Positions 1 through 64,000 of a stretch of 64,000 bases of DNA are shown here, in pieces. Within the stretch, counting starts at the first letter, position 1. Each line of letters opens with the position of its first letter. The DNA comes from Candidatus Aenigmatarchaeota archaeon (GTDB lineage Archaea; Aenigmatarchaeota; Aenigmatarchaeia; QMZP01; JAFGSV01): contig JAFGSV010000012.1 of assembly GCA_016934325.1 (NCBI GenBank), forward strand, positions 44,373 to 108,372, in the 5' to 3' direction. The position numbers were made by a program, and so were the translations under genes. The notes under the pieces are model-generated. The model saw only the letters and a list, made by a program, of their open reading frames with translations. It was not told the DNA's origin and did no database searches.

Positions 1-47
1 GGAACGACGACCTGGATTACAACGACACAGGCGAGGGGTGGATCAAC

Positions 48-3000
48 ATGAGCTTCAATGCAAGCAGCGGGTTCTGGGAGAACATGACGAACTTAACATA
101 CAAGGGAATCCTTAATTTCCAGGTGAACTGCACGAGCCCCAGCTACGATAACCTGCTGCTGACAGACAGCGTGTCGATAAACAATACGGGCCCCTGCATT
201 TTTGGGAGAATAGGGGGACTCAGCACGAATCCCCTCCCCCCGATCACATGCTACGAGAACTCGATCTGCAGCTACGATTTCAGCCAGAACTGCACCGATG
301 ACGACCAGAACGACCTGGGCTCATTGACGTATGACTATAACGTCCTTGCCAAGTACGATCCTTATTTCGGCATGACGGCGGAGGGTGTCCTGCAGGTGAA
401 CATCACGAACCTGTCGTCATCGCAGCTCATCAACGTCCAGCTGTTCGTGGCTGACGACGAGACCCCCACCTCGACGAGCATGAACATCACGGTGAACCCC
501 ATCAACGACGCCCCGCTGTTCGACACGCTGCCTACCGGGGCGACGGAGGACCTGGAGTTCAACTCATCGAGCCCCGGGGCCATAATCACGGCCACGGACG
601 AGGAGGGCGATTACCCCCTGAACATCAACATAAACATAACCGGCTGCGACAAGGCAAGCTGGGTGTCTGGGCCGTGGAGGGACAACTGCACGCTTTTCTC
701 ATGGAACCAGACCTCGGGCACCACCGCCGAGATCCTGAATTTCACCCCGACGAACTGGGATGTGGGCGATTATACCGTCAATTTCACTGTTATCGACTCG
801 GGTGACACGATCCAGCCCCATAACGCCACCTATTCGACGGAGATAACGTTCACGGTGGCCAACGTCAATGACAGGCCGAACATAACCGCCGTCAACGGCA
901 CCGACATCGTGCTGTTCCAGGGCGACGCCATGTATCTTGTGTTCAACGGCACCGACATAGAGAACGATACCCTGAATTTCACAGCGATAACCCTGTACCA
1001 GAACCTGTCCGCTTTGAATAACACGGAGCTCTTCCCCATCACCAAGAACGATACCATGTATCCCAATGAGTCCGCTTACGGCATAATGGATTTCATAATC
1101 TCGAACGGGCAGGTGGGCAACTACACCATCAACGTCACCGTGATGGACAACGGCACCAGTCCAGACAACCTGACCGACTACATCCTGGTGAACGTCACCA
1201 TATACAACACGAACGACCCTCCCGCACTGGAGAATTTCTCGGACTCGTGGCTCGCCATACAGGAAGAGGAGTCGCTATTCTATTTCAACGCGAGCGATCC
1301 GGACTTCCTGACCGTCTACCTCGACAATCTTACGTTCGGATTCAATTTCACCGCCTGCTCGACGCTCAACGGCAGCGGTAACTGCAACGATTTCGGGGAG
1401 AACTCGACCTTCGCCATCACGAAGCTCGGCAACACCTCGGCGTATTTCCGGATAATAGCCGAGAGGGACGACACCGGTAACTACACGCTGAACCTGACGG
1501 TAACTGACAGCGGCGGACTCGTGAACTGGACCTGCATCAACCTGACGGTGGTGCCCGACTGGGCCCCGTCCATCAACGCGCCATCGTACCTTGAGATGAA
1601 CCAGGCGGAGGACTTCTGGTTCGTCTTCAACGTGACGGACGCCGAGAACGACACTCTGAACATCACGCACAGGACCCTATACCGCAACCTGACTTTTCTT
1701 TCATTCTCGCTGTTCTTCATCAACTTCAGCAATGCCACATACCCCCCTTATTACAACGCAACGATGAACTACACCCCCGTCTCGAACGACCAGGTGGGTA
1801 ACTATACAATCGAGGTCAACGCAACGGATGTCTGGAACAGGACGTCGGGCCATCTGCTCAACGTGACGGTATGGAACGTGAACGACAACCCTCAGGTGAT
1901 AAACTTCACTTCCTGCTACGATCCGGACGTCACGTATCCCCTGGACCTCACAGTCCCAGAGAATGCCCAGAACTGCTTCCTCCTCACGAATCCCGATTTG
2001 GACCTGCTGACGCCATATGGGGATGATTTGACGTATGTCTTCACTTTTAAGTCGTGCAGCGCCAGCGGCACCCTGCCGCCAGGGGGCAACTGCTCGGGGA
2101 GCATACCTTTCTCGGAGTATGGCGAAGTCGGGATGCTCAACTTCACGGCCGATGACGAGTCCTGGCAGGGCAACTACTCATACAACCTCTCCTTCACCGA
2201 CGGCGAGGGCGCGTACGCATCCGCGATCATAAACATATCGATCTACGCCGTGAACGACCCCCCGACGCTGGTATCCCTGGCGATCGAGAATTCGAGCAGC
2301 AACGGCACCAAAACGACCTATTACTTCCCCATAAACGATGCCATACCTTTCACGGAAGGGCAGGATTATAACCTGACGCTGACCGCGGTTGACGAGGAGG
2401 ACAACACCCCGCTTTATTATGACGTCAGCTTCACATGCATTCTTGACACGCCCGGGCCGTGCGGCCTTTTCTCATTCAACGGGACGACAGGTGAGGCAAA
2501 CCTGACCCCGGCGGACCTGCAGACCGGCAACTACACGGCAAACATGACCGCGAAAGACAGCGGCACCGTCACGGCGCCGCACAACGCCACTGGCTGGGAA
2601 CTGGTGAACATGACGGTGTTAGCCACGAACGACATCCCCAACATCGTGCTCTGGTCATGCCAGAACAGCGACTGCAGCAATCTCATGGAAGGGACGAGCA
2701 AGCTGTTCTGGCACAGGGCTAACGACCCGGATGGTCAGCCCCTCACATGCTACTTCTATCTGGACTGGATGCAGCCCACGCAAAGGCTGACCGAGACGAA
2801 GACCAACTGCAACTCCACCTCGAACGTCATGCACTGGTTCGCTCCCGGCTACGATGACGCCCTCAACTACACCAACGCCACCAGGAACTTCACCCTGGTG
2901 GCCGAGGATACCTTGGGCCTGAAGAATAACAAGACCCTCCTCATAAACATCTACAACGTGAACAGGCCGCCAAGGCTCGCGATGAACATATCTACCCCGA

Positions 3001-3986
3001 TAACCTGGCAGTCCAGGACCTCCATGACCGCCATAGACCTTGACAACTATTTTGAGGATGACTACGGGGAGGTCCTCTCTTACTCGTACCAGGGAGCCTC
3101 CAACGTCGATGTGGCGATTAACCCGATAACCAACGAGGTGACCCTGACCCCAAAGGGCGGCTGGTACGGCACCGACTGGATCGTGTTCGTGGCGAACGAC
3201 TCCGCGCTCACCAACACCTCCAACAACGTCACCCTGATGGTAATCTACAAGCCGCCGGAGACCGTGCCCTCCCCAAGCACTTCATACCCGAGCCCCAGGG
3301 TGGCATCCCTGGAGATAATGGTGCCCGAGATCATCACCCTCGAGGCGGGCCGGAGCACCCTGGCGAAGGTGGTCCTGCATAACGACGGCCAGTACGACCT
3401 GCTTGGCATAAACCTCTCGGCCATCACGAACGAGACGAACATAAGCCTTGCGCTGATGCAAACGTTCTTCCCGGAGATAAAGATCGGTTACAACGCAACC
3501 ACATGGCTCAACATATCCACGGGAGAGCTCAACGTGAACGAGACATACCTGGTCCAGCTGCTCGGGGACGTATCATACCCGGACATAACGGAGAGCGCAA
3601 CCGTTACCATAAGGCCCCTGCGCACGAACAAGACGGACGTGATAGTGAAGATAATCCTAGTCAAGGACATGTTCGAGGAGAACCCGGAGTGCATGGAGCT
3701 TTTCGGCCTCATACTCGAAGCGGAGGAGGCCCTGAACAGGGGGGACATAGCCGAGGCAAGGAGGCTGACGCAGCTCGCCATAGACAACTGCCAGGACATG
3801 ATCGACTATGCGGCCCTGAGGAGGAACCAGACCGCCTCCAAGCCTCCGTCGACGGTCGGGCAGATAATAATGAACCCCCTTTTCATAATGGGGTTCGTGC
3901 TGGCGCTGCTCGCGTTCAGCATGCTCGGGTACTGGCTCATGATAAGAAGGCAGCAGCCGATTGGGACGGCACAGGCCGTGGAATAG
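48..3986 (+). CDS. Large secreted cadherin-repeat surface protein (5' truncated), heavily N-glycosylated, with a C-terminal TM anchor
   Basis: No in-frame stop from nt 3 to 48, so the N-terminus lies outside the window. Dozens of N-x-S/T sequons. Repeated (V/A)NDxP motifs (VNDNP, NDAP, NDRP, NDPP) spaced ~100 aa apart, as in cadherin-like domains. C-terminal hydrophobic helix 'LFIMGFVLALLAFSMLGYWLMI' followed by a basic tail. Confidence 0.6.
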   Translation: MSFNASSGFWENMTNLTYKGILNFQVNCTSPSYDNLLLTDSVSINNTGPCIFGRIGGLSTNPLPPITCYENSICSYDFSQNCTDDDQNDLGSLTYDYNVLAKYDPYFGMTAEGVLQVNITNLSSSQLINVQLFVADDETPTSTSMNITVNPINDAPLFDTLPTGATEDLEFNSSSPGAIITATDEEGDYPLNININITGCDKASWVSGPWRDNCTLFSWNQTSGTTAEILNFTPTNWDVGDYTVNFTVIDSGDTIQPHNATYSTEITFTVANVNDRPNITAVNGTDIVLFQGDAMYLVFNGTDIENDTLNFTAITLYQNLSALNNTELFPITKNDTMYPNESAYGIMDFIISNGQVGNYTINVTVMDNGTSPDNLTDYILVNVTIYNTNDPPALENFSDSWLAIQEEESLFYFNASDPDFLTVYLDNLTFGFNFTACSTLNGSGNCNDFGENSTFAITKLGNTSAYFRIIAERDDTGNYTLNLTVTDSGGLVNWTCINLTVVPDWAPSINAPSYLEMNQAEDFWFVFNVTDAENDTLNITHRTLYRNLTFLSFSLFFINFSNATYPPYYNATMNYTPVSNDQVGNYTIEVNATDVWNRTSGHLLNVTVWNVNDNPQVINFTSCYDPDVTYPLDLTVPENAQNCFLLTNPDLDLLTPYGDDLTYVFTFKSCSASGTLPPGGNCSGSIPFSEYGEVGMLNFTADDESWQGNYSYNLSFTDGEGAYASAIINISIYAVNDPPTLVSLAIENSSSNGTKTTYYFPINDAIPFTEGQDYNLTLTAVDEEDNTPLYYDVSFTCILDTPGPCGLFSFNGTTGEANLTPADLQTGNYTANMTAKDSGTVTAPHNATGWELVNMTVLATNDIPNIVLWSCQNSDCSNLMEGTSKLFWHRANDPDGQPLTCYFYLDWMQPTQRLTETKTNCNSTSNVMHWFAPGYDDALNYTNATRNFTLVAEDTLGLKNNKTLLINIYNVNRPPRLAMNISTPITWQSRTSMTAIDLDNYFEDDYGEVLSYSYQGASNVDVAINPITNEVTLTPKGGWYGTDWIVFVANDSALTNTSNNVTLMVIYKPPETVPSPSTSYPSPRVASLEIMVPEIITLEAGRSTLAKVVLHNDGQYDLLGINLSAITNETNISLALMQTFFPEIKIGYNATTWLNISTGELNVNETYLVQLLGDVSYPDITESATVTIRPLRTNKTDVIVKIILVKDMFEENPECMELFGLILEAEEALNRGDIAEARRLTQLAIDNCQDMIDYAALRRNQTASKPPSTVGQIIMNPLFIMGFVLALLAFSMLGYWLMIRRQQPIGTAQAVE

Positions 3987-3992
3987 GGGCGG

Positions 3993-5255
3993 TCACTTGC
4001 GCTTGAGCTTCCTCAGGGCGTAATTTATCGGATTCTTGATGCTCTTCCTGCTACCTCCGCAGAGACCGTCGGGCTTGCACACCCCGAAGTCCTCGTAATA
4101 CCCGAGATTGGCGCAATTCGGCGGAGGCAGCGGCTTCCCCCTGCTCTTGTGCCATCTCGCCTGCCCCCTCACGTAGCTCTCCCTCAGCGGTGGGCTGTTC
4201 TTCTCGTTCCACTTCACCAGGAATTCGATGATGTCGTCCCAGCCCCATTTGAGAGACGAGAGGTAGTTGAGCAGGATGAATAGGCTCCTCTTCTTCCCGT
4301 CGGACAGCCCCTTCAGCATGTTCTGGATGCAGGGGGGCGCGAGCTCGATGGGGACGGCCCTGTCCAGGGTGATCTCGCGGCGGGGCCCCCTCTCCCTGCT
4401 GGACTTCTCCTTGACCCACCAGTCGACCGCTTCTACCACAAGCATCGCCGCCTCATTCTCGTCAGCCTCGGCAAGCCAGCCCCTGCCCGCACGCACATGC
4501 TCGGGGGAGGCGTCCTGCGGCCTGAAAGCATCGAGCTCTCCGGGATCCACGGGCACGGAAACGAGATGGCTCTTCTCGTGCAGCGAATAAGGCATCCTGA
4601 ACAGGTGCCTGGGGGATATCAGTATGGGGTCAACGTTGGCCACCTTGTAGGGGTCGATCCCCTCCGGGGTGATGATGTCGCCGACCTGCTGGCCTGTCTC
4701 CTCGGCGAGATGCTCGATCCCCCATCTCTTCAGCAGGGCCCTCTCCAGCGCCTCCCTCGCGAACCCCCTGAGGTACTGGGCTATCCTCCTGGCGAGCTCG
4801 GGGTACTGCTCGCTGGTCATCCCGTAGTCGACGACGCTCGGCATGGCCTCGAAAGGGATGCCTATGTGGAAGCCCGTCCCCCCGGTGAACTTTACATACA
4901 CGCTGCGCAGGCCGTGCTTCCTGAGCGCATCGATGAACACCTGCACCGCCACCTTCCCGTGCTCCGTGCGCTCGCAGTCTATGTCGAGGATGAGGTCCCA
5001 GCCGACCCTCGTGCTCTCGTAGTTCTCGGTGCCGACGACCATAGGGTTGGCCCACCTCTCGAGCGAGCCGTGGAAGGCCACGGCCCCTCCCCTGACCTGC
5101 ACCATGATGTCCTTCGGGTAGACCAGCGTGTTCGGCCTTGTCGAGAATCCGCCGTCCTTGAAAACGGCGACGACCTCCCTCCTCTCCGCCGCCTGCAAGA
5201 GCGCCTGCTGGACGTCCTGCCTTGAATAGTAATCGAAGATGCCCTTCCGGTTCAT
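3993..5255 (-). CDS. priS: DNA primase small subunit PriS fused to a PriL-type C-terminal Fe-S domain
   Basis: PriS catalytic motifs 'LILDIDCE' and 'KFTGGTGFHIG'. The C-terminal ~130 aa carries 'PPCIQNML...LFILLNYL...EFLVKWNE', matching the PriL-CTD 'PPCM...LFLKG...FW' signature, plus Cys residues C-x13-C-x5-C. Confidence 0.6.
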   Translation of the reverse strand: MNRKGIFDYYSRQDVQQALLQAAERREVVAVFKDGGFSTRPNTLVYPKDIMVQVRGGAVAFHGSLERWANPMVVGTENYESTRVGWDLILDIDCERTEHGKVAVQVFIDALRKHGLRSVYVKFTGGTGFHIGIPFEAMPSVVDYGMTSEQYPELARRIAQYLRGFAREALERALLKRWGIEHLAEETGQQVGDIITPEGIDPYKVANVDPILISPRHLFRMPYSLHEKSHLVSVPVDPGELDAFRPQDASPEHVRAGRGWLAEADENEAAMLVVEAVDWWVKEKSSRERGPRREITLDRAVPIELAPPCIQNMLKGLSDGKKRSLFILLNYLSSLKWGWDDIIEFLVKWNEKNSPPLRESYVRGQARWHKSRGKPLPPPNCANLGYYEDFGVCKPDGLCGGSRKSIKNPINYALRKLKRK

Positions 5256-5381
5256 GTGTATGATATTTCCGGCCGGGATTTATAGCTTTTACTTTTCTCC
5301 CACTTGCCATGGGCGGCAGGAATCTGCCGGCAGGGATCATGTTTTTTTAAAATATCCGAATAATTATTATCCGGTGTTCAA

Positions 5382-5894
5382 ATGATAACCTACGAGACCC
5401 TGCGCAAGATAGAGCGGGACGAGAGGGTTTCCAACAAGCTGGCCCAGCTGCCCGAGCGCTTCCTTTTCGAGGTCCAGGACTACCTGCGCAAGAAGGAGGC
5501 CATGTCCAGGGAGAAGGGCGACAGGTGGGAGCTGCAGACGGCAAAGCAGCGCTTCGAGAACATCATGCAGCTCAGGGAGAGGAAGATAATAAACTTCACA
5601 CTCTCCTTCGTCCGTTCCGGCGCCATGCCGGAGAACATGGTGCCCGAGGAGAGGGAGATGTTCGACTCCATCGCGAAGAGGGTCAAGGAATTCCAGGACA
5701 AGAGGGAGAAGGCCATGACCGGGGAGAAGGCGAGCTTCAAGACAGTCGCTTTCCTGCAGCAGCTGCCCCAGTTCGTGGGCATAGACATGGGATATTACGG
5801 CCCGTACCAGCAGGGCGACATCGCAACGGTCCCCGCGGACAACGCCATGGTGCTCGTCGAGAAGGGGGCCGCAGAGCTCGTCGAGGGAGGGTAG
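5382..5894 (+). CDS. Putative GINS subunit (Gins15/51-like)
   Basis: 170-aa helical N-terminus 'ETLRKIERDERVSNKLAQLPERFLFEVQDYL' resembles the GINS A-domain. It is divergently adjacent to priS, the known Gins15-PriS linkage. Confidence 0.4.
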   Translation: MITYETLRKIERDERVSNKLAQLPERFLFEVQDYLRKKEAMSREKGDRWELQTAKQRFENIMQLRERKIINFTLSFVRSGAMPENMVPEEREMFDSIAKRVKEFQDKREKAMTGEKASFKTVAFLQQLPQFVGIDMGYYGPYQQGDIATVPADNAMVLVEKGAAELVEGG

Positions 5895-6017
5895 GATGAA
5901 GCCGCCTCCCGGCTGCCCGGGCGCAATTCCCCGCACAATAAATTTATTAACCTATCGGCACCATTAATAGAAAATTATCAGAAAAATATCATCTGATCAT
6001 CAGGGAGGCTGGATGCC

Positions 6018-6311
6018 ATGAAGTACCCGAAGAGCATGAGCATGTACTGCCCGAAATGCATGCGGCACACGGAGCACACGGTCAGCCTCAGCAAGAGGCT
6101 CGGCAGGGGCTTGGCCCACCCCACGTCCAAGGCTCAGAGGAGATTCAAGGCCAAGCTGAGGGGCTACGGCTCCTTCCCCAGGCCGAACCCGCACGGGGAC
6201 GGCAAGCCGACGAAGAAGGTGGACCTCAGGTACAAGTGCAAGGAGTGCAAGAAGATGCATACCAGGAGCGGGTTCAGGGCCAAGAAGTTCGAGATAAGGG
6301 GAAAGCAGTAA
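6018..6311 (+). CDS. rpl44e: Ribosomal protein L44e
   Basis: C4 zinc ribbon (CPKC...CKEC), basic 97-aa protein, 'KPTKKVDLRYKCKECKK' typical of L44e. Classical L44e-S27e-aIF2alpha neighbourhood. Confidence 0.8.
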   Translation: MKYPKSMSMYCPKCMRHTEHTVSLSKRLGRGLAHPTSKAQRRFKAKLRGYGSFPRPNPHGDGKPTKKVDLRYKCKECKKMHTRSGFRAKKFEIRGKQ

Positions 6312-6322
6312 GGAAGGTGCCC

Positions 6323-6784
6323 ATGATCGATCAGGTCGCCAGAGGGGTTTCAAAGACGTATAGCATAGAAGGAAAGGATTGCGCCTTCTTGACCAGCGGC
6401 CAGATCGACGGGGGCGGCGGATGGTATTTCACCGATACCTTGGAAAGGGTTCCTGTTTTCTACGCGACCGTCCTGGATTCGTTGCGTGATGATGAGGCCG
6501 GCGAACCCAGGGTGATGCATGAGGGCGAACCGGCGGTTGATTCATACCTGGCGGATTTAACGGATGAAGATGGCGTGGTCCATGAGGATCTCAATCCGAG
6601 GTCCGGGCCGGAGGAGGTGGGGTTCAAGCCTAGAGAGAGCCAGCTCGACTACGACGACCCCGAGGAGCCCATCGGCTACGAAAATGACCTTGACGTGGTC
6701 ATCTTCTATCCGGGCGGATGGCCCGATATCGACGATGAGAAAAGCGCGGACAATACAGACAACCCGCTCAGGATTGCCGCCTGA
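6323..6784 (+). CDS. Hypothetical acidic protein
   Basis: ORF from an internal ATG preceded by 'AGGAAGGTG'. D/E-rich C-terminus. No recognisable family. Confidence 0.3.
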   Translation: MIDQVARGVSKTYSIEGKDCAFLTSGQIDGGGGWYFTDTLERVPVFYATVLDSLRDDEAGEPRVMHEGEPAVDSYLADLTDEDGVVHEDLNPRSGPEEVGFKPRESQLDYDDPEEPIGYENDLDVVIFYPGGWPDIDDEKSADNTDNPLRIAA

Positions 6785-6858
6785 CGGGGGATGCCAGAAC
6801 GGAAGGGGCCCTCATTAACGGCATCCATTTTAATATTTGCGCATGATAATGTGATAAC

Positions 6859-7026
6859 ATGGCATCGGAATTCTACAAGGTGAAGTGCAAGGACTGCAAG
6901 AACGAGCAGGTGATATTCTCCAAGGCCGCCAGCGAGGTCAAGTGCCTCGTGTGCGGCACCGTCCTGGCTAAACCGGGCGGCGGCAGGGCTAGCGTCCAGT
7001 CCAAGATACTCAAGGCCGTCGAATAA
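6859..7026 (+). CDS. rps27e: Ribosomal protein S27e
   Basis: 55-aa protein 'VKCKDCKNEQVIFSKAASEVKCLVCG' with the S27e C4 zinc finger. It falls below the ORF-track length cutoff and was translated manually. Confidence 0.75.
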   Translation: MASEFYKVKCKDCKNEQVIFSKAASEVKCLVCGTVLAKPGGGRASVQSKILKAVE

Positions 7027-7061
7027 GGTTTTTAAATATCTCTCCTTTCTATTCTAATCTT

Positions 7062-7832
7062 ATGAGAAACCCAGGATTCCCGGAAAGGGGCGAGCTGGTC
7101 GTTTGCGAGATCAGCAAGATCAACCCCAACTCAGCTTTCGCCAACCTGCTCGAGTACGACAGGTCCGGTATGATCCACGTTTCAGAGGTCGCGAAGAGGT
7201 GGGTCAGGAACATCAGGGAGTTCGTGAAGCAGAACCAGCTCGTCGTGTGCAAGGTCATAAGGGTCGACGACAGCTACATCTCCCTGTCAATAAAGAGGGT
7301 CAACAAGAACCAGGCGGACAGGAGGCTGCAGGAGTACAAGAGGGAGAAGAACGCCGAGAAGTTCCTCGAGATCGTCGGCAAGCAGCTCGGCTTGGACCTC
7401 GACAAGACCTACGATGCGGTGGGTAACCAGCTGCTTGAGCAGTTCGGCTCCATGCACAGGACCTTCGAGATAGCGCTCAAGAACCCGGAGCTGCTGACCG
7501 AGAAGGGGATCGACAAGAAGTGGGCTGCCGCTTTGATTGACATCGCGAAGAAGAACTTCGTCCAGAAGACCTACGAGGTCAAGGCCGAGCTGACCCTGAC
7601 CTGCCACGCTCCCGGGGGCATTGACATGATAAAGGGGACCCTGCAGACGGTCGCCGGCAAGGGCCTGCAGGTGAGGTACATCTCCGCCCCGAAGTACAAC
7701 GTCGTCGGCAGGGGGGAGAACATCAGGGAGGTCAAGGAGCTGGTCGAAGGGGCATGCGAGGAAGCGGTGAGGTCGATCGAGGGCGCGGGAGGCGAGGGTA
7801 GCTTCACGCTTGCTGGCAAGAACGAACAGTAA
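7062..7832 (+). CDS. eif2a: Translation initiation factor 2 alpha subunit (aIF2alpha)
   Basis: N-terminal S1 domain 'GELVVCEISKINPNSAFANLLEYDRSGMIHVSEV'. Size and gene order match aIF2alpha. Confidence 0.8.
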   Translation: MRNPGFPERGELVVCEISKINPNSAFANLLEYDRSGMIHVSEVAKRWVRNIREFVKQNQLVVCKVIRVDDSYISLSIKRVNKNQADRRLQEYKREKNAEKFLEIVGKQLGLDLDKTYDAVGNQLLEQFGSMHRTFEIALKNPELLTEKGIDKKWAAALIDIAKKNFVQKTYEVKAELTLTCHAPGGIDMIKGTLQTVAGKGLQVRYISAPKYNVVGRGENIREVKELVEGACEEAVRSIEGAGGEGSFTLAGKNEQ

Positions 7833-7877
7833 CGGACCGGTTTGAACGGGCTTTGGTATCATGGGAATGGTGGATTA

Positions 7878-9212
7878 ATGGTTCTGGACAGTTTCGGCGG
7901 ATCGCTGAAGAAGATATTCAGCAGGATAACGGGATATTCTCTTGTGGACAAGGAGAAGGTGGAGTCGGTAATAATCGAGCTGCAGAGGGCCCTCATACAG
8001 GCGGACGTGGACGTGGGCCTCGTGGCGGAGCTTTCGGAGCGCATCAAGAAGAGCGTCCTGCATGAGAAGCTGCCTCCGAGCATGACGCTCAAGGAGGTTC
8101 TGGTGAAGGGGCTGTATGACGAGCTGGTATGGTTACTGGGCGAGAAGCCGGCAGTGGTTCAGCTCAAGGGCCAGAGGATACTGCTGATAGGGCTTTTCGG
8201 TTCCGGCAAGACGACCCACGCGGGCAAGATAGCCAAATGGTTCCAGGCAAGGGGCATGCAGGCGGGCATGGCAGCGTGCGACACGCACAGGCCGGCGGCC
8301 CGGGACCAGCTGGCCCAGATCGGGAAGAAGATAAAGGCGCCAGTCTACGCCGACGGGAAGAAGCCGCTGGATATAGCCAAGAACGCCATGAAGAAGAGCA
8401 AGGAGGCAGTGCTCATCTTCGATTCCGCCGGGAGGGACGCACTCGACAATGAGCTGGCAGAAGAGCTGCGCGAGCTGGGCAAGGCGATCAAGCCGGACGA
8501 GGTGTGGCTGGTCATACCGGCAGAGCTGGGGCAGGACGCTGGCAGGCAGGCCAGCGAGTTCAGCAAGCTCGTAGGCATAACGGGAATAGTCGTCACCAAG
8601 CTGGACGGGACAGCGAAGGGCGGCGCCGCACTGGCAGCGTGCAGGGCGGCGGGAGCGAGCGTCAAGTTCATCGGGAAGGGCGAGCAGCCTGGCGACATCG
8701 AGCTTTACGACCCGAAGAGGTTCATAGGCAGGCTCATAGGATACGGCGACCTTGCGGGCCTGATGGAGAAGGCGAAGGAGATCGGCATAGACGAGGACGC
8801 CGCGAAGAGGATGCTTGAGGGCAAGTTCACGATGCATGAGTTCCAGGAGCAGCTCAAGTCGATGAAGGGCATGGGCCCCCTGAACAAGGTCATGGACATG
8901 ATCCCCGGGGCGTCGTCCGGCCTGATGAAGAAGCTGCCGAAGGGCTTCATGGACATCCAGGAAGGCAAGATGAAGAAGTGGGAGCACATAATCAAGTCCA
9001 TGACCCCCGCCGAGAAGGAAGACCCCGATACCATAAACGTGAGCAGGGTCAAGAGGATCGCGGCCGGCTCGGGCACCAGCCAGCAGGAGGTCAGGGAGCT
9101 GCTGAAGAGCTACAAGCAGATAAAGAAGGTCATGAAGCTCACGAAGGGCGGCAAGGCCTTCAAGAGGGGCCCCTTCGCGAAGCTCGCGAAGCAGCTGGGG
9201 ATGGGCATGTAG
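7878..9212 (+). CDS. srp54: Signal recognition particle protein SRP54
   Basis: NG domain with 'GLFGSGKTT' and 'DTHRPAA', and an M-domain rich in Met. Start placed at the internal ATG 'MVLDSFGG'. Confidence 0.9.
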   Translation: MVLDSFGGSLKKIFSRITGYSLVDKEKVESVIIELQRALIQADVDVGLVAELSERIKKSVLHEKLPPSMTLKEVLVKGLYDELVWLLGEKPAVVQLKGQRILLIGLFGSGKTTHAGKIAKWFQARGMQAGMAACDTHRPAARDQLAQIGKKIKAPVYADGKKPLDIAKNAMKKSKEAVLIFDSAGRDALDNELAEELRELGKAIKPDEVWLVIPAELGQDAGRQASEFSKLVGITGIVVTKLDGTAKGGAALAACRAAGASVKFIGKGEQPGDIELYDPKRFIGRLIGYGDLAGLMEKAKEIGIDEDAAKRMLEGKFTMHEFQEQLKSMKGMGPLNKVMDMIPGASSGLMKKLPKGFMDIQEGKMKKWEHIIKSMTPAEKEDPDTINVSRVKRIAAGSGTSQQEVRELLKSYKQIKKVMKLTKGGKAFKRGPFAKLAKQLGMGM

Positions 9213-9276
9213 ATGCGATGCATCGCCTTCCGTTTCTGCGACGATTCCCCATCGGATATAAATCACCCTTATTCAA

Positions 9277-10446
9277 TTGATTCTCATGAAGAAAGAAGCA
9301 TTGAAGGAGTTCAGGAAGCCAGAGGTCGCGGCGGTAGCCAAGGAAGTCCTCAAGAGGGGGCCCGTATGCGACAACTGCCTCGGCAGGCAGGCGGCACAGG
9401 TATCGACGGGCATGACCAACAGGGATAGGGGAAAGGCCTTGCGGCAGATGCTGGGGGCCGGCAGGGAGCCTGCGAAGTGCGGCGTGTGCATGGGTATATT
9501 CAAGAGGATTGACGGATACGCCGACGCAGCTGCCAAGAGGCTCGCCAAGCTCGAGTATGAGACATTCCTGGTAGGGACGAAGATGAGCTGCGATTTCATC
9601 CGATCCGAGGAGTCGCTGTGGGAGGACGTCGGCATAGACTACTGCGAATCGATAAGGTCCGAGCTCAACAGGGAGCTCGGGAAGCTGATATGGAAGAAGG
9701 TGAAGCATGAAGTCGACGAGAAGAGCCCGGACGTCCTGGTAATCCTGAATCTGGAAAAGGACAGGATCGACCTGCAAGTGAAGTCACTATTCATATCGGG
9801 AGGGTACAAGAAGCTCGTGCGGGGGATACCCCAGACGAAATGGGACAAGTACAGGGAGACGGTCGAGGACATCATCGCCGCGCCGCTGTTGAAGGCCACG
9901 GGGGGAGAAGGCCACTCCATGCACGCCGCCGGCAGGGAGGACATAGATGCCAGGTGCCTCGACTGGCGGCCTTTCGTATTCGAGATCAAGAACCCCGTCA
10001 GGAGGAAGATCGACCTGCGCTTGATGAGGGCCAAGATAAAGAAGTCCGGGAAGGTCGAGGTTTCAGGCCTTAGCTTCTCCGACAAGAAACAGGTTCCAAT
10101 CGTGAAGTCCATGAGGCACGACAAGACGTATTCGGTACTCGTTGAATTCGAGAGGCCCGTCAAGAGCATCGAGGCCGTCGAGGGTGTGAAGGGGTACGTC
10201 AGCCAGCGCACCCCGACGAGGGTGATGCACCGCAGGGCGGACCTGACGAGGAAGAGGAGGGTCATCGACATCAGTTGGAAGAGGATAAACAATAAAAACT
10301 TTGAGCTACAAATAAAAGGAGAAGCGGGATTATACGTGAAGGAGCTGGTGACCGGGGATTCGGGCAGGACGAAGCCCTCCATCGCCGGCCTGCTCGGGAA
10401 TCCTGCCGCAGTCAAGGCGCTTGACGTAATCAAGATTTGGGATTGA
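9277..10446 (+). CDS. pus10: tRNA pseudouridine synthase Pus10
   Basis: N-terminal Zn-ribbon (CDNC...CGVC), THUMP-like middle, catalytic 'HAAGREDIDARCLDWRPFVFE'. Confidence 0.8.
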   Translation: MILMKKEALKEFRKPEVAAVAKEVLKRGPVCDNCLGRQAAQVSTGMTNRDRGKALRQMLGAGREPAKCGVCMGIFKRIDGYADAAAKRLAKLEYETFLVGTKMSCDFIRSEESLWEDVGIDYCESIRSELNRELGKLIWKKVKHEVDEKSPDVLVILNLEKDRIDLQVKSLFISGGYKKLVRGIPQTKWDKYRETVEDIIAAPLLKATGGEGHSMHAAGREDIDARCLDWRPFVFEIKNPVRRKIDLRLMRAKIKKSGKVEVSGLSFSDKKQVPIVKSMRHDKTYSVLVEFERPVKSIEAVEGVKGYVSQRTPTRVMHRRADLTRKRRVIDISWKRINNKNFELQIKGEAGLYVKELVTGDSGRTKPSIAGLLGNPAAVKALDVIKIWD

Positions 10447-10451
10447 TCGGA

Positions 10452-10748
10452 ATGGTGAAGGCATCCAGGGGACTGAGGACCGGGACGAGAAGGAAGCTAA
10501 GGAAGGACAGCAGGGCGAAGTTCACGATCACCCCGCACCTCAGGGTCTTCAAGGAAAGGGAAAGGGTGACCGTTAGGCCGAACCCACGTTCCCACGGGGG
10601 AATGCCTCACGCCAGGCTGCTTGGAGCTTCAGGCGTGGTCATAGGCAAGAGGGGCAGCGCGTACATCGTAGAGGTGAAGGTCGGGAACACCCACAAGACC
10701 ATCACGGCCAGGCCCGAGCACCTGCAGCCCGTCAAAGAGGGGGGATGA
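10452..10748 (+). CDS. rpl21e: Ribosomal protein L21e
   Basis: 'MVKASRGLRTGTRRKLRKDSRAKFTITP' is a canonical L21e N-terminus. Confidence 0.8.
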   Translation: MVKASRGLRTGTRRKLRKDSRAKFTITPHLRVFKERERVTVRPNPRSHGGMPHARLLGASGVVIGKRGSAYIVEVKVGNTHKTITARPEHLQPVKEGG

Positions 10749-11083
10749 GACGGATGGAGATAAAGAGCGAGAAGTTCGTAACGCCGTACGAGGCCAGGAA
10801 GATACTGAAGAAGAGGGGAAAGGACACGGAGCTGAACTACGAGCAGAAGAACGCCATGGAATACCTGAACAAGTTCTGCAAGGTCCCCGAGAAGGAGATA
10901 GATGCGCTGGTGTCGGAGCTCAGCGGGATAGAGAGGCTGAACGACAAGCACATCGTCGGGATCGTCGGCATGATGCCCAAGGACGAGGAGGACCTGAGGC
11001 TGCTTTTCGCCAACGAGAGGATAGTGCTGGCTGACGAGGACAAGAAGAGGATAATCTCCGCGGTGAAGAAGCACGGCAAGTGA
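10745..11083 (+). CDS. rpoF: RNA polymerase subunit Rpo4/F (Rpb4 homologue)
   Basis: 112-aa helical protein immediately downstream of L21e (conserved L21e-RpoF linkage); 'ELNYEQKNAMEYL' HRDC-like. Confidence 0.55.
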   Translation: MRRMEIKSEKFVTPYEARKILKKRGKDTELNYEQKNAMEYLNKFCKVPEKEIDALVSELSGIERLNDKHIVGIVGMMPKDEEDLRLLFANERIVLADEDKKRIISAVKKHGK

Positions 11084-11160
11084 ACTTGCGCCAGCGCTTT
11101 TCACAAATCGGCATGCTCCATTGCATGATCTGTTCTTATATATCCGCTGGAGTAGCGATA

Positions 11161-11173
11161 TCTTTATAAATGG
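11161..11173 (+). promoter_or_regulatory. BRE/TATA box upstream of tfb
   Basis: 'TCTTTATAAATGG' about 60 nt upstream of the TFB ATG. The same CTTTATAAA core recurs at 22151 and 22371. Confidence 0.45.
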
Positions 11174-11232
11174 ATGCATGAAAGAATATATAACATTATT
11201 TCAGGTATAATCACTGTAAAGGAGTAAATAGA

Positions 11233-12222
11233 ATGTCATCCGAGGATGAAATGGGTATTGAAGCTGCCAAAGCAAGGAGGCAAAAAGTCAAGTGCCCGGA
11301 GTGCGGCAGCGAGAACATAAAGTACGATCCTTCTAAGGGCGAATCCGTCTGCATGAAGTGCGGGCTTGTCGTCGATGAGTCCATGATAGACTTCACACAG
11401 GAATGGAGGGCCTTCGACGAGGACCAGAGGAGCAGGAGGGTCAGGACGGGAGCGCCCCTGACGCCCACGAAGCACGACCAGGGCATAACGACGGAGATGG
11501 GCAAGGGAAGGGGCGAGCTCTTCAAGGTGGCGCCGAAGAAGAGGGCGCAGTACTACAGGCTCACGAAATGGCACAAGAGGCTCATCAAGTCCAAGGACAG
11601 GAATCTCTCTTTCGCTTTCTCGGAGCTGCAGAGGCTGGTATCGTACCTGGGCCTCTCCCAGTCCATACACGAGAGGGTCGCGAAGCTGTACGAGAAGGCG
11701 GTCGACGGGGGACTCGTCAGGGGCAGGAGCACGGAATCCATCATAGCGGCCCTGCTGTACACGGTATGCAGGGAGGAAGGCGCCCCGAGGACCCTTGACG
11801 AGATATCCAAGGCGAGCGGAATAAACAGGAGGGACATAGGGAAGACGTACAGGTACGTCGCCAGGAAGCTCGACATGAGGATACTGCCCGCGAAGTCCCA
11901 GGATTACGTTCCCAGGTTCGGCTCTCTGCTGGGGCTTTCCGAGAAGGTCCAGGTGAGGGCAGTCCATGTGCTCGACCAGGCCAGCCAGTTCGACGTCACG
12001 TCGGGCAAGGGGCCCATCGGGGTCGCGGCCGCCGCGTTGTACATCGCAGCAGTTCTCGAGGGCGAGAAGAAGACCCAGAGGGAGGTCGCGGACGCGATAG
12101 GCGTCACCGAGGTCACGATCAGGAACAGGTACAAGGAGATCATAGAGAAGCTCGGCATCAAGGACGAGGTCGAGGAGAAAGTGAAGGAAGACGAGGAACA
12201 GCAGCAGAGCAACAAGAAATGA
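11233..12222 (+). CDS. tfb: Transcription initiation factor TFB
   Basis: N-terminal Zn ribbon 'CPECGSENIKYD...CMKCG', B-reader, two cyclin folds, KE-rich tail. Confidence 0.9.
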   Translation: MSSEDEMGIEAAKARRQKVKCPECGSENIKYDPSKGESVCMKCGLVVDESMIDFTQEWRAFDEDQRSRRVRTGAPLTPTKHDQGITTEMGKGRGELFKVAPKKRAQYYRLTKWHKRLIKSKDRNLSFAFSELQRLVSYLGLSQSIHERVAKLYEKAVDGGLVRGRSTESIIAALLYTVCREEGAPRTLDEISKASGINRRDIGKTYRYVARKLDMRILPAKSQDYVPRFGSLLGLSEKVQVRAVHVLDQASQFDVTSGKGPIGVAAAALYIAAVLEGEKKTQREVADAIGVTEVTIRNRYKEIIEKLGIKDEVEEKVKEDEEQQQSNKK

Positions 12223-12357
12223 TGATTACCGCTCTCCGCCGCACCATGCACCAACCCCTTTTCTGAATTTTCCGTCAAGGAATAAGACCAATCACGGTGG
12301 GAAAGGGCCCGGAAAAACTTTTAATAAACAAACACCGATTCTATATGAGGTGTTCGA

Positions 12358-14199
12358 ATGCTTGACGAGGAGAACAGGAAGAAGCTCGAGGCATTGGGCA
12401 ACAGGCACGTCATGCGCAAGGTTCATGAGGCCATCGGGCTGTGCAAGCCCGCGAAGGTCATGGTCGTAACCGATTCGGACGATGAGGTTGCCAGGATCCG
12501 CCAGCTCTCCATGGACATGGGAGAGGAGAGGCCGCTGGCGGCGAAGGGCCACACGGTCCATTACGACGGATATTTCGACCAGGCCAGGGACAAGGCCAAC
12601 ACGAGGATCCTCATCCCGGCGGGTAAGAGTATAAGCAGGTACATCAAGACCGCCGACCGGAAGTCGGGGCTGAAGGAAGTGCTTGGATTCCTTGACGGCA
12701 GCATGAGCGGCAAGGAGATGTACGTCCGCTTCTTCTGCCTCGGGCCGGTGAATTCGAGATTCTCCATACCCGCCCTGCAGATAACGGATTCCCTCTATGT
12801 CGCCCACAGCGAGGACATACTCTACAGGAAAGGGTACGAGCAGTTCAAGCGGCTCAATGGGTCCGGCAGCTTCTTCTTTTTCCTCCATTCAGCGGGGAAG
12901 CTTGAGAACGGCGTCTGCGCCGAGATCGACAAGAGGCGCATATACATAGACCTCGAGACAGACAGCGTCTATACCGTCAACAACCAGTACGCGGGCAACA
13001 GCCTCGGCCTGAAGAAGCTCGCGATGAGGCTGGGGATACAGAAGGCCGCGCGCGAGGGCTGGATGCTCGAGCACATGTTCATAATGGCCGCCCACAGGCC
13101 GGCCGGCAGGAAGACCTATTTCACGGGGGCCTTCCCGAGCGCGTGCGGGAAGACGTCCACAGCGATGATCAGGGGACAGACCATAGTAGCTGATGACATC
13201 GCATACCTAAGGCCCTGGAGCGACGGGACCCTGCATGCGGTGAACGTCGAGCAGGGGATCTTCGGCATAATCGAGAACGTGAACCCGCACGACGACCCTG
13301 TCATCCACAAGGCCCTGACGACCCCGAGGGAGCTCATACTTTCGAACGTCCTTACCGTTGGCGGAAAGGCGTACTGGCTCGGCATGGGCAAGCCCCTTCC
13401 GGAACATGGCATCAACTACAGCGGGGAGTGGCACAAGGGCAAGAGGGGCCCCGACGGGAGGGAGATCCCGCCAGCGAACAAGAACGCCAGGTACACCATA
13501 AGGCTGCAGGAGCTTGACAACGTGGACGACAGGGCCGAGGACCCGTCCGGCGTTCCGATCGCGGGCTTCATATTCGGCGGCAGGGATTCCAATACGAGCG
13601 TCCCCGTCTCTCAGTCGCTAAGCTGGGCGCACGGGGTCCTGCTGGCGGCCAGCCTCGAATCGGAGACGACCGCGGCCACATTGGGCAAGGTTGGCGAGCT
13701 ATCACACAGCCCCATGGCGAACATGGACTTCCTGTCCATACCGCTGGGGATGTACATAGGCAATTACCTAAAGATAGGGAAGAGCGTCAAGAAGCCGCCG
13801 CTGATATTCTCGGTCAACTACTTCCTTAAGGACGAGGGCGGCGAGTTCATGAACAGCAAGCTGGACAAGAAGGTCTGGCTGCTGTGGATGGAGGGGAGGG
13901 CCCATGGGGATTTCGGTGCGATAGAGACCCCGGTAGGATATATCCCCAGGCTCGCCGACCTGCAGGGGCTGTTCAGGCAGGTCTTCGGCAGGAGATACAC
14001 ACGAGGAGAGTACGAGCGCCAGTTCTCGATCAGGCTCACCAGGTTCGCCGAGAAGTTCGCCAGGATCGAGGAGATATACGCGGAGGAGCCCGGGATACCG
14101 GACGAGTTCAGGGCCGAGCTGGCGAGCCAGAGGGAGAGGCTGCAGGAAGCCCGGGAAAGGTTCGGGAAGGACGAGGTCTCTCCAAGCGAGTTCGAATAG
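12358..14199 (+). CDS. pckG: Phosphoenolpyruvate carboxykinase (GTP)
   Basis: 613 aa, kinase-1a P-loop 'FPSACGKTS', typical GTP-PEPCK length and motifs. Confidence 0.85.
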   Translation: MLDEENRKKLEALGNRHVMRKVHEAIGLCKPAKVMVVTDSDDEVARIRQLSMDMGEERPLAAKGHTVHYDGYFDQARDKANTRILIPAGKSISRYIKTADRKSGLKEVLGFLDGSMSGKEMYVRFFCLGPVNSRFSIPALQITDSLYVAHSEDILYRKGYEQFKRLNGSGSFFFFLHSAGKLENGVCAEIDKRRIYIDLETDSVYTVNNQYAGNSLGLKKLAMRLGIQKAAREGWMLEHMFIMAAHRPAGRKTYFTGAFPSACGKTSTAMIRGQTIVADDIAYLRPWSDGTLHAVNVEQGIFGIIENVNPHDDPVIHKALTTPRELILSNVLTVGGKAYWLGMGKPLPEHGINYSGEWHKGKRGPDGREIPPANKNARYTIRLQELDNVDDRAEDPSGVPIAGFIFGGRDSNTSVPVSQSLSWAHGVLLAASLESETTAATLGKVGELSHSPMANMDFLSIPLGMYIGNYLKIGKSVKKPPLIFSVNYFLKDEGGEFMNSKLDKKVWLLWMEGRAHGDFGAIETPVGYIPRLADLQGLFRQVFGRRYTRGEYERQFSIRLTRFAEKFARIEEIYAEEPGIPDEFRAELASQRERLQEARERFGKDEVSPSEFE

Positions 14200-14601
14200 A
14201 GCCTGGAAGAATGGCGGCTTAATATATAATATGACTACCTTTCAAAAGTTGTTTACCGTTAATCCTTATTTAAAATTTATTCTCATTTTATCATCTTATG
14301 GGGGATTGTTCATGCATGTAAATGTGAATGTATTGAGAGGCCATAGATTCATAGCAGATACTGTAGAAAATACTCCCAGAACTTGTGAATTGTGCACTTA
14401 TAATAATGATGGCGGACAGTATACTGGTGATTGCCCATATTTTTCGATTATTTTTTCTGTTCCAAGAACCAAAGAGAATATGCATCAATTGGAGGGAAAA
14501 GCGCCTGGAAATTACTGCTATAAGTGGGAATTCGGCTTAGCCGGCGAAGATTGATTTTTATTCCCCCTCCAATGACATCCTGAACGCCTTTCTGACGATC
14601 A

Positions 14602-16380
14602 TCACGAATAGTAGTAATCTCCTTTCTCCTTCTGCTCCCTGTCCAGCACCGAGTCCGGCTTGTTCGCTCTCGCCCTGCCGGTGTGGGGGTCCCTGCGGAA
14701 GGTGATGTTCAGCTTCTTGAGGAAGCTGTTCATGCCGTCACGAAGGTTGGTCGGGGCATGCCCGAACCCCTTCTTCCCCCGTTCGCCCTCGAAGACCATC
14801 ACCCTGTCGGCGACAGCGTCGATGATCTGCAGGTCGTGGTCGACGATGAAAGCGGCAACCTCCATGCCCTCCACGACCTCCCTGATCAGCTTGGCCACCC
14901 TGAGCCTCTGCTCCACGTCAAGGAAGGCCGTCGGCTCGTCTAGCAGCAGGATATCGAAGTCCTTTCCCAGGTTTGCTGCTATAAGGACCGCCTGCGCCTC
15001 CCCGCCCGAAAGGTTTCCCATCTTCCTCTCGAACAGCTTCTCGAGCTCGAGAACGCGCACGATCCTCTTGCTCCGCTTGCTGCCGGGGTCGATCTCCCCG
15101 GCAAGGTATTCCCTCACCGTCATCTCGGATTGCTCGTCGCCCAGCTCGATGCGCTGGGGCTTGTAAGCCAGCCTGAGGTCCTTGATACCCACGCCTTGAT
15201 TGGGCTTGACTTTGCCTGTCAGCATGTTGATGAAGGTCGTCTTGCCTGTGGCATTCGGGCCTAGGATCCCAATGATCTCCCCCTTGCAAAGGGTCGATCC
15301 CTCAGTCGCCATGGAGAAGGGGCCGAAGCTCTTCTTGTATGCCGGGAACCTGAGGAAGGCCTGGGTCTTGAGCGACTCGGCCGCCCCCTTGCTGAAGACT
15401 ATGCTCTCATCCCTGAACCTGACGTTCTCCTCCTTCACGTAGCCTTCGAGGTAGGTGTTGATGCCCGTCCTCACCCCCTGGGGCTTCGATATTATCCCGA
15501 AGCAGGCGGGCTTCCCGTAAAGGATATGCACTTGATCCGCCAGGTAGTCCGCCACCGCGAGGTCGTGCTCGACGACCATGACCATGCTATCTTGGGAAAG
15601 CTTCCTTATCTCCCTGGCGACGATGAGCCTCTGCTCCACGTCCAGGAACGAGCTAGGCTCGTCGAAGAAGTACAGCCCGGCGTCCTTGAGCAGGGTCGCG
15701 GCCACGGCAAGCAGCTGCAGCTCGCCCCCCGACATGCTTCGCAGGTCCTTGTCGAGCAAAGGTGCGAGGTTCAGGCCTTCCCTGACGGACGACAGCCTTC
15801 CCCTCTCATCAACCTTGCTGAGCAGCTCGCCCGCCTTGCCCTTCCACATCCTGGGTATGGAATCGATGTTCTGCGGCTTGTATGCGACCTTGACCCCCCT
15901 TTCCTTGAGCTTCGTAAGGTAGTCCTGCAGCTCGCTGCCCTTGAACATCCCGATTATCTGATCCCATGGTATGCTCTTCCCCAGCATCCCCGTGTTCGGC
16001 TTCAGCTCCCCCGACAGGATCTTCAGGGCCGTCGATTTCCCCACGCCGTTCTGGCCGATGAGCCCAACGACCAGCCTTCTCCTGGGCACTGGCAGCCGGA
16101 AGAGGACGAACTGGTTCCTGCCGTACCTGTGCACGGGGGTCTCGTGCAGCTCCCGGGGCAGGTTTATGATGCTTATCGCCAGGGTCGGGCACTTGTTGGA
16201 GCAGATGCCGCAGCCGACGCACAGGTCCTCGTCTATCAGGGGCTTCTTGTCCGCCTCGTTTACGGTTATGCAGTCGTCCCCCGACCTGTTTATGGGGCAC
16301 ATCCTCTTGCACAGGTGGTTGCACACGCTCGGCTTGCACGCCTCCCTGTCTATGACGGCTATCCTCTTGGTCATACCCAT
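14602..16380 (-). CDS. abcE1: ABCE1/RLI ribosome-recycling ATPase
   Basis: N-terminal 2x[4Fe-4S] ferredoxin (CKPSVCNHLCKRMCP..CVGCGICSNKCP) followed by twin ABC domains (GQNGVGKST / GPNATGKTT, LSGGE signatures). Confidence 0.9.
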   Translation of the reverse strand: MGMTKRIAVIDREACKPSVCNHLCKRMCPINRSGDDCITVNEADKKPLIDEDLCVGCGICSNKCPTLAISIINLPRELHETPVHRYGRNQFVLFRLPVPRRRLVVGLIGQNGVGKSTALKILSGELKPNTGMLGKSIPWDQIIGMFKGSELQDYLTKLKERGVKVAYKPQNIDSIPRMWKGKAGELLSKVDERGRLSSVREGLNLAPLLDKDLRSMSGGELQLLAVAATLLKDAGLYFFDEPSSFLDVEQRLIVAREIRKLSQDSMVMVVEHDLAVADYLADQVHILYGKPACFGIISKPQGVRTGINTYLEGYVKEENVRFRDESIVFSKGAAESLKTQAFLRFPAYKKSFGPFSMATEGSTLCKGEIIGILGPNATGKTTFINMLTGKVKPNQGVGIKDLRLAYKPQRIELGDEQSEMTVREYLAGEIDPGSKRSKRIVRVLELEKLFERKMGNLSGGEAQAVLIAANLGKDFDILLLDEPTAFLDVEQRLRVAKLIREVVEGMEVAAFIVDHDLQIIDAVADRVMVFEGERGKKGFGHAPTNLRDGMNSFLKKLNITFRRDPHTGRARANKPDSVLDREQKEKGDYYYS

Positions 16381-16895
16381 CAGGCGCTCCTGAAGACGCT
16401 GAACTCGACATCCTTCCTGAACATCCGCATTATTATGCTCCTCATGTCATCCACTGGCACCCTGGGACCCGGCCCCTTGCCCGTCAGGACCCTCAGCACC
16501 TCGCCCTGCGGCCTGTAGACAACGTTGATGCCGTGCACGGGAACGGGATGGAGCAGGTCTGTTATGAATGCGCGCATATCACCCCCGCTCTCGACTATCC
16601 TGACGGGCTTGCCGAGCTCCTTCTCCAGCTTCTTCACGGTCAGCCCGCTCTTGCCGATTATCCTTGCGGCGTCCCCCCTGGCGCAGACTATCGCAAGCAT
16701 GCTGTCCGATTCGAACGCGCGCTGCATGTCGATGTCCCTGAGCGACTTGATGCTGCCGGAGAGCCGCAGCAGGGCCCTGGCCACCTTGATGTCAGTTTCG
16801 GTGACCCGGCCGCTCTCGAACTTCTCCAGGCAGGTCCTGCACAGGATTCCCGACTTTAGGCAGACGCCGCATATGGGTGCCTTCATGAATATCAA
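16380..16895 (-). CDS. KH-domain RNA-binding protein with N-terminal zinc ribbon
   Basis: 'CGVCLKSGILCRTC' ribbon plus KH motif 'IIGKSGLTVKKLEKELGKPVRIV'. Confidence 0.5.
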   Translation of the reverse strand: MIFMKAPICGVCLKSGILCRTCLEKFESGRVTETDIKVARALLRLSGSIKSLRDIDMQRAFESDSMLAIVCARGDAARIIGKSGLTVKKLEKELGKPVRIVESGGDMRAFITDLLHPVPVHGINVVYRPQGEVLRVLTGKGPGPRVPVDDMRSIIMRMFRKDVEFSVFRSA

Positions 16896-17046
16896 ATCCT
16901 TCCCGAATTTATATTAGCCGGCATTTGCAGGCACAGTTATCAAAGCTTTATACTGTACGGATGCCGGTAACCTTAATGTTAATCTGCCGGTTTTTTAAGC
17001 ACGACGAATCAACAATATTTCAGGGCCTGCAAACAGGGCGGTTGAC

Positions 17047-17880
17047 ATGCCAAGCAAGAGGAAGGAACGGAAGAACCCCATGATGGGTCATGGCCACAGG
17101 GCAGTTGACTGGCCCGTAACCATAAAGAGGTCTGCCCGGTTCTGCTTCGAGCCCAAGAGGTTCCTGCCCTTCTTCATCACCGACGCCCTTGTGATAACCA
17201 TCGCGTTCCTGCTCATAGGCGGCGCTGCCATGCCTTACGGGGGCCTTGCCGCCGGGTCCCTGCCGCTTGAAGCGGACTCGGCGATCGTGATGCTCGCAAT
17301 CCTCATCATCGCATGGTTCCTCGCTTCTCTGTGGATAACGGGCGCCGTCATCCATCAGAGCTCGAAGCCCAATGAGTTCGACAGGAGCTGGCTCGTGTCG
17401 GCGCGCATGTATCCGAACCTGCTAGCAGCGACAGCAATCGTGGCGGTCATCACGATCATCCTGTCATCGGTGCCTCAGGTGGGGCTGCTGCTTTCCATCG
17501 TCGCTTCGCTGGCCTTCCTTCTCGTGAGCCAGTTCGTCATCGTCGGCGGCATGAAATTCCATCAGGCACTGTCAATGAGCTTGAAAACGCTCAGGTACAA
17601 GTTCCTCGCGGTATTCCTCTCGTGGCTCATCGGGGGCCTGCTATCCCTGGCGATAATGCTGGTTTTCGCATCGCCGCTGATAGCGACGGTATTCTATTTC
17701 GTGGCCACGTACGGAATGGAGGACGCGATACTTTACATGATGGTTTCCCTTGATTGGAGCGTCATCTACGCAGAATCCGGCATCCTGCTTCTGGGCTTAT
17801 CCATATCCAGGACGTTCGGCCTGAATTTCCTGACGGACGTGTACCTGCAGCTCAACAGGAAGAGGTTCTTCATATTCTAG
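17047..17880 (+). CDS. Polytopic membrane protein (6 predicted TM), hypothetical
   Basis: Six long hydrophobic helices. No recognisable family. Confidence 0.45.
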   Translation: MPSKRKERKNPMMGHGHRAVDWPVTIKRSARFCFEPKRFLPFFITDALVITIAFLLIGGAAMPYGGLAAGSLPLEADSAIVMLAILIIAWFLASLWITGAVIHQSSKPNEFDRSWLVSARMYPNLLAATAIVAVITIILSSVPQVGLLLSIVASLAFLLVSQFVIVGGMKFHQALSMSLKTLRYKFLAVFLSWLIGGLLSLAIMLVFASPLIATVFYFVATYGMEDAILYMMVSLDWSVIYAESGILLLGLSISRTFGLNFLTDVYLQLNRKRFFIF

Positions 17881-17974
17881 GCTTGCCGGGGTGAAGCGCG
17901 GCTGGGCGCGCGGTATGCGGCATCCCGATGCGATCGCGGTATATAATTTAAATCAACGACTGAAGATTTATACT

Positions 17975-19135
17975 ATGCTCGTAGGGCTCGTCGGCGTCCC
18001 CAACTGCGGGAAATCCACAATGCTGAAGGCACTCACACTGGCGGATGTGCAGATCGCGAACTACCCATTCACGACAATCCAGCCGAACCAGTCGGTCGGC
18101 CATGTCATCAAGGACTGCGCCTGCAAGAAGCTGGGGGTGAGGTGCAACCCCCAGAACTCGAAGTGCGTGGGGGGCAAGAGGTGGATACCCGTCAAGCTGT
18201 TGGATGTTGCCGGTCTAGTACCTGGAGCCCACACTGGGAAGGGCCTAGGAAACCAGTTCCTCGACGACCTCCGCCAGGCGGACGGCCTCATCCACGTCCT
18301 GGACGTCTCGGGGCTGACGGATTCCGAGGGCAAGCCCAGGACCGATGATGACAGATTTGACCCCGAGGAGAACATCAAGGTCCTGGAGCAGGAGATAGAC
18401 GAATGGCTGCACGGGATCGTCCGGAAGAACATGGAGAAGGTCGAGACGCTGGCGAGGATGAAGAAGGTGCCCTTGGCGAGGCTGCTCGCGGAGAAGCTAT
18501 CGGGCCTGGGCATTACGGAGGAGGACATAAAGAGCGCCATGAGGCAGAGCGAGCTTGGCAGCAGAGAATTCGCCACCATCCTGCGGAGGGAATCGAAGCC
18601 CATGATCATAGCGGCGAACAAGATCGACCTGCCGGGGGCCGAGGAGAACTTCGGCAGGGTCAGGAAGGGCCACAGGAACGTCATCCCGGCCTCGGCCGAA
18701 TCCGAGCTGGCGCTGAGAGAGGCCGCCGAGCACGGGCTCATCGAGTACGAGCCGGGCGACCCCGATTTCAGGGAGAACGCCGGGAAGCTTACCGACAAGC
18801 AAATCGAGGCCCTCGGTTTCATCAGGGACAATGTCCTGCGGAAGCACGGCTCCACGGGCATCCAGCAGGCGCTGAACTCCCTCGTTTTCGACATGCTCCA
18901 ATACATCGTGGTCTACCCAGTCGCGAGCATGAGCAAGTATGCCGACAAGAAGGGCAACGTCCTTCCTGACGCCCATCTGGTGAAGAGGGGGACGACGCTG
19001 AAGGAGCTCGCGGGCAGGGTGCATTCGGACATGGCGGACAAGTTCATAGGCGGGCTCGACGTCGACAAGAAGAAGGTGGGGGCCGACCACGTGCTGCGCG
19101 ACGGAGAGGTGGTTGAAATCCTCTTCTCCCGATAG
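17975..19135 (+). CDS. Obg-superfamily GTPase (YchF/Ygr210-like) with C-terminal TGS domain
   Basis: G1 'GVPNCGKST', 'NYPFTTIQPN', a Cys-rich insert, and a C-terminal TGS-like 'LRDGEVVEILF'. Confidence 0.7.
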   Translation: MLVGLVGVPNCGKSTMLKALTLADVQIANYPFTTIQPNQSVGHVIKDCACKKLGVRCNPQNSKCVGGKRWIPVKLLDVAGLVPGAHTGKGLGNQFLDDLRQADGLIHVLDVSGLTDSEGKPRTDDDRFDPEENIKVLEQEIDEWLHGIVRKNMEKVETLARMKKVPLARLLAEKLSGLGITEEDIKSAMRQSELGSREFATILRRESKPMIIAANKIDLPGAEENFGRVRKGHRNVIPASAESELALREAAEHGLIEYEPGDPDFRENAGKLTDKQIEALGFIRDNVLRKHGSTGIQQALNSLVFDMLQYIVVYPVASMSKYADKKGNVLPDAHLVKRGTTLKELAGRVHSDMADKFIGGLDVDKKKVGADHVLRDGEVVEILFSR

Positions 19136-19163
19136 CCGTCTGATTAAGCCTCTTTTTTCTTCA

Positions 19164-20474
19164 TCACAGGCCGTCATCATCGGTCTGGTACTTGCCTTTC
19201 GCCATGTACTGGTTGGATATCTGGTACGTTATTCTGGATTTGTAGGCCCCCCTGAAATCCTGCTCCTCCCTGACATTGATCTCGTACTGTTTCTTCAGGG
19301 CGGGCTCTACCTGGGACTTCGGCACCTTGAACTCGACGTAGACGTCCTCTTCGTAGGGCGAGGGGCTGCTGGTGCTGGTCATTTTCCTCCAGACGAGCTT
19401 GCCGGTCTTCCTGTCGAGCGCGTACATGTTGCAGTCCCAGGAGCCGGAGAAGACGAGATGCTTGTATACGGGGGTCGTGGCCCATATTGGCCCGTTGGTC
19501 TTGAACTTCCACTTGAGGGTACCGTCCAGGTTGACCGCATAGATATGCTCATCTGCAGAGGAGAAGTGGATGACGCCATCGGCTATGATAGGAGTCAGGC
19601 TACCGATCCTCTCAAAGGTCCTGAATCTCCAGAGCTCCCTCCCATCCATATTTAATGCATACAGGTTGTGGTCCCAGCTCGCGAAGTAGATCACGGCTTC
19701 GTGGATGGCCGGCCTCGAGACGACGCTGTCATACGTCCTGAACTTCCACAGCTGCCTGCCCGTCTCCACATCGACGGCGTAAAGGTTGTTGTCATGGGAT
19801 CCGAAGTATATCACGCCATTCTCCACGAGAAAGGGATGCTTGTTCGTTATGTTGCCCATAGTCCTGAACTTCCAAAGCAGCATGCCCGTGTGCCTGTCCA
19901 GCGCGTATAGGTAGTTGTCATAGCTCCCGACGAATACCATGTCCCCGTGTATCCTCGGGCTCGAGCCGACGAAATCCTGCGTGGCGAACTTCCATTTCAA
20001 CTCGCCGGAGAGCCTGTCAATGCAGTACAGGTTCCTGTCCTTCGAGCCCACGTATACCGAATCATCGCTCGCTGAGGGAGTGGCGAAAATCTCGCCCCGG
20101 GTCGGGAATTTCCATAGCAGGGCGCCGTCCAGTGAGTTGAGGGCATGGAGATTGTAGTCAAAGGAGCCTACGTACAGTATCCCCTTGTGTATCATGGGGG
20201 AGCAGCCCGTTATCACCCCATCGGTCCTGTACCTCCAAAACTCGGCTCCCGTTTCGGCATCCACGCAATAGACGATGTAATCGGCAGCCCCGTAATACAG
20301 CCTACCCTTGTGTACCAATGGAGCGGAGCCTATGTTCCCACCGAAGCCGATGGTCCATATCAGGTTGAACCTCTTCTTCCTCTTCACAACGAGGTCGCCG
20401 AGCTCCAGGTCGAAGTCCTTCTGGACCCCAATCTCGTCATCGAATCCGAATTCGTCCATGGGCGGCACAAACAA
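19164..20474 (-). CDS. PQQ-like beta-propeller repeat protein
   Basis: Eight or more repeats of '..LYxxSxDxxLYAxDxxTGxxLWKF'. Confidence 0.65.
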   Translation of the reverse strand: MFVPPMDEFGFDDEIGVQKDFDLELGDLVVKRKKRFNLIWTIGFGGNIGSAPLVHKGRLYYGAADYIVYCVDAETGAEFWRYRTDGVITGCSPMIHKGILYVGSFDYNLHALNSLDGALLWKFPTRGEIFATPSASDDSVYVGSKDRNLYCIDRLSGELKWKFATQDFVGSSPRIHGDMVFVGSYDNYLYALDRHTGMLLWKFRTMGNITNKHPFLVENGVIYFGSHDNNLYAVDVETGRQLWKFRTYDSVVSRPAIHEAVIYFASWDHNLYALNMDGRELWRFRTFERIGSLTPIIADGVIHFSSADEHIYAVNLDGTLKWKFKTNGPIWATTPVYKHLVFSGSWDCNMYALDRKTGKLVWRKMTSTSSPSPYEEDVYVEFKVPKSQVEPALKKQYEINVREEQDFRGAYKSRITYQISNQYMAKGKYQTDDDGL

Positions 20475-20553
20475 GAGATGCTGTGCGGCCTTAATATACC
20501 AGTGTCCTCCTCAATAAGGATAACAATAAATAACCACCTCCCCAATTATCAAC

Positions 20554-21294
20554 ATGCACGAAAAGGTTCTCGAGAGGGTCGGCCTGACCAGGAACGAGGC
20601 CAAGGTCTACATCGCGCTCCTGAAGAGGGGGCTGTCCACGGCCGGCATGCTCATCAAGGAGTCAGGGCTGCACAGGTCGAGGGTCTACGAGAGCCTGGAG
20701 ATGCTTTCACAGAAGGGCCTGGTGGGATCATGCGTTAAGGATTTCAAGAACCACTTCCAGGCGGCCAAGCCGGAGGTCCTCCTGGATTTCCTCGAAGAGA
20801 AGAAGAAGATGATCGATGAGCAAAAGGAGGAGATGAAGAGCATCCTGCCCGGCCTCAAGGAGATTGAATCCATGAAGAAGGAGGAGATAGAGGGGGCCGT
20901 CTTCAAGGGCAGGGAGGGCCTCAAGGCGATACATTCGGACATGCTGAAGGTCGGGGAGGACGTGTGGGTCCTCGGGGCGAAGGGGCTCATCTTCACGGAG
21001 CTCAAGTACTTCATCCAGTCATTCGAGAGGGACAGGGTGAAGAAGGGGATGAAGTGGAAAAGCATATTTGACAGGGATAGCAACTTTAAAAGGATAAATA
21101 AACCTCTATTCGAGAAGAGGAGGATGCCTGACCGGTTCGCGAGCCGCGGGGTGGTGAACATTTACGGCGACAGGGTCGCCATAGTGCTGTGGAAGGAGAA
21201 GTACCCGACGGGCTTCCTGATTAAGAACAAGCTCATATCCGATGCGTTCAGAAACTGGTTCAGCTTCATGTGGGAGAAATCAAAGGGTGAATGA
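20554..21294 (+). CDS. TrmB-family transcriptional regulator
   Basis: N-terminal wHTH 'LTRNEAKVYIALLKRGLSTAGMLIKESGLHRSRVYESLEMLSQKGLV' and a TrmB C-terminal sensor-like domain. Confidence 0.7.
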   Translation: MHEKVLERVGLTRNEAKVYIALLKRGLSTAGMLIKESGLHRSRVYESLEMLSQKGLVGSCVKDFKNHFQAAKPEVLLDFLEEKKKMIDEQKEEMKSILPGLKEIESMKKEEIEGAVFKGREGLKAIHSDMLKVGEDVWVLGAKGLIFTELKYFIQSFERDRVKKGMKWKSIFDRDSNFKRINKPLFEKRRMPDRFASRGVVNIYGDRVAIVLWKEKYPTGFLIKNKLISDAFRNWFSFMWEKSKGE

Positions 21295-22056
21295 ATGCTT
21301 TACATTATCGGCTTGGGGATCGGTGACGAGTCAGACATATCCCAGCGCGGGCTCGATGCCTGCAGGAAGGCGGACGAGGTATGCGCAGAGCTGTACACGG
21401 CCAGGTGGCAGGGCGACCTGCGAAAGCTGGGGAAGGCCATAGGCAAGGGAATCAAGGTCCTTGAGAGGCAGGACCTGGAGGACAGGTCCGAGAAATTCGT
21501 GAAGGGGGCGAAGGGCAAGGACGTAGCGCTGCTGGTCCCCGGGGACCCGCTGTCTGCGACGACCCACATCAACCTGCTCATGGAAGCGAGGCACGAAAAG
21601 ATTCCGTTCACGGTCATCCATTCGAGCTCCATAATGACTGCCATCGCGGAGACCGGGCTCAACATCTACAACTTCGGCAAGACGGCCACCGTGGTCAGGC
21701 CACAGGAAGGTTACGCGCCGACCTCCTTCTATGAAGCGGGTATCATCAACAAGAGGAGCGGCATGCACACGCTCTTCCTGCTGGACGTGGACATGGACAC
21801 CAGGCTCGGCCTCGAGATACTGCTGGAGATCGAGAAGAAGAGGAAGAGGGGGGTGCTCGGCCCCGACACGAATGTGGTAGCCGCCTCGGGGATAGGCACG
21901 AGGAAGAGCATCATCAGGTACGACAAGGTCAGGAACCTGCTGAAGCAGCCCCTCAGGCCGCCGGCGGTGTTGATCATCCCGGGAAGGAGGCACTTCGTCG
22001 AGCGCGAATGGCTCGACTCGCTGAAGGAGCGTATCAGGTTCTCCGAGCATATGTAA
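21295..22056 (+). CDS. dph5: Diphthine synthase (Dph5)
   Basis: Tetrapyrrole-methylase fold, 'MLYIIGLGIGDESDISQRGL', 253 aa. Confidence 0.85.
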   Translation: MLYIIGLGIGDESDISQRGLDACRKADEVCAELYTARWQGDLRKLGKAIGKGIKVLERQDLEDRSEKFVKGAKGKDVALLVPGDPLSATTHINLLMEARHEKIPFTVIHSSSIMTAIAETGLNIYNFGKTATVVRPQEGYAPTSFYEAGIINKRSGMHTLFLLDVDMDTRLGLEILLEIEKKRKRGVLGPDTNVVAASGIGTRKSIIRYDKVRNLLKQPLRPPAVLIIPGRRHFVEREWLDSLKERIRFSEHM

Positions 22057-22147
22057 CCGATATGATACGGGCTAATTCTCAAATTTGTTGAAATGGCCGG
22101 AAAAATGCCTATTTTCCACCCATAACAGACATCATGCGACCAACAGA

Positions 22148-22161
22148 AAGCTTTATAAATG
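22148..22161 (+). promoter_or_regulatory. BRE/TATA promoter element (copy 1)
   Basis: 'AAGCTTTATAAAT' followed by 'ATTAACTACTA'. Drives a possible 54-aa ORF at 22204-22368. Confidence 0.4.
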
Positions 22162-22366
22162 GTCAAATTAACTACTACTTAGAGGTGACCCAAATTCAAA
22201 GCCATGGCAAGTTACAACACTGAAAGAGGATATTTGGGTCAGAATGAGCAGTCTTATATTTATTCAATTCCCGGCGCATTGAATATCGGCGAGGTCGGCG
22301 AGACCGTCGCATACAGGGATTCGGGTTTAGATATCGTCATTAACCGGCAGCGATCGGGCCACCGAT

Positions 22367-22379
22367 AGCTTTATAAAGG
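22367..22379 (+). promoter_or_regulatory. BRE/TATA promoter element (copy 2)
   Basis: 'AGCTTTATAAAGG' followed by 'ATATTAACTACTA', about 30 nt before the GTG start at 22408 (leaderless-type spacing). Confidence 0.4.
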
Positions 22380-22407
22380 AAGAAATAGTAATATTAACTA
22401 CTAAGTA

Positions 22408-23139
22408 GTGAAAAAGGTGAAAAAAGTGACAGGAAAAACATCAACAGGTGAAAGGAGAAGGGCTACTATTACGCTAAATTCTGGCGGTCATGAATTCTTG
22501 AGTTTCGGACCGCAGGACTTCGCAAGGGATAAGACGGGAGTCCTTTTCGGCGATGGAATCGGTCCGGTCAGGGCTCATGCCAGGTCGGACAGCTTGTGGG
22601 GCCAGGTGGCTGAAGCGATTGGGAAGAAGGCCGTGGAGATAGGAAAGGGCGTGCTGAGGGGATATTCCAGGGATGAGAAGGCCGCTTATGCATATGCAAG
22701 GACCGGAATCCCGACCGCCGGAGATGTCCCCGGAGGATACTCCAAGATTGACGCGCTTCTGGGAAGTTACGGCGCAAGTCGTGCGTCCCAGCCGTGGCTG
22801 AAGGAAGTGACCGGAAAAAGCAACTACGTCTTCGGAGCTGCGGTTCCGGAAGGGCCGGACGAGGGAATATATGTTGATGAAGGGCTTGTGAGGAAGGCTG
22901 GCAAGTATATTAGCAGCTTGGCCAGGGGCCTGAAGCAGAAGGCCAGGGAATATGCCAGCGATTTCATAGAGACGCTGCTGACACTTGACCATGAGTATGC
23001 CCACAAGAACAAGGGCATAAGGAACGATCAGGCAGCAGAGCAGTATGCGGAAGAGAGCTTGATCAGGCTGGCAAAGGATGACAGCACGGTCGGGTTCGCC
23101 CTGCAAGAATACAGGAGCCCTCTCCTGCTGGCTGACTGA
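22408..23139 (+). CDS. Hypothetical protein with C-terminal HExxH motif (putative minimal Zn-metallopeptidase)
   Basis: GTG start. Gly-rich protein. 'LTLDHEYAHKNKG' contains HEYAH. No other family signal. Confidence 0.4.
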   Translation: MKKVKKVTGKTSTGERRRATITLNSGGHEFLSFGPQDFARDKTGVLFGDGIGPVRAHARSDSLWGQVAEAIGKKAVEIGKGVLRGYSRDEKAAYAYARTGIPTAGDVPGGYSKIDALLGSYGASRASQPWLKEVTGKSNYVFGAAVPEGPDEGIYVDEGLVRKAGKYISSLARGLKQKAREYASDFIETLLTLDHEYAHKNKGIRNDQAAEQYAEESLIRLAKDDSTVGFALQEYRSPLLLAD

Positions 23140-23341
23140 GAGGTGATGACAAATGGAAGAAGGATTGATGCGAAAAGCGCGGAAGTATGAGAAGGACCTG
23201 GACATGCTCATGTCCCTGGTCAAGGGAAGCGATGAGATGGACCTATCTTCCAGGGAGAAGGGCAGCATGCTCTATGCCCTCGAGGCCGAGGAGATCGACT
23301 TAAAAAATTTGGGGGGCAATGCCTAAAGCAGGTGAAAGAAC

Positions 23342-24244
23342 ATGTCACAAATCAATGACCTTAAGGATACCAGCAGGATGGAGTCGGCATTGAAATTCCC
23401 GATAGCCTGGGCTGCAGAGAAGGTGGTTGACGCCATGCCTGCCTGGCATGCATACGGCATACTTCCCGAGTTCTACACCTCAATGAAGGGCGGTTTGTGG
23501 GAAGCCGCGAACATGACCAAGCACAAGCACGGCCTTAACATGCTCGACCTACCTAAACATTGTGGCGGTTTCCAGAATCTATACTCTGTTCTGAATTTCC
23601 CCAGCGGCATATTGAATACGGAAGAGGTCTACACCTTCAGAAGGAATGACAACGGCCTCGAAACGCCCATTGATTACAGGTCGCCTTCCAGGCAGCCATC
23701 GGCCATGCAACTGCAGCAAGAGGGAGAGCAATCAATCGATAACGAACTGGAATTTGGCAACAGTCTTGTGAAGTCCCTTCTCGATCCAAAGGCTAGGAGA
23801 GGAGATTTCATCAGAGCACAGTGTGTAGCTGAGCTGACGGATGGGGACACGAGCAGGGCGCCGGACCCCACCGGCTATTTGCCCCAATTTTCCGAGCACG
23901 AATTATTCCTTTGCGGCCAGATCGGCAACAGGACCCTTGTAGCTTCCACGCCGCACGGCGCGGTTTACAGATATAGAGCCCCATCCAAATTGCAGAAGTT
24001 CGAGACATATCTCAGGATGGATATGCGATATACAATCCGTAATGCCCCGATAGAGTGGCTTGGCCTCGAGAAACTGAAGGTGTTCAAAGGATTGCCTCTT
24101 CAGAGGGTGCTTCAGAGCCTGGCAGCTGGGACAATAGGTTCCGAGCAGGAAGACTATATTTCATCTATGACACCACAGGGCCTTCCTGTCAGGATGGACG
24201 GATATATAAATCCCATCGCGAGATACCTGCCGCGATACAAGTAG
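23342..24244 (+). CDS. Hypothetical protein
   Basis: 300-aa ORF in coding-like composition. No recognisable motifs. Confidence 0.4.
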   Translation: MSQINDLKDTSRMESALKFPIAWAAEKVVDAMPAWHAYGILPEFYTSMKGGLWEAANMTKHKHGLNMLDLPKHCGGFQNLYSVLNFPSGILNTEEVYTFRRNDNGLETPIDYRSPSRQPSAMQLQQEGEQSIDNELEFGNSLVKSLLDPKARRGDFIRAQCVAELTDGDTSRAPDPTGYLPQFSEHELFLCGQIGNRTLVASTPHGAVYRYRAPSKLQKFETYLRMDMRYTIRNAPIEWLGLEKLKVFKGLPLQRVLQSLAAGTIGSEQEDYISSMTPQGLPVRMDGYINPIARYLPRYK

Positions 24245-24345
24245 ACAGTGTGAAATTTGTCTTCATAAGCATTTCAAATAACCGCTGCGAACGACGGAGA
24301 CGGAACGCTTTCACACATATAAGTTTATTTTCATCAATAATAAAC

Positions 24346-25071
24346 ATGGCAGACATTTTGCAGATTGTCCAGCAGTTCCTGTGCTACGGGAACAGCGACT
24401 GCATCAACATGTTCAACTCCTACGCGAGCAAGCCCATGGAGGGCCTGTTCTATCTCGTCTTCTTCCCCATAGTCTTCATCATAATCTTCATCTACCTGCT
24501 GGCCCACAGGTACTTCCCCGACCACCGCAGCCTGAACATATTGCTCAGCCTCGCATTCTTCGCGTTCATCATACTGCAGGGATGGTACTACTTCTTCATG
24601 ATCCTAGGGCAGCTGTGGTACATCGTCATCATACTCCTGGGATTCCTGTGGATGGCGCTATTCGGCCTCCTTGGCAAAGGGAAATCAGGCGGCGGGGGCC
24701 AGGCGAGGACGGGCGGTAGCGGAGGAATGTTCGACGGCGTCCTCGGGGCGGCCGGGAAGAGGCTGAAGGTCCAGATGTCAAGCGAGCTGAAGGATCATGA
24801 GTCCAGGCTTGAGGCATTGCTGAAATCAATGGCGGGGCTTATCGGCGACATGAAGAGGGCGGGCTCAAAGACAGACATAGACAATGTCTACAGGGCGTAT
24901 GTCGACCTGCTGCCCCAGATAGACTCGCACCTGGATAGCCTCAGGCAGATGACGGCCATCAAGGGCTTCAAGGTCAGCGGAAAATACAACGAACTTCTCA
25001 GTCGTTATAAGAAGCTATCGTCGGAGATGGATGGTCTGCACTCGAAGAGGGGAGGCAAGGCTGCCGCATAG
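24346..25071 (+). CDS. Small membrane protein paralogue 1 (4 TM plus cytoplasmic coiled-coil tail)
   Basis: Start at internal ATG 'MADILQIV'. TM helices followed by a Gly-rich linker 'GKGKSGGGGQARTGGSGG' and a helical C-terminus. Confidence 0.5.
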   Translation: MADILQIVQQFLCYGNSDCINMFNSYASKPMEGLFYLVFFPIVFIIIFIYLLAHRYFPDHRSLNILLSLAFFAFIILQGWYYFFMILGQLWYIVIILLGFLWMALFGLLGKGKSGGGGQARTGGSGGMFDGVLGAAGKRLKVQMSSELKDHESRLEALLKSMAGLIGDMKRAGSKTDIDNVYRAYVDLLPQIDSHLDSLRQMTAIKGFKVSGKYNELLSRYKKLSSEMDGLHSKRGGKAAA

Positions 25072-25082
25072 GGTGATTATCG

Positions 25083-25502
25083 ATGGTCGACTTCCTTGCG
25101 CTGGAGACCCTCCTTCCGTTCCTGCTCGTCCTGGCGATCGTGTATGGCGCCATGGACACGGCTAAGATGTTCAGGAACAGGGCCCTGAAGACCATAATAT
25201 CCGTCGTCATGGCGTTCTTCGCGATAAGCGACGCATCGGTCGTAGCCATGCTTAACTCGATGCTTCCTTATGCCGCGATATTCTTCATACTCATCTTCGT
25301 GGCGGGATACGTCAGGCGGTCGCTCGGAGGCGAGGGGCAGAAGGACAACACGATAGTCATAATCATCATAGTCCTGGCGCTGCTGCTCATTGCCGCATAC
25401 GCCAGGGCGGAAGGCGGCATGTACGAGTACAGCGAGTTCTTCTGGTTCGTGGGCATCATAGCCATCATATCAATCCTTTATGCCGCCTATAAAATGAAGT
25501 GA
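25083..25502 (+). CDS. Small membrane protein paralogue 2
   Basis: N-terminal 'FLALETLLPFLLVLAIVYG' motif shared with its neighbours; 4 TM. Confidence 0.5.
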   Translation: MVDFLALETLLPFLLVLAIVYGAMDTAKMFRNRALKTIISVVMAFFAISDASVVAMLNSMLPYAAIFFILIFVAGYVRRSLGGEGQKDNTIVIIIIVLALLLIAAYARAEGGMYEYSEFFWFVGIIAIISILYAAYKMK

Positions 25503-25849
25503 TGCCGGTGGCCGCTCCAAATCCCGCGATCGGATTCCTCGAGCAGGCCGGGTTCTTCACATTCCTATCATTCCTGCTCATATTCATCGTCCTCTACTAC
25601 GTCTTCATGGAGCTGCTGAACAAGTACGTGGCCAGGCTGCAGAGTACCGATAAGAAGCGGGCGATATCACTGATACTGTCTATACTCATAACGGCGTTTC
25701 TCTTCTTCTTTTTTGCTCACTATGCTTCCACCGGCATGATTTATGTTGCCACGGCTATCTTCGTCATTCTCTTCCTTTTCGTCGTCGTCCTGGCCGCCGC
25801 AAGGGTAATGGGACTGGATTTGCTGCAGATGCTGCAACGCAAAAAATGA
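25499..25849 (+). CDS. Small membrane protein paralogue 3
   Basis: 'GFLEQAGFFTFLSFLLIFIVLYYV' motif; start overlaps the previous gene by 4 nt. Confidence 0.5.
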   Translation: MMPVAAPNPAIGFLEQAGFFTFLSFLLIFIVLYYVFMELLNKYVARLQSTDKKRAISLILSILITAFLFFFFAHYASTGMIYVATAIFVILFLFVVVLAAARVMGLDLLQMLQRKK

Positions 25850-25925
25850 TCGTCAGAAAGCTGCTATTGGCGCCTGTTAGCGGCTTGAGGATAGATTTAT
25901 AAGTCTTATACGACAATAACATTAT

Positions 25926-26468
25926 ATGGCAGATCCATTTTCGCAAATGGTAACGAACTTGGAGAACATGGGATTCTTCCAGTACTTGTTCCCTTTTTTG
26001 CTGGCTTTCGCCATCCTCTATGGGATCCTGAAATGGGTCTTCAGGGACAAGATCGAGCCGAGGGTTGTAGCCTTGATCTCGGTGGTCCTGTCTTTCTTCG
26101 TGATGCTGTATTCGGCCTATAACACGTGGCTCTACAACTTCCTGGCCAACGCATCCGGGGTCTGGCTCGGGATGGCAACGGTGCTCCTGTTCATCGTAGT
26201 ACTCGCGGCACTGGCAGGCATAAACCTGCACGAGTTCCTGGGCGAAGAGAAGAGGTCATGGCTCAAGTACCTGATAATAATCGTGATCGCGTACGTAGTC
26301 ATCGTCTCCTTCCTGGGCACGGGGGCTTACTACTCGTACCTGCCTTTCTGGCTGACGAGCGGCGACCTGTGGACGGTATTGCTGGTCATAATAATACTGG
26401 CGATAGTGTTCTGGTTCGTCGGCGGCGAGGAAAAGACAGGGGCGAAAGAAGGGGAAAAGAAAGAGTGA
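25926..26468 (+). CDS. Small membrane protein paralogue 4
   Basis: 'LENMGFFQYLFPFLLAFAILYG' motif; 5 TM; KE-rich C-terminus. Confidence 0.5.
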   Translation: MADPFSQMVTNLENMGFFQYLFPFLLAFAILYGILKWVFRDKIEPRVVALISVVLSFFVMLYSAYNTWLYNFLANASGVWLGMATVLLFIVVLAALAGINLHEFLGEEKRSWLKYLIIIVIAYVVIVSFLGTGAYYSYLPFWLTSGDLWTVLLVIIILAIVFWFVGGEEKTGAKEGEKKE

Positions 26469-26594
26469 ATCCCGTCAAACCCCGGTTTCCCTTTTTTTTA
26501 TATTCGATATTATTTCGAATAGCGTCGGGATTCTTCAATGCTATCGGATTCAGAATCCGAAAGAATCAGCGCCCTGACATCCGCGATCCCGTCC

Positions 26595-27617
26595 CTATTC
26601 GGGCGGCGCGTACGGGGACTGGGGCTTCGGCCTGGGCGGCATCGCTGAGGGCGGTGCAGGCGCCTTCGGTTCCTCGCGGGGCTGTTCGATCGTTACCGGC
26701 TCCCCCTTCTTTGAAGCCTTGACGGCGTGGCTGAACTTCCTGATCGACTCCACCATGGGGGTGAGCGAACCCTTGACGATCTCCTCCAGGGAGTCTATCC
26801 TGGCGTTGGTGTCCTCTATGACGTGCTTCTGCTCCTCGATGTCCTTCCTTATGGACTCGATCTCCTGCGGAGGCACGCCGGCGCCCGGGACCTGGTCGGC
26901 CGCGCTCTTGACGCCTGACGCCATGTCGTCGATCTTGCCTTCGAGGGCGTTGACCCTGCTCATCATCTCGGACCATTTCTCCTCGGTCACCTCTTCCGTG
27001 AGCTCCTCTACTTCCCTGCGCCTCCTGTCCTTGAGCTCTCTTACCCTGTCCTCGCCCCTCTTGGGCAGCGGCTCCTCGAATTCCAGCGGCTCCTTCTCGA
27101 TGGCTCCGCCGCGGGGTCCATGAGGCAAGGGGGCATCGAGATCGTCCATGAAAGCCCCTGGGCCCATCCTCCTCTCCTTTGGCAGGTCTTCCATATCCTC
27201 GTCCAGGTCATCGTCCGTCCAGGGCGATGGCATGTAATTCTGCTGCGGGTATGACGGAGGCATTCCCGGCTGCTGGATTGGCGGCTGGTCCTGGAAGGAG
27301 TATGTTGGCGGAGGAGCGGGAGCTGGCGGAGCGGACAGGGGCGAACCGGGCTGAGTTCCCGGAAGCGGGGGCGGGGATGGCGGGCCAAAACGGCCAGGCC
27401 GCGGGTATGGAGGCGCCTGGACGCCCGTCCCGGTGCGCAAGGCGTCCTTCATGGCCCTGTCGACCTCGAGTGGGGAGAATCCCTCCTCCCTGAGAGTCTT
27501 TATGATCTCGGGCTCTGACAGGCCCTGGGAAGAAAGGGAAACGACCTTTTCAGTCGGTATCCTCGGCCCAGCGGGTGCTGGACCGCCCGCCTGCTTCTTT
27601 TTGGAAAGGCCAAACAT
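26595..27617 (-). CDS. Pro-rich/coiled-coil protein with N-terminal UBA-like helix bundle
   Basis: 'LSEPEIIKTLREEGFSPLEVDRAMKDAL' (NAC/UBA-like), an ~100-aa PxxP-rich linker, an acidic region and a C-terminal heptad coiled coil. Confidence 0.5.
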   Translation of the reverse strand: MFGLSKKKQAGGPAPAGPRIPTEKVVSLSSQGLSEPEIIKTLREEGFSPLEVDRAMKDALRTGTGVQAPPYPRPGRFGPPSPPPLPGTQPGSPLSAPPAPAPPPTYSFQDQPPIQQPGMPPSYPQQNYMPSPWTDDDLDEDMEDLPKERRMGPGAFMDDLDAPLPHGPRGGAIEKEPLEFEEPLPKRGEDRVRELKDRRRREVEELTEEVTEEKWSEMMSRVNALEGKIDDMASGVKSAADQVPGAGVPPQEIESIRKDIEEQKHVIEDTNARIDSLEEIVKGSLTPMVESIRKFSHAVKASKKGEPVTIEQPREEPKAPAPPSAMPPRPKPQSPYAPPE

Positions 27618-27675
27618 GAATCAGCACCGACCTCTTATATTTTATATATTTAACCTGGTTTACTTAAATATCTCC

Positions 27676-28080
27676 TCATTTGGGGCTCTTCTGCGCCGTT
27701 TTCTGCTCCTCCAGGGGCGCAAACTGCTGCATAAGCAACGGGTCCAGTATCTTGAGCTTCTCCTCGACCCTCTTGAGCTCGCTCTTCCTCGCGAGGAACT
27801 GCAGCTGCTTGACGACCTCCTTCAGCGTGTTCTGGACCAGGGTGACCTTCTCGTCCTGGGCCGTCACCTTTGCGGTCAGGCCGTCGATTGAGCTCTGCAG
27901 GGCCTTTATCTTCTCGATCAGGGACTCGTCCATGGAGCCTATCCTGCTCGAGGCCAGCCTCTCCCTGTCCTCTAGTATTCTCAAGCGCTTCGTGTTGTCG
28001 TTGACCCTCCCGACAATCTCGTTTATGATGGGCGCCGGCCTCTTCTTCTGGGTTTCACCGAAGACTGGCATAAGGAACAC
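27676..28080 (-). CDS. Small coiled-coil protein
   Basis: 134 aa, continuous heptad pattern. Divergent from the ATPase gene across a 68-nt AT-rich spacer. Confidence 0.45.
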   Translation of the reverse strand: MFLMPVFGETQKKRPAPIINEIVGRVNDNTKRLRILEDRERLASSRIGSMDESLIEKIKALQSSIDGLTAKVTAQDEKVTLVQNTLKEVVKQLQFLARKSELKRVEEKLKILDPLLMQQFAPLEEQKTAQKSPK

Positions 28081-28148
28081 GTCCGCATTTTTTTATTTAC
28101 GGGGTTACAATATTAAATAGTGTGCATCGATTTAAATAGAATAATCGT

Positions 28149-30413
28149 TTGCCAATGGTGATTTTGATGGCGGCCGGAGACTACGAGTATGACGAGAATG
28201 AGCAGAGGCTGAAGATCAACTGCCTTGGGTGCATATACGGGGCCAGCATAGAGGACTTCGCGGGGTGCATGACGAGGGTGATCGACAAGATCCTGGAAGT
28301 CAAGAAGGTCAAGACTATAGTCCTGGCGAAGGACAGGGAGTACGAGTACGGCCCCGAGCAGACCGCGATACTCGTGGAGATAGCCCGGGTCATCGAGGAG
28401 GTCGTCAGGGAGAAGCTGATGACCAAGGTTCCTGTCAGGGACAGCCTGCAGAAGAGGATGCTGCCCGAATTCAACAGCAGGCTGCAGAGGATAATACTCA
28501 ACCTGCTCAGGAGCGACCCCATAGGCGCGTACGTCGAGCTCGTGCGGGAGATACGCCGCGTCAGGATAAAGATGAAGGAGACCCGCTACAGGGGCGCCTA
28601 CGACTTCTACAGGGATTTCGAGAGGGACGTCCTCGGGGTGATAAAGGCCAAGCTCGAGAACACCCAGCTGATAAAGCTGGCCAGGCCCCACATGGCAGGC
28701 TACCACATCGGCGACAGGTCGCTCTACAGGGAGATATTCGTCCCGAGCATAAGGCCCAACTTCATGCTCACCAGGTACATGATAACGCCGCCCGAGAACG
28801 GGAAGTCCGTGGAGAGGTACAAGATCGGGGACATAGAGGTCGAGATATTCAAGCTGCCCGACAGCGCTTCGTATTTCTACTACGTGCTGCCCCCGGAGTT
28901 CACGCTTTCTGAGGAGAAGTACGCGGTGCTGGACGCCGCCAGGAGGTACATGGCCACCCACAAGCCAAAGTCGGCGGAGTTCGTCAAGACGGGGCGGATC
29001 AGGGAGGTGTTCTACAACATAGGCAAGGACATGATCCGGGAGGTCGCGGACCAGCAGGGGATAAACCTGACGAACAGCGACCTCGAGCAGCTCTCGGTCA
29101 TTCTGACGAGGTACACGGCCGGTATGGGTGTGCTCGAGATACTCCTCTCGGACGAGAAGATCCAGGACATCTACATCAACTCCCCTGTGGAGTCGCAGCC
29201 CATACTGGTCTTCCACAACGACTACGAGGAGTGCAGGACGAACCTCATACCCACCCAGGGCGACGCGGAATCGTGGGCGACGAGGCTCAGGCTGCAGTCG
29301 GGCAGGCCCCTCGACGAGGCGAACCCCGTTCTCGATACCGACATCGCGGTCCCGGGAGGGAAGGCGAGGTTCTGCGTGATCACCAACACCCTGTCCCCGC
29401 ACGGGCTTGGGTTCTCCATAAGGAGGCACAGGGACAAGCCCTGGACGCTGCCCCTTTTCATAAAGGCTAAGATGCTCGACCCACTCGGGGCGGGCCTGCT
29501 CTCATTCCTTATTGACGGCACGGCGAGCCTGCTGGTCGCGGGCGGCAGGGGGGCGGGAAAGACCTCGCTCCTGGCGTCGCTCATGCTGGAGATGCTTCCC
29601 AAGACGAGGATGGTCGTCATCGAGGACACGCTGGAGCTTCCCGTGGACCAGCTCAGGAGCCTGGAATACAACATTGAGAGCCTGAAGTCGAGGTCCGTCC
29701 TCACCATGATAGAGACGGAGATGGCCAGCGACGAGGCTCTTAGGACCGCGCTGAGGCTGGGGGACTCTGCTCTGATTCTGGGGGAGGTCAGGAGTACAGA
29801 AGCGAAAGCACTCTACGAGGCCATGCGGATCGGGGCGCTCTCGAACGTCGTGGTCGGGACCATCCACGGGGAATCGGCCTACGGGGTCTTCGACAGGGTC
29901 GTGAACGACCTGGGAGTCCCCATGACGTCGTTCAAGGCCACCGACATAATCCCCGTTTGCAAGACGCTAAGGTCGGCGGACGGACTGCACAGGTTCAGGA
30001 GGATGACGGAGATAACCGAGGTCAGGAAGAAATGGGACACCAACCCCGACAAGGAGGGCGGCTTCGTCAACCTGATGGAGTACTCCGCGAAGGAGGACAA
30101 GCTCAAGCCGACCGATACCCTGGTGAACGGGGAGTCGGAGACGATAAACAGGATCGCCAGCTACGTGAGGGAGTGGCACGGGGACTGGCAAACCGTATGG
30201 GAGAACATAAACCTGAGGGCCAAGGTGAAGAGCGCGATTGTCGACATGAGCATAAAGCTGCAGAGGCCTGAGCTGCTAGAGGCGGACTGGATCACCCGGT
30301 CGAACTCACATTTCCATATAATCTCAGAGAATATCATGAAGGAGACGGGCTCGGTCGATTCCAAGACAGTCTACAACGAGTGGCTCGCCTGGATGAAGCG
30401 AAGCCTCAGATGA
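28149..30413 (+). CDS. Type II/IV secretion-family ATPase (FlaI/VirB11/GspE superfamily), unusually long at 754 aa
   Basis: Walker A 'GGRGAGKTSLL', Asp box 'MVVIEDTLEL', Walker B 'DSALILGEVR', His box 'GTIHGES'. There is an ~430-aa N-terminal extension and an ~160-aa C-terminal extension. Confidence 0.85.
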   Translation: MPMVILMAAGDYEYDENEQRLKINCLGCIYGASIEDFAGCMTRVIDKILEVKKVKTIVLAKDREYEYGPEQTAILVEIARVIEEVVREKLMTKVPVRDSLQKRMLPEFNSRLQRIILNLLRSDPIGAYVELVREIRRVRIKMKETRYRGAYDFYRDFERDVLGVIKAKLENTQLIKLARPHMAGYHIGDRSLYREIFVPSIRPNFMLTRYMITPPENGKSVERYKIGDIEVEIFKLPDSASYFYYVLPPEFTLSEEKYAVLDAARRYMATHKPKSAEFVKTGRIREVFYNIGKDMIREVADQQGINLTNSDLEQLSVILTRYTAGMGVLEILLSDEKIQDIYINSPVESQPILVFHNDYEECRTNLIPTQGDAESWATRLRLQSGRPLDEANPVLDTDIAVPGGKARFCVITNTLSPHGLGFSIRRHRDKPWTLPLFIKAKMLDPLGAGLLSFLIDGTASLLVAGGRGAGKTSLLASLMLEMLPKTRMVVIEDTLELPVDQLRSLEYNIESLKSRSVLTMIETEMASDEALRTALRLGDSALILGEVRSTEAKALYEAMRIGALSNVVVGTIHGESAYGVFDRVVNDLGVPMTSFKATDIIPVCKTLRSADGLHRFRRMTEITEVRKKWDTNPDKEGGFVNLMEYSAKEDKLKPTDTLVNGESETINRIASYVREWHGDWQTVWENINLRAKVKSAIVDMSIKLQRPELLEADWITRSNSHFHIISENIMKETGSVDSKTVYNEWLAWMKRSLR

Positions 30414-30501
30414 CCAAGCTTCGCACCCGGCACTCATGCTGGTTCTTCCGCTTTCCGGATCCGGTTCCAACAAATTAAAGCTGCAAGCACAATTATTTAC
30501 C

Positions 30502-32613
30502 ATGGCTTTGTTCGGCAGGAAGAAGAGGGTGCATCGCCCCCAGTCCCCTTATCGCGGCGTGAGCATCCCCGAGCAGTCAAGGCGGATAAGCATAGAATCG
30601 AGGGAATACAGGATATACAAGAAGAGGGTCGAGAGGAAGCTCAGCTGGTACGAGAGGCTCGCAAGGGCATGCGAGAAGCTGCTGAAGGCTAGCTTCGACA
30701 AGAAGACCGAGGACGAGCTGGCGAAGGCGATAGACTTCACGGGCCTCAGGATATCCCCTCAGGCCCCTTTCTCGATCTTCATAATAATGGTATTCCTGTC
30801 CACCATCGCCTCTCTCTTCCTGTTCGCCTTCGCGGTCTTTACGAGCCCTTTCTACATAGTAGCCGCGGCGATAGGGGGGCTTGCCGTGGGGTACTACATG
30901 CTCAGGTATCCCATAAACCTCATGAAGTCCATGAGGATAAAGGCAAGCTCCCAGGTCGTCCTCGCGATACTGTACATGGTGGTCAGCATGAGGATCTCCC
31001 CCAACATGGAGAGGGCCCTGAGGTTCACCTCCTCCAACATAAGCGGGGCCCTTGCCTGGGACATGAGGCGGCTCATGTGGGACATCGAGATGGGGAAATA
31101 CTACTCGGCCAACGAGGCCACCACGGACTACATAGCGAAGTGGAAAGCGGAGAACGAGGAATTCTCGGAGGCGCTGAGGCTGATAAGGGAATCCCAGCGC
31201 CAGGTGCCCGGGACGGCGGAGAAGACGCTGGACGAGGCACTCAGGGTCGTCCTCGAGGGGACGAGGGACAGGATGAAGCGGTACGCGCAGGACCTGCAGA
31301 TGCCCGTAACCATGCTGCACATGATGGGGATCGTGATGCCGATCCTGGGTTCTGTCATGGCCCCCATGGTCGCGGTCTTCATGGCCGACTCCATAACCCC
31401 GTGGCATTTCATCCTGGGCTACAACATCGCCCTGCCGATAATGCTCCTGTGGTTCATAAACAACATTCTTAGCAAGAGGCCCGTCACCTTCTCGCAGGTG
31501 GACATATCGAAGCACCCCGAGCTGCCTCCCGCCGGCAGCTTCATGGTCAGGTCCAAGAGGAGCAGGGCGGCGATCCCCGTGTTCCCGCTGGCCCTGCTGC
31601 TGGGGCTGCTGTTGATACTCCCGAGCATCTACTACTTCTCCGAGCATCCCGAATACATGGTGATCCCGTCCAAGGTCGTCGACGGCAGCGTCGTCTTCGA
31701 GGACGTGGACGACCCCGACAGCCTGTTCTCGCTCACAATGTCCCTGCTCATAATCATCGGGGCGGGGGCTGCCATGGCCTTCTTCTTCATAGTCTCGAAC
31801 ATCCAGAGGTCGAGAATCGAGAATAGCGTGTACAAGATGGAGTCCGAGTTCGAGCTCGCCCTGTTCCAGCTGGGCAACAGGATATCCGGAGGGACACCTC
31901 TTGAGCTTGCGGTAGAGAAGGCCAGGGATGACGTCAAGGACCTCGAGATAGCCAACCTGTTCGAGCTGACGCTCAGAAACATGAAGACCTTCGGGATGAC
32001 GTTCGAGAACGCCCTGACGCACCCGAAGCTGGGCTCGCTCAGGTATTATCCGAGCAGGCTCATCCAGAACGTCATGAGGACGATAACCGACACGGCGAAG
32101 AGGGGGGTCCAGTTCGCTTCGGAGTCCATGCTTACGGTAAGCAGGTACCTGAAGAGCGTCAGGGAGACCCAGGAGTACATGAGGACCCTGATGGCGGAGA
32201 CGACCAGCAGCATGCAGTTCCAGGCCTACGCCATGGCCCCCCTGGTCAGCGGCCTGATAGTCGCCCTCTCGCAGGTCATCATCCAGGTGCTGGTGTTCCT
32301 GGGGAGGAGGCTGGACGACATAGGCTTCCAGGACGTCTTCGGCATAGACGCCACCAAGATACTCGGCTCATCGTCAGCCATAACGGCGCCCATGTTCCAG
32401 CTGATTATCGGCGTGTACCTGATCCAGGTGATAATGATAATCGCCATCTTCGTGACCAAGATAAACAGGGGCGAGGACAAGGTCATGCAGTGGTATTCGG
32501 CGGGGAAGATGATCATAGTGGCCCTGATGATCTACTTCCTGGTCGTCATTGGCAGCAGCATGATGTTCGGGAGCATGATAGAGGGCGCGATGGCGACGAT
32601 CGCTAGTTCATGA
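30502..32613 (+). CDS. FlaJ/TadC/PilC-like polytopic platform protein (two T2SSF-type repeats)
   Basis: Two repeats of TM-TM-cytoplasmic helical domain-TM. 'LGNRISGGTPLELAVEKA' is T2SSF-like. Immediately downstream of the ATPase. Confidence 0.75.
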   Translation: MALFGRKKRVHRPQSPYRGVSIPEQSRRISIESREYRIYKKRVERKLSWYERLARACEKLLKASFDKKTEDELAKAIDFTGLRISPQAPFSIFIIMVFLSTIASLFLFAFAVFTSPFYIVAAAIGGLAVGYYMLRYPINLMKSMRIKASSQVVLAILYMVVSMRISPNMERALRFTSSNISGALAWDMRRLMWDIEMGKYYSANEATTDYIAKWKAENEEFSEALRLIRESQRQVPGTAEKTLDEALRVVLEGTRDRMKRYAQDLQMPVTMLHMMGIVMPILGSVMAPMVAVFMADSITPWHFILGYNIALPIMLLWFINNILSKRPVTFSQVDISKHPELPPAGSFMVRSKRSRAAIPVFPLALLLGLLLILPSIYYFSEHPEYMVIPSKVVDGSVVFEDVDDPDSLFSLTMSLLIIIGAGAAMAFFFIVSNIQRSRIENSVYKMESEFELALFQLGNRISGGTPLELAVEKARDDVKDLEIANLFELTLRNMKTFGMTFENALTHPKLGSLRYYPSRLIQNVMRTITDTAKRGVQFASESMLTVSRYLKSVRETQEYMRTLMAETTSSMQFQAYAMAPLVSGLIVALSQVIIQVLVFLGRRLDDIGFQDVFGIDATKILGSSSAITAPMFQLIIGVYLIQVIMIIAIFVTKINRGEDKVMQWYSAGKMIIVALMIYFLVVIGSSMMFGSMIEGAMATIASS

Positions 32614-32777
32614 ACGCCCGCCGTAAACGCCATGTGATAAAATAGAACCGCGCGAATGAGAAAGTCAATCCATGGCCTTAGAATTGCGCTGATCAATGAC
32701 GCAAGCCAGTTCACCAATCTGAATCTTACCAATCTGAATGATACTATTTATATTTCCGGGATAATATACATTTATCC

Positions 32778-35700
32778 ATGGGAATGAAATCCCAGATATC
32801 CTTTTTGTCAGGAACCCCGATGCAGCTGATCCTGGTCCTTATAGCGGCGATAGGATTCCTGGCATTCGTGACCCTTGGCGCAGGGAACATCACGCAGTTC
32901 TTGCGCGAGACGTGCGAGAAATACCCCGAACTGCCATTCTGTGGGGGGCTTGAAGCGGTCGAGGCTAGGGATTACCAGACCGCCAAGGCATCAACGGAAG
33001 CTCTGGTATGCGCAATAAATTCGGTTGCTCAGGGAAGCGAATGGCTAGGTGGCGGACAGATCGACTGTAATGAGTATTTCGGGAAATCTGGTCCAGTTGC
33101 CGTCCCAGACTCGGATTATGAGAGGATCGAAAAATCGATAAACGCCGGTCTGGGCGTGTTTGACGACGAAGGATGCAGGGACAGGTGCATCGAGGAATTG
33201 TGCCAGGGGATTCCGGGCTGCGAGGTTGAAAGCTCGACATACATTGAAACACTCAAGACGGTTGACGCCGGCCATGAAGGCGATGTCAATTATACCTCAA
33301 GGCGATGCGAATGCGTTGTAGGAATTTCCAATGACCCCAGAGTGAGTTGCGGACAAGAGGAAACAGAAAAATTCGAATACTATGCCGTTAGAGAAGCCGG
33401 GACCATCCTTGAGTGCGAATGCATTTACAGTGGAGGAAGTGAAAACATCATCAAATCAAAGGCCTTCGGCTTGACGAAGGAGCAGGCCGTGTATAACTGC
33501 CATGACTTAGCGAAAAGGGACGTCGAGATCCAGTGCGAAGAGATAAATATAGAGGATAGCCCTGGAGGAAATGCATGGTACCTCAGCATACAGGCCGATT
33601 CCGTAATATTAAAAGGGGAGATGAGGAGGGGTCTGTGCAAGCTGGACGGTGAAAGAGAGAAATTCCATGTATACGGATATGACGACACGAACGTATTTGC
33701 CCAATGCGATTATGACTATGACGCATCCAGATTCTCTATCAATCCCTGGCTGATAAACACCGCCGTCAGCAGGGAGGTTGTCAAATACGAGGATTTTACC
33801 GGCGAACTGATATTTTACAAGAAGGACTTCACGGGAAGGGTCCCCTATTACTATCAGGCAAATCAATTCGAATGCGCTTTGAGCAACTTCGAGTTACCGC
33901 AAGAGATTACTGATTGGGAAGAATGGGTGCCTTGGCACGGAGACCCCAGGTTTTTAATCTACTGGCAGAATTTCCCCGCCGAAGAAGACATGTGGACGAT
34001 GAAAACCAACTGGAAGTTATATGTTGTCTTAGGGATAATAAGCGTCTTGCCGGTCCTGAAATCCGCAAGGATAGTTGCTGGAACGGCTGCACGAGCGGTC
34101 TTGAGTAGAATTTTCAGTTCTCTTGGGAAGGAGGCCGCGGAGAATGTGATAAAAAAAGGCGTAACAACAAGTATGATAAAAAAGGCTTCTACGACGGCAG
34201 TGAAAAACATGATGAAAAAGGGGACTCTATCGAAAACGGTCGGTGGAGAAGTGTTAAGCAGACTTGGAAGGGCGAATATCAATAACGCCATGAAAGAAGC
34301 TGGTGGAGAATTGGCAGAGAGAATAGCAAGGACTTCTGTAGCACAGGCGCCCCAGATTGCTCAGGAATATGCGGTAGATGCCGCAGGAAGGGCACTGACG
34401 CAGGCGGGATTGTATGGCATACCCCAGGAAGCAGCTGAAAAGCTCATGAAAGAATCGGGAGAGGCCGCAAGCAGACAGGCATTGAAATATATGGGCGCAT
34501 ACGGAATGAGGGAACAGTTCGTCAAGCTAATAGGTGATAGGGTCGTGGGAAAAGAATTACCCTGGACAGCCTTGAAGTTTTCAACACTCGTAGGTGCCGC
34601 CAGGATAGCCGAGATAGCCGACAGTATGACACAAGCCAGATTTGAAGTTTTTCCGAACGAAATAGTGTTAAAAGAGGCCCTTGGAAGCCCGGATGAATTC
34701 GATCTCGTTGATGAAATGGATGGTTCACCGGTTCTCATTGTCGTTCCGAACAGGGAATCTAAGTATATATTGCCACAAGTTTTTGACACGGAGAAAACCT
34801 TCCATATGGCATCACCATGCTATCTCGAGTCAGTGACCGTTAGCGGGGTCGATGCCCGATGCTCCGAGTACACATACAACAGAGAAGAAGACGGCTCAAC
34901 TTTTACGAGTTGCGGCGGGGAAATCGAAATAACGGGCAAGGGAGAGCCGTGCGATATAAACCTCTATGGCATGAGCAATTTGGGCCCAATGGAATTCATC
35001 TACTACCTCCATGCCATACCGGACCCAATGTCAGTCATATACAATGATGAGAAAGCACTTGATGAAGGGAAGAATGCGTATGCACCGATTGAATACGAAG
35101 AAGATTGCCCGACGACAATACAATGCGGTAGCAATAACGTTTATTACCATTTTGATGGCACGGAATGGAAATGGAAATCTCCCAGCGCAAATATCGATGA
35201 TTACAGACCAGTGCAACAGGTTTCTGACACGGAATGGCAAAATCTTGAACAAAATTACGACTTCGAGACCGCACACTTCGATATTATGAACGGCTTGGCG
35301 GGCAAGAACTTCGAATCCGGTGTTTCCGTTATTCAATCAACCCTCAACAGCGACAAAGACACAAAAGGAGGCAAAACCAGTGACGACTATCTTATAATAC
35401 ACCAATTTAAGAAATCGCCGAGTGAAACGTCGCCTAGTGATAACTATAATAACCTGGCTGAAATAATGACAGAAGATGTCAGCATGAGCGCCGGTTATTA
35501 TATAATCCCATTCGCGGAAAGCACGCTTCTGTATTACAAACCGGAGCCCGAAACGCTCAAAATAGGTAAAGTCGAGGGAGATAAAATAACCACATACGAA
35601 CTCACGAAGGACAGCGAAAGTTACCTTCATAATGTGTACACGCCAGTGGATTTTGAAGACGTGGTTGACATTCAGAAGAGCAGCAGTACGAGATTGGGAG

Positions 35701-36239
35701 AAAGAACGGCTATTATCACAACTTTCAGGATTGATGTCCCTGACTGGTCAGACTCCTATGGCGGTGACATAACATGGGTCAATATAGAAATCAATAATCC
35801 GGACGAGAAAGCAATAGAGATAGAGCCTTCCAGCGTGAACGGCGGCATCTTCGCAACAATAACGCTTTCCGATGAAGGTGATAACGGCATACTCCATTCA
35901 ATCATAATCGAACAAGACGATAAGGCTAAAACGATGACAGATTTCAATTATGACATGGAGGGTTTTGATTACTACAACCTAAGGAACTGCATAAGCAAGG
36001 GCGTCATCGTTGAAATGGGTAAGAAGAAAGGCGACGCGACCAATTATTGCACGGGTGGCCTTTCTACAGGTAAAGCATGGCTTGAATATGGCGGTGACAT
36101 TGCACTTGTGGCAGGTGTGGTGGTCGGCACATGTTTAGGAGGATGGCCTGGCGCTGCGGTTGCTGCTGTTGGGGGTCTTATCGAAACGGGATCTGAATAC
36201 GCGAGCGAGAAAATGGGCGAATGGCCAAACTCCTGGTGA
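32778..36239 (+). CDS. Giant Cys-rich membrane protein (N-terminal hydrophobic anchor, internal hydrophobic segment, C-terminal Gly-rich TM)
   Basis: 1153 aa. N-terminus 'FLSGTPMQLILVLIAAIGFLAFV'. About 30 Cys in the first 400 aa. A K-rich middle region. C-terminal 'IALVAGVVVGTCLGGWPGAAVAAVGGLI'. Confidence 0.6.
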   Translation: MGMKSQISFLSGTPMQLILVLIAAIGFLAFVTLGAGNITQFLRETCEKYPELPFCGGLEAVEARDYQTAKASTEALVCAINSVAQGSEWLGGGQIDCNEYFGKSGPVAVPDSDYERIEKSINAGLGVFDDEGCRDRCIEELCQGIPGCEVESSTYIETLKTVDAGHEGDVNYTSRRCECVVGISNDPRVSCGQEETEKFEYYAVREAGTILECECIYSGGSENIIKSKAFGLTKEQAVYNCHDLAKRDVEIQCEEINIEDSPGGNAWYLSIQADSVILKGEMRRGLCKLDGEREKFHVYGYDDTNVFAQCDYDYDASRFSINPWLINTAVSREVVKYEDFTGELIFYKKDFTGRVPYYYQANQFECALSNFELPQEITDWEEWVPWHGDPRFLIYWQNFPAEEDMWTMKTNWKLYVVLGIISVLPVLKSARIVAGTAARAVLSRIFSSLGKEAAENVIKKGVTTSMIKKASTTAVKNMMKKGTLSKTVGGEVLSRLGRANINNAMKEAGGELAERIARTSVAQAPQIAQEYAVDAAGRALTQAGLYGIPQEAAEKLMKESGEAASRQALKYMGAYGMREQFVKLIGDRVVGKELPWTALKFSTLVGAARIAEIADSMTQARFEVFPNEIVLKEALGSPDEFDLVDEMDGSPVLIVVPNRESKYILPQVFDTEKTFHMASPCYLESVTVSGVDARCSEYTYNREEDGSTFTSCGGEIEITGKGEPCDINLYGMSNLGPMEFIYYLHAIPDPMSVIYNDEKALDEGKNAYAPIEYEEDCPTTIQCGSNNVYYHFDGTEWKWKSPSANIDDYRPVQQVSDTEWQNLEQNYDFETAHFDIMNGLAGKNFESGVSVIQSTLNSDKDTKGGKTSDDYLIIHQFKKSPSETSPSDNYNNLAEIMTEDVSMSAGYYIIPFAESTLLYYKPEPETLKIGKVEGDKITTYELTKDSESYLHNVYTPVDFEDVVDIQKSSSTRLGERTAIITTFRIDVPDWSDSYGGDITWVNIEINNPDEKAIEIEPSSVNGGIFATITLSDEGDNGILHSIIIEQDDKAKTMTDFNYDMEGFDYYNLRNCISKGVIVEMGKKKGDATNYCTGGLSTGKAWLEYGGDIALVAGVVVGTCLGGWPGAAVAAVGGLIETGSEYASEKMGEWPNSW

Positions 36240-36251
36240 GATGCTGGGTGG

Positions 36252-36437
36252 ATGCAGTTTAAAAAATACAAGAGAAGAATATCCATGGAATTCACGATAA
36301 GGACGATAGTGGTGCTTACCCTTCTTCTCGTAGCCACGTTGGTCTTTGCGGCCGTGATGCTCGGGTGGGGCTCCGAGTCGAGCGAATGGCTCACCGCGGT
36401 AATGAGCCCATTCCAGAACCTCGTCCTGAGGAGATAG
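36252..36437 (+). CDS. Small pilin-like membrane protein
   Basis: 'KRRISMEFTIRTIVVLTLLLVATLVFAAV': basic N-terminus followed by a ~22-aa hydrophobic helix. Confidence 0.3.
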   Translation: MQFKKYKRRISMEFTIRTIVVLTLLLVATLVFAAVMLGWGSESSEWLTAVMSPFQNLVLRR

Positions 36438-36518
36438 CCCGGAAATCCAACCTTCACCACTTACAGGAACCCCTCTTTGGATAGCGAAACAGCGCAACAA
36501 GCATATTTTTAAGGGAGC

Positions 36519-36971
36519 TTGAACATAATTATAGTTATGAAAGGATTGTCTCTTACCTTGACTATAGTCATCGTAGCCATTGTTCTTCTGGTGACAGCGC
36601 TCGTCGTGATGACAATCTTCGGCGGACAGATTGCTCAGTTCATAGGCATTCTGAATCCCTGGTCTGAGGCCATGCTCAAGCAGAGCCTGTGCAACCAGAA
36701 ATGTGCAGCCTATTGCCAGGGGCATGTAGGCATTTCCGAACCGGTTTCATGGAATACGATTGGGGAAATCGATGCACAATCTGAGCCTAAGAATTGTGGA
36801 ACAATAATGCAGGACATCAGCGAAAACTGCGTCTGCAGAGGCATACCCGTCGCGGGAACCGGCAAAAGCGAGGGCCAATCTTGCAGCGGAACAACGGATA
36901 CCAGTTGCGCTTCGCCACTGACTTGCAAGCCGAAAACACAAGGTTCAACGGAATACACGTGCCAGAAATAA
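36519..36971 (+). CDS. Pilin-like protein with class III (prepilin) signal and a Cys-rich ectodomain
   Basis: 'MKG|LSLTLTIVIVAIVLLVTALVV' (K-G followed by a hydrophobic run). 14 Cys in the C-terminal ~95 aa. Confidence 0.55.
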   Translation: MNIIIVMKGLSLTLTIVIVAIVLLVTALVVMTIFGGQIAQFIGILNPWSEAMLKQSLCNQKCAAYCQGHVGISEPVSWNTIGEIDAQSEPKNCGTIMQDISENCVCRGIPVAGTGKSEGQSCSGTTDTSCASPLTCKPKTQGSTEYTCQK

Positions 36972-37048
36972 GCAAGAACATACTATTCCCTGGGCCAAGC
37001 ATTTCAGCAGCATTCGTTTTTTTTAATCAGCCCCGGCAATTATAATTC

Positions 37049-37177
37049 ATGAAGGGCGGATTCCCGGGAATGAATGCATGGCTATGGCTGATGCTTACCA
37101 TCATAGTGTGCGCCATTGCGATCTTCTGGGCAACCAGCAGGATTGGCCTTGTGGATTTCCCGAGCCTGCTGGGATGA
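37049..37177 (+). CDS. Mini membrane peptide, possible pilin-like (42 aa)
   Basis: 'MKG|GFPGMNAWLWLMLTIIVCAIAIF'. Below the ORF-track cutoff and translated manually. Confidence 0.25.
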   Translation: MKGGFPGMNAWLWLMLTIIVCAIAIFWATSRIGLVDFPSLLG

Positions 37178-37279
37178 TGAACCCCATGCGACCGAACCTA
37201 TTCTGCTCTTCTGTTCCATAGTCCGCTGAACCAAATTGAAATTCTTATTAAAATGGCGAAGGACATAGATTAATTAGGC

Positions 37280-37399
37280 ATGAAAAGGGTAAAGGGGCAG
37301 GTTTCGGAGATGGGATTCAGCATCGTGGAGATGCTGATAACGCTTGCGGTTATCGCGATAGTGATCGCGATAGTGTTGTGGCTGATAACCCCCAGTTAA
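37280..37399 (+). CDS. Mini-pilin with bacterial-style prepilin motif (39 aa)
   Basis: 'MKRVKGQVSEMG|FSIVEMLITLAVIAIVIAIV': G followed by F at +1 and E at +5, then a hydrophobic helix, as in type IVa prepilins. Confidence 0.45.
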   Translation: MKRVKGQVSEMGFSIVEMLITLAVIAIVIAIVLWLITPS

Positions 37400-37454
37400 A
37401 GGATTATCGTTCTTCCACACCCAAATTTAAGAGTCAACCAGCTAATTATTATAT

Positions 37455-38090
37455 ATGAGAAAGGGAGGAGGCATACTGCCCAAGCCGCTGCTTGCGGCAG
37501 CGATGCTTGCGCTTTTTGTTTTCGCGTTGGTCATGCTGTACTGGAGGCTGGAGCTCATCCTGACCAACCCGTGCTGGAGCGACGCGATGGAGAGGCTCAG
37601 GCCCATCGCGGAAAGCCCGTCAAGGGGCCTGTCAGCGACCATTATCCTTGACGGCGATTCCGAGACGGGGAACTGCCTGAGCAAGGTCGTGTTCACGCCG
37701 AGCCCTGATGCCTGTGAGGACGCGTGCGAGGATTACAAAGGCGATGAAGACCAGAAGCGGGCATGCCTGCAGAAATGCCAGGTCGAGCCAGGCGAATCGA
37801 AGAGCTTCGTAGTAGCCATTCCTGCCGTGAGGGAAGGTATACTGGGGAGCGGAAAGAAAGTGATTGACGCCGTTGCCAAGCGCAGCTTCTATTGGCTCTT
37901 CGACGGCAAGCCGATGGTATTTTCCCTGGAATGCGAGCTAGTCGATTTCGATGTACCAGCCAGAGAATGCACCCCCGAGGGCGACTCTTGGATATGCACG
38001 CCCGGTAATAAGAAGAGCCAGTACAATATCAGGGTCGTAAAAGACGGCGAAAGGACTTGCAGGATAGTCGAATCCACGGCCGTTTCGTAG
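37455..38090 (+). CDS. N-terminally anchored Cys-rich secreted, pilin-like protein
   Basis: 'MRKGG|GILPKPLLAAAMLALFVFALVML'. 16 Cys, including 'CEDACEDY' and 'CLQKCQ'. Confidence 0.5.
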   Translation: MRKGGGILPKPLLAAAMLALFVFALVMLYWRLELILTNPCWSDAMERLRPIAESPSRGLSATIILDGDSETGNCLSKVVFTPSPDACEDACEDYKGDEDQKRACLQKCQVEPGESKSFVVAIPAVREGILGSGKKVIDAVAKRSFYWLFDGKPMVFSLECELVDFDVPARECTPEGDSWICTPGNKKSQYNIRVVKDGERTCRIVESTAVS

Positions 38091-38106
38091 CCATATTTTA
38101 TAGGCG

Positions 38107-38547
38107 ATGAATGCTATGGAAGGAACCAGGAACATGGTGGCGGTCTCATTCGCGCTAATCGTCGTTGCGCTTTACCTCATATCAGCAATCTACATCGTGA
38201 ATCCGTTTCTAAGCAAGAACTTCATAGTACTGGATGATGCCGTTGCCCTGTACATAGACACCCTTGCCTCGGTGGATGAGGGAAGCGCGGTTATCCATGT
38301 CGAGAAGGGTGCGGTGAACAAGCTGGAGATAACTTACCTCAAGAAGGGCGAAGAGGAGGGAATCGAGCATGACGGCTGGTACGCCGTAGCCACTTACAGG
38401 CTGGTTGCCGACAAGACCGAGATAAGCGCGAGCAGGATAAACTCGTACCCTTCCGATGCCCCGGCGAACAGCAACATCTTCTCACCAACCGAGGTATGCA
38501 TAATCAAGGAGAGGGGCTCTGAATATCCGAGGGTGTCGAAATGCTGA
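38107..38547 (+). CDS. N-terminally anchored pilin-like protein
   Basis: Single N-terminal TM 'MVAVSFALIVVALYLISAIYIV'. The C-terminus overlaps the next gene. Confidence 0.45.
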   Translation: MNAMEGTRNMVAVSFALIVVALYLISAIYIVNPFLSKNFIVLDDAVALYIDTLASVDEGSAVIHVEKGAVNKLEITYLKKGEEEGIEHDGWYAVATYRLVADKTEISASRINSYPSDAPANSNIFSPTEVCIIKERGSEYPRVSKC

Positions 38548-39380
38548 AGGGGCAGCTGGACATCGACATAGAGATGATGGGGGGGACCATGATATTCATA
38601 GCGCTGACCCTGATCATGTTCATGGAGATCCTGCTGCCATTGCTGGTCGTTAACTACAACATGGAGACCTCGATGGAGGATATAAGGGCGGTCGAATTCG
38701 CGAACCTCGCAAAGGCAAGGATGATAGATCAGATAGGGGATGGCGAAGGGGACATAGACTATGCAAGGCTCGAGGCCCTGCAGGGAAGCAGTCTTGGTGA
38801 CATCGGCCTGGCATCGAATTACCTTCTCGTGGAGGATCTGATTAAGGGGACCACTTTCGAGTTCGCCGGGAAGAGGGGGAAAACGGAGCATGACGTCTAC
38901 GCCACGCTTTCCAGCCGCTTCCTGCCATCAATCGAGAGCTCCGATATAGTCATGCAGGGCAACAACGAATATTTCGTTCACATATACAGCCTGAGCGAGG
39001 ACGGGAAGAGCATAGCCGTCGACATCCAGGATGCTGGTTCATGCGTCATGTATAGCCAGGGCGATATCAAAGAGAGCCGGTTCAAGGCCGCCGGATGCGA
39101 TGACTTCACGTCCAAACAAGTGGTTGAAGACGGCGCCGAGGCCCTTATCAGGGGGGAGGTCTCGAATGCCATGGACAGCGGCGAAAGCCAATTCGTCAGG
39201 GTGAAGCCAAAGTCGGACATATCAGCCGGCGATATCGTGGTGACAGGTATGAAGCTCGGCAAGAGCTGGGGGTGCAGAGATTCCGGCGATCCTCAGGTCT
39301 GCATCAGGCAGATCGGGGATTTCGTCTTCCCCGCAAGGATACACGTGGAGCTGGCCGAGGGAAGTGATATCGTGGCCTGA
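38541..39380 (+). CDS. N-terminally anchored pilin-like protein
   Basis: 'EMMGG|TMIFIALTLIMFMEILLPLLVV', then a soluble beta-rich domain. Confidence 0.45.
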   Translation: MLKGQLDIDIEMMGGTMIFIALTLIMFMEILLPLLVVNYNMETSMEDIRAVEFANLAKARMIDQIGDGEGDIDYARLEALQGSSLGDIGLASNYLLVEDLIKGTTFEFAGKRGKTEHDVYATLSSRFLPSIESSDIVMQGNNEYFVHIYSLSEDGKSIAVDIQDAGSCVMYSQGDIKESRFKAAGCDDFTSKQVVEDGAEALIRGEVSNAMDSGESQFVRVKPKSDISAGDIVVTGMKLGKSWGCRDSGDPQVCIRQIGDFVFPARIHVELAEGSDIVA

Positions 39381-39434
39381 TTTCGATCATGGGCGCTTAC
39401 GGGGGCTATAATCAAAATCAGAGAGGCATAAACG

Positions 39435-39941
39435 ATGAACAGGAAGAAGGCGGCAATCGGGATCTTCGGGATGGTGTTGATAGGGGTAGCCATCCTTGCG
39501 GTCATGTACCTGGTACAGTCAAGCTGGATATCGAAAGGATTCAAGATAAGGGCCGACGCGAGAATATTTGTAGATGTCAATGACGAAAGCAGCAAGATAT
39601 TATCATTGCTGAAATCGAAGACCGGGGATTCGGGCCTCACGGAGATGCTCGCACGCGAGCTCGAGTCAGTCCCTGCGGATTCTGCGGCGGATGAAATCAC
39701 CGAGCTTGCGGACCAGCTGAACATAGCTATAGTTCTGTACGGCGAGAACGGGAAGGAAAAGAAGAGATACGGTAAAAGGGTCCCGCACGAAGAGGATATG
39801 ATACAGATGGAAATAGCGTTGCCCGGCGGGAGAAGCGCCTTGATAGGCATAGCCTCTGATTTCAATACAGGGGATTATGGACAATTCTCAGGCGGGGGTG
39901 GGGGAGGAACAGGAGGCGGAGGTGCCGGAGGCGGCTGGTAG
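39435..39941 (+). CDS. N-terminally anchored pilin-like protein with poly-Gly C-terminus
   Basis: 'NRKKAA|IGIFGMVLIGVAILAVMYLV'. C-terminus 'SGGGGGGTGGGGAGGGW'. Confidence 0.5.
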   Translation: MNRKKAAIGIFGMVLIGVAILAVMYLVQSSWISKGFKIRADARIFVDVNDESSKILSLLKSKTGDSGLTEMLARELESVPADSAADEITELADQLNIAIVLYGENGKEKKRYGKRVPHEEDMIQMEIALPGGRSALIGIASDFNTGDYGQFSGGGGGGTGGGGAGGGW

Positions 39942-39967
39942 CCGCCTTATGAGAGGAAGTGTGAATC

Positions 39968-41104
39968 ATGTCATCATCGTTCAACTCGGGGAAAAGCAAG
40001 GGAATGGCGAACATAGTGTACATAATGGGCCTGATAGCGATGTGCAGCATATCACTCGCTCACATCGTCCCTTCCATATCCAGGCAGCCGGAGTCCAACG
40101 TCATTGACATCGCGCTGGAAAACAGGATATTCATGATGCAGGACAGCCTTGAACTGGCAAAGCTTTATCTTGACGATGCGGCGATGTATTCCATCTACCA
40201 GGCAATGCATGACAATGGCGTCAACGGCGGTTTTGAAAGCATGGGTGGCAGCAGCCTGCTGCAATACGAGGGACATAAATACACCGTGTGGTACAACAAC
40301 ATGGACATTGCCCCCGACGAGAGCGACATAACCGACGCTCTCGAGGCCGCAACGAAGGCGAATCTGAAGAAATACACCGAAGATGGCAGCATCAGGGCAT
40401 TCTTCTTCGTACCCATGCCCAGATACAATAGTATAACGGTCACGAATCTGGAAGGCCAAGGGGTAAGGCTGGAGGCTTCCAGCGCTTCCGGCTTATCCCT
40501 GCGAGAGACAGCCGAGAGCGGGGACGTATTGACGGCCGGCCGGAACTCAACGATAGACCTGAGGCTGCCTTCGCCTTACTTCAGCCTTTACGGCATCGCA
40601 AAGGGCTATCACGATGAGCTGGAAGGGAAGCTGCCGGATTGCGAGAAGGCATCGATAGAAATAATGAACGAGGACAAGGGTTGCTGCTCAGCGGATCTGC
40701 ATGTCCTTGACAGCACTGACGGAAGCTGCCTCGTCCGGGTCGAGGTCAAGAGCAAGGAAGGGTTGGTGGTTTGGGACCCCGATGATGAGAAGAGCGTACT
40801 CGCTCCGGTCAGCTTGGTCTTCCTTGAAAGGCTGGGACCGGTCATGGAGAGGTGCATGGAATGCACAGCTTCGGACGGCACATGGTGCATCCAGTCAGAG
40901 AAATGCTCTACGGGAGGGGTAACGAACGACTGTCCCTCCGATTCTGTAATTGCCGGTGCATCCTGCATGGCCCTTGATCAGCTCACCTGCCAGGATTGCA
41001 TCAGCAATGTCTTGCCGGATGGGGGCTGGGCGTGGTGCCCCGATCAGGGCGTGTGCGCCCAGTCTTGTACGGGAGAAACGGTCACGGACATAGACGATTG
41101 CTAG
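39968..41104 (+). CDS. N-terminally anchored protein with a highly Cys-rich C-terminal domain
   Basis: 'KSKG|MANIVYIMGLIAMCSISLAHIV'. About 20 Cys in the last 130 aa ('CMECTASDGTWCIQSEKCSTGG...CQDCIS...CPDQGVCAQSC'). Confidence 0.5.
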   Translation: MSSSFNSGKSKGMANIVYIMGLIAMCSISLAHIVPSISRQPESNVIDIALENRIFMMQDSLELAKLYLDDAAMYSIYQAMHDNGVNGGFESMGGSSLLQYEGHKYTVWYNNMDIAPDESDITDALEAATKANLKKYTEDGSIRAFFFVPMPRYNSITVTNLEGQGVRLEASSASGLSLRETAESGDVLTAGRNSTIDLRLPSPYFSLYGIAKGYHDELEGKLPDCEKASIEIMNEDKGCCSADLHVLDSTDGSCLVRVEVKSKEGLVVWDPDDEKSVLAPVSLVFLERLGPVMERCMECTASDGTWCIQSEKCSTGGVTNDCPSDSVIAGASCMALDQLTCQDCISNVLPDGGWAWCPDQGVCAQSCTGETVTDIDDC

Positions 41105-41282
41105 ACATAGTCACACCCGTCCTGGTGCCGTATGGGGATCTGCATGCTGATTACATTCAACGAAACATTTAAAAATTAACCGGACAAATAGTTATACTAT
41201 TACCTTTGGTACGGTAATGAGACAACAGCGGAAGGACCAACAGAGCAATACTATAAAATCATAAAATTCGGAGGTGTTAGCA

Positions 41283-41843
41283 ATGGCAGAAGGACAAAGG
41301 GTTCTAAACCAGGTGCTTAAGGACTCTGCAAGGAAGCAGGTGAAGGGCAAGGAAAAGGCCGAGGAGAAGAAGGAAGAGCAGAAGGAAGAGCAGAAGGAAG
41401 CCAAGAGCGAGCTTGAGGCCGAAACCCAGGTACAGGAAGAAGTGACGCAAGAGGACTCCGGGGCACTGGAGAGCCAAGAGGAAAAGCAAGACGAAGCGCC
41501 CAGGCAGGAACCGGCAAGGGAAGGATTCAGGAAGCCCGATTTCAGGAGGCAGCCGGACAAGAAGCCTCGCAGGGGAGCCGCGCCGAACGTCGTATTCGTA
41601 GGAAAGAAACCGACGATGAGCTACGTGCTCGCAGTGGTGACCCAGTTCTCTGACGGCATGGAAAACGTGCACATAAAGGCCAGGGGAAGGAGCATCAGCA
41701 GGGCGGTCGACGTCGCCGAGGTCGTCAGGAACAGGTTCGTCCAGGGGGCCAAGATAGACGTTCAGATAGGCACTGACGAGGTCATAGACGATAACAGCAA
41801 CAAGATAAACGTCTCGACCATCGACATACAGCTTAACAAGTAG
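41283..41843 (+). CDS. albA: Alba chromatin protein with a ~95-aa KE-rich N-terminal extension
   Basis: The C-terminal 90 aa 'NVVFVGKKPTMSYVLAVVTQFSDGMENVHIKARGRSISRAVDVAEVVRNRF' is the Alba fold. SD 'GGAGGTG' lies 7 nt upstream of the ATG. Confidence 0.8.
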   Translation: MAEGQRVLNQVLKDSARKQVKGKEKAEEKKEEQKEEQKEAKSELEAETQVQEEVTQEDSGALESQEEKQDEAPRQEPAREGFRKPDFRRQPDKKPRRGAAPNVVFVGKKPTMSYVLAVVTQFSDGMENVHIKARGRSISRAVDVAEVVRNRFVQGAKIDVQIGTDEVIDDNSNKINVSTIDIQLNK

Positions 41844-41880
41844 GGCGTGAAGCGATTCGCCAAAGAAGGGGCAGCTTCTC

Positions 41881-41900
41881 TATTTCTTATTTTATTTTTG
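41881..41900 (+). terminator. Oligo-T terminator candidate after albA
   Basis: 'TATTTCTTATTTTATTTTTG' about 40 nt past the stop codon. Confidence 0.3.
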
Positions 41901-42016
41901 CCTCCCAGACGCGTCTTCGGCCATGTCCCAAAGGTGGGAAACCAATATGAAATTTTAAGTATCGCTGGGGGAATAGGGAATATATATAATCTTGACCGGG
42001 TATAAAGATATTTGGG

Positions 42017-43267
42017 ATGTTTATGGAGAAATTCAAGATCAAGAGGATAAAGGCAAGGGAGATCCTTGACAGCAGGGGCAATCCCACCGTAGAGGTGGAC
42101 CTGTTCACGGGTCATGGGATGTCCAGGGCGGCCGTGCCGAGCGGGGCCAGCACCGGCAGGCACGAGGCCCTTGAGCTCAGGGACGGTGGCAAGAGGTATC
42201 TCGGCAAGGGGGTCCTGAAGGCCGTAGAGAACGTCAACAGCATAATCGCCCCCCAGCTGCTGGGAAAGGACGTCACCAGGCAGGAGGAGATCGACGAGGA
42301 ACTCGTGGAGCTTGACGGCACGGAGAACAGGTCCAAACTGGGCGCCAACGCCATGCTGGGTGTCAGCATGGCCGCCTGCAAGGCCGCAGCATCGGCGAAG
42401 GGCATGCCGCTCTATAGATACATCGCGTTCCTATCGGAGAACAAGGACCCGAACTTGCCCATACCCTCCCTGAACGTAATAAACGGAGGAGCGCACGCGG
42501 GCAACGCCCTCGATGTGCAGGAGTTCATGATACAGCCATTCGCTGACGAGTTCAGGGAATCGATCCGGATGGCGAGCGAGATATACCACACGCTTAAGGG
42601 CATCCTGAAGAAGAAGTACGGCCCCGACGCCATCAACGTCGGGGATGAGGGAGGGTTCGCCCCGCCGCTGAAGAGCACCGCGGAGGCGATCGAGCTGATA
42701 TTGAAGGCGGTGGACGAGGCCGGTTACCACGGCAAGGTGCAGATAGCCCTGGATTCCGCCGCTAGCGGGTTCTTTGATAAGGGCAAGTACAGGCTTGAAG
42801 GCAAGAGGATCGGTACCGAGCAGCTCGTGGACTGGTACGCTGACCTGGTCGGCAAGTATCCCATAATCTCGCTGGAGGATCCCTGCGATGAGGAGGACTG
42901 GCACGGCTTCGTCTCGCTCACGGAGAAGGTGAGCCCAAAGGTGACCGTCATAGGCGACGACCTGCTGGTGACCAACTTGAAGAGGATACACAAGGCGCTG
43001 GAGCTGGGGGCCTGCAACGGCCTTCTGCTCAAGGTGAACCAGATTGGGACGGTGAGCGAGGCGATAGCCGCAGCGAGGCTCGCCATGGAAAACAAATGGA
43101 AGGTGATGGTTTCGCACAGGTCGGGCGAGACGTGCGACTCCTTCATCGCGGACCTAGTGGTTGGCCTGGGCACGGGGACAATCAAGACGGGCGCCCCGTG
43201 CAGGTCGGAGAGGCTGGCGAAGTACAACCAGCTGCTGAGGATCGAGGAAGAGATGCTGGCAAAGTAG
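42017..43267 (+). CDS. eno: Enolase
   Basis: '[18 protein letters not shown]', '[15 protein letters not shown]'; 416 aa. Confidence 0.9.
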
Positions 43268-43279
43268 GCTGCTGATTTT

Positions 43280-44860
43280 ATGAAACCGAAAAACAGGGTC
43301 ATCCTGATCATCAGGGACGGATGGGGATACAGCGAGAAGGTGAAGGGGAACGCAGTCAGGAACGCGAATGTCCCGAACAATGACAATTACGAGAGGCATT
43401 ATCCCTGGACGACCCTTGAATGCTCAGGGAACGCCGTGGGGCTTCCCGAAGGGACGCAGGGCGGTTCGGAGCCCGGCCACCTGACGATGGGAGCAGGAAG
43501 AATAGTCTGGCAGCCGTACGAGAACATAAACAGGAAAATCAAGGACGGCTCCTTCTTCAAGAACAAGGCACTCCTTAAGGCGATGGAGAACTGCAAGAGG
43601 CACGATTCGAGCCTTCACTTGATGGGGCTCTTCTCAGACCAGGGAGTGCATGGGACCGTGGATCACCTGTACCCTCTTCTTGAAATGGCCAAGAAGCACG
43701 GCCTGAATAAAGTCTGGGTTCACGCATTTCTGGACGGAAGGGACGTCCCCGAGAAGAGCGCCGCCGAGTACATAAAGGAGTTTAACGAGAAATCCAATAA
43801 GATCGGCGTCGGTAGCATCGCGACAATAATCGGCAGGTTCTACGCCATGGACAGGGACAACAACTGGGACAGGACCGAGAAGGCTTACTTTCTGCTGACC
43901 AGGGGGCTGGGCATAGAAGAGATGGACCCCCTGAAGGCTATAAAGCACGCGTATGAGAGGGGCGAGAGATCGCTTGAGGAAGGCAGAGCTGGCGACACGA
44001 CCGATTACTACGTGAGGCCCATAGTAATAGTCCATCAGCACGAGAAGCCCATTGCGACCATAGGCAACCACGATTCGGTAATATTCTGGAATTTCAGGTC
44101 CGACAGGGCAAGGCAGATAACTAGCGCCTTGACCAGCAAGAAATTTGACCACTTCGACAGGGGCAACGGCCATGACATCACCTTCGTGTGCATGAGCGAG
44201 TATGACAAGAGGCTGGCCCTCCCCGTAGCTTTCCCGCAGTCGACGGTCAGGGAGAACCTGGGCAAGGTTCTTTCGGAACACGGGCTGAGGCAGCTCAGAA
44301 TAGCGGAAACCGAGAAGTACGCTCACGTTACTTACTTCTTCAACAGCCAGGTGGAAGCGCCCAATCCGGGGGAGGAAAGGATAATGGTGGATTCCCCCAA
44401 GGTCCCGTCTTATGACAGGAAACCCGAGATGAGCGCTTACGGGATAACGAGCAAGGTCTTGCGTGAGATCGGGAAGAAGAAGTACGATCTCATCGTCATC
44501 AATTTCGCGAATGGCGACCTCGTCGGGCATTCGGGGAAGCTTGATGCCGGGATAAAGGCTTGCGAGGCGGTCGACGAATGCGTCGGCAGGATCGTCAATC
44601 TGGGACTGGAAAATGGTTATGTCGACATAGTCACGGCAGACCACGGCAACGTCGAGATAATGTTCTATCCGAACGGTGAAGTGTGCCCGGCGCATGGAAC
44701 GAACCCGGTCCCCTTTTTCATCGTGAGCCCGCAGGGGGTGCTCGGCAATTTCAAATTGAAGAAGGGCGGGGGGTTGAAGGACGTGGCCCCCACGATTCTA
44801 GAGATAATGGGATTGAAGAAGCCAAAGGAAATGGGTGGCGAAAGCCTGATCACCCGCTGA
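43280..44860 (+). CDS. gpmI: 2,3-bisphosphoglycerate-independent phosphoglycerate mutase, bacterial GpmI type
   Basis: 'LIIRDGWGY', 'GGSEPGHLTMGAGR', 'HLMGLFSDQGVHGTVDHL', 'HAFLDGRD'; 526 aa. Confidence 0.85.
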   Translation: MKPKNRVILIIRDGWGYSEKVKGNAVRNANVPNNDNYERHYPWTTLECSGNAVGLPEGTQGGSEPGHLTMGAGRIVWQPYENINRKIKDGSFFKNKALLKAMENCKRHDSSLHLMGLFSDQGVHGTVDHLYPLLEMAKKHGLNKVWVHAFLDGRDVPEKSAAEYIKEFNEKSNKIGVGSIATIIGRFYAMDRDNNWDRTEKAYFLLTRGLGIEEMDPLKAIKHAYERGERSLEEGRAGDTTDYYVRPIVIVHQHEKPIATIGNHDSVIFWNFRSDRARQITSALTSKKFDHFDRGNGHDITFVCMSEYDKRLALPVAFPQSTVRENLGKVLSEHGLRQLRIAETEKYAHVTYFFNSQVEAPNPGEERIMVDSPKVPSYDRKPEMSAYGITSKVLREIGKKKYDLIVINFANGDLVGHSGKLDAGIKACEAVDECVGRIVNLGLENGYVDIVTADHGNVEIMFYPNGEVCPAHGTNPVPFFIVSPQGVLGNFKLKKGGGLKDVAPTILEIMGLKKPKEMGGESLITR

Positions 44861-45254
44861 TTTCTTCGATGTCCTTTATTAGGATTATGTTCGGGGGGTG
44901 ACGTTTCTCCCTGTTGCAGGGCTCGCTGCTCAGCAGCTTGTTCGTCTTCCTAATGAACATGTTCAGGACCCTCGACGTGGCCTTTGCCTCGGGAGACTTG
45001 TGAATTATCTGCTTGACGACACTCGCCTTGCCGGGATAGTTGGGAGTCACGGAAGCGGATAAATCGCCACCCTCCATCACTATTTCAAGATCGGCTCCAA
45101 ACCTGGCGCTGAACCTGACCCCCTCGATCTCGATGCCGTCAATGACCTCTGTCAGGTAATCCGTGTCATCATCCTTGACGCCCCTTTCGGCAAGGTTGCC
45201 GCTCAAGTCTATGGATCCGAAGCAGGCACGGAGCTTTAGCCTTGTGCTTTTCAT
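44850..45254 (-). CDS. Hypothetical protein
   Basis: 134-aa ORF convergent with gpmI, overlapping it by 11 nt. No motif recognised. Confidence 0.3.
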   Translation of the reverse strand: MKSTRLKLRACFGSIDLSGNLAERGVKDDDTDYLTEVIDGIEIEGVRFSARFGADLEIVMEGGDLSASVTPNYPGKASVVKQIIHKSPEAKATSRVLNMFIRKTNKLLSSEPCNREKRHPPNIILIKDIEEISG

Positions 45255-45284
45255 ATATTAAGTATGGCCTGCTGAAACTATTAA

Positions 45285-45617
45285 ATGGACTGGCAGAGGC
45301 TGCTGTTCGATTTCATGATCGGCGGGGGCCTGATTGCCGCCGTCGTTTCCGTCTTCCATTTCGTGAGCCCTCTGATCGGGGGGATCATAGCGGCAGTCCC
45401 CGTCAGGATCGGGATCACGATGTTCCTCGGCGGGATCGCGGAGGGATCAGGATTCGTGCTGGGGATGCTAAGGGGATCCATTCCGGGCAGCTTCGGCGCC
45501 TTCTCCTTCATGTTCGTGCTTTCTAGGGCGACCAGGAGGCTTGGGATCTGGAGGAGCTTCTCCATTGCCACGTTGGTCTGCGTTCTGGTGGTATGCATCG
45601 GTCTGGTGATGCAATGA
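45285..45617 (+). CDS. Small membrane protein (paired family, copy A)
   Basis: 'LIGGIIAAVPVRIGITMFLGG', 3-4 TM. Confidence 0.45.
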   Translation: MDWQRLLFDFMIGGGLIAAVVSVFHFVSPLIGGIIAAVPVRIGITMFLGGIAEGSGFVLGMLRGSIPGSFGAFSFMFVLSRATRRLGIWRSFSIATLVCVLVVCIGLVMQ

Positions 45618-45988
45618 ACAATAAAGGTGCCGGGAAATCGAAAGCTCGGATAGCAAGGGAATTCCCCGAGAATTTCGTCATCGGCGGGTTGCTTGTGATG
45701 CTTGCGATATGGGTCGCCAGGGCCTCGACCCCGGCCATAGGCGGGATAATAGCGGCCGTGCCGATCAGGTATGCGGTCACATGGTCGATCGCGGCGGTAC
45801 GCCGGGGTAAGGAATTCGCGGAGGACATGGCGAGGGGCTCGGTCATCGGGATGCCCGGCAACATCACGTTCTCGTTAGCCTTGTTTGCCATGCTTTTGGT
45901 TTCAATCGATTTCCTGACGGCGTTCATCGTGTCCATACTGGCAGGAATAGCGGTGCTTGCCCTGTGCAAGTTTACCTTTCCAGAATGA
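45593..45988 (+). CDS. Small membrane protein (paired family, copy B)
   Basis: 'AIGGIIAAVPIRYAVTWSIAA' paralogous to copy A. Overlaps copy A by 25 nt. Confidence 0.45.
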   Translation: MHRSGDAMNNKGAGKSKARIAREFPENFVIGGLLVMLAIWVARASTPAIGGIIAAVPIRYAVTWSIAAVRRGKEFAEDMARGSVIGMPGNITFSLALFAMLLVSIDFLTAFIVSILAGIAVLALCKFTFPE

Positions 45989-48900
45989 AGTACTTCGGGT
46001 GCTCTACCTTCTTGGGTATCTTCTCTATCAGCATCTGGAACCTCTCCCCTATCCCAAGGATCTTGAGGTCCTTGGTGAGCCGCATGGCCCTCTCCAGCTT
46101 GTAGCCCTTGTCGGCATACACCTCGAACAGGATGTCGCCTTTCTTGACCCTGTCACCCATCTTCTTGTGCAGCAGTATCCCGGCACCCTTGTCCTTGGGG
46201 GTACCCGAGGCCCTCGCTATCTCGACGAGCGCACTGTTGTTGATCCATCCGACGGTGCCGTTCACCGTGGACTTGACATCCACGTTCTTCGACCCGATAG
46301 GCAGGTCGTCGGGCTTTATGCCCGGATCACCTCCCTGGGCTGCTATGATCTCCTTGAGCTTCTTGTAGGCCTTGCCGCTCCTGAGGAGCCTCATAGCCTC
46401 TTTGTTCCCCCCTCTGCCTAGCTTGAAATCCAAGAGAATCCCCGCCAGGTGCGTCACCTTGTCCACAAGGTCGCCAGGGCCCTTGCCGTTCATAAGCGTG
46501 CACAGGGCCTCCCTCGCCTCCAGGGCGGGACCGATCGCGAAACCGATCGGCTGCTCGCCGAAGGTCGATGCCCCCACGGTATTTATCTTCAGCATCTTCC
46601 CGAGCTCGATGAACCTCTCGGCAAGGCTCTCGGCCTCCTTCGTCGTCTTCACCTTGGCTTCCTCCCCTGTCGGGATGTCTATGACGAGGTATTTCGCGCC
46701 GACCGCCTTCTTCTTTGACATCACGCTCGGCAGCAGCAACGGGTCAATGGACAATGGATACTCTATCTTGATGAAGAGGTCGTCCGCCGGGGCCAGGTCC
46801 ACGGAGCCTCCCCATACGAGGCACCCGTTCGTCTTGTGGACCACCTTCTTGATCTCATCGAGCTCAAGCTCGACCGGCGCCAGGCATTCGAACCTGTCAG
46901 CGGTGCCTGCGGGGGACGTTATCGCCCTGCTCGATGTCTTGGGTATGGTAAGGCCCGCGGCTGCTATTATGGGGACGAGCACCATGGAAGTCTCATCCCC
47001 CGGGACCCCTCCTATACTGTTGTGTAAGAAAATCGGTCCATAACCACCAACGAAATTTTCATAACCTTCAACACAGAAATCGTAAACATATTCATGCCCT
47101 GCACAACTCACTTCTTCGATTGACTTGACAGCAAGAAATCCTAAATTTGAATATGCAATCCTTTTCGTTTCAGCCTCGCCCCCGTTTGGTACAAGGTCTA
47201 GAAGAGACCTAGCTTTATTAAAAGTAATATAACGGTTTCTTCTGAAACCCCTTCTGGTTTCATGGTCCCAAAAATCACAGCTACCGAACCTGTTTAGATT
47301 TGCCTGTTCTATGGGTATGAAATTGAGGAATGCTGCTGTATTCTTACCTCCATTCCCGAGCACGGGATTCGCTTGGGTATAAATGAAATTTACAGGTGCA
47401 GTTTCAGATTTATATCCGGATGGGAATTCCCTGAATCCGGCCTCCCTGTAGGAGGTGCTGTAAGAAATGCCGCACACGGATAAAAGGTACTGCAAACCTA
47501 TGGATAACTCCTTGCTTGCCGTATCTGATATGATTTCATAGTTCCTCCTGAAATAACCATCACCCTTGAAATAGCTCCTAAGGAACTCCAGTTGCAGTTT
47601 TCTTGGCAAGTTGAAAATCAGTTCTGGCACTTCCTTGAACCTCGCTCCGTGTTTGAGTTTGAAAACATTATCAAAGATTTTTGCCAAAAGCTTGTTATAT
47701 ACGTTCAAATGCACGGCTGTTTTATGGGGATGGGTTATAGTTGTTTCCAGACTGAAAACATTTCTCACACAATCTTTTATGTCTTTGATAATTTCCGTCT
47801 CCTTTGTCCCAAGAGAGAAATGGACGCCATTTTCATTGGTGTAGCCCTCAGCAATCCAGTAACCAAGGATTTTGACTAATGATTCCTTAACAGGAACAAA
47901 AATCGGAATCCCGTTTCCGTGTTTCAATTTGAGCTTGGCATTCGCTGGCAGACGGACCTTTTTCTTTCTGTAAACATTGAACGGGATTAAATCGTACATT
48001 CTTTCTCTAAATGGTATTATCCCTCGGTAACTTTCCGATACCCCTTTGATGAAAACATCTTCGGTCAATTCCGGCGGCAGTTTAAGCAACCCTCGAACTA
48101 AGTCTATTTTCTCAATATAGGCTCCCGATTCAGGTACTTCTCTCGGCACTACGACGAAATCACCAACCTTAAGATTCTTGGATGGTATCGATTTTATTTC
48201 ACCGTCTTTAAGCACGAAAAGGGAGTGGCAATGCGTGGTGACAACTTCTCTATTTCCGAGCAAAGTAATTTTATACAATTTTTTTGGTGCCGGATGCCTG
48301 TAAATCCCTGTAATGGGCTTGAAGGATATCTTGAGATTCCCGTCGAAACTCAAGGCCTCATAATCTGCATCTTCTGTTTCTATGTATTCGGCACGATTAC
48401 CAACCTTTTCTATTTTCTTGCAATTCATCTTAAAGAAATTATCAATAAACTCCCCTATTTTCACAAGCCTCCTTCTTCCCCCTTCCTTAATCATCACGGG
48501 AGTATCCCAGGTAACGGAATGCTTGTCATATACCACCTTCCTGCCGAGGTCCAGCTTCTTCCCCGTAATGGCCATCGCCCTGGAGAGGGCGGCTGCCTCC
48601 TTGGTTGTCATGCCGTGATAGTATAATGCCGTCACAAAGGCCGTCATCTCTATCTCCGACAGCTTCCTGTTTACCGTGTCCTTCACGATCTTGTAGATAT
48701 CGGAGTCCTTCAGCGCATTCCCGCTAAGCTTCTCCCTTATGTGTATCAGGGATTCGGGGGGTTCGGACGGGGAAATCTCAATCCTGTCCCCGCTGCCAGC
48801 TTCCATGTGCTCAGCTATCTCGCTATGGAGGCCTATCTGCCCGGGCTTGATGAAGCGGGTTGCGACATTGACGATGGCGGTCCCCTTCTTGCCGCGCAAG

Positions 48901-49013
48901 GAAAGCTCGACCCTGTCAAGGGGCCTGACATCGATATCCTCCGCATCCTCCTTGTTCAGGATTATGATGGGCTTATCCGCTTCCAGTCCAAGTAGCTTTG
49001 CCTTGAGCAGCAT
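45972..49013 (-). CDS. deoA: AMP phosphorylase (thymidine-phosphorylase family) interrupted by a 500-aa intein
   Basis: The N-terminal AMPpase-specific domain and C-terminal 'SIGGVPGDETSMVLVPIIAAAGLTIPKTSSRAITSPAGTADRFE...LVWGG' align to archaeal AMPpase. The extein junction 'YDKH|...|SIGGVPG' restores the 'DKHSIGGVPG' phosphate loop. Confidence 0.85.
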   Translation of the reverse strand: MLLKAKLLGLEADKPIIILNKEDAEDIDVRPLDRVELSLRGKKGTAIVNVATRFIKPGQIGLHSEIAEHMEAGSGDRIEISPSEPPESLIHIREKLSGNALKDSDIYKIVKDTVNRKLSEIEMTAFVTALYYHGMTTKEAAALSRAMAITGKKLDLGRKVVYDKHSVTWDTPVMIKEGGRRRLVKIGEFIDNFFKMNCKKIEKVGNRAEYIETEDADYEALSFDGNLKISFKPITGIYRHPAPKKLYKITLLGNREVVTTHCHSLFVLKDGEIKSIPSKNLKVGDFVVVPREVPESGAYIEKIDLVRGLLKLPPELTEDVFIKGVSESYRGIIPFRERMYDLIPFNVYRKKKVRLPANAKLKLKHGNGIPIFVPVKESLVKILGYWIAEGYTNENGVHFSLGTKETEIIKDIKDCVRNVFSLETTITHPHKTAVHLNVYNKLLAKIFDNVFKLKHGARFKEVPELIFNLPRKLQLEFLRSYFKGDGYFRRNYEIISDTASKELSIGLQYLLSVCGISYSTSYREAGFREFPSGYKSETAPVNFIYTQANPVLGNGGKNTAAFLNFIPIEQANLNRFGSCDFWDHETRRGFRRNRYITFNKARSLLDLVPNGGEAETKRIAYSNLGFLAVKSIEEVSCAGHEYVYDFCVEGYENFVGGYGPIFLHNSIGGVPGDETSMVLVPIIAAAGLTIPKTSSRAITSPAGTADRFECLAPVELELDEIKKVVHKTNGCLVWGGSVDLAPADDLFIKIEYPLSIDPLLLPSVMSKKKAVGAKYLVIDIPTGEEAKVKTTKEAESLAERFIELGKMLKINTVGASTFGEQPIGFAIGPALEAREALCTLMNGKGPGDLVDKVTHLAGILLDFKLGRGGNKEAMRLLRSGKAYKKLKEIIAAQGGDPGIKPDDLPIGSKNVDVKSTVNGTVGWINNSALVEIARASGTPKDKGAGILLHKKMGDRVKKGDILFEVYADKGYKLERAMRLTKDLKILGIGERFQMLIEKIPKKVEHPKYFILER
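47019..48518 (-). mobile_element. Intein with LAGLIDADG homing-endonuclease domain (in AMP phosphorylase)
   Basis: Starts 'SVTWDTPVMIKEGG' (block A with Ser1). LAGLIDADG-like 'KILGYWIAEGYT' and 'LRSYFKGDGYF'. Ends 'VGGYGPIFLHN' with +1 Ser. The segment is visibly AT-richer than the exteins. Confidence 0.75.
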
Positions 49014-49019
49014 AGAAAA

Positions 49020-50288
49020 TCATCGCCATTTCTTGAGTGCCAGCCTCAGCTCATCATTATCTTTGGCATGTTCCTTTAAATCAATTCCCAGCATGGCGGC
49101 ATCCACTGCCTGCCTGATCGCCATGGCACCGGACCGTGTCCCTTTCGGATGGCCGTGGCACCCGCCGCCGAACTGGCAGATGATGTCAGGGCCGAGTATC
49201 TCGACCAGCTTCGGTACGTGGCCGGGATGAAGCCCCCCTGAGCAGACGGCGAACACGGGCTTGATGCCCCTCCAGTCGTCGGACAGGACATGCCCGTGCT
49301 CCTTAATCACCCTGTGCTCGATCTCTTCGCCGATGTCGATTACGTCATGCTTGCTCCCATGCATCTTCCCGACCACCGTGCCTATGTGTATCTGGTCGAC
49401 GCCGATCAGCCTCGAGCACTCGGCCACCACGAGCATGGATATCCCGTGCATGGGGTTCCTGGTGAACGCCGCATGGCCTGCCCGGTGAGCGTGCAGGACG
49501 AGCTTGAGGTCCTCGTTCTCGTCCCTGAGCGTCTGCAGGCCCGACCAGCCTGCCGTCACGATGTCGACCATGATGTACTCCCCGCCGTGGTCCCTGACGA
49601 ACCTGGCCCTCTTCAGCATCTCCCTGCACTCCGCCGTTACGTTGGGCATGTACATCTTCCTGTCCCCCGTCTCACGCTCGGCCTTGTCCCGCAGCTTCAA
49701 TGTCTCAACGACCCTCTCCTCGAACCTGTTGAAGCCCATGCTCGACAGGTTCTCGTCATCCTTGACGATGTCAAGCCCCCCGCTCCATGCGTCGTAGGCC
49801 ACCATCGCGTGCTCGTGCTCGTCGAGGCCGACCTTAGGCTTGACGATCGTCCCTGTCAGCGGCCTCTTGCTGACGCGGAGCATGCGCCTGACCCCCGGGA
49901 TGCCGTGGAGCGGGCCCTTGAACGATTCCATCAGCTTCCGTGGCCAGTGGATAGATTCGAGCCTGAGGTTCCCGACCATCTTCATGCCGAAGATGTTGCC
50001 GGCTATCGAGCTTAGTATCTGGGGCATGTTGCCGGGCTCGAACAAATCTGCCGGATAGGCAATCTTCACCCACCTGCCCTTTATCTCGAACACCTTGGCG
50101 GCGATCCGCATTATGCTCGGCTTCATCGTCGCCACGTCGGTCCAGGTCCCGACGCTCGATTCGCTGGCCACGTGCTCTGCGGCCTGCCTGGCGGTGTAAC
50201 CATTGGCGGGCTCTAACGAGAATTCGCACACCATGTCCCTCTTCGACGGCTTGTAGCCGAGCTGCACGTAACCCATAAGTGTCACCAT
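49020..50288 (-). CDS. rbcL: Type III RuBisCO
   Basis: 'GGLDIVKDDE', 'KPKVGL', 422 aa. Adjacent to AMPpase, as in the archaeal AMP pathway. Confidence 0.9.
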   Translation of the reverse strand: MVTLMGYVQLGYKPSKRDMVCEFSLEPANGYTARQAAEHVASESSVGTWTDVATMKPSIMRIAAKVFEIKGRWVKIAYPADLFEPGNMPQILSSIAGNIFGMKMVGNLRLESIHWPRKLMESFKGPLHGIPGVRRMLRVSKRPLTGTIVKPKVGLDEHEHAMVAYDAWSGGLDIVKDDENLSSMGFNRFEERVVETLKLRDKAERETGDRKMYMPNVTAECREMLKRARFVRDHGGEYIMVDIVTAGWSGLQTLRDENEDLKLVLHAHRAGHAAFTRNPMHGISMLVVAECSRLIGVDQIHIGTVVGKMHGSKHDVIDIGEEIEHRVIKEHGHVLSDDWRGIKPVFAVCSGGLHPGHVPKLVEILGPDIICQFGGGCHGHPKGTRSGAMAIRQAVDAAMLGIDLKEHAKDNDELRLALKKWR

Positions 50289-50337
50289 TTTATTATGTTT
50301 TGATTATCTCTTATTATGCAGCAGATGAAATAAATAA

Positions 50338-50808
50338 CTAATCAGAGCTTGTCGCATATCTGTTTCCGGTTATGTGATAGAGCCTTTTCCCGGAACCTTT
50401 GGTTTTCGAATGCACGACCTTCCCTATGAAAACGGTATGGTCTCCCGTCTCAACGCTGTCGACAACCTCGCACTCCAGGAAGCCGATTGCCTGCTTTATC
50501 CTGGGGCAGTCGATCTTACCGCACTCCTCCTTGCCGAACCCGCTATGCTCGAATTTGTCGGCGTTCCTGCCTGAAACGGAACCGCAATGCTCCATTCCCT
50601 TCTTCTGTTCAGCCGGCATGAAATTCACGCAGAAATTGCCGGAATCCCTGATCATGTCATGGGAGAACCTGGTCTTGCCGATCGAGATAGCGTACAGGCG
50701 CGGATCGAACGACGTGGGCATGTGCCACGCGAGGGTTATGATGTTGTCCTTCCCCCTGTGCCTGCACGTGACGAGGATCACCTGCCTGGGTCCGTCAATC
50801 TCGGGCAT
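50338..50808 (-). CDS. Flavin reductase-like FMN-binding protein
   Basis: Split-barrel pattern 'VILVTCRHRGKDNIITLAW...SIG...GNFCVNF...DKF'. Confidence 0.55.
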   Translation of the reverse strand: MPEIDGPRQVILVTCRHRGKDNIITLAWHMPTSFDPRLYAISIGKTRFSHDMIRDSGNFCVNFMPAEQKKGMEHCGSVSGRNADKFEHSGFGKEECGKIDCPRIKQAIGFLECEVVDSVETGDHTVFIGKVVHSKTKGSGKRLYHITGNRYATSSD

Positions 50809-50842
50809 CCATTCACCTCAACTTGAAAAAGAAAAACCAGGC

Positions 50843-51670
50843 CTATCCGAGCCAGGGATAAGCCTTCCTGACCTCCTGGATGAAGACCTCCGGAGGGAAA
50901 ACACCGAGCTCCGATATGATGGCGGTAATCAGATCGGGATCGACCCTCTCGAAGGCCAGGTTCATAATCTTGACCCCGGCGGGGGCGCCCGGCCAGACCT
51001 CCTTGGGGTCCCTTATCTCAATCGGCTCCTTGTTGCCGAATACGGTGGTTGCGTCGTACTTCCAGCTGTCCGTGCAGCAGTAGCAGCCGGTGTCGTATTT
51101 GTTCGCGATCTCGGCCATCATCTCCGTGCCTATCTTGTTCACGACCTTGCACTCGCTCGTAATGGCATCCGCCCCGAACAGGAACAGATCGCTATCCTTC
51201 AACGCTATCCTGGCCCCCGAATCAACGAACATAGTCACGGGTATTCCCAGCCTCTTCAGCTCCTTCGCAGTCTTCCTTCCCTGCAGCAGGGGCCTGGTCT
51301 CGGTGCAGTAGACCTCGTACCTCTTACCGTCGAGCTTCGCCCTCCTCAGGACATCCATGACGTTCGATGAGTGGCAGTGCGTGAAAACGGTCATGCCGTC
51401 ATCGATCTTCTTCGCGCCGTACTCTCCTATCTTCTTGTCAGAGTCGGTGAAGTGCTTCAGGGCAACGGGGCCGAGCTTCTTCGGGTCGGGCTTCACGAAA
51501 CCGATCGCGTTCCTCATGCAAGGCTCGGTCGGCCTCAGGGAAATCAGCTTCTTTATCGAGCGGGCGTCGTTTCTCAACATCAGGGCCCTGACGGCGGCTT
51601 TAGCGACGTTCTCCGCCCCTTGGATCTCTACCTTCTTGATCTTCCTGCATATCTCGTCAAACTTGTCCAT
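50843..51670 (-). CDS. Ribose-1,5-bisphosphate isomerase (eIF2B-like e2b2 family)
   Basis: eIF2B alpha/beta/delta fold ('VFTHCHSSNVMDVL', 'GADAITSECKVVNKIGT'). In the same strand block as rbcL and AMPpase. Confidence 0.7.
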   Translation of the reverse strand: MDKFDEICRKIKKVEIQGAENVAKAAVRALMLRNDARSIKKLISLRPTEPCMRNAIGFVKPDPKKLGPVALKHFTDSDKKIGEYGAKKIDDGMTVFTHCHSSNVMDVLRRAKLDGKRYEVYCTETRPLLQGRKTAKELKRLGIPVTMFVDSGARIALKDSDLFLFGADAITSECKVVNKIGTEMMAEIANKYDTGCYCCTDSWKYDATTVFGNKEPIEIRDPKEVWPGAPAGVKIMNLAFERVDPDLITAIISELGVFPPEVFIQEVRKAYPWLG

Positions 51671-51749
51671 ACTATTCTATTCTGTCCGCTATTATTAATT
51701 TCTGGCCGCAATTACCTTTTAATATCAGGCATCGAATAAAATAGTAGCC

Positions 51750-51869
51750 GCGGAGATGGCCGAATGGCTCAGGCGATCGGCTGCAGGCGGTGTGGCAAGG
51801 CTTCTGCTCGTTCCGAAGCCGATGACCGATAGACACCGGTTCATGGGGGTTCAATTCCCCCTCTCCGCT
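51750..51869 (+). tRNA. Intron-containing tRNA (120 nt); isotype unresolved (Cys-GCA if spliced at canonical 37/38, or a class II Ser-like tRNA)
   Basis: Acceptor GCGGAGA pairs with TCTCCGC. D-arm GCC/GGC with a GG loop. T-arm GGGGG-TTCAATT-CCCCC. A 7-bp helix ATCGGCT/AGCCGAT encloses a ~31-34-nt insert. A U-tract follows the 3' end. Confidence 0.6.
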
Positions 51870-52111
51870 TTTATTAAAACTTTACGACCTGTCTTTGAGG
51901 GCGTTCTTTATCCCCTCAAGTTCGGATCTCATCCCTTCTAGTTCTTTCGTTATGCGTTTAAGCAACAGAATCGCATCTTTCATATAAACCCCCGGACTTC
52001 CGGACTTTAGTTAATATATTACCATGTTTATTTATATACTGAACAAAATGGTATATATATAACTAATTTTATCAGGAAAATGATTAGTTTTAAAGTTGCG
52101 AATTCTAATTT

Positions 52112-52402
52112 ATGGTAACTAGAAAGGGCGTTTTGAACCTCATATCCAAGAAATACTCGTATAATATGCTCAAGACCCTCGAAAAGAGCCCTAAGAGGTT
52201 CGGTGAGTTGTCGGAAGTTTGCGAGGGGGAGAAGATGAGGTCGCAGAGGCTCAGGGAATTCGAGGAATTCGATCTCCTGAACATCAAAGTCAAAAGGATA
52301 GGCAGAAGGGCCATTTCTTTGTATGCTTTGTCCGAGAAGGGAAAGGAGACGCTGCGCCTTGCCGAGGATATCAATAGACTGCATGAAAAGAAGAATTCAT
52401 GA
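52112..52402 (+). CDS. HxlR-like winged-helix transcriptional regulator
   Basis: 96 aa, 'MLKTLEKSPKRFGELSEVC' wHTH pattern. Confidence 0.5.
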   Translation: MVTRKGVLNLISKKYSYNMLKTLEKSPKRFGELSEVCEGEKMRSQRLREFEEFDLLNIKVKRIGRRAISLYALSEKGKETLRLAEDINRLHEKKNS

Positions 52403-53098
52403 TTAAAGCATCCCAGATTCTTTTAGGCTCACATAGCCATCCTTGCCAATAATTATGTGATCGAGAACCTCTACTCCCAGCATTTTACCCGCTTTGGTCA
52501 ATCTTGCCGTGGCTTTGATATCGTCTTTACTAGGAGCCGGGTCTCCCGACGGGTGGTTGTGAACGAGTATCACGGCTTCTGCGGCTTCTATGAGTGCCGG
52601 CCCAAAGACCTCCCTTGGATGGAAGCTGTTGGTGTTAAGGCCGCCAATCGATATTATCCCTTCCTTAATTATTCTCATTTTAGAATCGAGATAGACCCCC
52701 CTGAACGATTCCTGCTTCGAATTCCTCATATCGTTCATTAACCTGGCTACATCGGCCGGGTATTCAACAACCCCGCTCATCCTTTCCTTTTCGGAAGTTG
52801 CCCTTCTACCAAGCTCCAAAGCGGCTATTATCCTGCAAGCCTTCGCTTTGCTGATTCCAAAAAATCCTCCAAGCTCGTTAACGCTCGCCTGGGAGAGTTG
52901 CCCAAGTGAATACTCTGCCAGTATCTTGTTGGAGAGATGGAGAACGCTTTCATTCTTGCTTCCAAAACCCAGAACAGCGGATAGCAGCTCAGAATTGCTC
53001 AGAATCCCCACGCCGTGCATCATCATCCTTTCCCTTGGCCTTTCTCGGGTCGGGATGTCTTTCATCCCTATCATATAAATAGGATTATTCAATTTCAT
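52403..53098 (-). CDS. radC: RadC-like JAB/MPN domain protein
   Basis: HhH N-terminus and JAMM motif 'VILVHNHPSGDPAPSKDD'. Confidence 0.75.
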   Translation of the reverse strand: MKLNNPIYMIGMKDIPTRERPRERMMMHGVGILSNSELLSAVLGFGSKNESVLHLSNKILAEYSLGQLSQASVNELGGFFGISKAKACRIIAALELGRRATSEKERMSGVVEYPADVARLMNDMRNSKQESFRGVYLDSKMRIIKEGIISIGGLNTNSFHPREVFGPALIEAAEAVILVHNHPSGDPAPSKDDIKATARLTKAGKMLGVEVLDHIIIGKDGYVSLKESGML

Positions 53099-53115
53099 GA
53101 TGAACTTGGAAATAC

Positions 53116-54060
53116 TCAGTCACGCACGCCCTCGGGCAGGACCCTGAACACGGTCTCGCCCTCCGGCAGGGAAGGGGAGTCTATGAGCCTTCCTATCCTC
53201 TTCTCGCCCTTGGATTTCCTGAGGTAGACCCTGAACGTCGCCTGGTGGCCGAGTATGTGGCCCCCTATGGGCGCCGTGGGGTCCCCGAAGAGGATGTCGG
53301 GCCTGGACATGACCTGGTTCGTGACATATATAGCCAGGTTGTAGATGTCCGCCAGCTTCTGCAGTTGGTGCAGGTGCCTGTTAAGCTTCTGCTGCCTGTC
53401 GGCGAGGGTCCCCCTGCCCGTGTAGTCGGACCTGAACGCGCTGGTCACCGAGTCAACCACGATGAGCTTGACGTTCCCCTGCTTCAGTATGTCCTCGCAT
53501 TTCTCGGCGAGCAGGACCTGATGGTCGCTGTTGTAGGCCTTCGCCACGAATATGTTCTCGAGGACCTTCTTGGGGTCGAGGCCTGCGCCCTTGGCCATCT
53601 GCTGAACCCTTTCGGGCCTGAAGGTCCCCTCCGTGTCTATGAATACAGCCTGTGCGCCAAGCCCCCCCTTGTCCCTGGGCATCTGCACGTTGACGGAGAG
53701 CTGCAGACCTATCTGCGATTTCCCCGATCCGAACGCCCCGTGCATCTCGGTTATGGCCTGCGTCTCTATGCCTCCGCCGAGCATCGCGTCGAGGGTCTTG
53801 GAGCCGGTCGTTATCTTCCCTATCTGCTCCCTTTTCTTCAACGCGACCGTGGCCGGCTCGAAGCCCATCTTGAGCATCTTCCTGGCCTCGGATATGATCT
53901 TCGCTGCCGTGTCGTCCCCGATTCCCGCGGCGACCGACAGGACCCCCGACGAGGAAGCGGCTATGCTCATCATGTCAGTGAAGCCCGCTTCCTTGAGCTT
54001 CTCCGCCGTCTTCTCCCCGATCCCGGGTATCTTCTCGATGCTTTCCTCGGCCATACGCAA
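53116..54060 (-). CDS. radA: DNA recombinase RadA
   Basis: N-terminal HhH 'IEKIPGIGEKTAEKLKEAGF', Walker A 'GAFGSGKSQ', 314 aa. Confidence 0.9.
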   Translation of the reverse strand: MRMAEESIEKIPGIGEKTAEKLKEAGFTDMMSIAASSSGVLSVAAGIGDDTAAKIISEARKMLKMGFEPATVALKKREQIGKITTGSKTLDAMLGGGIETQAITEMHGAFGSGKSQIGLQLSVNVQMPRDKGGLGAQAVFIDTEGTFRPERVQQMAKGAGLDPKKVLENIFVAKAYNSDHQVLLAEKCEDILKQGNVKLIVVDSVTSAFRSDYTGRGTLADRQQKLNRHLHQLQKLADIYNLAIYVTNQVMSRPDILFGDPTAPIGGHILGHQATFRVYLRKSKGEKRIGRLIDSPSLPEGETVFRVLPEGVRD

Positions 54061-54141
54061 CCAGCTAAAACATAATTCTTCGCAAGTTATTTAAATTGGA
54101 AACTTTTCACTCACTTTTCACCCTGGATCGCGGGATCCGGT

Positions 54142-55179
54142 TCACTTTCCCAGGCTCTTGAGGAGCCTCTTGGATTCCTCTTTGACGTCGGTTTCCGCAA
54201 CGCTGTTGGCAAGGATCTCGGTCTCGTTGCTGAAATCGTTGGTCTTCACCCTGCCCTCGATCGTGAAGTCCTTGCCGAGCCCGCCGAACTTGGCCCAGAA
54301 CGATTCGGGCCCCTCCTTGTCGAACTCGCGCTTCACATCGTCGGCGCTCTTCCCCAGCATCTTCTCCGCCTGGTCCCTGAACAGGACGAACCTGATGTTC
54401 CCCGTGCCGTCGTCGATGACCCCGCTGAGCAGAAGATTGTACGTGGGCTCCACGGCGCCGTGGTCCTTGCACACGAACCCGCCTTCCTTCTCCTCGGCCC
54501 TGCTGCCGCACTGCGGGCAGACCTCGAAATACGGCTTCCTCTTGTAGACCTGGACCAGGCAGCCTTTCACCTGCACGTTCATCCCCGGCTTCAGCCTGCC
54601 GATCTCCATCAGCTGGGCAGGGCCCGCTGGCGCCTTCGGGTCGCTCGGGGGGGCTGACTGGACGGCTCCCATGTCGGGGGCATCAGCCCCCTCGATCTTC
54701 TTTATCTCTCCTCTCTTGCCGAGCCTCAGCTCGACGCCGTCGCTCCTCTTGTCCGGCTTCGCCCAGGCGCCCGAGACCTCAAGAATGTCGTCCTGGTCTA
54801 TCCCCAGCGAAGATATGAGCTTCACCTCGTCGTTCCAAAGAGGTAGCCTGATGGTCCCGGTGTCGTCCCCGAGTATTAGGCTCGCGACGACGCCCTTCTT
54901 CCCGTTCCTGTCGAACTCCCTGGGCTCGAAAGAGCTGACTACCTTTGCTGTTATGTTGACGGACCTCATGTCGGGCAGTATGTTCTTTATCTTGAGCCCC
55001 CTGCGGGTGTCCCTGATCAGCTCCACCCCCAGCTCCCTGCCGACGATGTAGGCGGCGCCTTCCTCGGACACCAGGCCGGACAGCTCCACCTGCTTTTCCT
55101 CAATGAGCCTCTTCACCTCTTCCTTGCCCTTGCCTGATTTCCCGGATATCTCCCTTACGAGCTCTTCAGCAGAAAGCAT
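54142..55179 (-). CDS. rpa: Replication protein A (ssDNA-binding, OB folds plus zinc ribbon)
   Basis: OB-fold repeats and 'CPQCGSR...CKDHG' zinc ribbon typical of archaeal RPA. Confidence 0.75.
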   Translation of the reverse strand: MLSAEELVREISGKSGKGKEEVKRLIEEKQVELSGLVSEEGAAYIVGRELGVELIRDTRRGLKIKNILPDMRSVNITAKVVSSFEPREFDRNGKKGVVASLILGDDTGTIRLPLWNDEVKLISSLGIDQDDILEVSGAWAKPDKRSDGVELRLGKRGEIKKIEGADAPDMGAVQSAPPSDPKAPAGPAQLMEIGRLKPGMNVQVKGCLVQVYKRKPYFEVCPQCGSRAEEKEGGFVCKDHGAVEPTYNLLLSGVIDDGTGNIRFVLFRDQAEKMLGKSADDVKREFDKEGPESFWAKFGGLGKDFTIEGRVKTNDFSNETEILANSVAETDVKEESKRLLKSLGK

Positions 55180-55284
55180 GTTTATTCTTGGCCAGTTTAT
55201 TTTAAATGGTTATGTGCCCGTCCCACTTACTTTTCTGAATTTCGAAATTTAATAAGCCAAGAGACCAATAATCAATAGACTAGC

Positions 55285-56160
55285 ATGCCCTCCCTGTACG
55301 AGAGAATGGCGAAGGCGTCTTTTGGCTGGCTGGCTGACAAAACGGTCACGAACTTCGAGCCGCTAAAGCCATACCTCAAGGGCGCCAGGATCAAGATGCT
55401 GATCAAGGCATGGGTCGGTGTCATATACCTGAGCTCCTTGATCGCTTTCTTCGCTTCGCTCGCGGCCGTCGTTATCCTTGGGATGCTTTATGACATCTAC
55501 TACCTGATATACCTGATCATGCTGGTCTTCATCCCCATACTGGGCGCATCCTTCACGTTCCTGACGCTCTACGTGTATCCGATGCAGAAGGCCAAGAGCA
55601 GGGCGAAATCCATCGAGAACAACCTGCCCTTCGCCGTGACCCACATGTCTGCGATAGCCTCATCCGGCATCCCGCCAGAGTTCATGTTCAGCCTGATAGG
55701 GGGCTTCAGGGAGTACGGGGAGATATCGGAGGAGGCGAACATGATAGTCAGGAACATAAGGACCTTCGGCTCCTCGAGCATCGCCGCCATGAAGAACGTC
55801 GCCAACCAGACCCCGAGCAAGGATCTGAAGGAGATATTGATGGGCATAAGCTCGACGATCGAGACTGGAGGGAACCTCACGGCCTACCTCAGGGAGATGT
55901 CGGAGAAGGCGCTGTTCGACTACAGGATAAAGAGGGAGAAGTACATCAAGACGCTTTCGACATACGCCGACATCTACACGGCGCTGCTCGTGGCGGCCCC
56001 CCTGTTCCTGCTGTCCACCATGGCAATAATGAGCATAATCGGAGGGGACATAATGGGACTGACGACGGGGCAGATAGTCACCCTTATGACCTGGCTGCTC
56101 CTGCCGGTGATGAACACGGCGTTCCTCGCCTTCATCCACATAACGTATCCGGGTGTTTAG
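55285..56160 (+). CDS. TadB-like platform protein (single T2SSF domain)
   Basis: TM-TM-helical cytoplasmic domain-TM. The first of two adjacent half-size FlaJ-like genes. Confidence 0.6.
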   Translation: MPSLYERMAKASFGWLADKTVTNFEPLKPYLKGARIKMLIKAWVGVIYLSSLIAFFASLAAVVILGMLYDIYYLIYLIMLVFIPILGASFTFLTLYVYPMQKAKSRAKSIENNLPFAVTHMSAIASSGIPPEFMFSLIGGFREYGEISEEANMIVRNIRTFGSSSIAAMKNVANQTPSKDLKEILMGISSTIETGGNLTAYLREMSEKALFDYRIKREKYIKTLSTYADIYTALLVAAPLFLLSTMAIMSIIGGDIMGLTTGQIVTLMTWLLLPVMNTAFLAFIHITYPGV

Positions 56161-57024
56161 ATGGAGATAAAGAGGTATTACGGGGAGATACTGTCGATAA
56201 TCGCAGGCGTGCTTATCATCATGGGGAACATCTTCGTTTTCCCGACGCTCATACCGCCCGAAATATTCACGGTCGTCGAGCCCCTGATAAACATGCTGGG
56301 GGCCCTGATCGCCATAGTCCCGCCGGTTCTCATTTTCTACACGAGGTACAAGGAGAGCAAGGAGGTAGAGGCGCAGTTCACGATATTCATCACGGACTTC
56401 ACGGAGGCCATAGATTCGGGAATGACCTTGCCCATGGCGCTCAGGTTCTGCGGCAAGAAGAGCTATGGGGTCCTGACGCCCAGCATCAGGTCGATAACGG
56501 CGCAGGTCGACTGGGGCATCCCCTTCAGGGAAGCGCTGAAGATGTTCAGCCACAAGGTGGGCTCCATTACCGTGAGGAGGGCGATCACCACGATAATAGA
56601 GACCTACAAGGTGGGAGGGAAGATATCGGACACCCTGAAGGCCGTGGGCGAGAGCCTGATAGAGATAAACAAGATCAAGGCCGAGAGGTCCGTGTCCGTG
56701 CAGTCCCAGATACTGACGTCCTATCTGATATTCTTCGTCTTCATCTTCATCCTCGTCATCCTGCAGAGCTTCCTCATACCCGCCCTCACTCCCCAGACCG
56801 ACGTCGCAGGCATAACGTCGATGTCGGGAGGGGCCGTGCCCGAGATGTTCCCTCCCGAGATATTCGTGAACTTCATAGTTGTCCAGGGATTCTTCGCCGG
56901 GCTGGCCACCGGGAAGATGGCCGAGGGGTCCGTCGTGGCGGGGGTGAAGCACTCCCTCGTGCTCATAGTCATCGGTTACAGCATATTCAGCATAGCTGGC
57001 CATTTCCAGATAAGCTTCTTCTAG
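56161..57024 (+). CDS. TadC-like platform protein (single T2SSF domain)
   Basis: Same architecture. Its start abuts the stop of the previous gene. Confidence 0.6.
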   Translation: MEIKRYYGEILSIIAGVLIIMGNIFVFPTLIPPEIFTVVEPLINMLGALIAIVPPVLIFYTRYKESKEVEAQFTIFITDFTEAIDSGMTLPMALRFCGKKSYGVLTPSIRSITAQVDWGIPFREALKMFSHKVGSITVRRAITTIIETYKVGGKISDTLKAVGESLIEINKIKAERSVSVQSQILTSYLIFFVFIFILVILQSFLIPALTPQTDVAGITSMSGGAVPEMFPPEIFVNFIVVQGFFAGLATGKMAEGSVVAGVKHSLVLIVIGYSIFSIAGHFQISFF

Positions 57025-57099
57025 GAAAGGCCGTTTCCGGGAAGAAGAGAACCATATTTAAGCTGCTGCGGGGAAATAATAATCATAGGCTGATGCGTC

Positions 57100-57528
57100 A
57101 TGGCGAGGAAAGCGATCTCACCCATCATTGCCATCGTTATCATAATAGCCATAGTGGTGACGCTGGGCGGCCTGCTGTCATCCTGGCTGAGCGGCTTCGT
57201 TTCGGAAAGCACCCAGACCGACATGTGCGCCATAAACACCATGTACACCGTCAGCGAGGCGACTCACAACGAGACTAGCGGATTGATAAAGGTCAAGGTA
57301 AAGAACAACGGCAGGTACGGGCTTTACAACTTCTCCATCGAGGCCGACAACGGGACGACCATAGCCCTGATCCCCTCCACGTCCCCGGCCCCCACGTACA
57401 TACTCGGGACGGGCAAGACCCAGTACGTGCTGGCGAACAGCTCGGGCTACAACATCACCAAAATCGAGAGCATCAAGGTGCTCGTCGGCTCATGCCAGGC
57501 GTACTCGCCCTCGCCTGTCGGTATTTAG
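57100..57528 (+). CDS. Archaeal type IV pilin (DUF361/Flp-like, class III signal)
   Basis: 'MARKA|ISPIIAIVIIIAIVVTLGG', N-glycosylation sequons, beta-rich C-terminus. Confidence 0.65.
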   Translation: MARKAISPIIAIVIIIAIVVTLGGLLSSWLSGFVSESTQTDMCAINTMYTVSEATHNETSGLIKVKVKNNGRYGLYNFSIEADNGTTIALIPSTSPAPTYILGTGKTQYVLANSSGYNITKIESIKVLVGSCQAYSPSPVGI

Positions 57529-57575
57529 CAAATATTTAAAAGCAACCGACGCCAATAAATAAAAAGGAGAATGAA

Positions 57576-58010
57576 ATGACACGGAAATCAAAGGGCATAT
57601 CGCCTTTGGTCGCGGTCATCATGCTGATAGCGTTCACGATGATCGTCGCTGGAATTCTTGCCGGGTGGGCCACAAGGTTCGCCACCGAGCAGAGGAGCAT
57701 CCTCGAGAAGTGCGTAAGGGCCAACATAGTGATCAAGAGGGCTACCTACGCGGCCGGGAACCTGAGCGTTATGCTCTACAACGCGGGGACTGTCCCCCTC
57801 ACCAACTTCCAGGTGCAGGTCACCTACAACAGCAAGGGACCCCCCATGCCGAGCACTTGGACGATCTACGACTCGATCGATGCCAACTCCTTCGAGACCT
57901 TCTCACACAACGTGACGAACACGAGCATAGATTTCGTCGAGATGAGGTCGGTGGAGTGCCAGGGCGCCTACGACCTGATCAGAAGCTATGACGTAGTCGG
58001 GCTTCCCTGA
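57576..58010 (+). CDS. Archaeal type IV pilin (DUF361/Flp-like, class III signal)
   Basis: 'MTRKSKG|ISPLVAVIMLIAFTMIVAG'. SD 'AGGAGA' upstream. Confidence 0.65.
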   Translation: MTRKSKGISPLVAVIMLIAFTMIVAGILAGWATRFATEQRSILEKCVRANIVIKRATYAAGNLSVMLYNAGTVPLTNFQVQVTYNSKGPPMPSTWTIYDSIDANSFETFSHNVTNTSIDFVEMRSVECQGAYDLIRSYDVVGLP

Positions 58011-58042
58011 GCGGCGGATCAGGCCCTTCTTGGAAGCATCGC

Positions 58043-61000
58043 TCATTCGACGGCCTTGAGGCCCGTCACGAACCCCAGCAGCTTCTTGACCTTGCTCTTC
58101 GCCACGTATGGGGAAATGTCCTTGCTCACCCATTCCAGCAAGGCCTCCTTGTCCTTGTAGTAGAGCGATATGAATTCCGCCACGTTGTCGTACTTCAGGA
58201 CGTCGTGCCTGAGCATCCATTCCAGCACCTTCTTCCTGTTCTCGAACTCCTCCTTTATGAGCTCGTAGTTCATCCCCTTCTCGAAGGATATCTTCCTCAG
58301 CAGGTCGGATTCGGTCAGTGCGCTGTCGAAGCCGTCCCTGGACGGGACCCAGACGAAGCTCTTCAGAGTCTTGGCCTTTCCCGAATCTATGTCGACCGAC
58401 TGGACCTCGACTATCTCCTTGATCCTCCTGGCCGATTCGCCCCTCTCCTTGGCCCTTATCATCACGAGAAGCAGGTCCAGCGACTCGACGAGGCTGGGGG
58501 AGAGCTCGATCGGCGGCGTCTCGAGCCTCTTTATGACATCCTCCACGGAGCCCGCGTGCATTGTGCCTATGCTGGCGTGGCCGCTGGCCATGCCCTGGAA
58601 CATGACGTACGCCTCCTTGCCCCTCACCTCGCCCACGATGACGTAGTCCGGGTTCTGCCTGAAGGACTCCTTCAGCAGCTCGAACAGGGTGACCTCCCCG
58701 TACCGCTTCCCGCTCGCCTCGGGCACCCCGAAGCCGATCCTCGAGACGGCAGGGATCCAGTTCTCGTGGGGCAGGTTCAGCTCCCTCGTATTGTGCAGTA
58801 TTACATTTGAGCACAAGAAATTCTCAAACCCGGGAACGGATATATCGTAAACCATCCTCTTTCTTTTTGGCAGTTTCTTGACCTTTGCCACTTTATCCCA
58901 TAATATGTCCGAGTGGGAAATATCATTGAAAATAGAGCCTTTCTCGGAGATTTCCCGAAGATAATCCCGTCCAATCCTCTGCATCCCTTGCAGATAGGGC
59001 CAACAGATTTTATGGTGATCGTTTACCTTTCTCAGTTGGCATTCTGTCAAAGGAATGACGTCAGAACAGGTGTGTTTCGGTTTTTTCAAGCATATCTTAT
59101 CAAGCTTGACGCTTTTCCTGCCTTGCAGGAAACCCACGTCATTCTTGAATTTCTTTACATTGTCATAAGATGATACGGATAGAGAAACGCAATGATCCTT
59201 TCTATTGAAATCCCCCATCCTCGAGATTATCCCCAGCCTCAGAAACACCGTTTGTATGTCTTTGAGCAGTTCCAAACTCTGGGAGGAGCAGGACACCTCA
59301 TAGTTCTTAACGGTGCCGTCAGCGCTGAAATAGCCTTTGAGGACCTGTTTGAGTTGCTTGTTGCTGAGGTTGAAGATCGTGTCGGGGATTCCTTTCGTCC
59401 TGGAATACCCGTCAAGCTTGAGTACGTATTTCATGAACTTATAGAATATCGTGCTGTTGACAGACATGGAAACGCCATCGTTCATGCATGTTATGTTGAG
59501 ATCCAGTTTTCTTGCTAACCGCTCAACGATTCCCCTGCACTCACGGTCGCTGTTGGATATTATCACCCTGTTTGAGTTGTGGTTATCATAACTCCCATCA
59601 CCGAGCCACAAGCCGACGAAATTCAAAAATGCATCATCGAGATGAAAGATCACAGGCAGAGACTTCATGCCTCTGCTCTTAATCCTGAGCTGTCGCAGCT
59701 CGGACTTGGTAAAGGCGATGTCATCTTTCCGCAATCTGGATATTCTCATGATACCCCTTTTCTTGCACCATTGATACGTCGATTTCGACATCTTAAGATC
59801 TCTATAGCCCCTGTTCGCAAGCAACCTTCTCACCGGTTTCCCGGCAAGGAAATCATCCCTGTAGACATCCATGAAGTCCAGGAGGTTGATGATAGCTTTC
59901 CTTTCACCGTCAACGGGCAGAATTCTTGGCACGGCAATGAATTTACCTTCGATATCTGCCGGTTTGGCCTCTTCCATACCATTCTCGCCCCAGGAAAACA
60001 GCGAGTGATCGGAGGTCACCCTCACGGTTCTACCGGTGGATGTGAGGATTTCATAGACATCCTTATCGACCGAATGCTTGAAAATCTTTGAGGGTTCGGC
60101 GAACTTGATCTTGTAGTTGCCGTCCAATGTCAGAATCGGTTTTTTCGTGTCCTTATCAATATAATCCTTTATGCTCATCCTCTTTATGCCATTATCCTTC
60201 ACCAGGATTTCCGCCTCCCCCGTTACGCTGTCCTCGATGCTGACAATCCTGGCCTCGGGCTGTATGAACAGCGTGATGGCGTTCAGCATGCTGGTCTTGC
60301 CCGTGCTGACACCTCCGCATATGAGCAGTGATATGCCCGACTGGACGACAAGCCACAGGTAGGCCATGACATCCGTCGATGCCGTCCCCATCTTGATGAG
60401 CTCAATGGGGGAGAAGGGGAACTTCCTGAACTTCCTGATGGAGAACGTCGGGCCCTTGGTCGTGACGTCCTTGGCGAGCGACGCCTGCACCCTGCTTCCG
60501 TCTGGCAGGCTGCCGTCCAGCAGGGGCCTCGCGTACGATATGTACCTGCCGCAGCGCTCGGACAGCTTGACGACGAAGTTGTTCAGGTTGCCCATGTCCT
60601 TGTAAACCACGTTGCTGGCAAGGGAGCCGAATTTCGTGTGCACGACGTATATGGGGCTGTTTGCGCCGTCGCACCCCACGTCCTCTATGAACGGGTCGTG
60701 CATCATGGGCTCTATCTCGTTGAGCCCTATGAAGTCCCTGTAGATGTAATAGAGTATCTTCACGTACTGCTTCGACGAGAGGCGCACCCCCTCCTCTTCG
60801 AGGACAGCCAGCACCTTCTTCTCGAGGTACTCCATCGCCGTCCCCTGCTCCTCGAGGCTCGTCAGCTCAACGTCTATAAGCTCCAGGATGTCGCTCTTCA
60901 CCTTTTCCAGGATCTCCTGGTCGCTCTTGGTCAGCCTGGGCTCCAGGACGTTGTACCGCAGCACCTTCCTCTCCGGGTCCCACTTTATGTTCGCGAACAC

Positions 61001-61147
61001 GAGCGGCTCGAGAAGCGGGTATCTTATGTCGAGGTCCCTGACGTTCTTGGCGCTTGGCAGCGTGATGAGGAAAGATGGCTCCTTGATCTCTATCTTGGGG
61101 TACTGGCTGGATTTCTTCTTCTTGAACAAGGTTCTCAACGATTTCAT
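58043..61147 (-). CDS. FlaI/PilB/TadA-like secretion ATPase interrupted by a 480-aa intein
   Basis: Walker A 'GGVSTGKTSML'. The Asp box is split 'RIVSIED|...|TRELNLPHENWIP'. His box 'GTMHAGS'. Extein total ~554 aa, typical of FlaI. Confidence 0.85.
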   Translation of the reverse strand: MKSLRTLFKKKKSSQYPKIEIKEPSFLITLPSAKNVRDLDIRYPLLEPLVFANIKWDPERKVLRYNVLEPRLTKSDQEILEKVKSDILELIDVELTSLEEQGTAMEYLEKKVLAVLEEEGVRLSSKQYVKILYYIYRDFIGLNEIEPMMHDPFIEDVGCDGANSPIYVVHTKFGSLASNVVYKDMGNLNNFVVKLSERCGRYISYARPLLDGSLPDGSRVQASLAKDVTTKGPTFSIRKFRKFPFSPIELIKMGTASTDVMAYLWLVVQSGISLLICGGVSTGKTSMLNAITLFIQPEARIVSIEDSVTGEAEILVKDNGIKRMSIKDYIDKDTKKPILTLDGNYKIKFAEPSKIFKHSVDKDVYEILTSTGRTVRVTSDHSLFSWGENGMEEAKPADIEGKFIAVPRILPVDGERKAIINLLDFMDVYRDDFLAGKPVRRLLANRGYRDLKMSKSTYQWCKKRGIMRISRLRKDDIAFTKSELRQLRIKSRGMKSLPVIFHLDDAFLNFVGLWLGDGSYDNHNSNRVIISNSDRECRGIVERLARKLDLNITCMNDGVSMSVNSTIFYKFMKYVLKLDGYSRTKGIPDTIFNLSNKQLKQVLKGYFSADGTVKNYEVSCSSQSLELLKDIQTVFLRLGIISRMGDFNRKDHCVSLSVSSYDNVKKFKNDVGFLQGRKSVKLDKICLKKPKHTCSDVIPLTECQLRKVNDHHKICWPYLQGMQRIGRDYLREISEKGSIFNDISHSDILWDKVAKVKKLPKRKRMVYDISVPGFENFLCSNVILHNTRELNLPHENWIPAVSRIGFGVPEASGKRYGEVTLFELLKESFRQNPDYVIVGEVRGKEAYVMFQGMASGHASIGTMHAGSVEDVIKRLETPPIELSPSLVESLDLLLVMIRAKERGESARRIKEIVEVQSVDIDSGKAKTLKSFVWVPSRDGFDSALTESDLLRKISFEKGMNYELIKEEFENRKKVLEWMLRHDVLKYDNVAEFISLYYKDKEALLEWVSKDISPYVAKSKVKKLLGFVTGLKAVE
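58790..60229 (-). mobile_element. Intein with LAGLIDADG homing-endonuclease domain (in pilus ATPase)
   Basis: Starts 'SVTGEAEILVKDNG' (Ser1). 'FVGLWLGDGSYD' and 'LKGYFSADGTV' LAGLIDADG blocks. Ends 'NVILHN' with +1 Thr. AT-rich relative to the exteins. Confidence 0.75.
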
Positions 61148-61151
61148 GAGT

Positions 61152-61427
61152 TTACCTTTTCTTCCTTCTTACGATGTGCCTGTGCCTCGCGCAGGCTGGG
61201 CACGCGTACATCTTGCTGCTCATCAGCGAGATCGGCCGCCTGTTCCCCGGCCTGAGCTCTTCCTTCAGGAGGGGATCTGTGATCCTGAATCCCCTCACCA
61301 CCGAGAAGGTCTTGTACTTGGGGACCTTCCTGCCGCAGAACGCGCAGGTGACAAGGGTTTCCTTGCCCCTGCCCGGGCCGTGCTTCCATCCTCTGGTGTA
61401 TCCTTTATTAGGTCTCATATGATCCAC
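61152..61427 (-). CDS. rps26e: Ribosomal protein S26e
   Basis: 'VTCAFCGRKVPKYK...YACPACARHRHIVRRKK' matches the S26e two-Cys-pair pattern. Lies 4 nt upstream of the ATPase start. Confidence 0.6.
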   Translation of the reverse strand: MDHMRPNKGYTRGWKHGPGRGKETLVTCAFCGRKVPKYKTFSVVRGFRITDPLLKEELRPGNRRPISLMSSKMYACPACARHRHIVRRKKR

Positions 61428-61492
61428 CTTTAATTATTGTTGAATCCCAACTATTAAAATGGTGCACATAGAAAAGCGCCCGCCTCGGCAGC

Positions 61493-62953
61493 CTAGCCTT
61501 TGATGACTCCCAAGGGCTCGAACCTGGCGACCCGCAGGGATATGCCAGCGCCATGCACCGAATCCACGACCGCCTCGACGTCCTTGTACGCCAGGGGGGC
61601 CTCCTCGGCCAGGCTCTGTGGGTGCGGGCTCTTGGACTCGATGCCCTTCCGCGCCAGCTCGTCCTTTATCTTCCCGCCCCAGAACCTCTTTATGGCCGCG
61701 TGCCTGCTCATGGCCCGGCCTGCGCCGTGCGCGCTGGACCCGAAGGTCTTCTCGAGCGCCGTCTCGGTGCCTTTCAGCAGATAAGAGCTGGTGCCCATGG
61801 TGCCGGCGATTATGACGGGCTTCCCGGGATATGACCTGGTGGCCCCCTTCCTGTGAACGTACAGGGACCTCCTCTTGCCGTCTATCTTGAACTCCTCCAG
61901 CTTGACGATGTTGTGCGCTATGGCGTACACGGTCCTCATTTCCATGTCCTCCCAGGTCCTGCCGAACACGCGCTCGAACACCTCCCTGATCCACTTGGTC
62001 ATGACGGCCCTGTTCGTGAATGAGTAGTTCACGGCCGCCTTCATCGCCGCGAAGAAGTCCTGGCCTTCCTTGGAATCCACCGGGGCGCACGCCAGCTGCT
62101 TGTCGGGCAGCCATATCTTGTACTTCTGGACGGCCTGCTCCTGGATCTTCAGGTAGTCCGTCGCGATCTGGTGGCCCAGCCCCCTCGAGCCGCAGTGCAG
62201 CATGATGGTCACCTGGTCCGGGCCGGTAAGCCCCCATTTCTCCGCGGTCTGCCTGTCGAAGATGTCGGTGACCCTCTGTATCTCCAGGAAGTGGTTGCCC
62301 GCCCCAAGCGTACCGCACTGGGGGGCTCCCCTCTTCTTGGCGAGGTCGGACACCTTGTCCGGGTCTGCGCCGGCCATCCTGCCGCCCTCCTCGGTCGCCT
62401 GCTGGTCCTCCTTGGTCACATAGCCGTTGTCGACGGCCCAGTCAAGGCCCTTGACGAGGATCTCGTCCAGCTGTCCCGGGCTGAGCCTCAGCTTGCCCCC
62501 GGAGCCCACCCCGCAAGGGACCGCGCTGAAGAGGCCGTCAACGAGCTCCTTCTGCCTCTTCCTGACATCGTCGGCGGTGAGGTTCGTCCTTATGAGGTTT
62601 ATGCCGCAGTTTATGTCGAAGCCGCAAAGGCCGGCGGATATTATGCCCTCCTTGTCATCGAACGCGGATACCGCGCCCATGGGAAGCCCATATCCCCAGT
62701 GCATGTCCGGCAACCCCACGACGGGGCTGACAACCCCCGGAAGGGTGGCGACGTTCGTGAGCTGCTGGATGGCGTCCTCCTCTATCGCATCCAGGATCTT
62801 CTGGTTCGCGATTATCCTGGCGTCTACCCTCATCTCCTGCCTGGCCGATTTCGGCAGGAGCCATTCGAACCCGTTCACCTTTTTCAGCTTTTCCTTCATG
62901 CACAACACCGCCGTGTGTCGAGGATGATGATATTGATATTGTTCATTATTCAT
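61493..62953 (-). CDS. rtcB: RNA-splicing ligase RtcB
   Basis: 486 aa, 'MLHCGSRGLGHQIATDY', 'SSAHGAGR'. Intein-free. Confidence 0.9.
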   Translation of the reverse strand: MNNEQYQYHHPRHTAVLCMKEKLKKVNGFEWLLPKSARQEMRVDARIIANQKILDAIEEDAIQQLTNVATLPGVVSPVVGLPDMHWGYGLPMGAVSAFDDKEGIISAGLCGFDINCGINLIRTNLTADDVRKRQKELVDGLFSAVPCGVGSGGKLRLSPGQLDEILVKGLDWAVDNGYVTKEDQQATEEGGRMAGADPDKVSDLAKKRGAPQCGTLGAGNHFLEIQRVTDIFDRQTAEKWGLTGPDQVTIMLHCGSRGLGHQIATDYLKIQEQAVQKYKIWLPDKQLACAPVDSKEGQDFFAAMKAAVNYSFTNRAVMTKWIREVFERVFGRTWEDMEMRTVYAIAHNIVKLEEFKIDGKRRSLYVHRKGATRSYPGKPVIIAGTMGTSSYLLKGTETALEKTFGSSAHGAGRAMSRHAAIKRFWGGKIKDELARKGIESKSPHPQSLAEEAPLAYKDVEAVVDSVHGAGISLRVARFEPLGVIKG

Positions 62954-63015
62954 CGATCATATATAAATAATGTAATGGTAAATCGAGCGAGAGAATATTG
63001 ACGGCGTCAACAATG

Positions 63016-63429
63016 TCAGATGTCGAGGCTGACCCTTGCAAGGTATCCCTTATCCGTCTTTTCCAGCCTGAACCCGTAATAGGTTACGGCCTTGACGACG
63101 GTCTCCCCCAGCTCGGGCCTGATGCCTTCCCCGTGGACCTTCGCTTTCAGATGAAAATCATCTATCTCAAGTATTTCGAACCTCGAGAAGAACAAGCCGT
63201 CGGTATCGACCAGTCCGATCAAGTGCTGAAGCCAGTTGATGAGCAGCTCTTCCCTGCCCTTGCCCCCGACTTCAACGGACCGGGTTTCCTTTCCCTTGAC
63301 CTTGTCGAGCTTGCATATGACGCTGAACATGGCAATGGCTGCGTTGGTGAAGACCTCCCTCAGGTCCTTGCCGTAGGCCTCGAACATCACGTCCGAGGTT
63401 AGATCGTCGACAAACTTGTACCCGTCCAT
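63016..63429 (-). CDS. Archease (RtcB activator)
   Basis: 137 aa, 'DVMFEAYGKDLREVFTNAAIAMFSV'. Directly upstream of rtcB on the same strand. Confidence 0.7.
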   Translation of the reverse strand: MDGYKFVDDLTSDVMFEAYGKDLREVFTNAAIAMFSVICKLDKVKGKETRSVEVGGKGREELLINWLQHLIGLVDTDGLFFSRFEILEIDDFHLKAKVHGEGIRPELGETVVKAVTYYGFRLEKTDKGYLARVSLDI

Positions 63430-63495
63430 ATCGTACCGCCAATTATCACTGGGGAAGGAACATATAAAAGAGCGGCGAGCAAGGCGCTAGCATGC

Positions 63496-63993
63496 CTATT
63501 TGAATATGACGCCCTTGTCGGTCAGGTCGTACTCGACCCAACCGCCCTTGCAGGATGTCCCCCTCATCCTGAGGACTCGCAGGAACTTGCCCCCCTCCTC
63601 CATCTTCGTCTCGATCAGGCCGTCCGTGAGGAAGTTCAGCGTGTTGACCGTCTGTGGGTCATGGACCCCCTCCTCCAGCACGAGCAGCTCCGTGGCCCCC
63701 CTCTTCCTCGCCTTGGCTATCAGGATCGGTATGAACTTGATCACCATGTCGGTCGAGACGTACAGCAGCAGGGATGAAAGGGAGTCGAAAACGCCCCTCT
63801 TGTTCTGGCTGTTCGCCAGCTTGTCGAGCAGGTCCGACAGCGAAAGGTTGAGGGAGTCGATGTTTAGCCCGCCCTGCAGGACGTGCTTCCATACCTTCTC
63901 CTCGGCGCCCCCCGTCCTCCATGAATATATGTCGAGGAACAATAGCTTCCTGGATCTGATGAACGGGCCGATGTCCCATGAGAAGCTGCTCAT
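63496..63993 (-). CDS. RecA-superfamily KaiC/RadA-like ATPase, C-terminal part (gene continues beyond window end)
   Basis: 'FLRVLRMRGTSCKGGWVEYDLTDKGVIFK' KaiC-like C-terminus. The N-terminus lies past nt 64000. Confidence 0.35.
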   Translation of the reverse strand: MSSFSWDIGPFIRSRKLLFLDIYSWRTGGAEEKVWKHVLQGGLNIDSLNLSLSDLLDKLANSQNKRGVFDSLSSLLLYVSTDMVIKFIPILIAKARKRGATELLVLEEGVHDPQTVNTLNFLTDGLIETKMEEGGKFLRVLRMRGTSCKGGWVEYDLTDKGVIFK

Positions 63994-64000
63994 CTTCTCC

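Follow-up and report, generated by a model that had tools for sequence, protein, structure and literature searches.

Background

For the fusion of the catalytic (PriS) and Fe-S (PriL) parts of the archaeal primase into a single chain in Nanoarchaeum equitans, Raymann 2014 cites Iyer et al. 2005 (PMC3914693). Raymann et al. 2014 themselves added the Nanohaloarchaea and the Parvarchaeota to the groups that carry the fusion, and their discussion takes it up as a shared derived character (PMC3914693). More recently, Dombrowski et al. 2020 reported the fused gene in all Cluster 2 DPANN, which are defined there to include the Aenigmarchaeota, as well as in the Undinarchaeota, and treated it as a synapomorphy; Cluster 1 DPANN, by their account, keep the canonical priS and priL (PMC7414124).

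The biochemistry of such a protein has been described by Schneider, Bergsch & Lipps 2023 for NEQ395 of N. equitans, with a statement that the fusion occurs in "numerous other members" of DPANN (PMC10250227). NEQ395 is a monomer whose two domains function solely in cis, and its product consists of RNA primers of ~ 9 nt. Mutants of the catalytic domain lost all activity, while mutants of R301, R303 and F306 lost priming and kept primer extension. The connection between the domains was modelled as a long helix followed by a flexible loop; a shortened linker led to aborted primers, and a lengthened one to lower activity. A [4Fe-4S] cluster is bound by the C-terminal cysteines, and in vitro the enzyme can do without it (PMC10250227). 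The family of NEQ395 has been proposed as a minimal, tractable model of archaeo-eukaryotic primases.

Here we present the analysis of a primase gene in a 64-kb stretch of DNA from a Candidatus Aenigmarchaeota contig (hereafter the window). The gene is, in our judgement with high confidence, the replicative primase of the cell, in the one-polypeptide form that Cluster 2 DPANN typically have. The feature is already known; the observation made on this DNA is confirmed and its interpretation supported.

Results and discussion

One complete reading frame and its deposited record

The primase is encoded on the minus strand by an ORF of 420 codons, with an ATG at 5255 and a stop codon at 3993..3995 (Table 1). 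In the family alignment its N-terminus is flush with the N-termini of 29 full-length homologues, so that the start codon at 5255 is credible. Codon positions were also verified for the main residues. An identical protein (JXC85_02690) is deposited as MBN2330699.1 under the label "hypothetical protein"; it comes from a 116-kb contig of a Candidatus Aenigmarchaeota MAG, and most of the homologues are likewise deposited as "hypothetical protein" or merely as "primase catalytic subunit". For MBN2330699.1 and most of these homologues the annotation should be corrected to fused PriS-PriL DNA primase.

A sequence-only reading of this stretch had proposed a PriS domain fused to the C-terminal domain (CTD) of PriL on the strength of several short motifs. 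All of these are present in the translation: LILDIDCE (with D91 and D93) and KFTGGTGFHIG (with H130) in the N-terminal part, and PPCIQNML (with C309), LFILLNYL and FLVKWNE in the C-terminal part, together with the cluster of C-terminal cysteines (C381, C393 and C399).

Table 1. Features of the primase locus and its neighbours, in window positions
Feature	Position	Strand	Basis or remark
Fused PriS-PriL primase, complete gene	3993..5255	-	420 aa plus stop
AEP (PriS-type) catalytic domain, residues 1-265	4461..5255	-	PF01896, Foldseek
AEP motif I (hhhDhD), D91-I-D93, predicted metal-binding aspartates	4977..4985	-	D91, D93 79/79
AEP motif II (sxH), G128-F129-H130	4866..4874	-	H130 79/79
AEP motif III, D209, then RHLFRMPYS (R216, H217, R220; predicted nucleotide-binding)	4596..4631	-	All 79/79
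Predicted linker helix, residues ~267-289, then lower-confidence loop to P307	4389..4457	-	AF2 models
PriL C-terminal (Fe-S) domain, residues 290-420, without PriL N-terminal domain	3996..4388	-	PF04104
C309 of PPC motif, predicted [4Fe-4S] ligand 1	4329..4331	-	79/79; aligns with P. abyssi PriL PPC
K322, R323, F326 in second CTD helix, predicted contacts of initiating nucleotide / 5' primer end	4278..4292	-	Predicted by analogy
C381, C393, C399, predicted [4Fe-4S] ligands 2 to 4	4059..4115	-	Conservation and P. abyssi PriL alignment
Divergent intergenic region, 126 bp, two TATA-like boxes	5256..5381	.	Sequence
gins51, Sld5 helical domain then Gins51 C-terminal domain	5382..5894	+	Pfam
L44e	6018..6311	+	Translation half of PriS-Gins-LSIN supercluster
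Acidic ORF	6323..6784	+	Between L44e and S27e
S27e	6859..7026	+	Own sequence and tblastn conservation, not Pfam scan
aIF2-alpha	7062..7832	+	Translation half of PriS-Gins-LSIN supercluster

The catalytic domain

Pfam analysis of the window protein gave a match to PF01896 (DNA_primase_S) over residues 101-237, at 27.4 bits against a gathering score of 26.8, and a weaker match to the LigD Prim-Pol family overlapping the catalytic core. The two halves of the protein thus lie above the curated cut-offs of PriS and PriL (for the latter, see below), as the proposed profile check called for, though narrowly when the single sequence is used. Because these single-sequence scores are marginal, the aligned homologues were scanned one by one; 29 of the 30 matched PF01896 (best E 1.1e-9). 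The NCBIfam equivalogs for PriS and PriL were matched below threshold only, as is to be expected for a divergent fusion.

Residue conservation was assessed in 79 sequences, comprising 78 complete ORFs from GTDB species-representative genomes and the window protein itself. H62, D91, D93, H130, D209, R216, H217 and R220 are invariant throughout this set. The RHLFRMPYS segment that follows D209 aligns with the "NHLLKSPFSVHPKTGRISVP" stretch of human and Xenopus Pri1, and the family profile matches eukaryotic Pri1 chains in the PDB over this motif III region.

An AlphaFold2 model built from the family alignment (mean pLDDT 79) was compared with the PDB using Foldseek. The whole model matched AEP catalytic folds exclusively, with E-values from 7e-6 to 1e-2. 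The top match was Prim-PolC (E 7e-6), and the LigD polymerase domain was also matched, along with ~ 25 human, Xenopus and yeast Pri1 chains (E 2e-4 to 1e-2) and the PriS of P. furiosus and P. abyssi (E 2e-3 to 1e-2). That compact bacterial AEPs score best is plausibly due to a catalytic domain free of the canonical PriS insertions. Additionally, a conserved zinc knuckle was considered and rejected: C94, H99 and H114 are invariant in the close relatives, but in one third of the wider family V and I stand in place of C94 and H99, and for this reason a zinc site is not claimed. Judged from these alignments, the PriS domain is a compact version that lacks a conserved zinc knuckle.

The linker and the PriL Fe-S domain

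The second half of the fusion was recognized by PF04104 (DNA_primase_lrg), which matched residues 291-384 at 25.5 bits against a gathering score of 22.4. The match spans positions 94-191 of the 266 in the profile, which correspond to the Fe-S C-terminal part of PriL and not to its N-terminal domain; the Pfam scan of the protein returned no match to the latter. All 30 of the aligned homologues, scanned individually, matched PF04104 (best E 1.6e-9). In the PDB, the family profile found P. abyssi PriL (9f26_B, E 3.8e-6), which it matched in two places, the "PPC" helix and a C-terminal "PPNC...C.PD..C" segment. The proposed identity of the C-terminal part as a PriL-CTD is thereby upheld, and together these matches support the reading that one polypeptide joins an N-terminal PriS-type AEP catalytic domain to a C-terminal PriL Fe-S domain. 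A canonical heterodimeric PriS/PriL was rejected, as both domains lie in one uninterrupted ORF and the PriL N-terminal domain is unmatched.

The C-terminal domain could also be read as a helix bundle of the PriX kind, or of a generic primase kind, devoid of an Fe-S cluster and with cysteines that bind zinc or have a structural role. A separate AlphaFold2 model of residues 266-420 (pLDDT 79.8) indeed gave weak Foldseek matches, of which the best were to PriX of S. solfataricus, a protein without an Fe-S cluster (probability 0.91 and 0.85, E 0.4-0.6, rmsd 2.9 Å over 76 columns); yeast PriL and RepB' appeared lower down, with E > 6. PriX is regarded as a diverged relative of the PriL-CTD. All of the 79 family members have K322 and R323, and 74 of them have F326. 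The cysteines argue against the PriX-like reading: the four occupy the ligand positions of PriL when aligned with P. abyssi PriL, where the segment carrying C381, C393 and C399 aligns with "PPNCDK...LCTPDKHC", and three of them (C309, C381 and C399) are invariant. The fourth, C393, is present in 71 of the 79 sequences and replaced in eight, a point in favour of the PriX-like reading. The evidence from NEQ395 also falls on both sides, since its Cys-to-Ala mutants are active in vitro, so that catalysis does not require the cluster, whereas the homologous protein is brown, with a cysteine-dependent absorbance at 410 nm (PMC10250227). On balance we consider a domain of the PriX type, devoid of a cluster, very improbable, and a PriL-type Fe-S domain is the reading that we retain.

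Gene neighbourhood

The sequence-only reading had placed a putative GINS gene divergently adjacent to the primase gene, and Pfam identifies the product of this gene as Gins51 (Gins51_C match of 60.4 bits, E 1.4e-16). The intergenic region contains a TATAAA on the minus strand at 5279-5284, 24-29 bp upstream of the primase ATG, and a TTTAAA at 5346-5351, 31-36 bp upstream of the gins51 ATG; from their distance to the two starts, which is plausible in both cases, these TATA-like boxes are putative promoters. Downstream of gins51 come the translation genes listed in Table 1 and, beyond aIF2-alpha, SRP54, Pus10, L21e, Rpb4/RpoF and TFB. A supercluster of PriS-Gins15 and L44e-S27e-aIF2-alpha was described in archaea by Berthon et al. 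2008 (PMC2643942), and the neighbourhood of the primase gene is this known replication/translation cluster.

To place the locus among its relatives, we examined the best 80 of at least 571 related loci. In this set gins51 adjoins the primase gene in 59 of 80, and the genes usually all run in one direction, as primase, gins51, L44e, S27e, aIF2-alpha and SRP54. The closest relatives within it are six loci, L001-L006, whose identity is 60-83%. Four of these six (L002, L003, L005 and L006) have a locus that reaches gins51, and in these, as in the window, the primase gene is inverted and lies divergent from gins51 over a short spacer. This inversion relative to gins51 is a small local oddity of the subclade to which the window belongs. 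Furthermore, in the window and in all six of these relatives the primase gene stands tail to tail with a gene for a ~ 1300-aa surface protein.

The neighbourhood also bears on the possibility that the gene encodes a mobile-element primase-polymerase with a PriL-like helix bundle, not the chromosomal replicative primase. Fusions of PriS and PriL-like domains are indeed found on archaeal plasmids (PolpTN2 of pTN2 and ORF904 of pRN1; PMC3973330, PMC10250227), and Raymann 2014 raised horizontal transfer via integrative elements as a possible origin of the fusion (PMC3914693). In our own searches, a remote PHROG match (phrog_16345, E 1.8e-8) linked residues 200-354 to a family of viral proteins named "primase", and the best structural matches of the whole model, as noted above, are LigD/Prim-Pol structures. 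However, the housekeeping cluster of gins51, L44e, S27e, aIF2-alpha and SRP54 is kept in those same 59 of 80 species, the gene has no helicase or integrase as a partner, and the base composition around it is unremarkable. Searches of plasmid and phage collections returned no BLAST-level match to the primase, and the fusion of pTN2 shares no sequence similarity with the DPANN primases (Raymann 2014, PMC3914693). In addition, Dombrowski et al. 2020 report that the inheritance of the fused primase is vertical and congruent with the species tree (PMC7414124). A mobile element was therefore rejected as the primary explanation, the BLAST searches having come back empty and the PHROG match being remote; we would give it very little credence next to a vertically inherited chromosomal primase.

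Three further ideas, each of which we hold to be unlikely, follow from the arrangement of the locus and from these matches. As the fusion has removed the PriL N-terminal domain, through which canonical primases dock their subunits and contact partners, the fact that gins51 so often stays next to the primase gene (59 of 80) might reflect a direct tether between the primase and Gins51 that may couple priming to the CMG helicase in DPANN. The inversion would place both genes under a shared 126-bp divergent, putative promoter region, so that primase and gins51 would stay co-regulated. Finally, the remote match to phrog_16345 may point to an ancient origin of the fusion from a virus or other mobile element, as Raymann 2014 had proposed for integrative elements.

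Distribution of the fused gene

A protein search returned 1641 homologues. Among the 120 listed, nearly all are full length (417-465 aa), with one exception of 329 aa, and every named one is from the Aenigmarchaeota. At the nucleotide level, at least 571 GTDB species representatives, with one genome per species, have a locus encoding a relative. The best 80 of these loci are mostly from Aenigmatarchaeota and also include three labelled Nanoarchaeota (L065, L067 and L071) and one labelled Woesearchaeota (L077), each with a tblastn identity of 40-45% over residues 6-420. Since these full-length matches occur in Nanoarchaeota and Woesearchaeota genomes, the fused architecture is common to several phyla. 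The suggestion that fused forms occur in only a few reduced lineages hence does not hold, given the report in all Cluster 2 DPANN and Undinarchaeota and the at least 571 species genomes found here. In the Aenigmarchaeota lineage the fusion is the expected, and already published, state. The fused primase can thus serve as a lineage marker, by which the contig belongs to the Cluster 2 DPANN (Aenigmarchaeota).

The window itself holds a single primase gene. Family HMMs of each half, run against the six-frame translation of the 64-kb window, found no second PriS or PriL, and Pfam scans of its 42 main ORFs found no further AEP or PriL domain, in agreement with the earlier remark that no separate priL is visible in this stretch. 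The absence of separate priS and priL genes alongside the fused gene is stated for Cluster 2 DPANN by Dombrowski et al. 2020 (PMC7414124), and NEQ395 is stated to be the sole AEP primase of N. equitans, with no separate priS or priL (PMC10250227).

The split primase of the nanohaloarchaeon Ca. Nanosalina J07AB43, in which the short primase is encoded by two adjacent genes (Raymann 2014, PMC3914693), shows that split and fused states both exist in DPANN, but a merger of adjacent priS and short priL genes in the MAG by a frameshift or a lost stop codon is almost certainly not the explanation here and was ruled out, since the uninterrupted architecture is universal over independent assemblies (the 1641 homologues, and the 78 complete fused ORFs from GTDB species genomes) and the linker region is continuous in the alignment of homologues.

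A model for the single-chain primase

The following model is drawn largely by analogy with NEQ395. Residue equivalence to NEQ395 was established through spacing and the Nanoarchaeota MAG homologues, not by direct alignment; on this basis, the catalytic equivalents in NEQ395 are H58, D87, D89, H125, D194, H202 and R205, and those in the PriL domain are C289, R301/R303, F306, C364, C376 and C384. Each of the residues essential in NEQ395 has a spacing-matched counterpart that is invariant or nearly so in the 79 sequences.

The ~ 265 N-terminal residues would form a compact AEP (PriS) core, in which D91, D93 and D209 provide a two-metal site and H130, H217, R220 and H62 are placed for the incoming nucleotide. 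A helix of ~ 23 residues and a flexible loop would tether this core to the ~ 130-residue homologue of the PriL-CTD. By comparison with NEQ395, the C-terminal domain is expected to hold a [4Fe-4S] cluster on C309, C381, C393 and C399, and K322, R323 and F326, to judge from the NEQ395 spacing, may grip both the nucleotide that starts the primer and the primer's 5' end. The protein would act as a monomer whose two domains cooperate in cis. Its first product would be a dinucleotide, to be followed by a short RNA primer whose length may be set in part by the length of the tether. In the canonical enzyme the PriL N-terminal domain docks PriL onto PriS; the covalent link would make this domain redundant.

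Comparison with known primases

With the canonical PriS and PriL (P. abyssi 9f26, P. furiosus 1g71 and human Pri1/Pri2), the window protein shares homologous catalytic motifs and a homologous Fe-S CTD, and its gene, like canonical archaeal priS, is linked to gins51 (Gins15) and to the L44e-S27e-aIF2-alpha cluster. It differs in being encoded by one gene instead of two and in lacking the PriL docking domain at the N-terminus, as well as the conserved zinc knuckle and the helical insert of canonical PriS. Direct similarity to the canonical PDB chains is low (phmmer E 0.03-0.3).

The plasmid-encoded proteins PolpTN2 of pTN2, ORF904 of pRN1 and RepB' of RSF1010 resemble it in general layout, with a helical domain for initiation joined in cis to the AEP catalytic domain. 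These proteins are carried by mobile elements, often with extra helicase or other domains, and the relation of their helix bundles to PriL is uncertain. In contrast to the plasmid and viral fusions, the window gene is chromosomal, lies in a housekeeping cluster and encodes a C-terminal domain with a clear PF04104 match and the Fe-S cysteines.

NEQ395 and the window protein are both single chains of ~ 400 aa (393 for NEQ395, 420 for the window protein), with a compact AEP core carrying motifs I to III, a long helical linker followed by a flexible loop, and a PriL-CTD with four cysteines in the absence of the PriL N-terminal domain; the spacing of the catalytic and nucleotide-binding residues, and largely that of the cysteines, also agrees. 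The Cys 1-2 and Cys 3-4 spacings are off by 2-3 residues, and the equivalent of K122 is T127 in the window protein. The two proteins belong to different phyla, with Nanoarchaeota MAG homologues ~ 42-45% identical to the window protein, and NEQ395 has been characterised biochemically, whereas the Aenigmarchaeota protein is known here from its sequence. It adds one more sequence to the NEQ395-type family of minimal primases and raises no new question.

Taken together, the window gene is the fused priS-priL of the Cluster 2 DPANN and Undinarchaeota (PMC3914693, PMC7414124), and nothing of substance sets it apart. Relative to the other Cluster 2 DPANN fusions, it is distinguished by the inversion of the gene with respect to gins51 in its subclade, and by a record that still reads "hypothetical protein".

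Orientation of the primase gene and its surface-protein neighbour

Among the best 80 of at least 571 loci holding a relative of the fused PriS-PriL primase, the majority order is a primase gene co-directional with gins51 and the downstream L44e-S27e-aIF2-alpha-SRP54 genes. In the window (3993..5894), the primase gene is inverted relative to gins51, and the same inversion is found in L002, L003, L005 and L006, the four among its closest relatives (60-70% identity) in which the locus extends to gins51. Tail-to-tail pairing of the primase gene with a surface protein of ~1300 aa was seen in 6/6 of the closest relatives (L001-L006), and only in these is the window's 1312-aa protein kept beside the primase gene (46-74% identity). 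The flip looks like a local, subclade-specific inversion. From its sequence, the 1312-aa neighbour is probably a glycosylated surface protein, with a hydrophobic C-terminal segment that resembles a membrane anchor.

Features of the window
Feature	Position	Strand	Remarks
1312-aa protein	48..3986	+	Dense N-x-S/T sequons; weak Big_9 and PKD-like matches; hydrophobic C-terminal segment
Fused primase	3993..5255	-	
Acidic ORF, ~153 aa	6323..6784	+	Between L44e and S27e
Second T2SSE ATPase	28149..30413		
Two large ORFs, 725 and 1153 aa	30436..36239	+	
AMP phosphorylase, DeoA-like	45972..49013	-	Glycos_trans_3N, Glycos_transf_3, PYNP_C
Form III RuBisCO	49020..50288		Adjoins AMP phosphorylase gene
IF-2B-family protein	50843..51670		Near the two preceding genes
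tRNA, 120 nt	51750..51869	+	Rfam, 45 bits
RadC-like JAB protein, RadA (Rad51 family), RPA-like ssDNA-binding protein	52403..55179	-	
T2SSF membrane proteins (n=2)	55285..57024		
T2SSE/FlaI-type secretion ATPase	58043..61147	-	

Other genes of the window

The acidic ORF matched nothing in a Pfam search, nor in a tblastn search of the 80 related loci at E ≤1e-5; in several of those loci, L44e and S27e are also separated by 250-560 bp. A Pfam search likewise returned no match for the 725-aa and 1153-aa ORFs; the latter lies where the GC content of the window is at its lowest (0.456 at 34-36 kb vs ~0.55-0.59 elsewhere).

The AMP phosphorylase, the form III RuBisCO and the IF-2B-family protein, probably a ribose-1,5-bisphosphate isomerase, constitute the archaeal AMP salvage pathway. 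Inteins split the AMP phosphorylase (residues ~177-665, with a LAGLIDADG endonuclease) and are carried by the T2SSE/FlaI-type ATPase (residues ~315-786, with a LAGLIDADG domain). The tRNA, at which ARAGORN made no call, presumably holds an intron. The adjacent RadC-like JAB, RadA and RPA-like genes, the last encoding Rep_fac-A_C and an OB fold, are a small DNA-metabolism cluster.

Viral profile match and linker variants of the primase

BLAST of phage and plasmid collections gave no match to the primase. A remote match (E 1.8e-8) was found between primase residues 200-354 and phrog_16345, a PHROG profile of length 972 annotated as "primase"; the matched stretch takes in motif III and the linker and reaches into the first part of the PriL-like domain. 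Within the alignment of the primase family, some homologues (P0043, P0054, P0079, P0085 and P0115) carry an insertion of ~27 residues in the PriS/PriL linker, at columns ~330-360. The primer products of these natural variants may differ, because in NEQ395, the characterised fused primase of Nanoarchaeum equitans, both primer length and activity are tuned by linker length (PMC10250227).

Follow-up and report, generated by a model that had tools for sequence, protein, structure and literature searches.

A conserved, divergent type IV pilus-like gene cluster of Aenigmarchaeota with modular pilin-like proteins, probably for contacting or breaching other cells

The 64-kb stretch of DNA analyzed here (the window) comes from a tiny uncultivated archaeon (Aenigmarchaeota, DPANN) and contains a type IV pilus-like gene cluster that is conserved but strongly divergent. 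The locus would encode a type IV filament with modular pilin-like proteins, a variant of a known filament kind, and this filament probably serves to contact or breach other cells rather than being an ordinary pilus. We lean towards the reading that the cluster represents a type IV filament (T4F) machine that is lineage-specific to Aenigmarchaeota, is built on modular pilin-like proteins, and in the sublineage of the window would be used for binding or contact rather than for lysis. The type IV filament character had already been noted in a preliminary description of positions 28149-41104. It is supported by the confirmed ATPase and PilC/GspF-type platform, together with conserved class III-like N-termini.

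All ORFs of this description are present at its coordinates and co-oriented on the + strand. In another assembly of the same organism an independent gene caller lists proteins of 703, 1153, 61, 144, 42, 39, 211, 143, 279, 168 and 366 aa in identical order. The boundaries had been drawn too narrowly, as six unannotated upstream genes (24055-28080) are syntenic and travel with the ATPase; the unit therefore probably starts at 24055. The suggested synteny check in related genomes revealed that gene order and content are conserved across the clade of the window (8-9 clade loci) and also in the locus L089. Solely in this clade and in L064 and L086 does the pilin cluster follow the platform, and in many Aenigmarchaeota the ATPase and platform genes are non-adjacent. 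The gene up4 remains with the ATPase in loci where the two are split (L001, L002, L003). The genes are listed below, with a slash marking the putative cleavage site.

up1, 24055..25071, + strand: membrane protein with 3 predicted TM segments and a C-terminal coiled-coil tail; syntenic in 9 loci (tblastn)
up2, 25083..25502, + strand: small membrane protein, polytopic with 4-5 TM; its position ahead of the ATPase is conserved in 16 loci
up3, 25499..25849, + strand: small polytopic membrane protein, 3 TM; conserved in 9 loci
up4, 25926..26468, + strand: polytopic membrane protein, 5 TM; conserved in 20 loci
m340, 26595..27617, − strand: soluble protein with Pro-rich linker and C-terminal coiled coil, divergent from the ATPase; syntenic in 19 loci including split genomes
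m134, 27676..28080, − strand: small coiled-coil protein, immediate divergent neighbor of the ATPase; syntenic in 20 loci
Assembly ATPase, 28167..30413, + strand: 748 aa, FlaI/GspE/CpaF/VirB11 superfamily
Platform protein, 30502..32613, + strand: 703 aa, PilC/GspF/TadC/FlaJ type, two cytoplasmic helical domains and ~8-9 TM
Giant membrane protein, 32778..36239, + strand: 1153 aa, class III-like N-terminus MGMKS/QISF
s61, 36285..36437, + strand: single-pass membrane protein of 50 aa, beginning with MEFT and lacking a leader
s144, 36537..36971, + strand: candidate major pilin, starts MKG/LSLTLTIVIVAIVLLVTALVVMTIFG; Cys-rich head, 10 Cys
t42, 37049..37177, + strand: shortened pilin-like gene, MKG/GFPGMNAWLW
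t39, 37280..37399, + strand: 39-aa helix-only mini-pilin, MKRVKG/QVSEMG/FSIVEMLITLAVIAIV
s211, 37455..38090, + strand: pilin-like, MRKG/..KP and helix; invariant NPCW motif, 10 conserved Cys
s146, 38116..38547, + strand: 143 aa as called; very short ME[GAS] N-terminus, then hydrophobic helix
s279, 38541..39380, + strand: pilin-like, MLKG/QLDIDIEMMGGT and helix; 4 invariant Cys
s168, 39435..39941, + strand: pilin-like, MNRKKA/AIGIFG; Gly-rich tail at the end
s378, 39968..41104, + strand: pilin-like, KSKG/MANIVY; conserved ~290-aa module and C-terminal 12-Cys module

As homology of up1 spans aa ~82-330, its true start probably lies downstream of 24055. Pfam searches gave no family for up1 and up2, and coiled-coil noise only for m340.

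The ATPase most likely starts at the ATG at 28167, because all its homologs comprise about 748 aa. Its earlier assignment to the FlaI/VirB11 family is in agreement with matches in Pfam (T2SSE PF00437, E 7e-16), NCBIfam (TadA/FlaI-type TIGR03819 and NF058587, E ~1e-33 to 1e-35) and the PDB (afGspE 2oap, E 8e-27; CpaF, 1e-19; FlaI, 1.8e-12). The hallmarks of a hexameric ATPase of the T2SSE/FlaI/VirB11 family (Walker A and B, Asp and His boxes) are present, and the Walker A motif GGRGAGKTS (aa 459-467, nt 29541-29567) is invariant in 24 homologs, as are GEVRS and TIHGES. In the alignments residue 100 of afGspE pairs with query residue 288, and the FlaI model, aligned from its position 42 onwards, sets in near residue 231 in the ORF of 754 aa. 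The lineage-specific N-terminal extension, a small beta/alpha unit followed by a helical bundle, is therefore ~190 aa long and not ~430 as stated before. For the platform a start at 30502 (703 aa) is likely. Its assignment to the FlaJ/PilC type holds, since 15 of 25 homologs at ≥50% identity match PF00482 (T2SSF), although the window copy itself has no match in Pfam or NCBIfam; by fold and family it is a polytopic PilC/GspF/TadC/FlaJ platform.

Nine small ORFs follow (50/61, 144, 42, 39, 211, 143/146, 279, 168 and 366/378 aa), in line with the eight or nine counted previously. When all six-frame ORFs of at least 35 aa in the 64 kb were scanned for [KR][GAS] followed by a hydrophobic stretch, 15 matched: eight consecutive ones within 32778-41104 (8.3 kb), the two Pilin_N pilins at 57-58 kb, and five scattered ones. 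The −2/−1 dipeptide [KR/E][GAS] is conserved among the orthologs of nine proteins, the giant counted, and orthologs of s146 start with ME[GAS][ST][RK] in seven of eight loci. At the motif level these N-termini fit a class III signal peptide with predicted cleavage, the leader being short and charged with a final G/A/S and preceding a hydrophobic helix of ~20 aa. That every small ORF has such a signal was claimed too broadly: the conserved dipeptides and the eight consecutive motifs speak for it, but the 61-aa ORF truly starts at MEFT (50 aa), lacks a leader, and has orthologs that all begin with ME[FMVL]T. The combination of [KR]G with a hydrophobic helix is also the look of a plain signal-anchor.

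The earlier ascription of Cys-rich C-terminal domains to most of the small ORFs holds only in part: s144 has 10 Cys, s211 10, s378 17 and s279 4, the other five have 0-2, and only 3-4 small proteins are Cys-rich. The 12-Cys module of s378 (aa 296-378, nt ~40853-41101) belongs to no known family, and s211 has no relative in the PDB or Pfam. No locus protein, s144 included, matches Pilin_N (PF07790) or any pilin family of Pfam and NCBIfam above threshold, and in five of them Pilin_N (DUF361) is not matched even at E≤10. The proposed Pfam check was therefore positive for T2SSE in the ATPase and T2SSF in platform homologs, with DUF361 in no locus protein. Purifying selection acts on the tiny ORFs of 39 and 42 aa, with 12 synonymous-only versus 6 nonsynonymous codon differences in t39 and 17 versus 6 in t42. 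In comparison to L007, s61 has 13 synonymous-only and 12 nonsynonymous differences, and the first 60 codons of s144 have 18 and 1; the N-terminal helix of this protein hardly varies within the clade. The length of t39 is kept at 37-39 aa in five loci; the 42-aa form of t42 and the short form of s168 also occur in the close relative L089.

The giant protein was correctly described as having 1153 aa, three hydrophobic segments and a ~400-aa Cys-dense ectodomain: clear segments lie at aa 17-35, 416-434 (TM2) and 1108-1126 (C-terminal TM), and 18 of its 27 Cys fall within aa 36-400. The signature F.LPQ..GDP.FL.Y occupies aa 373-395, and after TM2 come a helical region rich in Ala and Lys, a weak amphipathic segment (~593-612) and a second large variable region. 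Neither Pfam nor NCBIfam yielded a match. The family comprises 238 clusters of 50% identity at E≤1e-3, in which the signature and the N- and C-terminal TMs recur and aa 360-480 are most conserved. That it acts as a tip or adhesin-like component, as had been suggested, is doubtful in view of the two or three additional membrane segments that it keeps.

The pilin-like subunits are modular, with polymorphic C-terminal modules on four scaffolds (t42, s168, s279, s378). In sister loci, glucosaminidase, M23/M15 peptidase, SLT or GDSL-lipase domains form the ends of the orthologs of the window proteins and lie C-terminal to N-modules orthologous to those of the window (E 3e-22 to 7e-51). The N-modules are presumably true pilin modules. 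Sister orthologs of t42 have 161-246 aa and include a glucosaminidase domain. Those of s168, found in seven sister loci, have 322-371 aa and carry a C-terminal M23 or M15_4 module in all six that were scanned; the seventh, L017, is a near-duplicate of L013. An extra C-terminal SLT lytic-transglycosylase module is present in the s279 orthologs of L011 and L018, and the C-terminal position of s378 is taken by a GDSL lipase in L011 and by an unrelated ~300-aa module in L089. Glucosaminidase occurs in five loci, with only L016 above the Pfam curated cut-off and the rest at E 1e-6 to 9e-3; M23 (four loci) and M15_4 (two) are all above it, SLT is found in two loci, one slightly under the cut-off, and GDSL in one. 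The catalytic motifs of M15 are intact. HxxxD is conserved in all four M23 copies, and HxH is intact solely in L011, the other three copies having HLD. The sublineage of the window lacks the enzyme modules or has Cys-rich ones in their place, while the rest of the machine is kept.

These observations are compatible with the following mechanism. The short leaders would be trimmed by an A24 prepilin peptidase whose gene would lie in another part of the genome, and the hexameric ATPase, docked on the platform, would pull the subunits out of the membrane. The ATPase could polymerize s144 into a short filament or pseudopilus, with t42, t39, s211, s146, s279, s168 and s378 as putative minor, priming or tip subunits that would expose their C-terminal modules to the exterior. 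The upstream membrane and coiled-coil proteins, together with the giant multi-pass protein, might form the membrane base. Against this reading count the lack of any pilin family match above threshold, the search of the 64-kb window that found no prepilin peptidase, the atypical polar spacers before the helix of several proteins, and the separation of ATPase and platform in many Aenigmarchaeota. In the sister genomes the filament may bring murein hydrolases (glucosaminidase, M23/M15 endopeptidase, SLT) and a GDSL esterase to a bacterial cell or to cell-wall debris. A lytic role for the window locus would be extrapolated from these relatives, since no recognizable enzyme module was found in its own proteins; the machine most likely serves binding or contact there, not lysis.

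Only tentatively do we go further and consider that Aenigmarchaeota own a dedicated type IV filament with murein hydrolases and lipases as modular pilins, a contact-dependent envelope-breaching organelle, and that the window sublineage swapped lytic for Cys-rich binding modules. If this were true, the hydrolase-bearing filament would mean that these DPANN archaea attack, parasitize or feed on bacteria, instead of or besides archaea. The machine would then have new structural parts in the giant multi-pass protein and in the membrane and coiled-coil genes linked to the ATPase, and the module swap would suggest a changed partner or lifestyle.

It appears unlikely to us that the locus makes an ordinary type IV pilus by which the archaeon adheres to a host, with s144 as major pilin, the others as minor pilins, the giant as tip adhesin and the enzymes of relatives as incidental. 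In favor of such a pilus, the window locus has the core T4P parts and no enzyme module, Cys-rich extracellular modules would fit adhesion, and DPANN archaea depend on cell contact (PMC8407114). Yet the window already contains a canonical second pilus locus at 55.3-61.1 kb with its own ATPase, a split platform and two Pilin_N pilins, at 57100 and 57576, that match PF07790. The divergent locus is distinct from it, and this leaves room for a specialized role. In addition, the giant could hardly leave the membrane as a tip adhesin, because it retains a conserved juxtamembrane motif besides two or more additional TM segments, and the hydrolase modules recur at identical gene positions in seven sister loci, which argues against their being incidental.

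The small proteins could also be unpolymerized signal-anchored (type II membrane) exoproteins or enzymes that merely share a transcript with the ATPase and platform, or are sorted by them, and are displayed in a bindosome-like manner, for which the bindosome sets a precedent (PMC4858521). The [KR]G-TM arrangement is compatible with this, as are the missing pilin family matches, the lack of paralogy among the small-protein families, and an atypical spacer of 5-12 polar residues between putative cleavage site and helix in four proteins (giant, s279, t39, s211). We nevertheless regard such a display without a filament as quite improbable, as nine families strictly retain G/A/S at −1 and the near-invariant helix of s144 is typical of a polymerizing subunit. 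A 39-aa helix-only protein like t39 makes little sense as an anchor: it combines an archaeal-type KG/Q site with a bacterial-type G/FxxxE motif and scores just below the cut-off of Pfam N_methyl (E 4.5e-4; 20.1 versus 21.2 bits). Moreover, around 20 of the 80 related loci have a Peptidase_A24 gene (PF01478) in divergent orientation next to the platform; in the 64-kb window tblastn with two Aenigmarchaeota A24 sequences found none.

That the cluster serves the archaeon's own envelope (wall-polymer remodeling, cell division) with hydrolases acting on self is hardly credible: in bacteria dedicated glucosaminidase, SLT and M23 enzymes such as FlgJ and VirB1 do open the wall for trans-envelope machines, and the coiled-coil proteins m340 and m134 adjoin the ATPase, but archaea are not known to have murein, no murein synthesis genes were seen in any related locus examined, and the window sublineage drops the hydrolase modules without losing the rest of the machine.

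Compared to known systems, the preferred reading of a lineage-specific filament machine has its closest counterparts among archaeal T4P, especially those of Thermoproteales clades (PMC4858521), and DPANN islands (PMC6393860). Shared are a VirB11/FlaI-family ATPase, a TadC/FlaJ platform, a large protein or two, many conserved Cys, and small secreted proteins that evolve fast and carry class III-like signals. The window locus differs in having no known pilin family, the ~190-aa ATPase extension, a multi-pass giant with its own signature, and six conserved ATPase-linked upstream genes; lacking a PF07790 pilin it falls outside the Pilin_N (DUF361) adhesive pili (Aap, Ups, Epd-like). Enzyme modules on pilin-like proteins are undescribed in both papers, and the word "hydrolase" is absent from PMC4858521. 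The claim that the locus is larger than any characterized archaeal pilus locus was overstated, as methanococcal and Thermoproteales T4P loci of similar complexity, with large proteins and many Cys-rich minor pilins, were reported by Makarova et al. 2016 (PMC4858521). Regarding an undescribed machine, DPANN T4P islands with dark-matter pilins beside ATPase and TadC are known (Makarova et al. 2019, PMC6393860), whereas the literature searched gave no description of the locus family, its giant component or its modular pilins.

With the archaellum the locus shares the FlaI-like ATPase and FlaJ-like platform. It differs, as noted before for accessory genes, in that no Pfam or NCBIfam family for archaellin, FlaF/G/H, FlaX or FlaCDE was found in any ORF of 24055-41104, and NCBIfam FlaI gives the ATPase 116 bits against a cut-off of 550. 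The Sulfolobus bindosome (BasEF and BasABC), an established case of non-pilin surface proteins that bear class III signals (PMC4858521), likewise uses a T4P-type ATPase and platform to handle surface proteins with such signals and forms no classical pilus. Unlike the bindosome, the window locus has no substrate-binding-protein domain in any protein (Pfam) and a different gene content including the giant, and the BasE model NF053672 scores 58.5 bits on its ATPase (cut-off 1000).

For bacteria, type IV pilins of modular build are well established (Raynaud et al. 2021, PMC8179133). In PilB/PilC of Streptococcus sanguinis (PMC8179133) a functional C-terminal module is grafted onto an N-terminal pilin module and presented by the filament; in the relatives of the window locus, C-terminal modules of varying identity follow putative N-terminal pilin modules and would be presented in a similar way. 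The bacterial proteins carry vWA or lectin domains, whereas the archaeal relatives studied here carry murein hydrolases and a lipase; that survey lists S74 and M26 as the only peptidase modules and does not mention archaea. A further difference is that the window pilin modules are not recognized by IPR012902/N_methyl, with the exception of t39 near the threshold.

The bacterial T2SS/Com pseudopilus shares one major and several distinct minor (pseudo)pilins near an ATPase and a GspF-type platform, the GFxxxE-like N-terminus seen in t39, and a tie to hydrolytic exoenzymes. The window ATPase belongs instead to the archaeal FlaI/GspE/CpaF branch, and no Pfam family for secretin or GspC/L/M was found in the window locus. 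The earlier view that the locus stands nearer to a pseudopilus than to archaeal adhesive pili gains support from the glucosaminidase, M23/M15, SLT and GDSL domains on sister-locus orthologs, with the difference that T2SS enzymes are free substrates while in the Aenigmarchaeota relatives they are fused to the pilin-like proteins themselves.

The genes form a tight run on the plus strand at 28149-41104, all co-oriented, and a further group lies upstream.

Genes of the type IV filament-like locus in the window
24055-28080, both strands: membrane protein genes up1 to up4 (plus), coiled-coil genes m340 and m134 (minus)
28167-30413, plus: ATPase
30502-32613, plus: platform, 703 aa from its most likely start (30502)
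32778-36239, plus: giant membrane protein, 1153 aa
36285-41104, plus: small genes s61, s144, t42, t39, s211, s146, s279, s168 and s378

In L087, another assembly of the same organism, an independent gene caller returned 703, 1153, 61, 144, 42, 39, 211, 143, 279, 168 and 366 aa, including the two tiny ORFs (42 and 39 aa) of the gap 36971-37455, and beyond the 366-aa gene Alba, enolase and phosphoglycerate mutase.

In the databases the first ORF is best matched, at 100% identity, by a protein of 748 aa annotated as “type II/IV secretion system ATPase subunit”, from a Candidatus Aenigmarchaeota MAG, which places the organism among the DPANN archaea. The protein belongs to Pfam family T2SSE (E 7e-16) and matches the NCBIfam TadA/FlaI-type models at approximately 1e-33 to 1e-35, with every score far under the equivalog cut-offs. 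Its relatives in the PDB are afGspE (2oap, 8e-27), CpaF (1e-19) and FlaI (1.8e-12). Residue 100 of afGspE pairs with query residue 288, and the alignment to the FlaI model opens near residue 231 of the ORF (754 aa), at model position 42. Because of these offsets the N-terminal surplus amounts to approximately 190 aa, and the about 430 extra residues of the preliminary description have to be corrected. The 24 homologs compared all have Walker A (aa 459-467), GEVRS and the His box without change, and conservation is unusually high, with at least 66% identity across the best 120 clusters. Several orthologs (P0003, P0024, P0090, P0099, P0100, P0103, P0106, P0115) carry inteins, and insertion of an intein with LAGLIDADG extends them to 1258-1290 aa compared to 748 aa. 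The window's copy of this ATPase is free of an intein; the other pilus ATPase of the window and its AMP phosphorylase both bear one.

When ten locus proteins were scanned against Pfam and NCBIfam, only the ATPase was matched. This null result includes the window platform, whose profile also returned nothing from PDB sequences. Approximately 270 platform homologs were found, almost all about 700 aa long and from Aenigmarchaeota. PF00482 T2SSF was matched by 15 of 25 diverse homologs (best 2.2e-6), and the assignment as platform therefore holds. In CP070804.1, labelled “chromosome”, the platform gene lies in two pieces (L003:12288-12660; L006/L016:10001-11701; L numbers denote related loci in other assemblies). 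Its first 124 codons stay beside the ATPase at about 173-195 kb, and the other 566 are found about 295 kb off, followed by the giant, the pilin-like genes, Alba and enolase. Either a rearrangement has cut through the gene, or the MAG is misassembled.

A platform-profile scan of one genome per species gave 80 loci, essentially all of them from Aenigmarchaeota, and the window proteins were compared to related loci by tblastn. Gene order is conserved throughout the window's clade (L007, L009, L011, L013, L016, L017, L018, L085, L089): four small membrane proteins, two divergent coiled-coil genes, ATPase, platform and giant are followed by s61, s144, t42, t39, s211, s146, s279, s168 and s378, then Alba and enolase. 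In L001-L003, where the ATPase lies apart from the platform, the six upstream genes remain with the ATPase, and the unit was therefore extended to 24055. More distant lineages have ATPase and platform side by side in approximately 20 loci and separate in others; apart from the window's clade, only L064 and L086 have the pilin-like cluster after the platform. A Peptidase_A24 gene, confirmed by Pfam, divergently adjoins the platform in about 20 loci; tblastn found no prepilin peptidase (A24) in the 64-kb window. A mobile-element origin was ruled out by the conserved synteny of the flanking Alba, enolase and phosphoglycerate mutase genes.

The N-termini of the small proteins were read from ortholog alignments of related loci.

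N-terminal motifs of the small proteins in ortholog alignments (slash, presumed cleavage site)
s61: true start MEFT, 50 aa, without leader
s144: MKG/LSLTL, first ~30 residues almost invariant
t42: M[KR][GA]/[GSA]FPG
t39: ..KG/QVSEMGFSIVEML
s211: M[RK]KG/, ~7 residues, then helix
s146: ME[GAS]
s279: MLKG/QLDIDIEF.GGT, then helix
s168: [KR][GA]/[AS]IG
s378: [KR][GA]/M.N

A leader-pattern scan of all six-frame ORFs of the window gave 15 matches, eight of them consecutive at the locus and five scattered; the other two are recognised Pilin_N pilins at 57-58 kb. At the level of motifs, the class III-like signals proposed for the small ORFs are thus borne out by consecutive matches and by their conservation in orthologs. 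No locus protein reached a pilin-family threshold, t39 scoring 20.1 bits against N_methyl (cut-off 21.2). Codon comparison with L007 counted 18 synonymous-only and 1 nonsynonymous differences for s144, 17 and 6 for t42, and 12 and 6 for t39, a pattern that shows purifying selection on all three. For t42 these counts, together with the occurrence of the 42-aa form in L089, rule out a random pseudogene. Most small proteins had been described as Cys-rich; this applies to s144, s211, s378 and weakly to s279, and to no other small protein. Ortholog-set profiles of s279, s378 and s211 gave only noise against the PDB, and hhalign among seven small-protein families detected no paralogy beyond the TM helix.

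Three hydrophobic segments stand out clearly in the giant (17-35, 416-434, 1108-1126), and of its 27 Cys, 18 fall within residues 36-400. Placing the second large region outside the cell would require a further, weaker amphipathic segment (about 593-612). A word-based search found six relatives; with exhaustive HMMER against 1.84 billion representatives the number rose to 238 at E<=1e-3 (138 at <=1e-10), 600-1300 aa long. The family has a conserved core at aa 360-480 and secondary blocks at 1-100 and 600-760. Its members have in common an N-terminus of [KR][GA] plus helix (in orthologs of the giant [KRS][GAS]/, ~8-10 residues, then helix) and the motif F.LPQ...GDP.[FY]L.Y directly before TM2, and most possess a C-terminal TM. 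These shared features make the giant a hallmark component that is conserved but varies in its ectodomains. Where a tip or adhesin-like component had first been suggested, a detachable tip adhesin is not plausible. The GC content is 0.43-0.49 at 33400-37600, covering the variable half of the giant, s61, s144, t42 and t39, compared to 0.54-0.63 in the ATPase and platform genes, which fits fast turnover or recombinational replacement of that part.

In sister loci enzyme modules occur at the t42, s168, s279 and s378 positions.

C-terminal enzyme modules on orthologs
t42 position: Glucosaminidase, E 2e-7 to 9e-3 (L016, L013, L018, L085, L009)
s168 position: Peptidase_M23, E 1e-19 to 1e-24 (L011, L009, L013, L085)
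s168 position: Peptidase_M15_4, E ~1e-15 to 1e-16 (L016, L018)
s279 position: SLT (L011, L018)
s378 position: GDSL lipase, E 1.5e-13 (L011)

The M23, M15_4 and GDSL matches all exceed the curated Pfam cut-offs; for Glucosaminidase only the L016 copy does, and the L018 SLT match falls just under. As the shared N-terminal modules align to the window proteins (E 3e-22 to 7e-51), the enzymes have been added at the C-terminus of orthologous scaffolds. No M15 motif is disrupted. All four M23 copies keep HxxxD, and HxH survives only in L011 (HLH); the other three (e.g. L013:13478-14590) read HLD, perhaps as degenerate or otherwise variant LytM-type domains. The window's own t42 has shrunk to 42 aa, its s168 finishes in a Gly-rich tail, and its s378 carries a 12-Cys module at its C-terminus instead of an enzyme; tblastn of the window found no lost hydrolase domains. 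In L089, a close relative, t42 is likewise 42 aa long and s168 is short, and the s378 equivalent (L089:14145-15974, 609 aa) ends in an unrelated module of approximately 300 aa without a Pfam match. Loss or swap thus characterises the lineage and is not decay of a single MAG. By eye, a CGPWS motif in this module recalls cysteine-peptidase active sites. Directly after the split ATPase of CP070804.1 (L003:12944-14797) lie an FHA-domain membrane protein and an Amidase_2 protein (N-acetylmuramoyl-L-alanine amidase), a further murein-directed enzyme in an archaeon; its Tat-like signal rules it out as a modular pilin.

The window also contains a canonical archaeal pilus locus at 55285-61147, which makes the locus under study a second, specialised system.

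Other features of the window
48-3986: 1312-aa ORF with weak Ig-like/PKD-like domain matches, possibly an S-layer or surface protein
45972-49013, minus: AMP/thymidine-phosphorylase-family gene with intein, adjoining the RuBisCO gene
49020-50288, minus: RuBisCO large subunit, form III-type (PF00016, E 4e-88)
51750-51869: Rfam tRNA match, 120 nt, 45 bits, presumably intron-containing; no tRNA in the window by ARAGORN
55285-56160 and 56161-57024: half-size T2SSF platform genes
57100-57528 and 57576-58010: Pilin_N pilins
58043-61147, minus, opposite to the rest of the pilus locus: T2SSE ATPase, 1034 aa, intein with LAGLIDADG endonuclease

RuBisCO and AMP phosphorylase are a nucleotide-salvage pair frequent in DPANN.

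Going beyond the observed protein families of ATPase and platform, N-terminal motifs, synteny, purifying selection and domain content of orthologs, we propose that the locus probably encodes a type IV filament machine specific to this lineage, with pilin-like subunits of modular build. After A24 cleavage s144 would be the likely polymerising subunit, the remaining pilin-like proteins could act as minor or tip subunits displaying their C-terminal modules on the filament, and the giant and the upstream genes might form parts of the membrane base. The murein hydrolases and the esterase that relatives would display point to bacterial envelopes or cell-wall debris as a putative target. We regard a filament that lyses bacteria or preys on them as possible but doubtful. 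In the window's own sublineage binding modules may take the place of the hydrolases. An ordinary adhesive pilus is unlikely, given the recurrence of enzymes in the sister loci. Signal-anchored exoproteins in a non-polymerised, bindosome-like display appear improbable; they would share the leader motifs and the sub-threshold pilin scores. Remodelling of the cell's own envelope by the murein-directed modules is very improbable.

For the proposed modular filament, several candidate new type IV filament components can be named: the giant LPQ/GDP-motif family, the ATPase extension of ~190 aa, the six ATPase-linked genes, and t39, a helix-only mini-pilin of 39 aa with a bacterial-type GFxxxE-like motif. 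Aenigmarchaeota are not known to have a cultured member. Through a conserved surface machine, with subunits that bear hydrolases of bacterial cell walls in some lineages and, in others, binding modules rich in Cys, one could approach at the molecular level what these cells contact and by what means.

The earlier statement that the locus is larger than any characterised archaeal counterpart goes too far. Makarova et al. 2016 (PMC4858521) described archaeal type IV pilus loci that contain large proteins and numerous Cys-rich minor pilins, as well as complex methanococcal loci, and dark-matter proteins beside ATPase and TadC in DPANN islands were considered probable pilins (Makarova et al. 2019, PMC6393860). 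The Aenigmarchaeota genome paper mentions FlaG/I/J and type IV pili only (PMC8407114). The window itself holds a well-conserved, divergent type IV filament locus of a sort that comparative-genomic surveys had led one to expect. The claim of an undescribed machine is true in part: in the literature searched, this particular family, its giant and its modular pilins were not found described, and no paper connected pilin-like N-termini with murein hydrolases in archaea. Modular pilins are established in bacteria, where the peptidase modules noted are S74 and M26 only and archaea are unmentioned (PMC8179133), whereas the window's relatives carry murein hydrolases and a GDSL lipase. The “modular pilin” principle would thereby extend from bacteria to archaea, with enzymatic cargo.

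Follow-up and report, generated by a model that had tools for sequence, protein, structure and literature searches.

The window (the whole stretch of DNA that was analysed, 64,000 nucleotides) contains a co-oriented gene array in a MAG of Candidatus Aenigmarchaeota (DPANN), and features of this array are listed in Table 1. The secretion ATPase was 100% identical to an NCBI protein from Ca. Aenigmarchaeota (P0007), and its NCBIfam matches to FlaI and TadA were weak and below their cutoffs. The polytopic protein in the FlaJ/TadC position adjoined the ATPase in 55 loci, and the 1153-aa protein had partial tblastn matches in some related loci at 33-43% identity. The N-terminus of p150 was nearly invariant in four loci (L015-L018). 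A single-sequence AlphaFold model of this protein consisted of a long helix (residues 4-64) and a small beta region with a pLDDT of 66, and Foldseek comparison of the model with the PDB gave no significant match (weak, cystine-knot-like ones had E values of at least 0.2), so the pilin-likeness of p150 comes from its N-terminus and long helix only. Its neighbor p42 was 86% identical to the N-terminus of a 158-aa gene in L002, and the homologs in L015 and L017 were 217 aa long. Besides the mini-pilin, which is the subject of this work, nine other genes of the array encoded N-terminal transmembrane helices, and none of them belonged to a Pfam or NCBIfam family; this included p146, p279, p168 and p378, which gave no match in either database. 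The placement of the mini-pilin inside a pilin-like gene array, proposed earlier from the letters of the DNA, was thus borne out by the co-oriented genes with N-terminal helices downstream of a FlaI-like ATPase. Such DPANN loci have been interpreted by Makarova et al. as type IV pilus systems with unrecognizably divergent pilins (PMC6393860).

Table 1. Genes, signals and protein segments of the pilus locus, with positions in the window (the arrow marks a cleavage site)
Feature	Position	Strand	Basis or remark
FlaI/VirB11-type secretion ATPase, 748 aa	28167..30413	+	PF00437 T2SSE
Polytopic membrane protein in FlaJ/TadC position, 703 aa	30502..32613	+	Gene call on L001; no Pfam match
1153-aa protein with N-terminal transmembrane helix; candidate adhesin or large pilin	32778..36239	+	ORF; no Pfam match
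p61, conserved small transmembrane protein, 61 aa	36252..36437	+	ORF, synteny
p150, candidate major pilin, 144 aa	36537..36971	+	Canonical archaeal class III start MKG↓LSLTLTIVIV
p42, truncated remnant of a 158-217-aa pilin-like gene	37049..37177	+	Homology to L002, L015/L017
TATA-like box TTATTAAAAT	37245..37254	+	26-35 nt 5' of ATG; putative archaeal promoter
A/T-rich stretch ATTAATTA	37269..37276	+	Directly 5' of the start codon
Mini-pilin CDS	37280..37399	+	39 codons and TAA; translation MKRVKGQVSEMGFSIVEMLITLAVIAIVIAIVLWLITPS
Leader, residues 1-12 (MKRVKGQVSEMG), polar and basic	37280..37315	+	Contains both candidate cleavage sites
Candidate cleavage site after G6	codon 37295-37297	+	In the mini-pilin leader
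Candidate cleavage site after G12	codon 37313-37315	+	End of the mini-pilin leader
Hydrophobic H-domain (alpha1N-like helix), residues 13-37	37316..37390	+	F13 is +1; TIGR02532 aligns to residues 12-33
E17 (+5)	codon 37328-37330	+	Inside the mini-pilin H-domain
p211	37455..38090	+	Always directly 3' of the mini-pilin, 30-57 nt gap
p146, p279, p168, p378, N-terminal transmembrane helices	38107..41104	+	End of the array; ORFs, synteny L002, L015-L018

A second pilus system was also found in the window, with an intein-bearing ATPase, two T2SSF genes and two pilins. These pilins (MARKA↓ISPII... and ...KSKG↓ISPLV...) scored 31.2 and 23.2 with the archaeal profile TIGR02537 (arch_flag_Nterm), which has a cutoff of 20, and both lacked Glu at +5. 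The window also encodes Alba, enolase, form III RuBisCO, TFB and RadA. ARAGORN reported no tRNA in the window, and Rfam one intron-containing tRNA.

The mini-pilin ORF lay where the sequence-only reading had placed it, and the translation agreed exactly. Because an in-frame TAA (37271-37273) is located two codons 5' of the ATG at 37280, this ATG is the earliest possible start. Mean Kyte-Doolittle hydropathy was -0.72 for residues 1-12 and 2.68 for residues 13-37. E17 was followed by 20 residues without a charge, and the protein ended at residue 39. AlphaFold, used with an alignment of seven variants, predicted one continuous helix covering residues 2-36 (pLDDT 87). For a pattern composed of an upstream Met, G[FYW]xxxE and 16 mostly hydrophobic residues, the real window had a single occurrence, and of 200 shuffles that preserved dinucleotides only one contained it (mean 0.005). 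Thus, the motif is no chance feature of the window.

Word-indexed, phmmer and profile searches (5.8 billion proteins) recovered six clusters of proteins of 37-41 aa (P0001, P0002, P0003, P0127, P0006 and P0128) and no other protein. For the word-indexed search, the 39-aa query was padded with two non-native in-frame residues. An exhaustive phmmer search against 1.84 billion representatives found two of these clusters only and the profile search added two more, which indicates that the family is narrow. P0003 was present on 21 contigs and was located directly 5' of a p211 homolog on every one of them that reached downstream; where the contigs were long enough, the same gene order continued through Alba, enolase and iPGM. 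P0006 and P0128 occupied the same slot, also directly 5' of a p211 homolog. We found that an HMM of five variants, searched against six-frame ORFs of the loci of 80 Aenigmarchaeota species, recovered the gene only in L002, L012, L015 and L017. Additional HMM matches in these loci were rejected because they corresponded to the antisense strand of the mini-pilin gene itself. A metagenome scan with the family alignment yielded no new mini-pilin, and every new match was an ordinary bacterial pilin of 155-355 aa. The family therefore appears, as judged by these searches, to be confined to one Aenigmarchaeota sub-clade. Adjacency of the mini-pilin and p211 was observed in the window, L002-L010, L012, L015 and L017, and adjacency of p211 to other small ORFs in the same slot was seen in L016 and L018.

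Comparison of the mini-pilin gene in the window with that of L002 revealed 21 nucleotide differences, distributed as 4, 3 and 14 over codon positions 1, 2 and 3, with a dN/dS of 0.09. Relative to L012, synonymous sites were saturated (pS 0.78) and pN was 0.17; a length of 37-41 codons was kept even at such saturation. Changes in the leader codons relative to L002 were either synonymous (3) or conservative (2). The synonymous changes indicate that the leader is translated and that the protein starts at M1 and not at M11. An in-register antisense ORF (37274-37420) was considered as the coding frame and was found to be incompatible with the 4/3/14 pattern. At the protein level, identity between the window and L002 was 84% for the mini-pilin, 63% for p211, 53% for p279 and 50% for p378; the mini-pilin is better conserved than most neighboring genes. 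Its GC3 (0.70) was within the values of the neighboring pilin-like genes (0.55-0.74). An ORF of this size could in principle be a spurious one in an intergenic spacer, since it is very short and hydrophobicity is easily obtained from a T-rich second codon position. However, divergence was biased to third positions, dN/dS was low, the length was kept, position and promoter were conserved, and the shuffle expectation was negligible. We consider a spurious ORF extremely improbable, and the dN/dS value together with the third-position bias effectively refutes it. The mini-pilin is a genuine, conserved gene under strong purifying selection, and its short form is old and conserved. The sequence-only reading had named a lack of conservation in relatives, together with a missing expression signal, as what would speak against it, and orthologs under selection were found instead; the homologs next to FlaI-like ATPases of related archaea, for which it had proposed a search, were found in the same slot of ATPase loci.

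The expectation that automated annotation would miss such a short gene proved wrong. The exact protein is present in NCBI nr as GenBank MBN2330733.1, with the name [quoted passage not shown] (MAG, Candidatus), and the ORF was called by gene callers on Logan, JGI and ENA contigs. In JGI, P0002 (90% identical) carries the same prepilin-type name. The source of this name is the NCBIfam profile TIGR02532 (IV_pilin_GFxxxE).

Inspection by hand located A/T boxes upstream of the array genes. The TATA-like box of the mini-pilin was identical in L002, and equivalent A/T boxes were found at the same distance in L012, L015, L017 and L016, as well as 5' of p150, p42 and p211. Similarly, an AATTAT-type element precedes the ATG of p150, p42 and p211 and that of mini-pilin orthologs. 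This arrangement suggests that the mini-pilin and its neighbors may be expressed as independent leaderless or near-leaderless archaeal transcripts. A scan for sigma-70 promoters and intrinsic terminators, which does not apply to archaea, gave nothing.

With regard to the pilin signature, the mini-pilin of the window scored 21.5 bits with TIGR02532 (cutoff 16.3 bits), and values for other family members were 22.6 (P0003), 16.0 (P0128) and 12.2 (P0006). The Pfam family PF07963 (N_methyl) scored 20.1, just below its cutoff of 21.2, and TIGR02537 did not match the mini-pilin at E values up to 0.1. None of the other tested array proteins with N-terminal helices matched TIGR02532 at E up to 0.1, and so the match is not generic to hydrophobic helices. 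In the alignment of seven variants, M1, K5, M11, G12, E17, T21, I25 and A26 were invariant; position +1 was F in five variants, Y in one (P0006) and M in one (P0128), and +6 was M or L. The G↓FxxxE class III-type signature reported earlier was supported by the profile score and by G12 and E17; of the three residues then called invariant in bacterial type IVa pilins, Gly-1 and Glu+5 are invariant in the mini-pilin family and Phe+1 is not. Comparison with bacterial PilA, which had been suggested as a check, agreed with the signature: the best PDB sequence matches, with E values of 0.09-0.24, were bacterial PilA (9laa) and Geobacter PilA-N, whose G-1 was aligned with G12. The bacterial pilins and pseudopilins that the metagenome scan yielded (155-355 aa) start with G↓FTLVEMLITLAIIG..., and the mature end of the mini-pilin would read G↓FSIVEMLITLAVIA; when a bacterial pilin of L099 was compared with this mature end by eye, 10 of 14 residues were identical. 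The protein has Gly at -1 before about 20 uncharged residues with Glu at +5, exceeds the curated TIGR02532 cutoff, and its gene shares a conserved synteny with those of the type IV filament ATPase and the platform protein. A complete pilin has in addition either an alpha1 helix of about 50 residues (alpha1N and alpha1C) on a C-terminal globular beta domain or at least a solvent-exposed C-terminal part, and the mini-pilin has neither. By signature and profile score it qualifies as a bacterial-type prepilin N-terminal domain, but by structure it is no complete pilin.

The slot 5' of p211 is filled differently in sister lineages. L016 and L018 have small transmembrane ORFs with KG and without G↓xxxxE: the ORF of L016 (MHKGDTLPTMFLMIAG...) starts with MHKG↓DTLPTMFLMIAG..., and that of L018 (MKKVKGMMPTTWMLG...) with MKKVKG↓MMPTTWMLG.... 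Neither ORF scored with TIGR02532 or had detectable similarity to the mini-pilin, and BLASTP of the L016 ORF gave no alignment. The absence of G↓xxxxE from these ORFs implies that the pilin-like signature is not essential to the occupant of the slot.

It had been stated that archaeal class III signals do not normally keep Glu+5. This holds as a tendency and has exceptions. Among 146 class III-like N-termini from non-redundant Aenigmarchaeota loci that were fetched through the ATPase, 14 had E or D at +5. Examples include full-length proteins of 107-134 aa with canonical KG↓ sites, KG↓MMAIE(V/L)MVII, in L052, L053 and L055, and a 60-aa Flp-like protein, MKG↓ISTIDY..., in L088; these proteins did not score with TIGR02532. 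In addition, a subset of archaeal pilins, EppA substrates among them, keep Glu+5 (PMC4371748). Thus, the mini-pilin is distinctive for its closeness to the bacterial consensus and not for Glu+5. Its size also sets it apart. Strict class III-like ORFs 3' of the ATPase in the fetched loci were 49-614 aa long; 10 of 38 had at most 70 aa and none had 45 aa or fewer. The predicted mature mini-pilin has 27 residues (cut at G12) or 33 residues (cut at G6), which is below all published sizes cited here: 42-297 aa for mature T4a major pilins and 61 aa for mature Geobacter PilA-N (PMC11046646), and, for prepilins of the Flp type, a minimum of about 44 aa in Caulobacter (PMC4471445). The papers that we consulted described no functional pilin whose mature part has only 27-33 residues, and when the literature was searched for pilins of bacterial type in DPANN, nothing was found.

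The leader contains a second, archaeal-type candidate cleavage site, K5-G6↓Q7-V8, which the sequence-only reading overlooked. This site fits the archaeal motif of FlaFind 1.2, [KRDE][GA][ALIFQMVED][ILMVTAS] (PMC4307647), whereas the G12 site (M-G-F-S) fails at -2, where Met is invariant; a charged -2 residue has been described as critical for archaeal prepilin peptidases, and class III cleavage normally occurs directly at the start of the H-domain (PMC4371748). The G12 site abuts the H-domain but has no charged residue at -2, and the KG↓Q site is followed by six polar residues (QVSEMG) before the H-domain begins. The archaeal-format site is thus misplaced with respect to the H-domain, and the bacterial-format site, although correctly placed, has an unsuitable residue at -2. 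KGQV was present in 5 of 7 variants, and the upstream site was KGMI in P0006 and KAII in P0128; the slot ORFs of L016 (KGDT) and L018 (KGMM) also fit the FlaFind motif, and apart from this site they retain nothing that resembles a class III signal. This observation suggests that the archaeal-type KG site is conserved more deeply than the G12 site. When about 40 proteins of the window, those of the array among them, were scanned with Pfam, no A24 prepilin peptidase was detected, and none was found when all fetched loci with their flanks were searched for the GxGDxK motif. Archaeal prepilin peptidases have no methyltransferase domain (PMC4371748).

Taken as a type IV prepilin, the mini-pilin would have kept little more than the class III signal: its basic leader of 12 residues ends in the boundary Gly, and the roughly 25 hydrophobic residues that follow are interrupted by Glu at +5 only. 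It would enter the membrane with a cytoplasmic N-terminus, and the prepilin peptidase of the cell would probably trim it, either at MG↓F to give a 27-mer (bacterial format) or at KG↓Q to give a 33-mer (archaeal-format site). The mature peptide may then pack through contacts of the alpha1N type with helices of other pilins and/or with the FlaI/FlaJ-like platform, and such a headless minor subunit might prime, anchor, terminate or tune pilus assembly. Apart from one Glu it has no polar or water-exposed surface, so that it cannot by itself make the water-exposed shaft of a filament and is improbable as shaft material. The reading that we favor, with about an even chance of being correct, is that the peptide functions inside the membrane, either as a minor pilin without a head or as a subunit for assembly. 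What speaks most for this reading, as opposed to a small membrane protein of a generic kind, is the invariant Glu, predicted to be intramembrane and at pilin spacing, together with the invariant Gly. A bolder version, in which a minimal pilin of 27-33 residues made of alpha1N only is cut by the peptidase at G↓FxxxE in spite of Met at -2 and is built into, or nucleates, a DPANN pilus, with a helix that may be of bacterial derivation, is in our opinion doubtful.

A competing explanation is that the protein is an unprocessed single-pass membrane protein, for example an accessory of the FlaJ-like platform or a membrane organizer, and that its G↓FxxxE is convergent. Any N-in signal-anchor consists of a basic N-terminus followed by a transmembrane helix, and the counterparts in L016 and L018 have just this architecture (M-basic-KG, 5-6 polar residues and a transmembrane helix, without G-1 and E+5). 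The locus contains other tiny transmembrane proteins (p61 and p42), Met at -2 is unfavorable for archaeal peptidases, and the TIGR02532 score decays across the family from 22.6 and 21.5 to 16.0 and 12.2 bits. On the other hand, all seven variants have both G12 and, at exactly the spacing of pilins, a charged Glu in a transmembrane helix, the match to the bacterial consensus spans about 14 residues and not 3, other tested helices of the array did not match TIGR02532, and the motif appeared in 1 of 200 shuffles. We regard an unprocessed protein as the less likely reading. A regulatory H-domain peptide, in which an unpolymerized pilin helix resident in the membrane would report on or modulate a FlaI/FlaJ-type motor and possibly mediate cross-talk of two pilus systems, appears quite improbable. 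This idea rests on analogy: a precedent exists in the H-domain of Haloferax (Esquivel and Pohlschroder 2014, as summarized in PMC10983859), the mini-pilin is essentially an H-domain alone, and the window has a second ATPase/T2SSF/pilin system. However, the window showed no genes of an archaellum, the effect in Haloferax belongs to full pilins with an H-domain common to six paralogs, and the H-domain of the mini-pilin resembles no other pilin in the window.

The origin of the gene is a separate matter, and a bacterial origin is compatible with the functional readings above. A bacterial type IV pilin or pseudopilin gene could have been acquired horizontally, and the mini-pilin would be its domesticated 5' part, kept because the helix fits the archaeal machinery. 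In favor of such an event, its mature N-terminus is close to the bacterial one and passes TIGR02532 and not TIGR02537, the Glu+5 pilins of other Aenigmarchaeota (KG↓MMAIELMVII) are unlike it and have no TIGR02532 match, the family is confined to one sub-clade, and the same locus offers an example of truncation to an N-terminal stub (p42, the counterparts of which have 158 aa in L002 but 217 aa in L015). However, the gene looks native in GC3 and in the layout of its promoter, an archaeal KG site is present in the leader, transfer can hardly be told from convergence with some 27 hydrophobic residues, and the more distant family members are less bacterial-like. Overall, we consider this origin plausible, though rather unlikely.

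Attachment of DPANN archaea to their hosts is thought to involve pili, and subunits of these loci are mostly uncharacterized (PMC6393860). The mini-pilin can be viewed as a natural experiment in which a pilin has been stripped to its class III signal helix and is maintained by strong purifying selection. Should the peptide be processed and active in assembly, it would define the minimal unit recognized by the type IV machinery; if the bolder, minimal-pilin version is true, it would set a new lower limit for pilin size, with the class III signal alone being a working subunit. It may also be used as a short synthetic substrate for studies on the specificity of archaeal prepilin peptidases, as it offers two competing sites, one archaeal and one bacterial in format. 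If it is not processed, it would be a warning that TIGR02532 can name small archaeal membrane peptides prepilins on motif alone.

Among known systems, bacterial type IV pilins and pseudopilins (PilA, GspG-K, ComGC) have G-1, F+1, E+5 and EMLITLAVIA-type hydrophobic residues in common with the mini-pilin, and in both cases the gene neighbors a secretion ATPase and a platform protein. The mini-pilin differs from them in that it has no alpha1C or globular domain and stops after the alpha1N helix, its host is an archaeon and its -2 residue is Met. In Flp pilins, the motif is G↓XXXXEY. The mini-pilin has no Tyr at +6, its mature part is much shorter and it has no polar C-terminal tail; the Flp family of Pfam did not match it at E values up to 0.1, and it does not qualify as a Flp/Tad pilin. 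The resemblance is that Flp/Tad (type IVb) pilins are also very short, have Glu+5 and are thought possibly to consist of alpha1N only (PMC4471445). A different parallel is seen in the EppA-dependent Epd pilins of Methanococcus maripaludis, which have the sites KG↓QV, KG↓QI and KG↓QL and keep Glu+5; KGQV at residues 5-8 of the mini-pilin is literally the site of EpdB and EpdC (PMC4371748). In contrast to Epd pilins, the acidic residue of the mini-pilin is at +4 from the KG↓Q site, the H-domain begins at +7, and Q7 is replaced by M in P0006 and by I in P0128. The H-domain of Haloferax volcanii PilA1-6 is described as itself functional, regulatory and membrane-resident (PMC10983859). That H-domain belongs to full-length pilins, whereas the mini-pilin is almost an H-domain alone, and the two are likened by function and not by sequence. 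Finally, Geobacter sulfurreducens PilA-N (geopilin domain 1) is a truncated pilin with little beyond the alpha1 helix and with an adjoining partner gene, and its structures 9egp and 7tgg were the second and third best PDB sequence matches of the mini-pilin. PilA-N retains alpha1C, and together with PilA-C (104 aa) it makes up a pilin of normal size (PMC11046646), whereas the mini-pilin has no amphipathic segment and its neighbor p211 has an N-terminal transmembrane helix of its own.

A TATA-like box lies ~25-35 nt upstream of each of four consecutive genes of the pilus array (p150, p42, the mini-pilin and p211), and an AATTAT-type stretch abuts the ATG in all four alike. This arrangement before every gene suggests that they would be individually promoted and expressed as a series of leaderless or near-leaderless transcripts, not as one operon. 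The p42 gene (MKGGFPGMNAWLWLMLTIIV...) amounts to no more than an N-terminal stub, and its full-length counterparts encode 158 aa in locus L002 and 217 aa in L015/L017. Its C-terminal domain is deleted in the window lineage, and the TATA-like box of the stub is retained despite this loss. Another array gene, p61, encodes a second conserved micro-protein. Its orthologues have a conserved Met-Glu as actual or possible start, without a basic leader (MEFTIRT, MEVTMGV, MEFTLRT or MEMTLKT); a transmembrane helix comes next, together with a W..S....P.Q motif that is likewise conserved.

In two sister lineages, L016 and L018, the slot directly upstream of the p211 homologue is held by small transmembrane ORFs (MHKGDTLPTMFLMIAGIILALVLG... 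and MKKVKGMMPTTWMLGMMIGL..., respectively) that look unrelated to the mini-pilin. Both retain the plan of basic-KG, 5-6 polar residues and helix, and G|xxxxE is absent from both; the L018 ORF is joined in frame with a p42-like stub starting MKG|FSLEM. An acidic +5 residue also occurs in class III-like proteins encoded by other Aenigmarchaeota pilus loci (L088, L052, L053 and L055), and none of these proteins obtained a score with TIGR02532, the bacterial IV_pilin_GFxxxE model.

Mobile-element genes were found in the locus of two L002-lineage population variants (L005 and L004), in which the mini-pilin and downstream genes are intact despite them. Several orthologues of the FlaI/VirB11-type locus ATPase in other Aenigmarchaeota (P0009, P0030, P0096, P0105 and others) are ~1260-1290 aa long and contain a LAGLIDADG-domain intein, whereas the window copy is intein-free.

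Coordinates of features in the window and in related loci
Feature	Location	Strand
p61	36252-36437	
p61 orthologues	L015 17329-17508; L016 16915-17070; L018 10989-11156	
Upstream region, p150	36476-36536	
Upstream region, p42	36988-37048	
p42 stub	37049-37177	
Full-length p42, L002	9396-9872	
Upstream region, mini-pilin	37219-37279	
Upstream region, p211	37394-37454	
Slot ORFs	L016 18222-18332; L018 within 11589-11942	
Flp-like, 60 aa, MKG|ISTIDYIYII (D+5, Y+6)	L088 14387-14569	
Cysteine-rich family, 107-134 aa, KG|MMAIE(V/L)MVII	L052 17276-17620; L053 17883-18206; L055 17942-18286	
rve integrase, immediately upstream of mini-pilin	L005 119-988	
DDE transposase, between Alba and enolase	L004 4920-5969	
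Locus ATPase	28167-30413	
AMP phosphorylase-like Glycos_transf_3, intein-split (LAGLIDADG domain in intein)	45972-49013	-
Form III-type RuBisCO large subunit	49020-50288	-
IF-2B family (ribose-1,5-bisphosphate isomerase-like)	50843-51670	-
tRNA, 120 nt	51750-51869	+
T2SSF (TadB/C-like)	55285-56160	+
T2SSF (TadB/C-like)	56161-57024	+
Pilin MARKA|ISPIIAIV	57100-57528	
Pilin MTRKSKG|ISPLVAVIM	57576-58010	
T2SSE ATPase, intein-interrupted (LAGLIDADG domain in intein)	58043-61147	-

Elsewhere in the window, the archaeal AMP-salvage trio of AMP phosphorylase-like protein, form III-type RuBisCO large subunit and IF-2B family protein is clustered at 45972-51670. The tRNA was detected with Rfam at 45 bits and presumably contains an intron; ARAGORN in default bacterial mode reported zero tRNA over the whole window. 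A separate, second type IV pilus-like system occupies 55285-61147, with two T2SSF genes, a T2SSE ATPase and two classical archaeal pilins, which match UpsA weakly and pass TIGR02537, the archaeal arch_flag_Nterm model.
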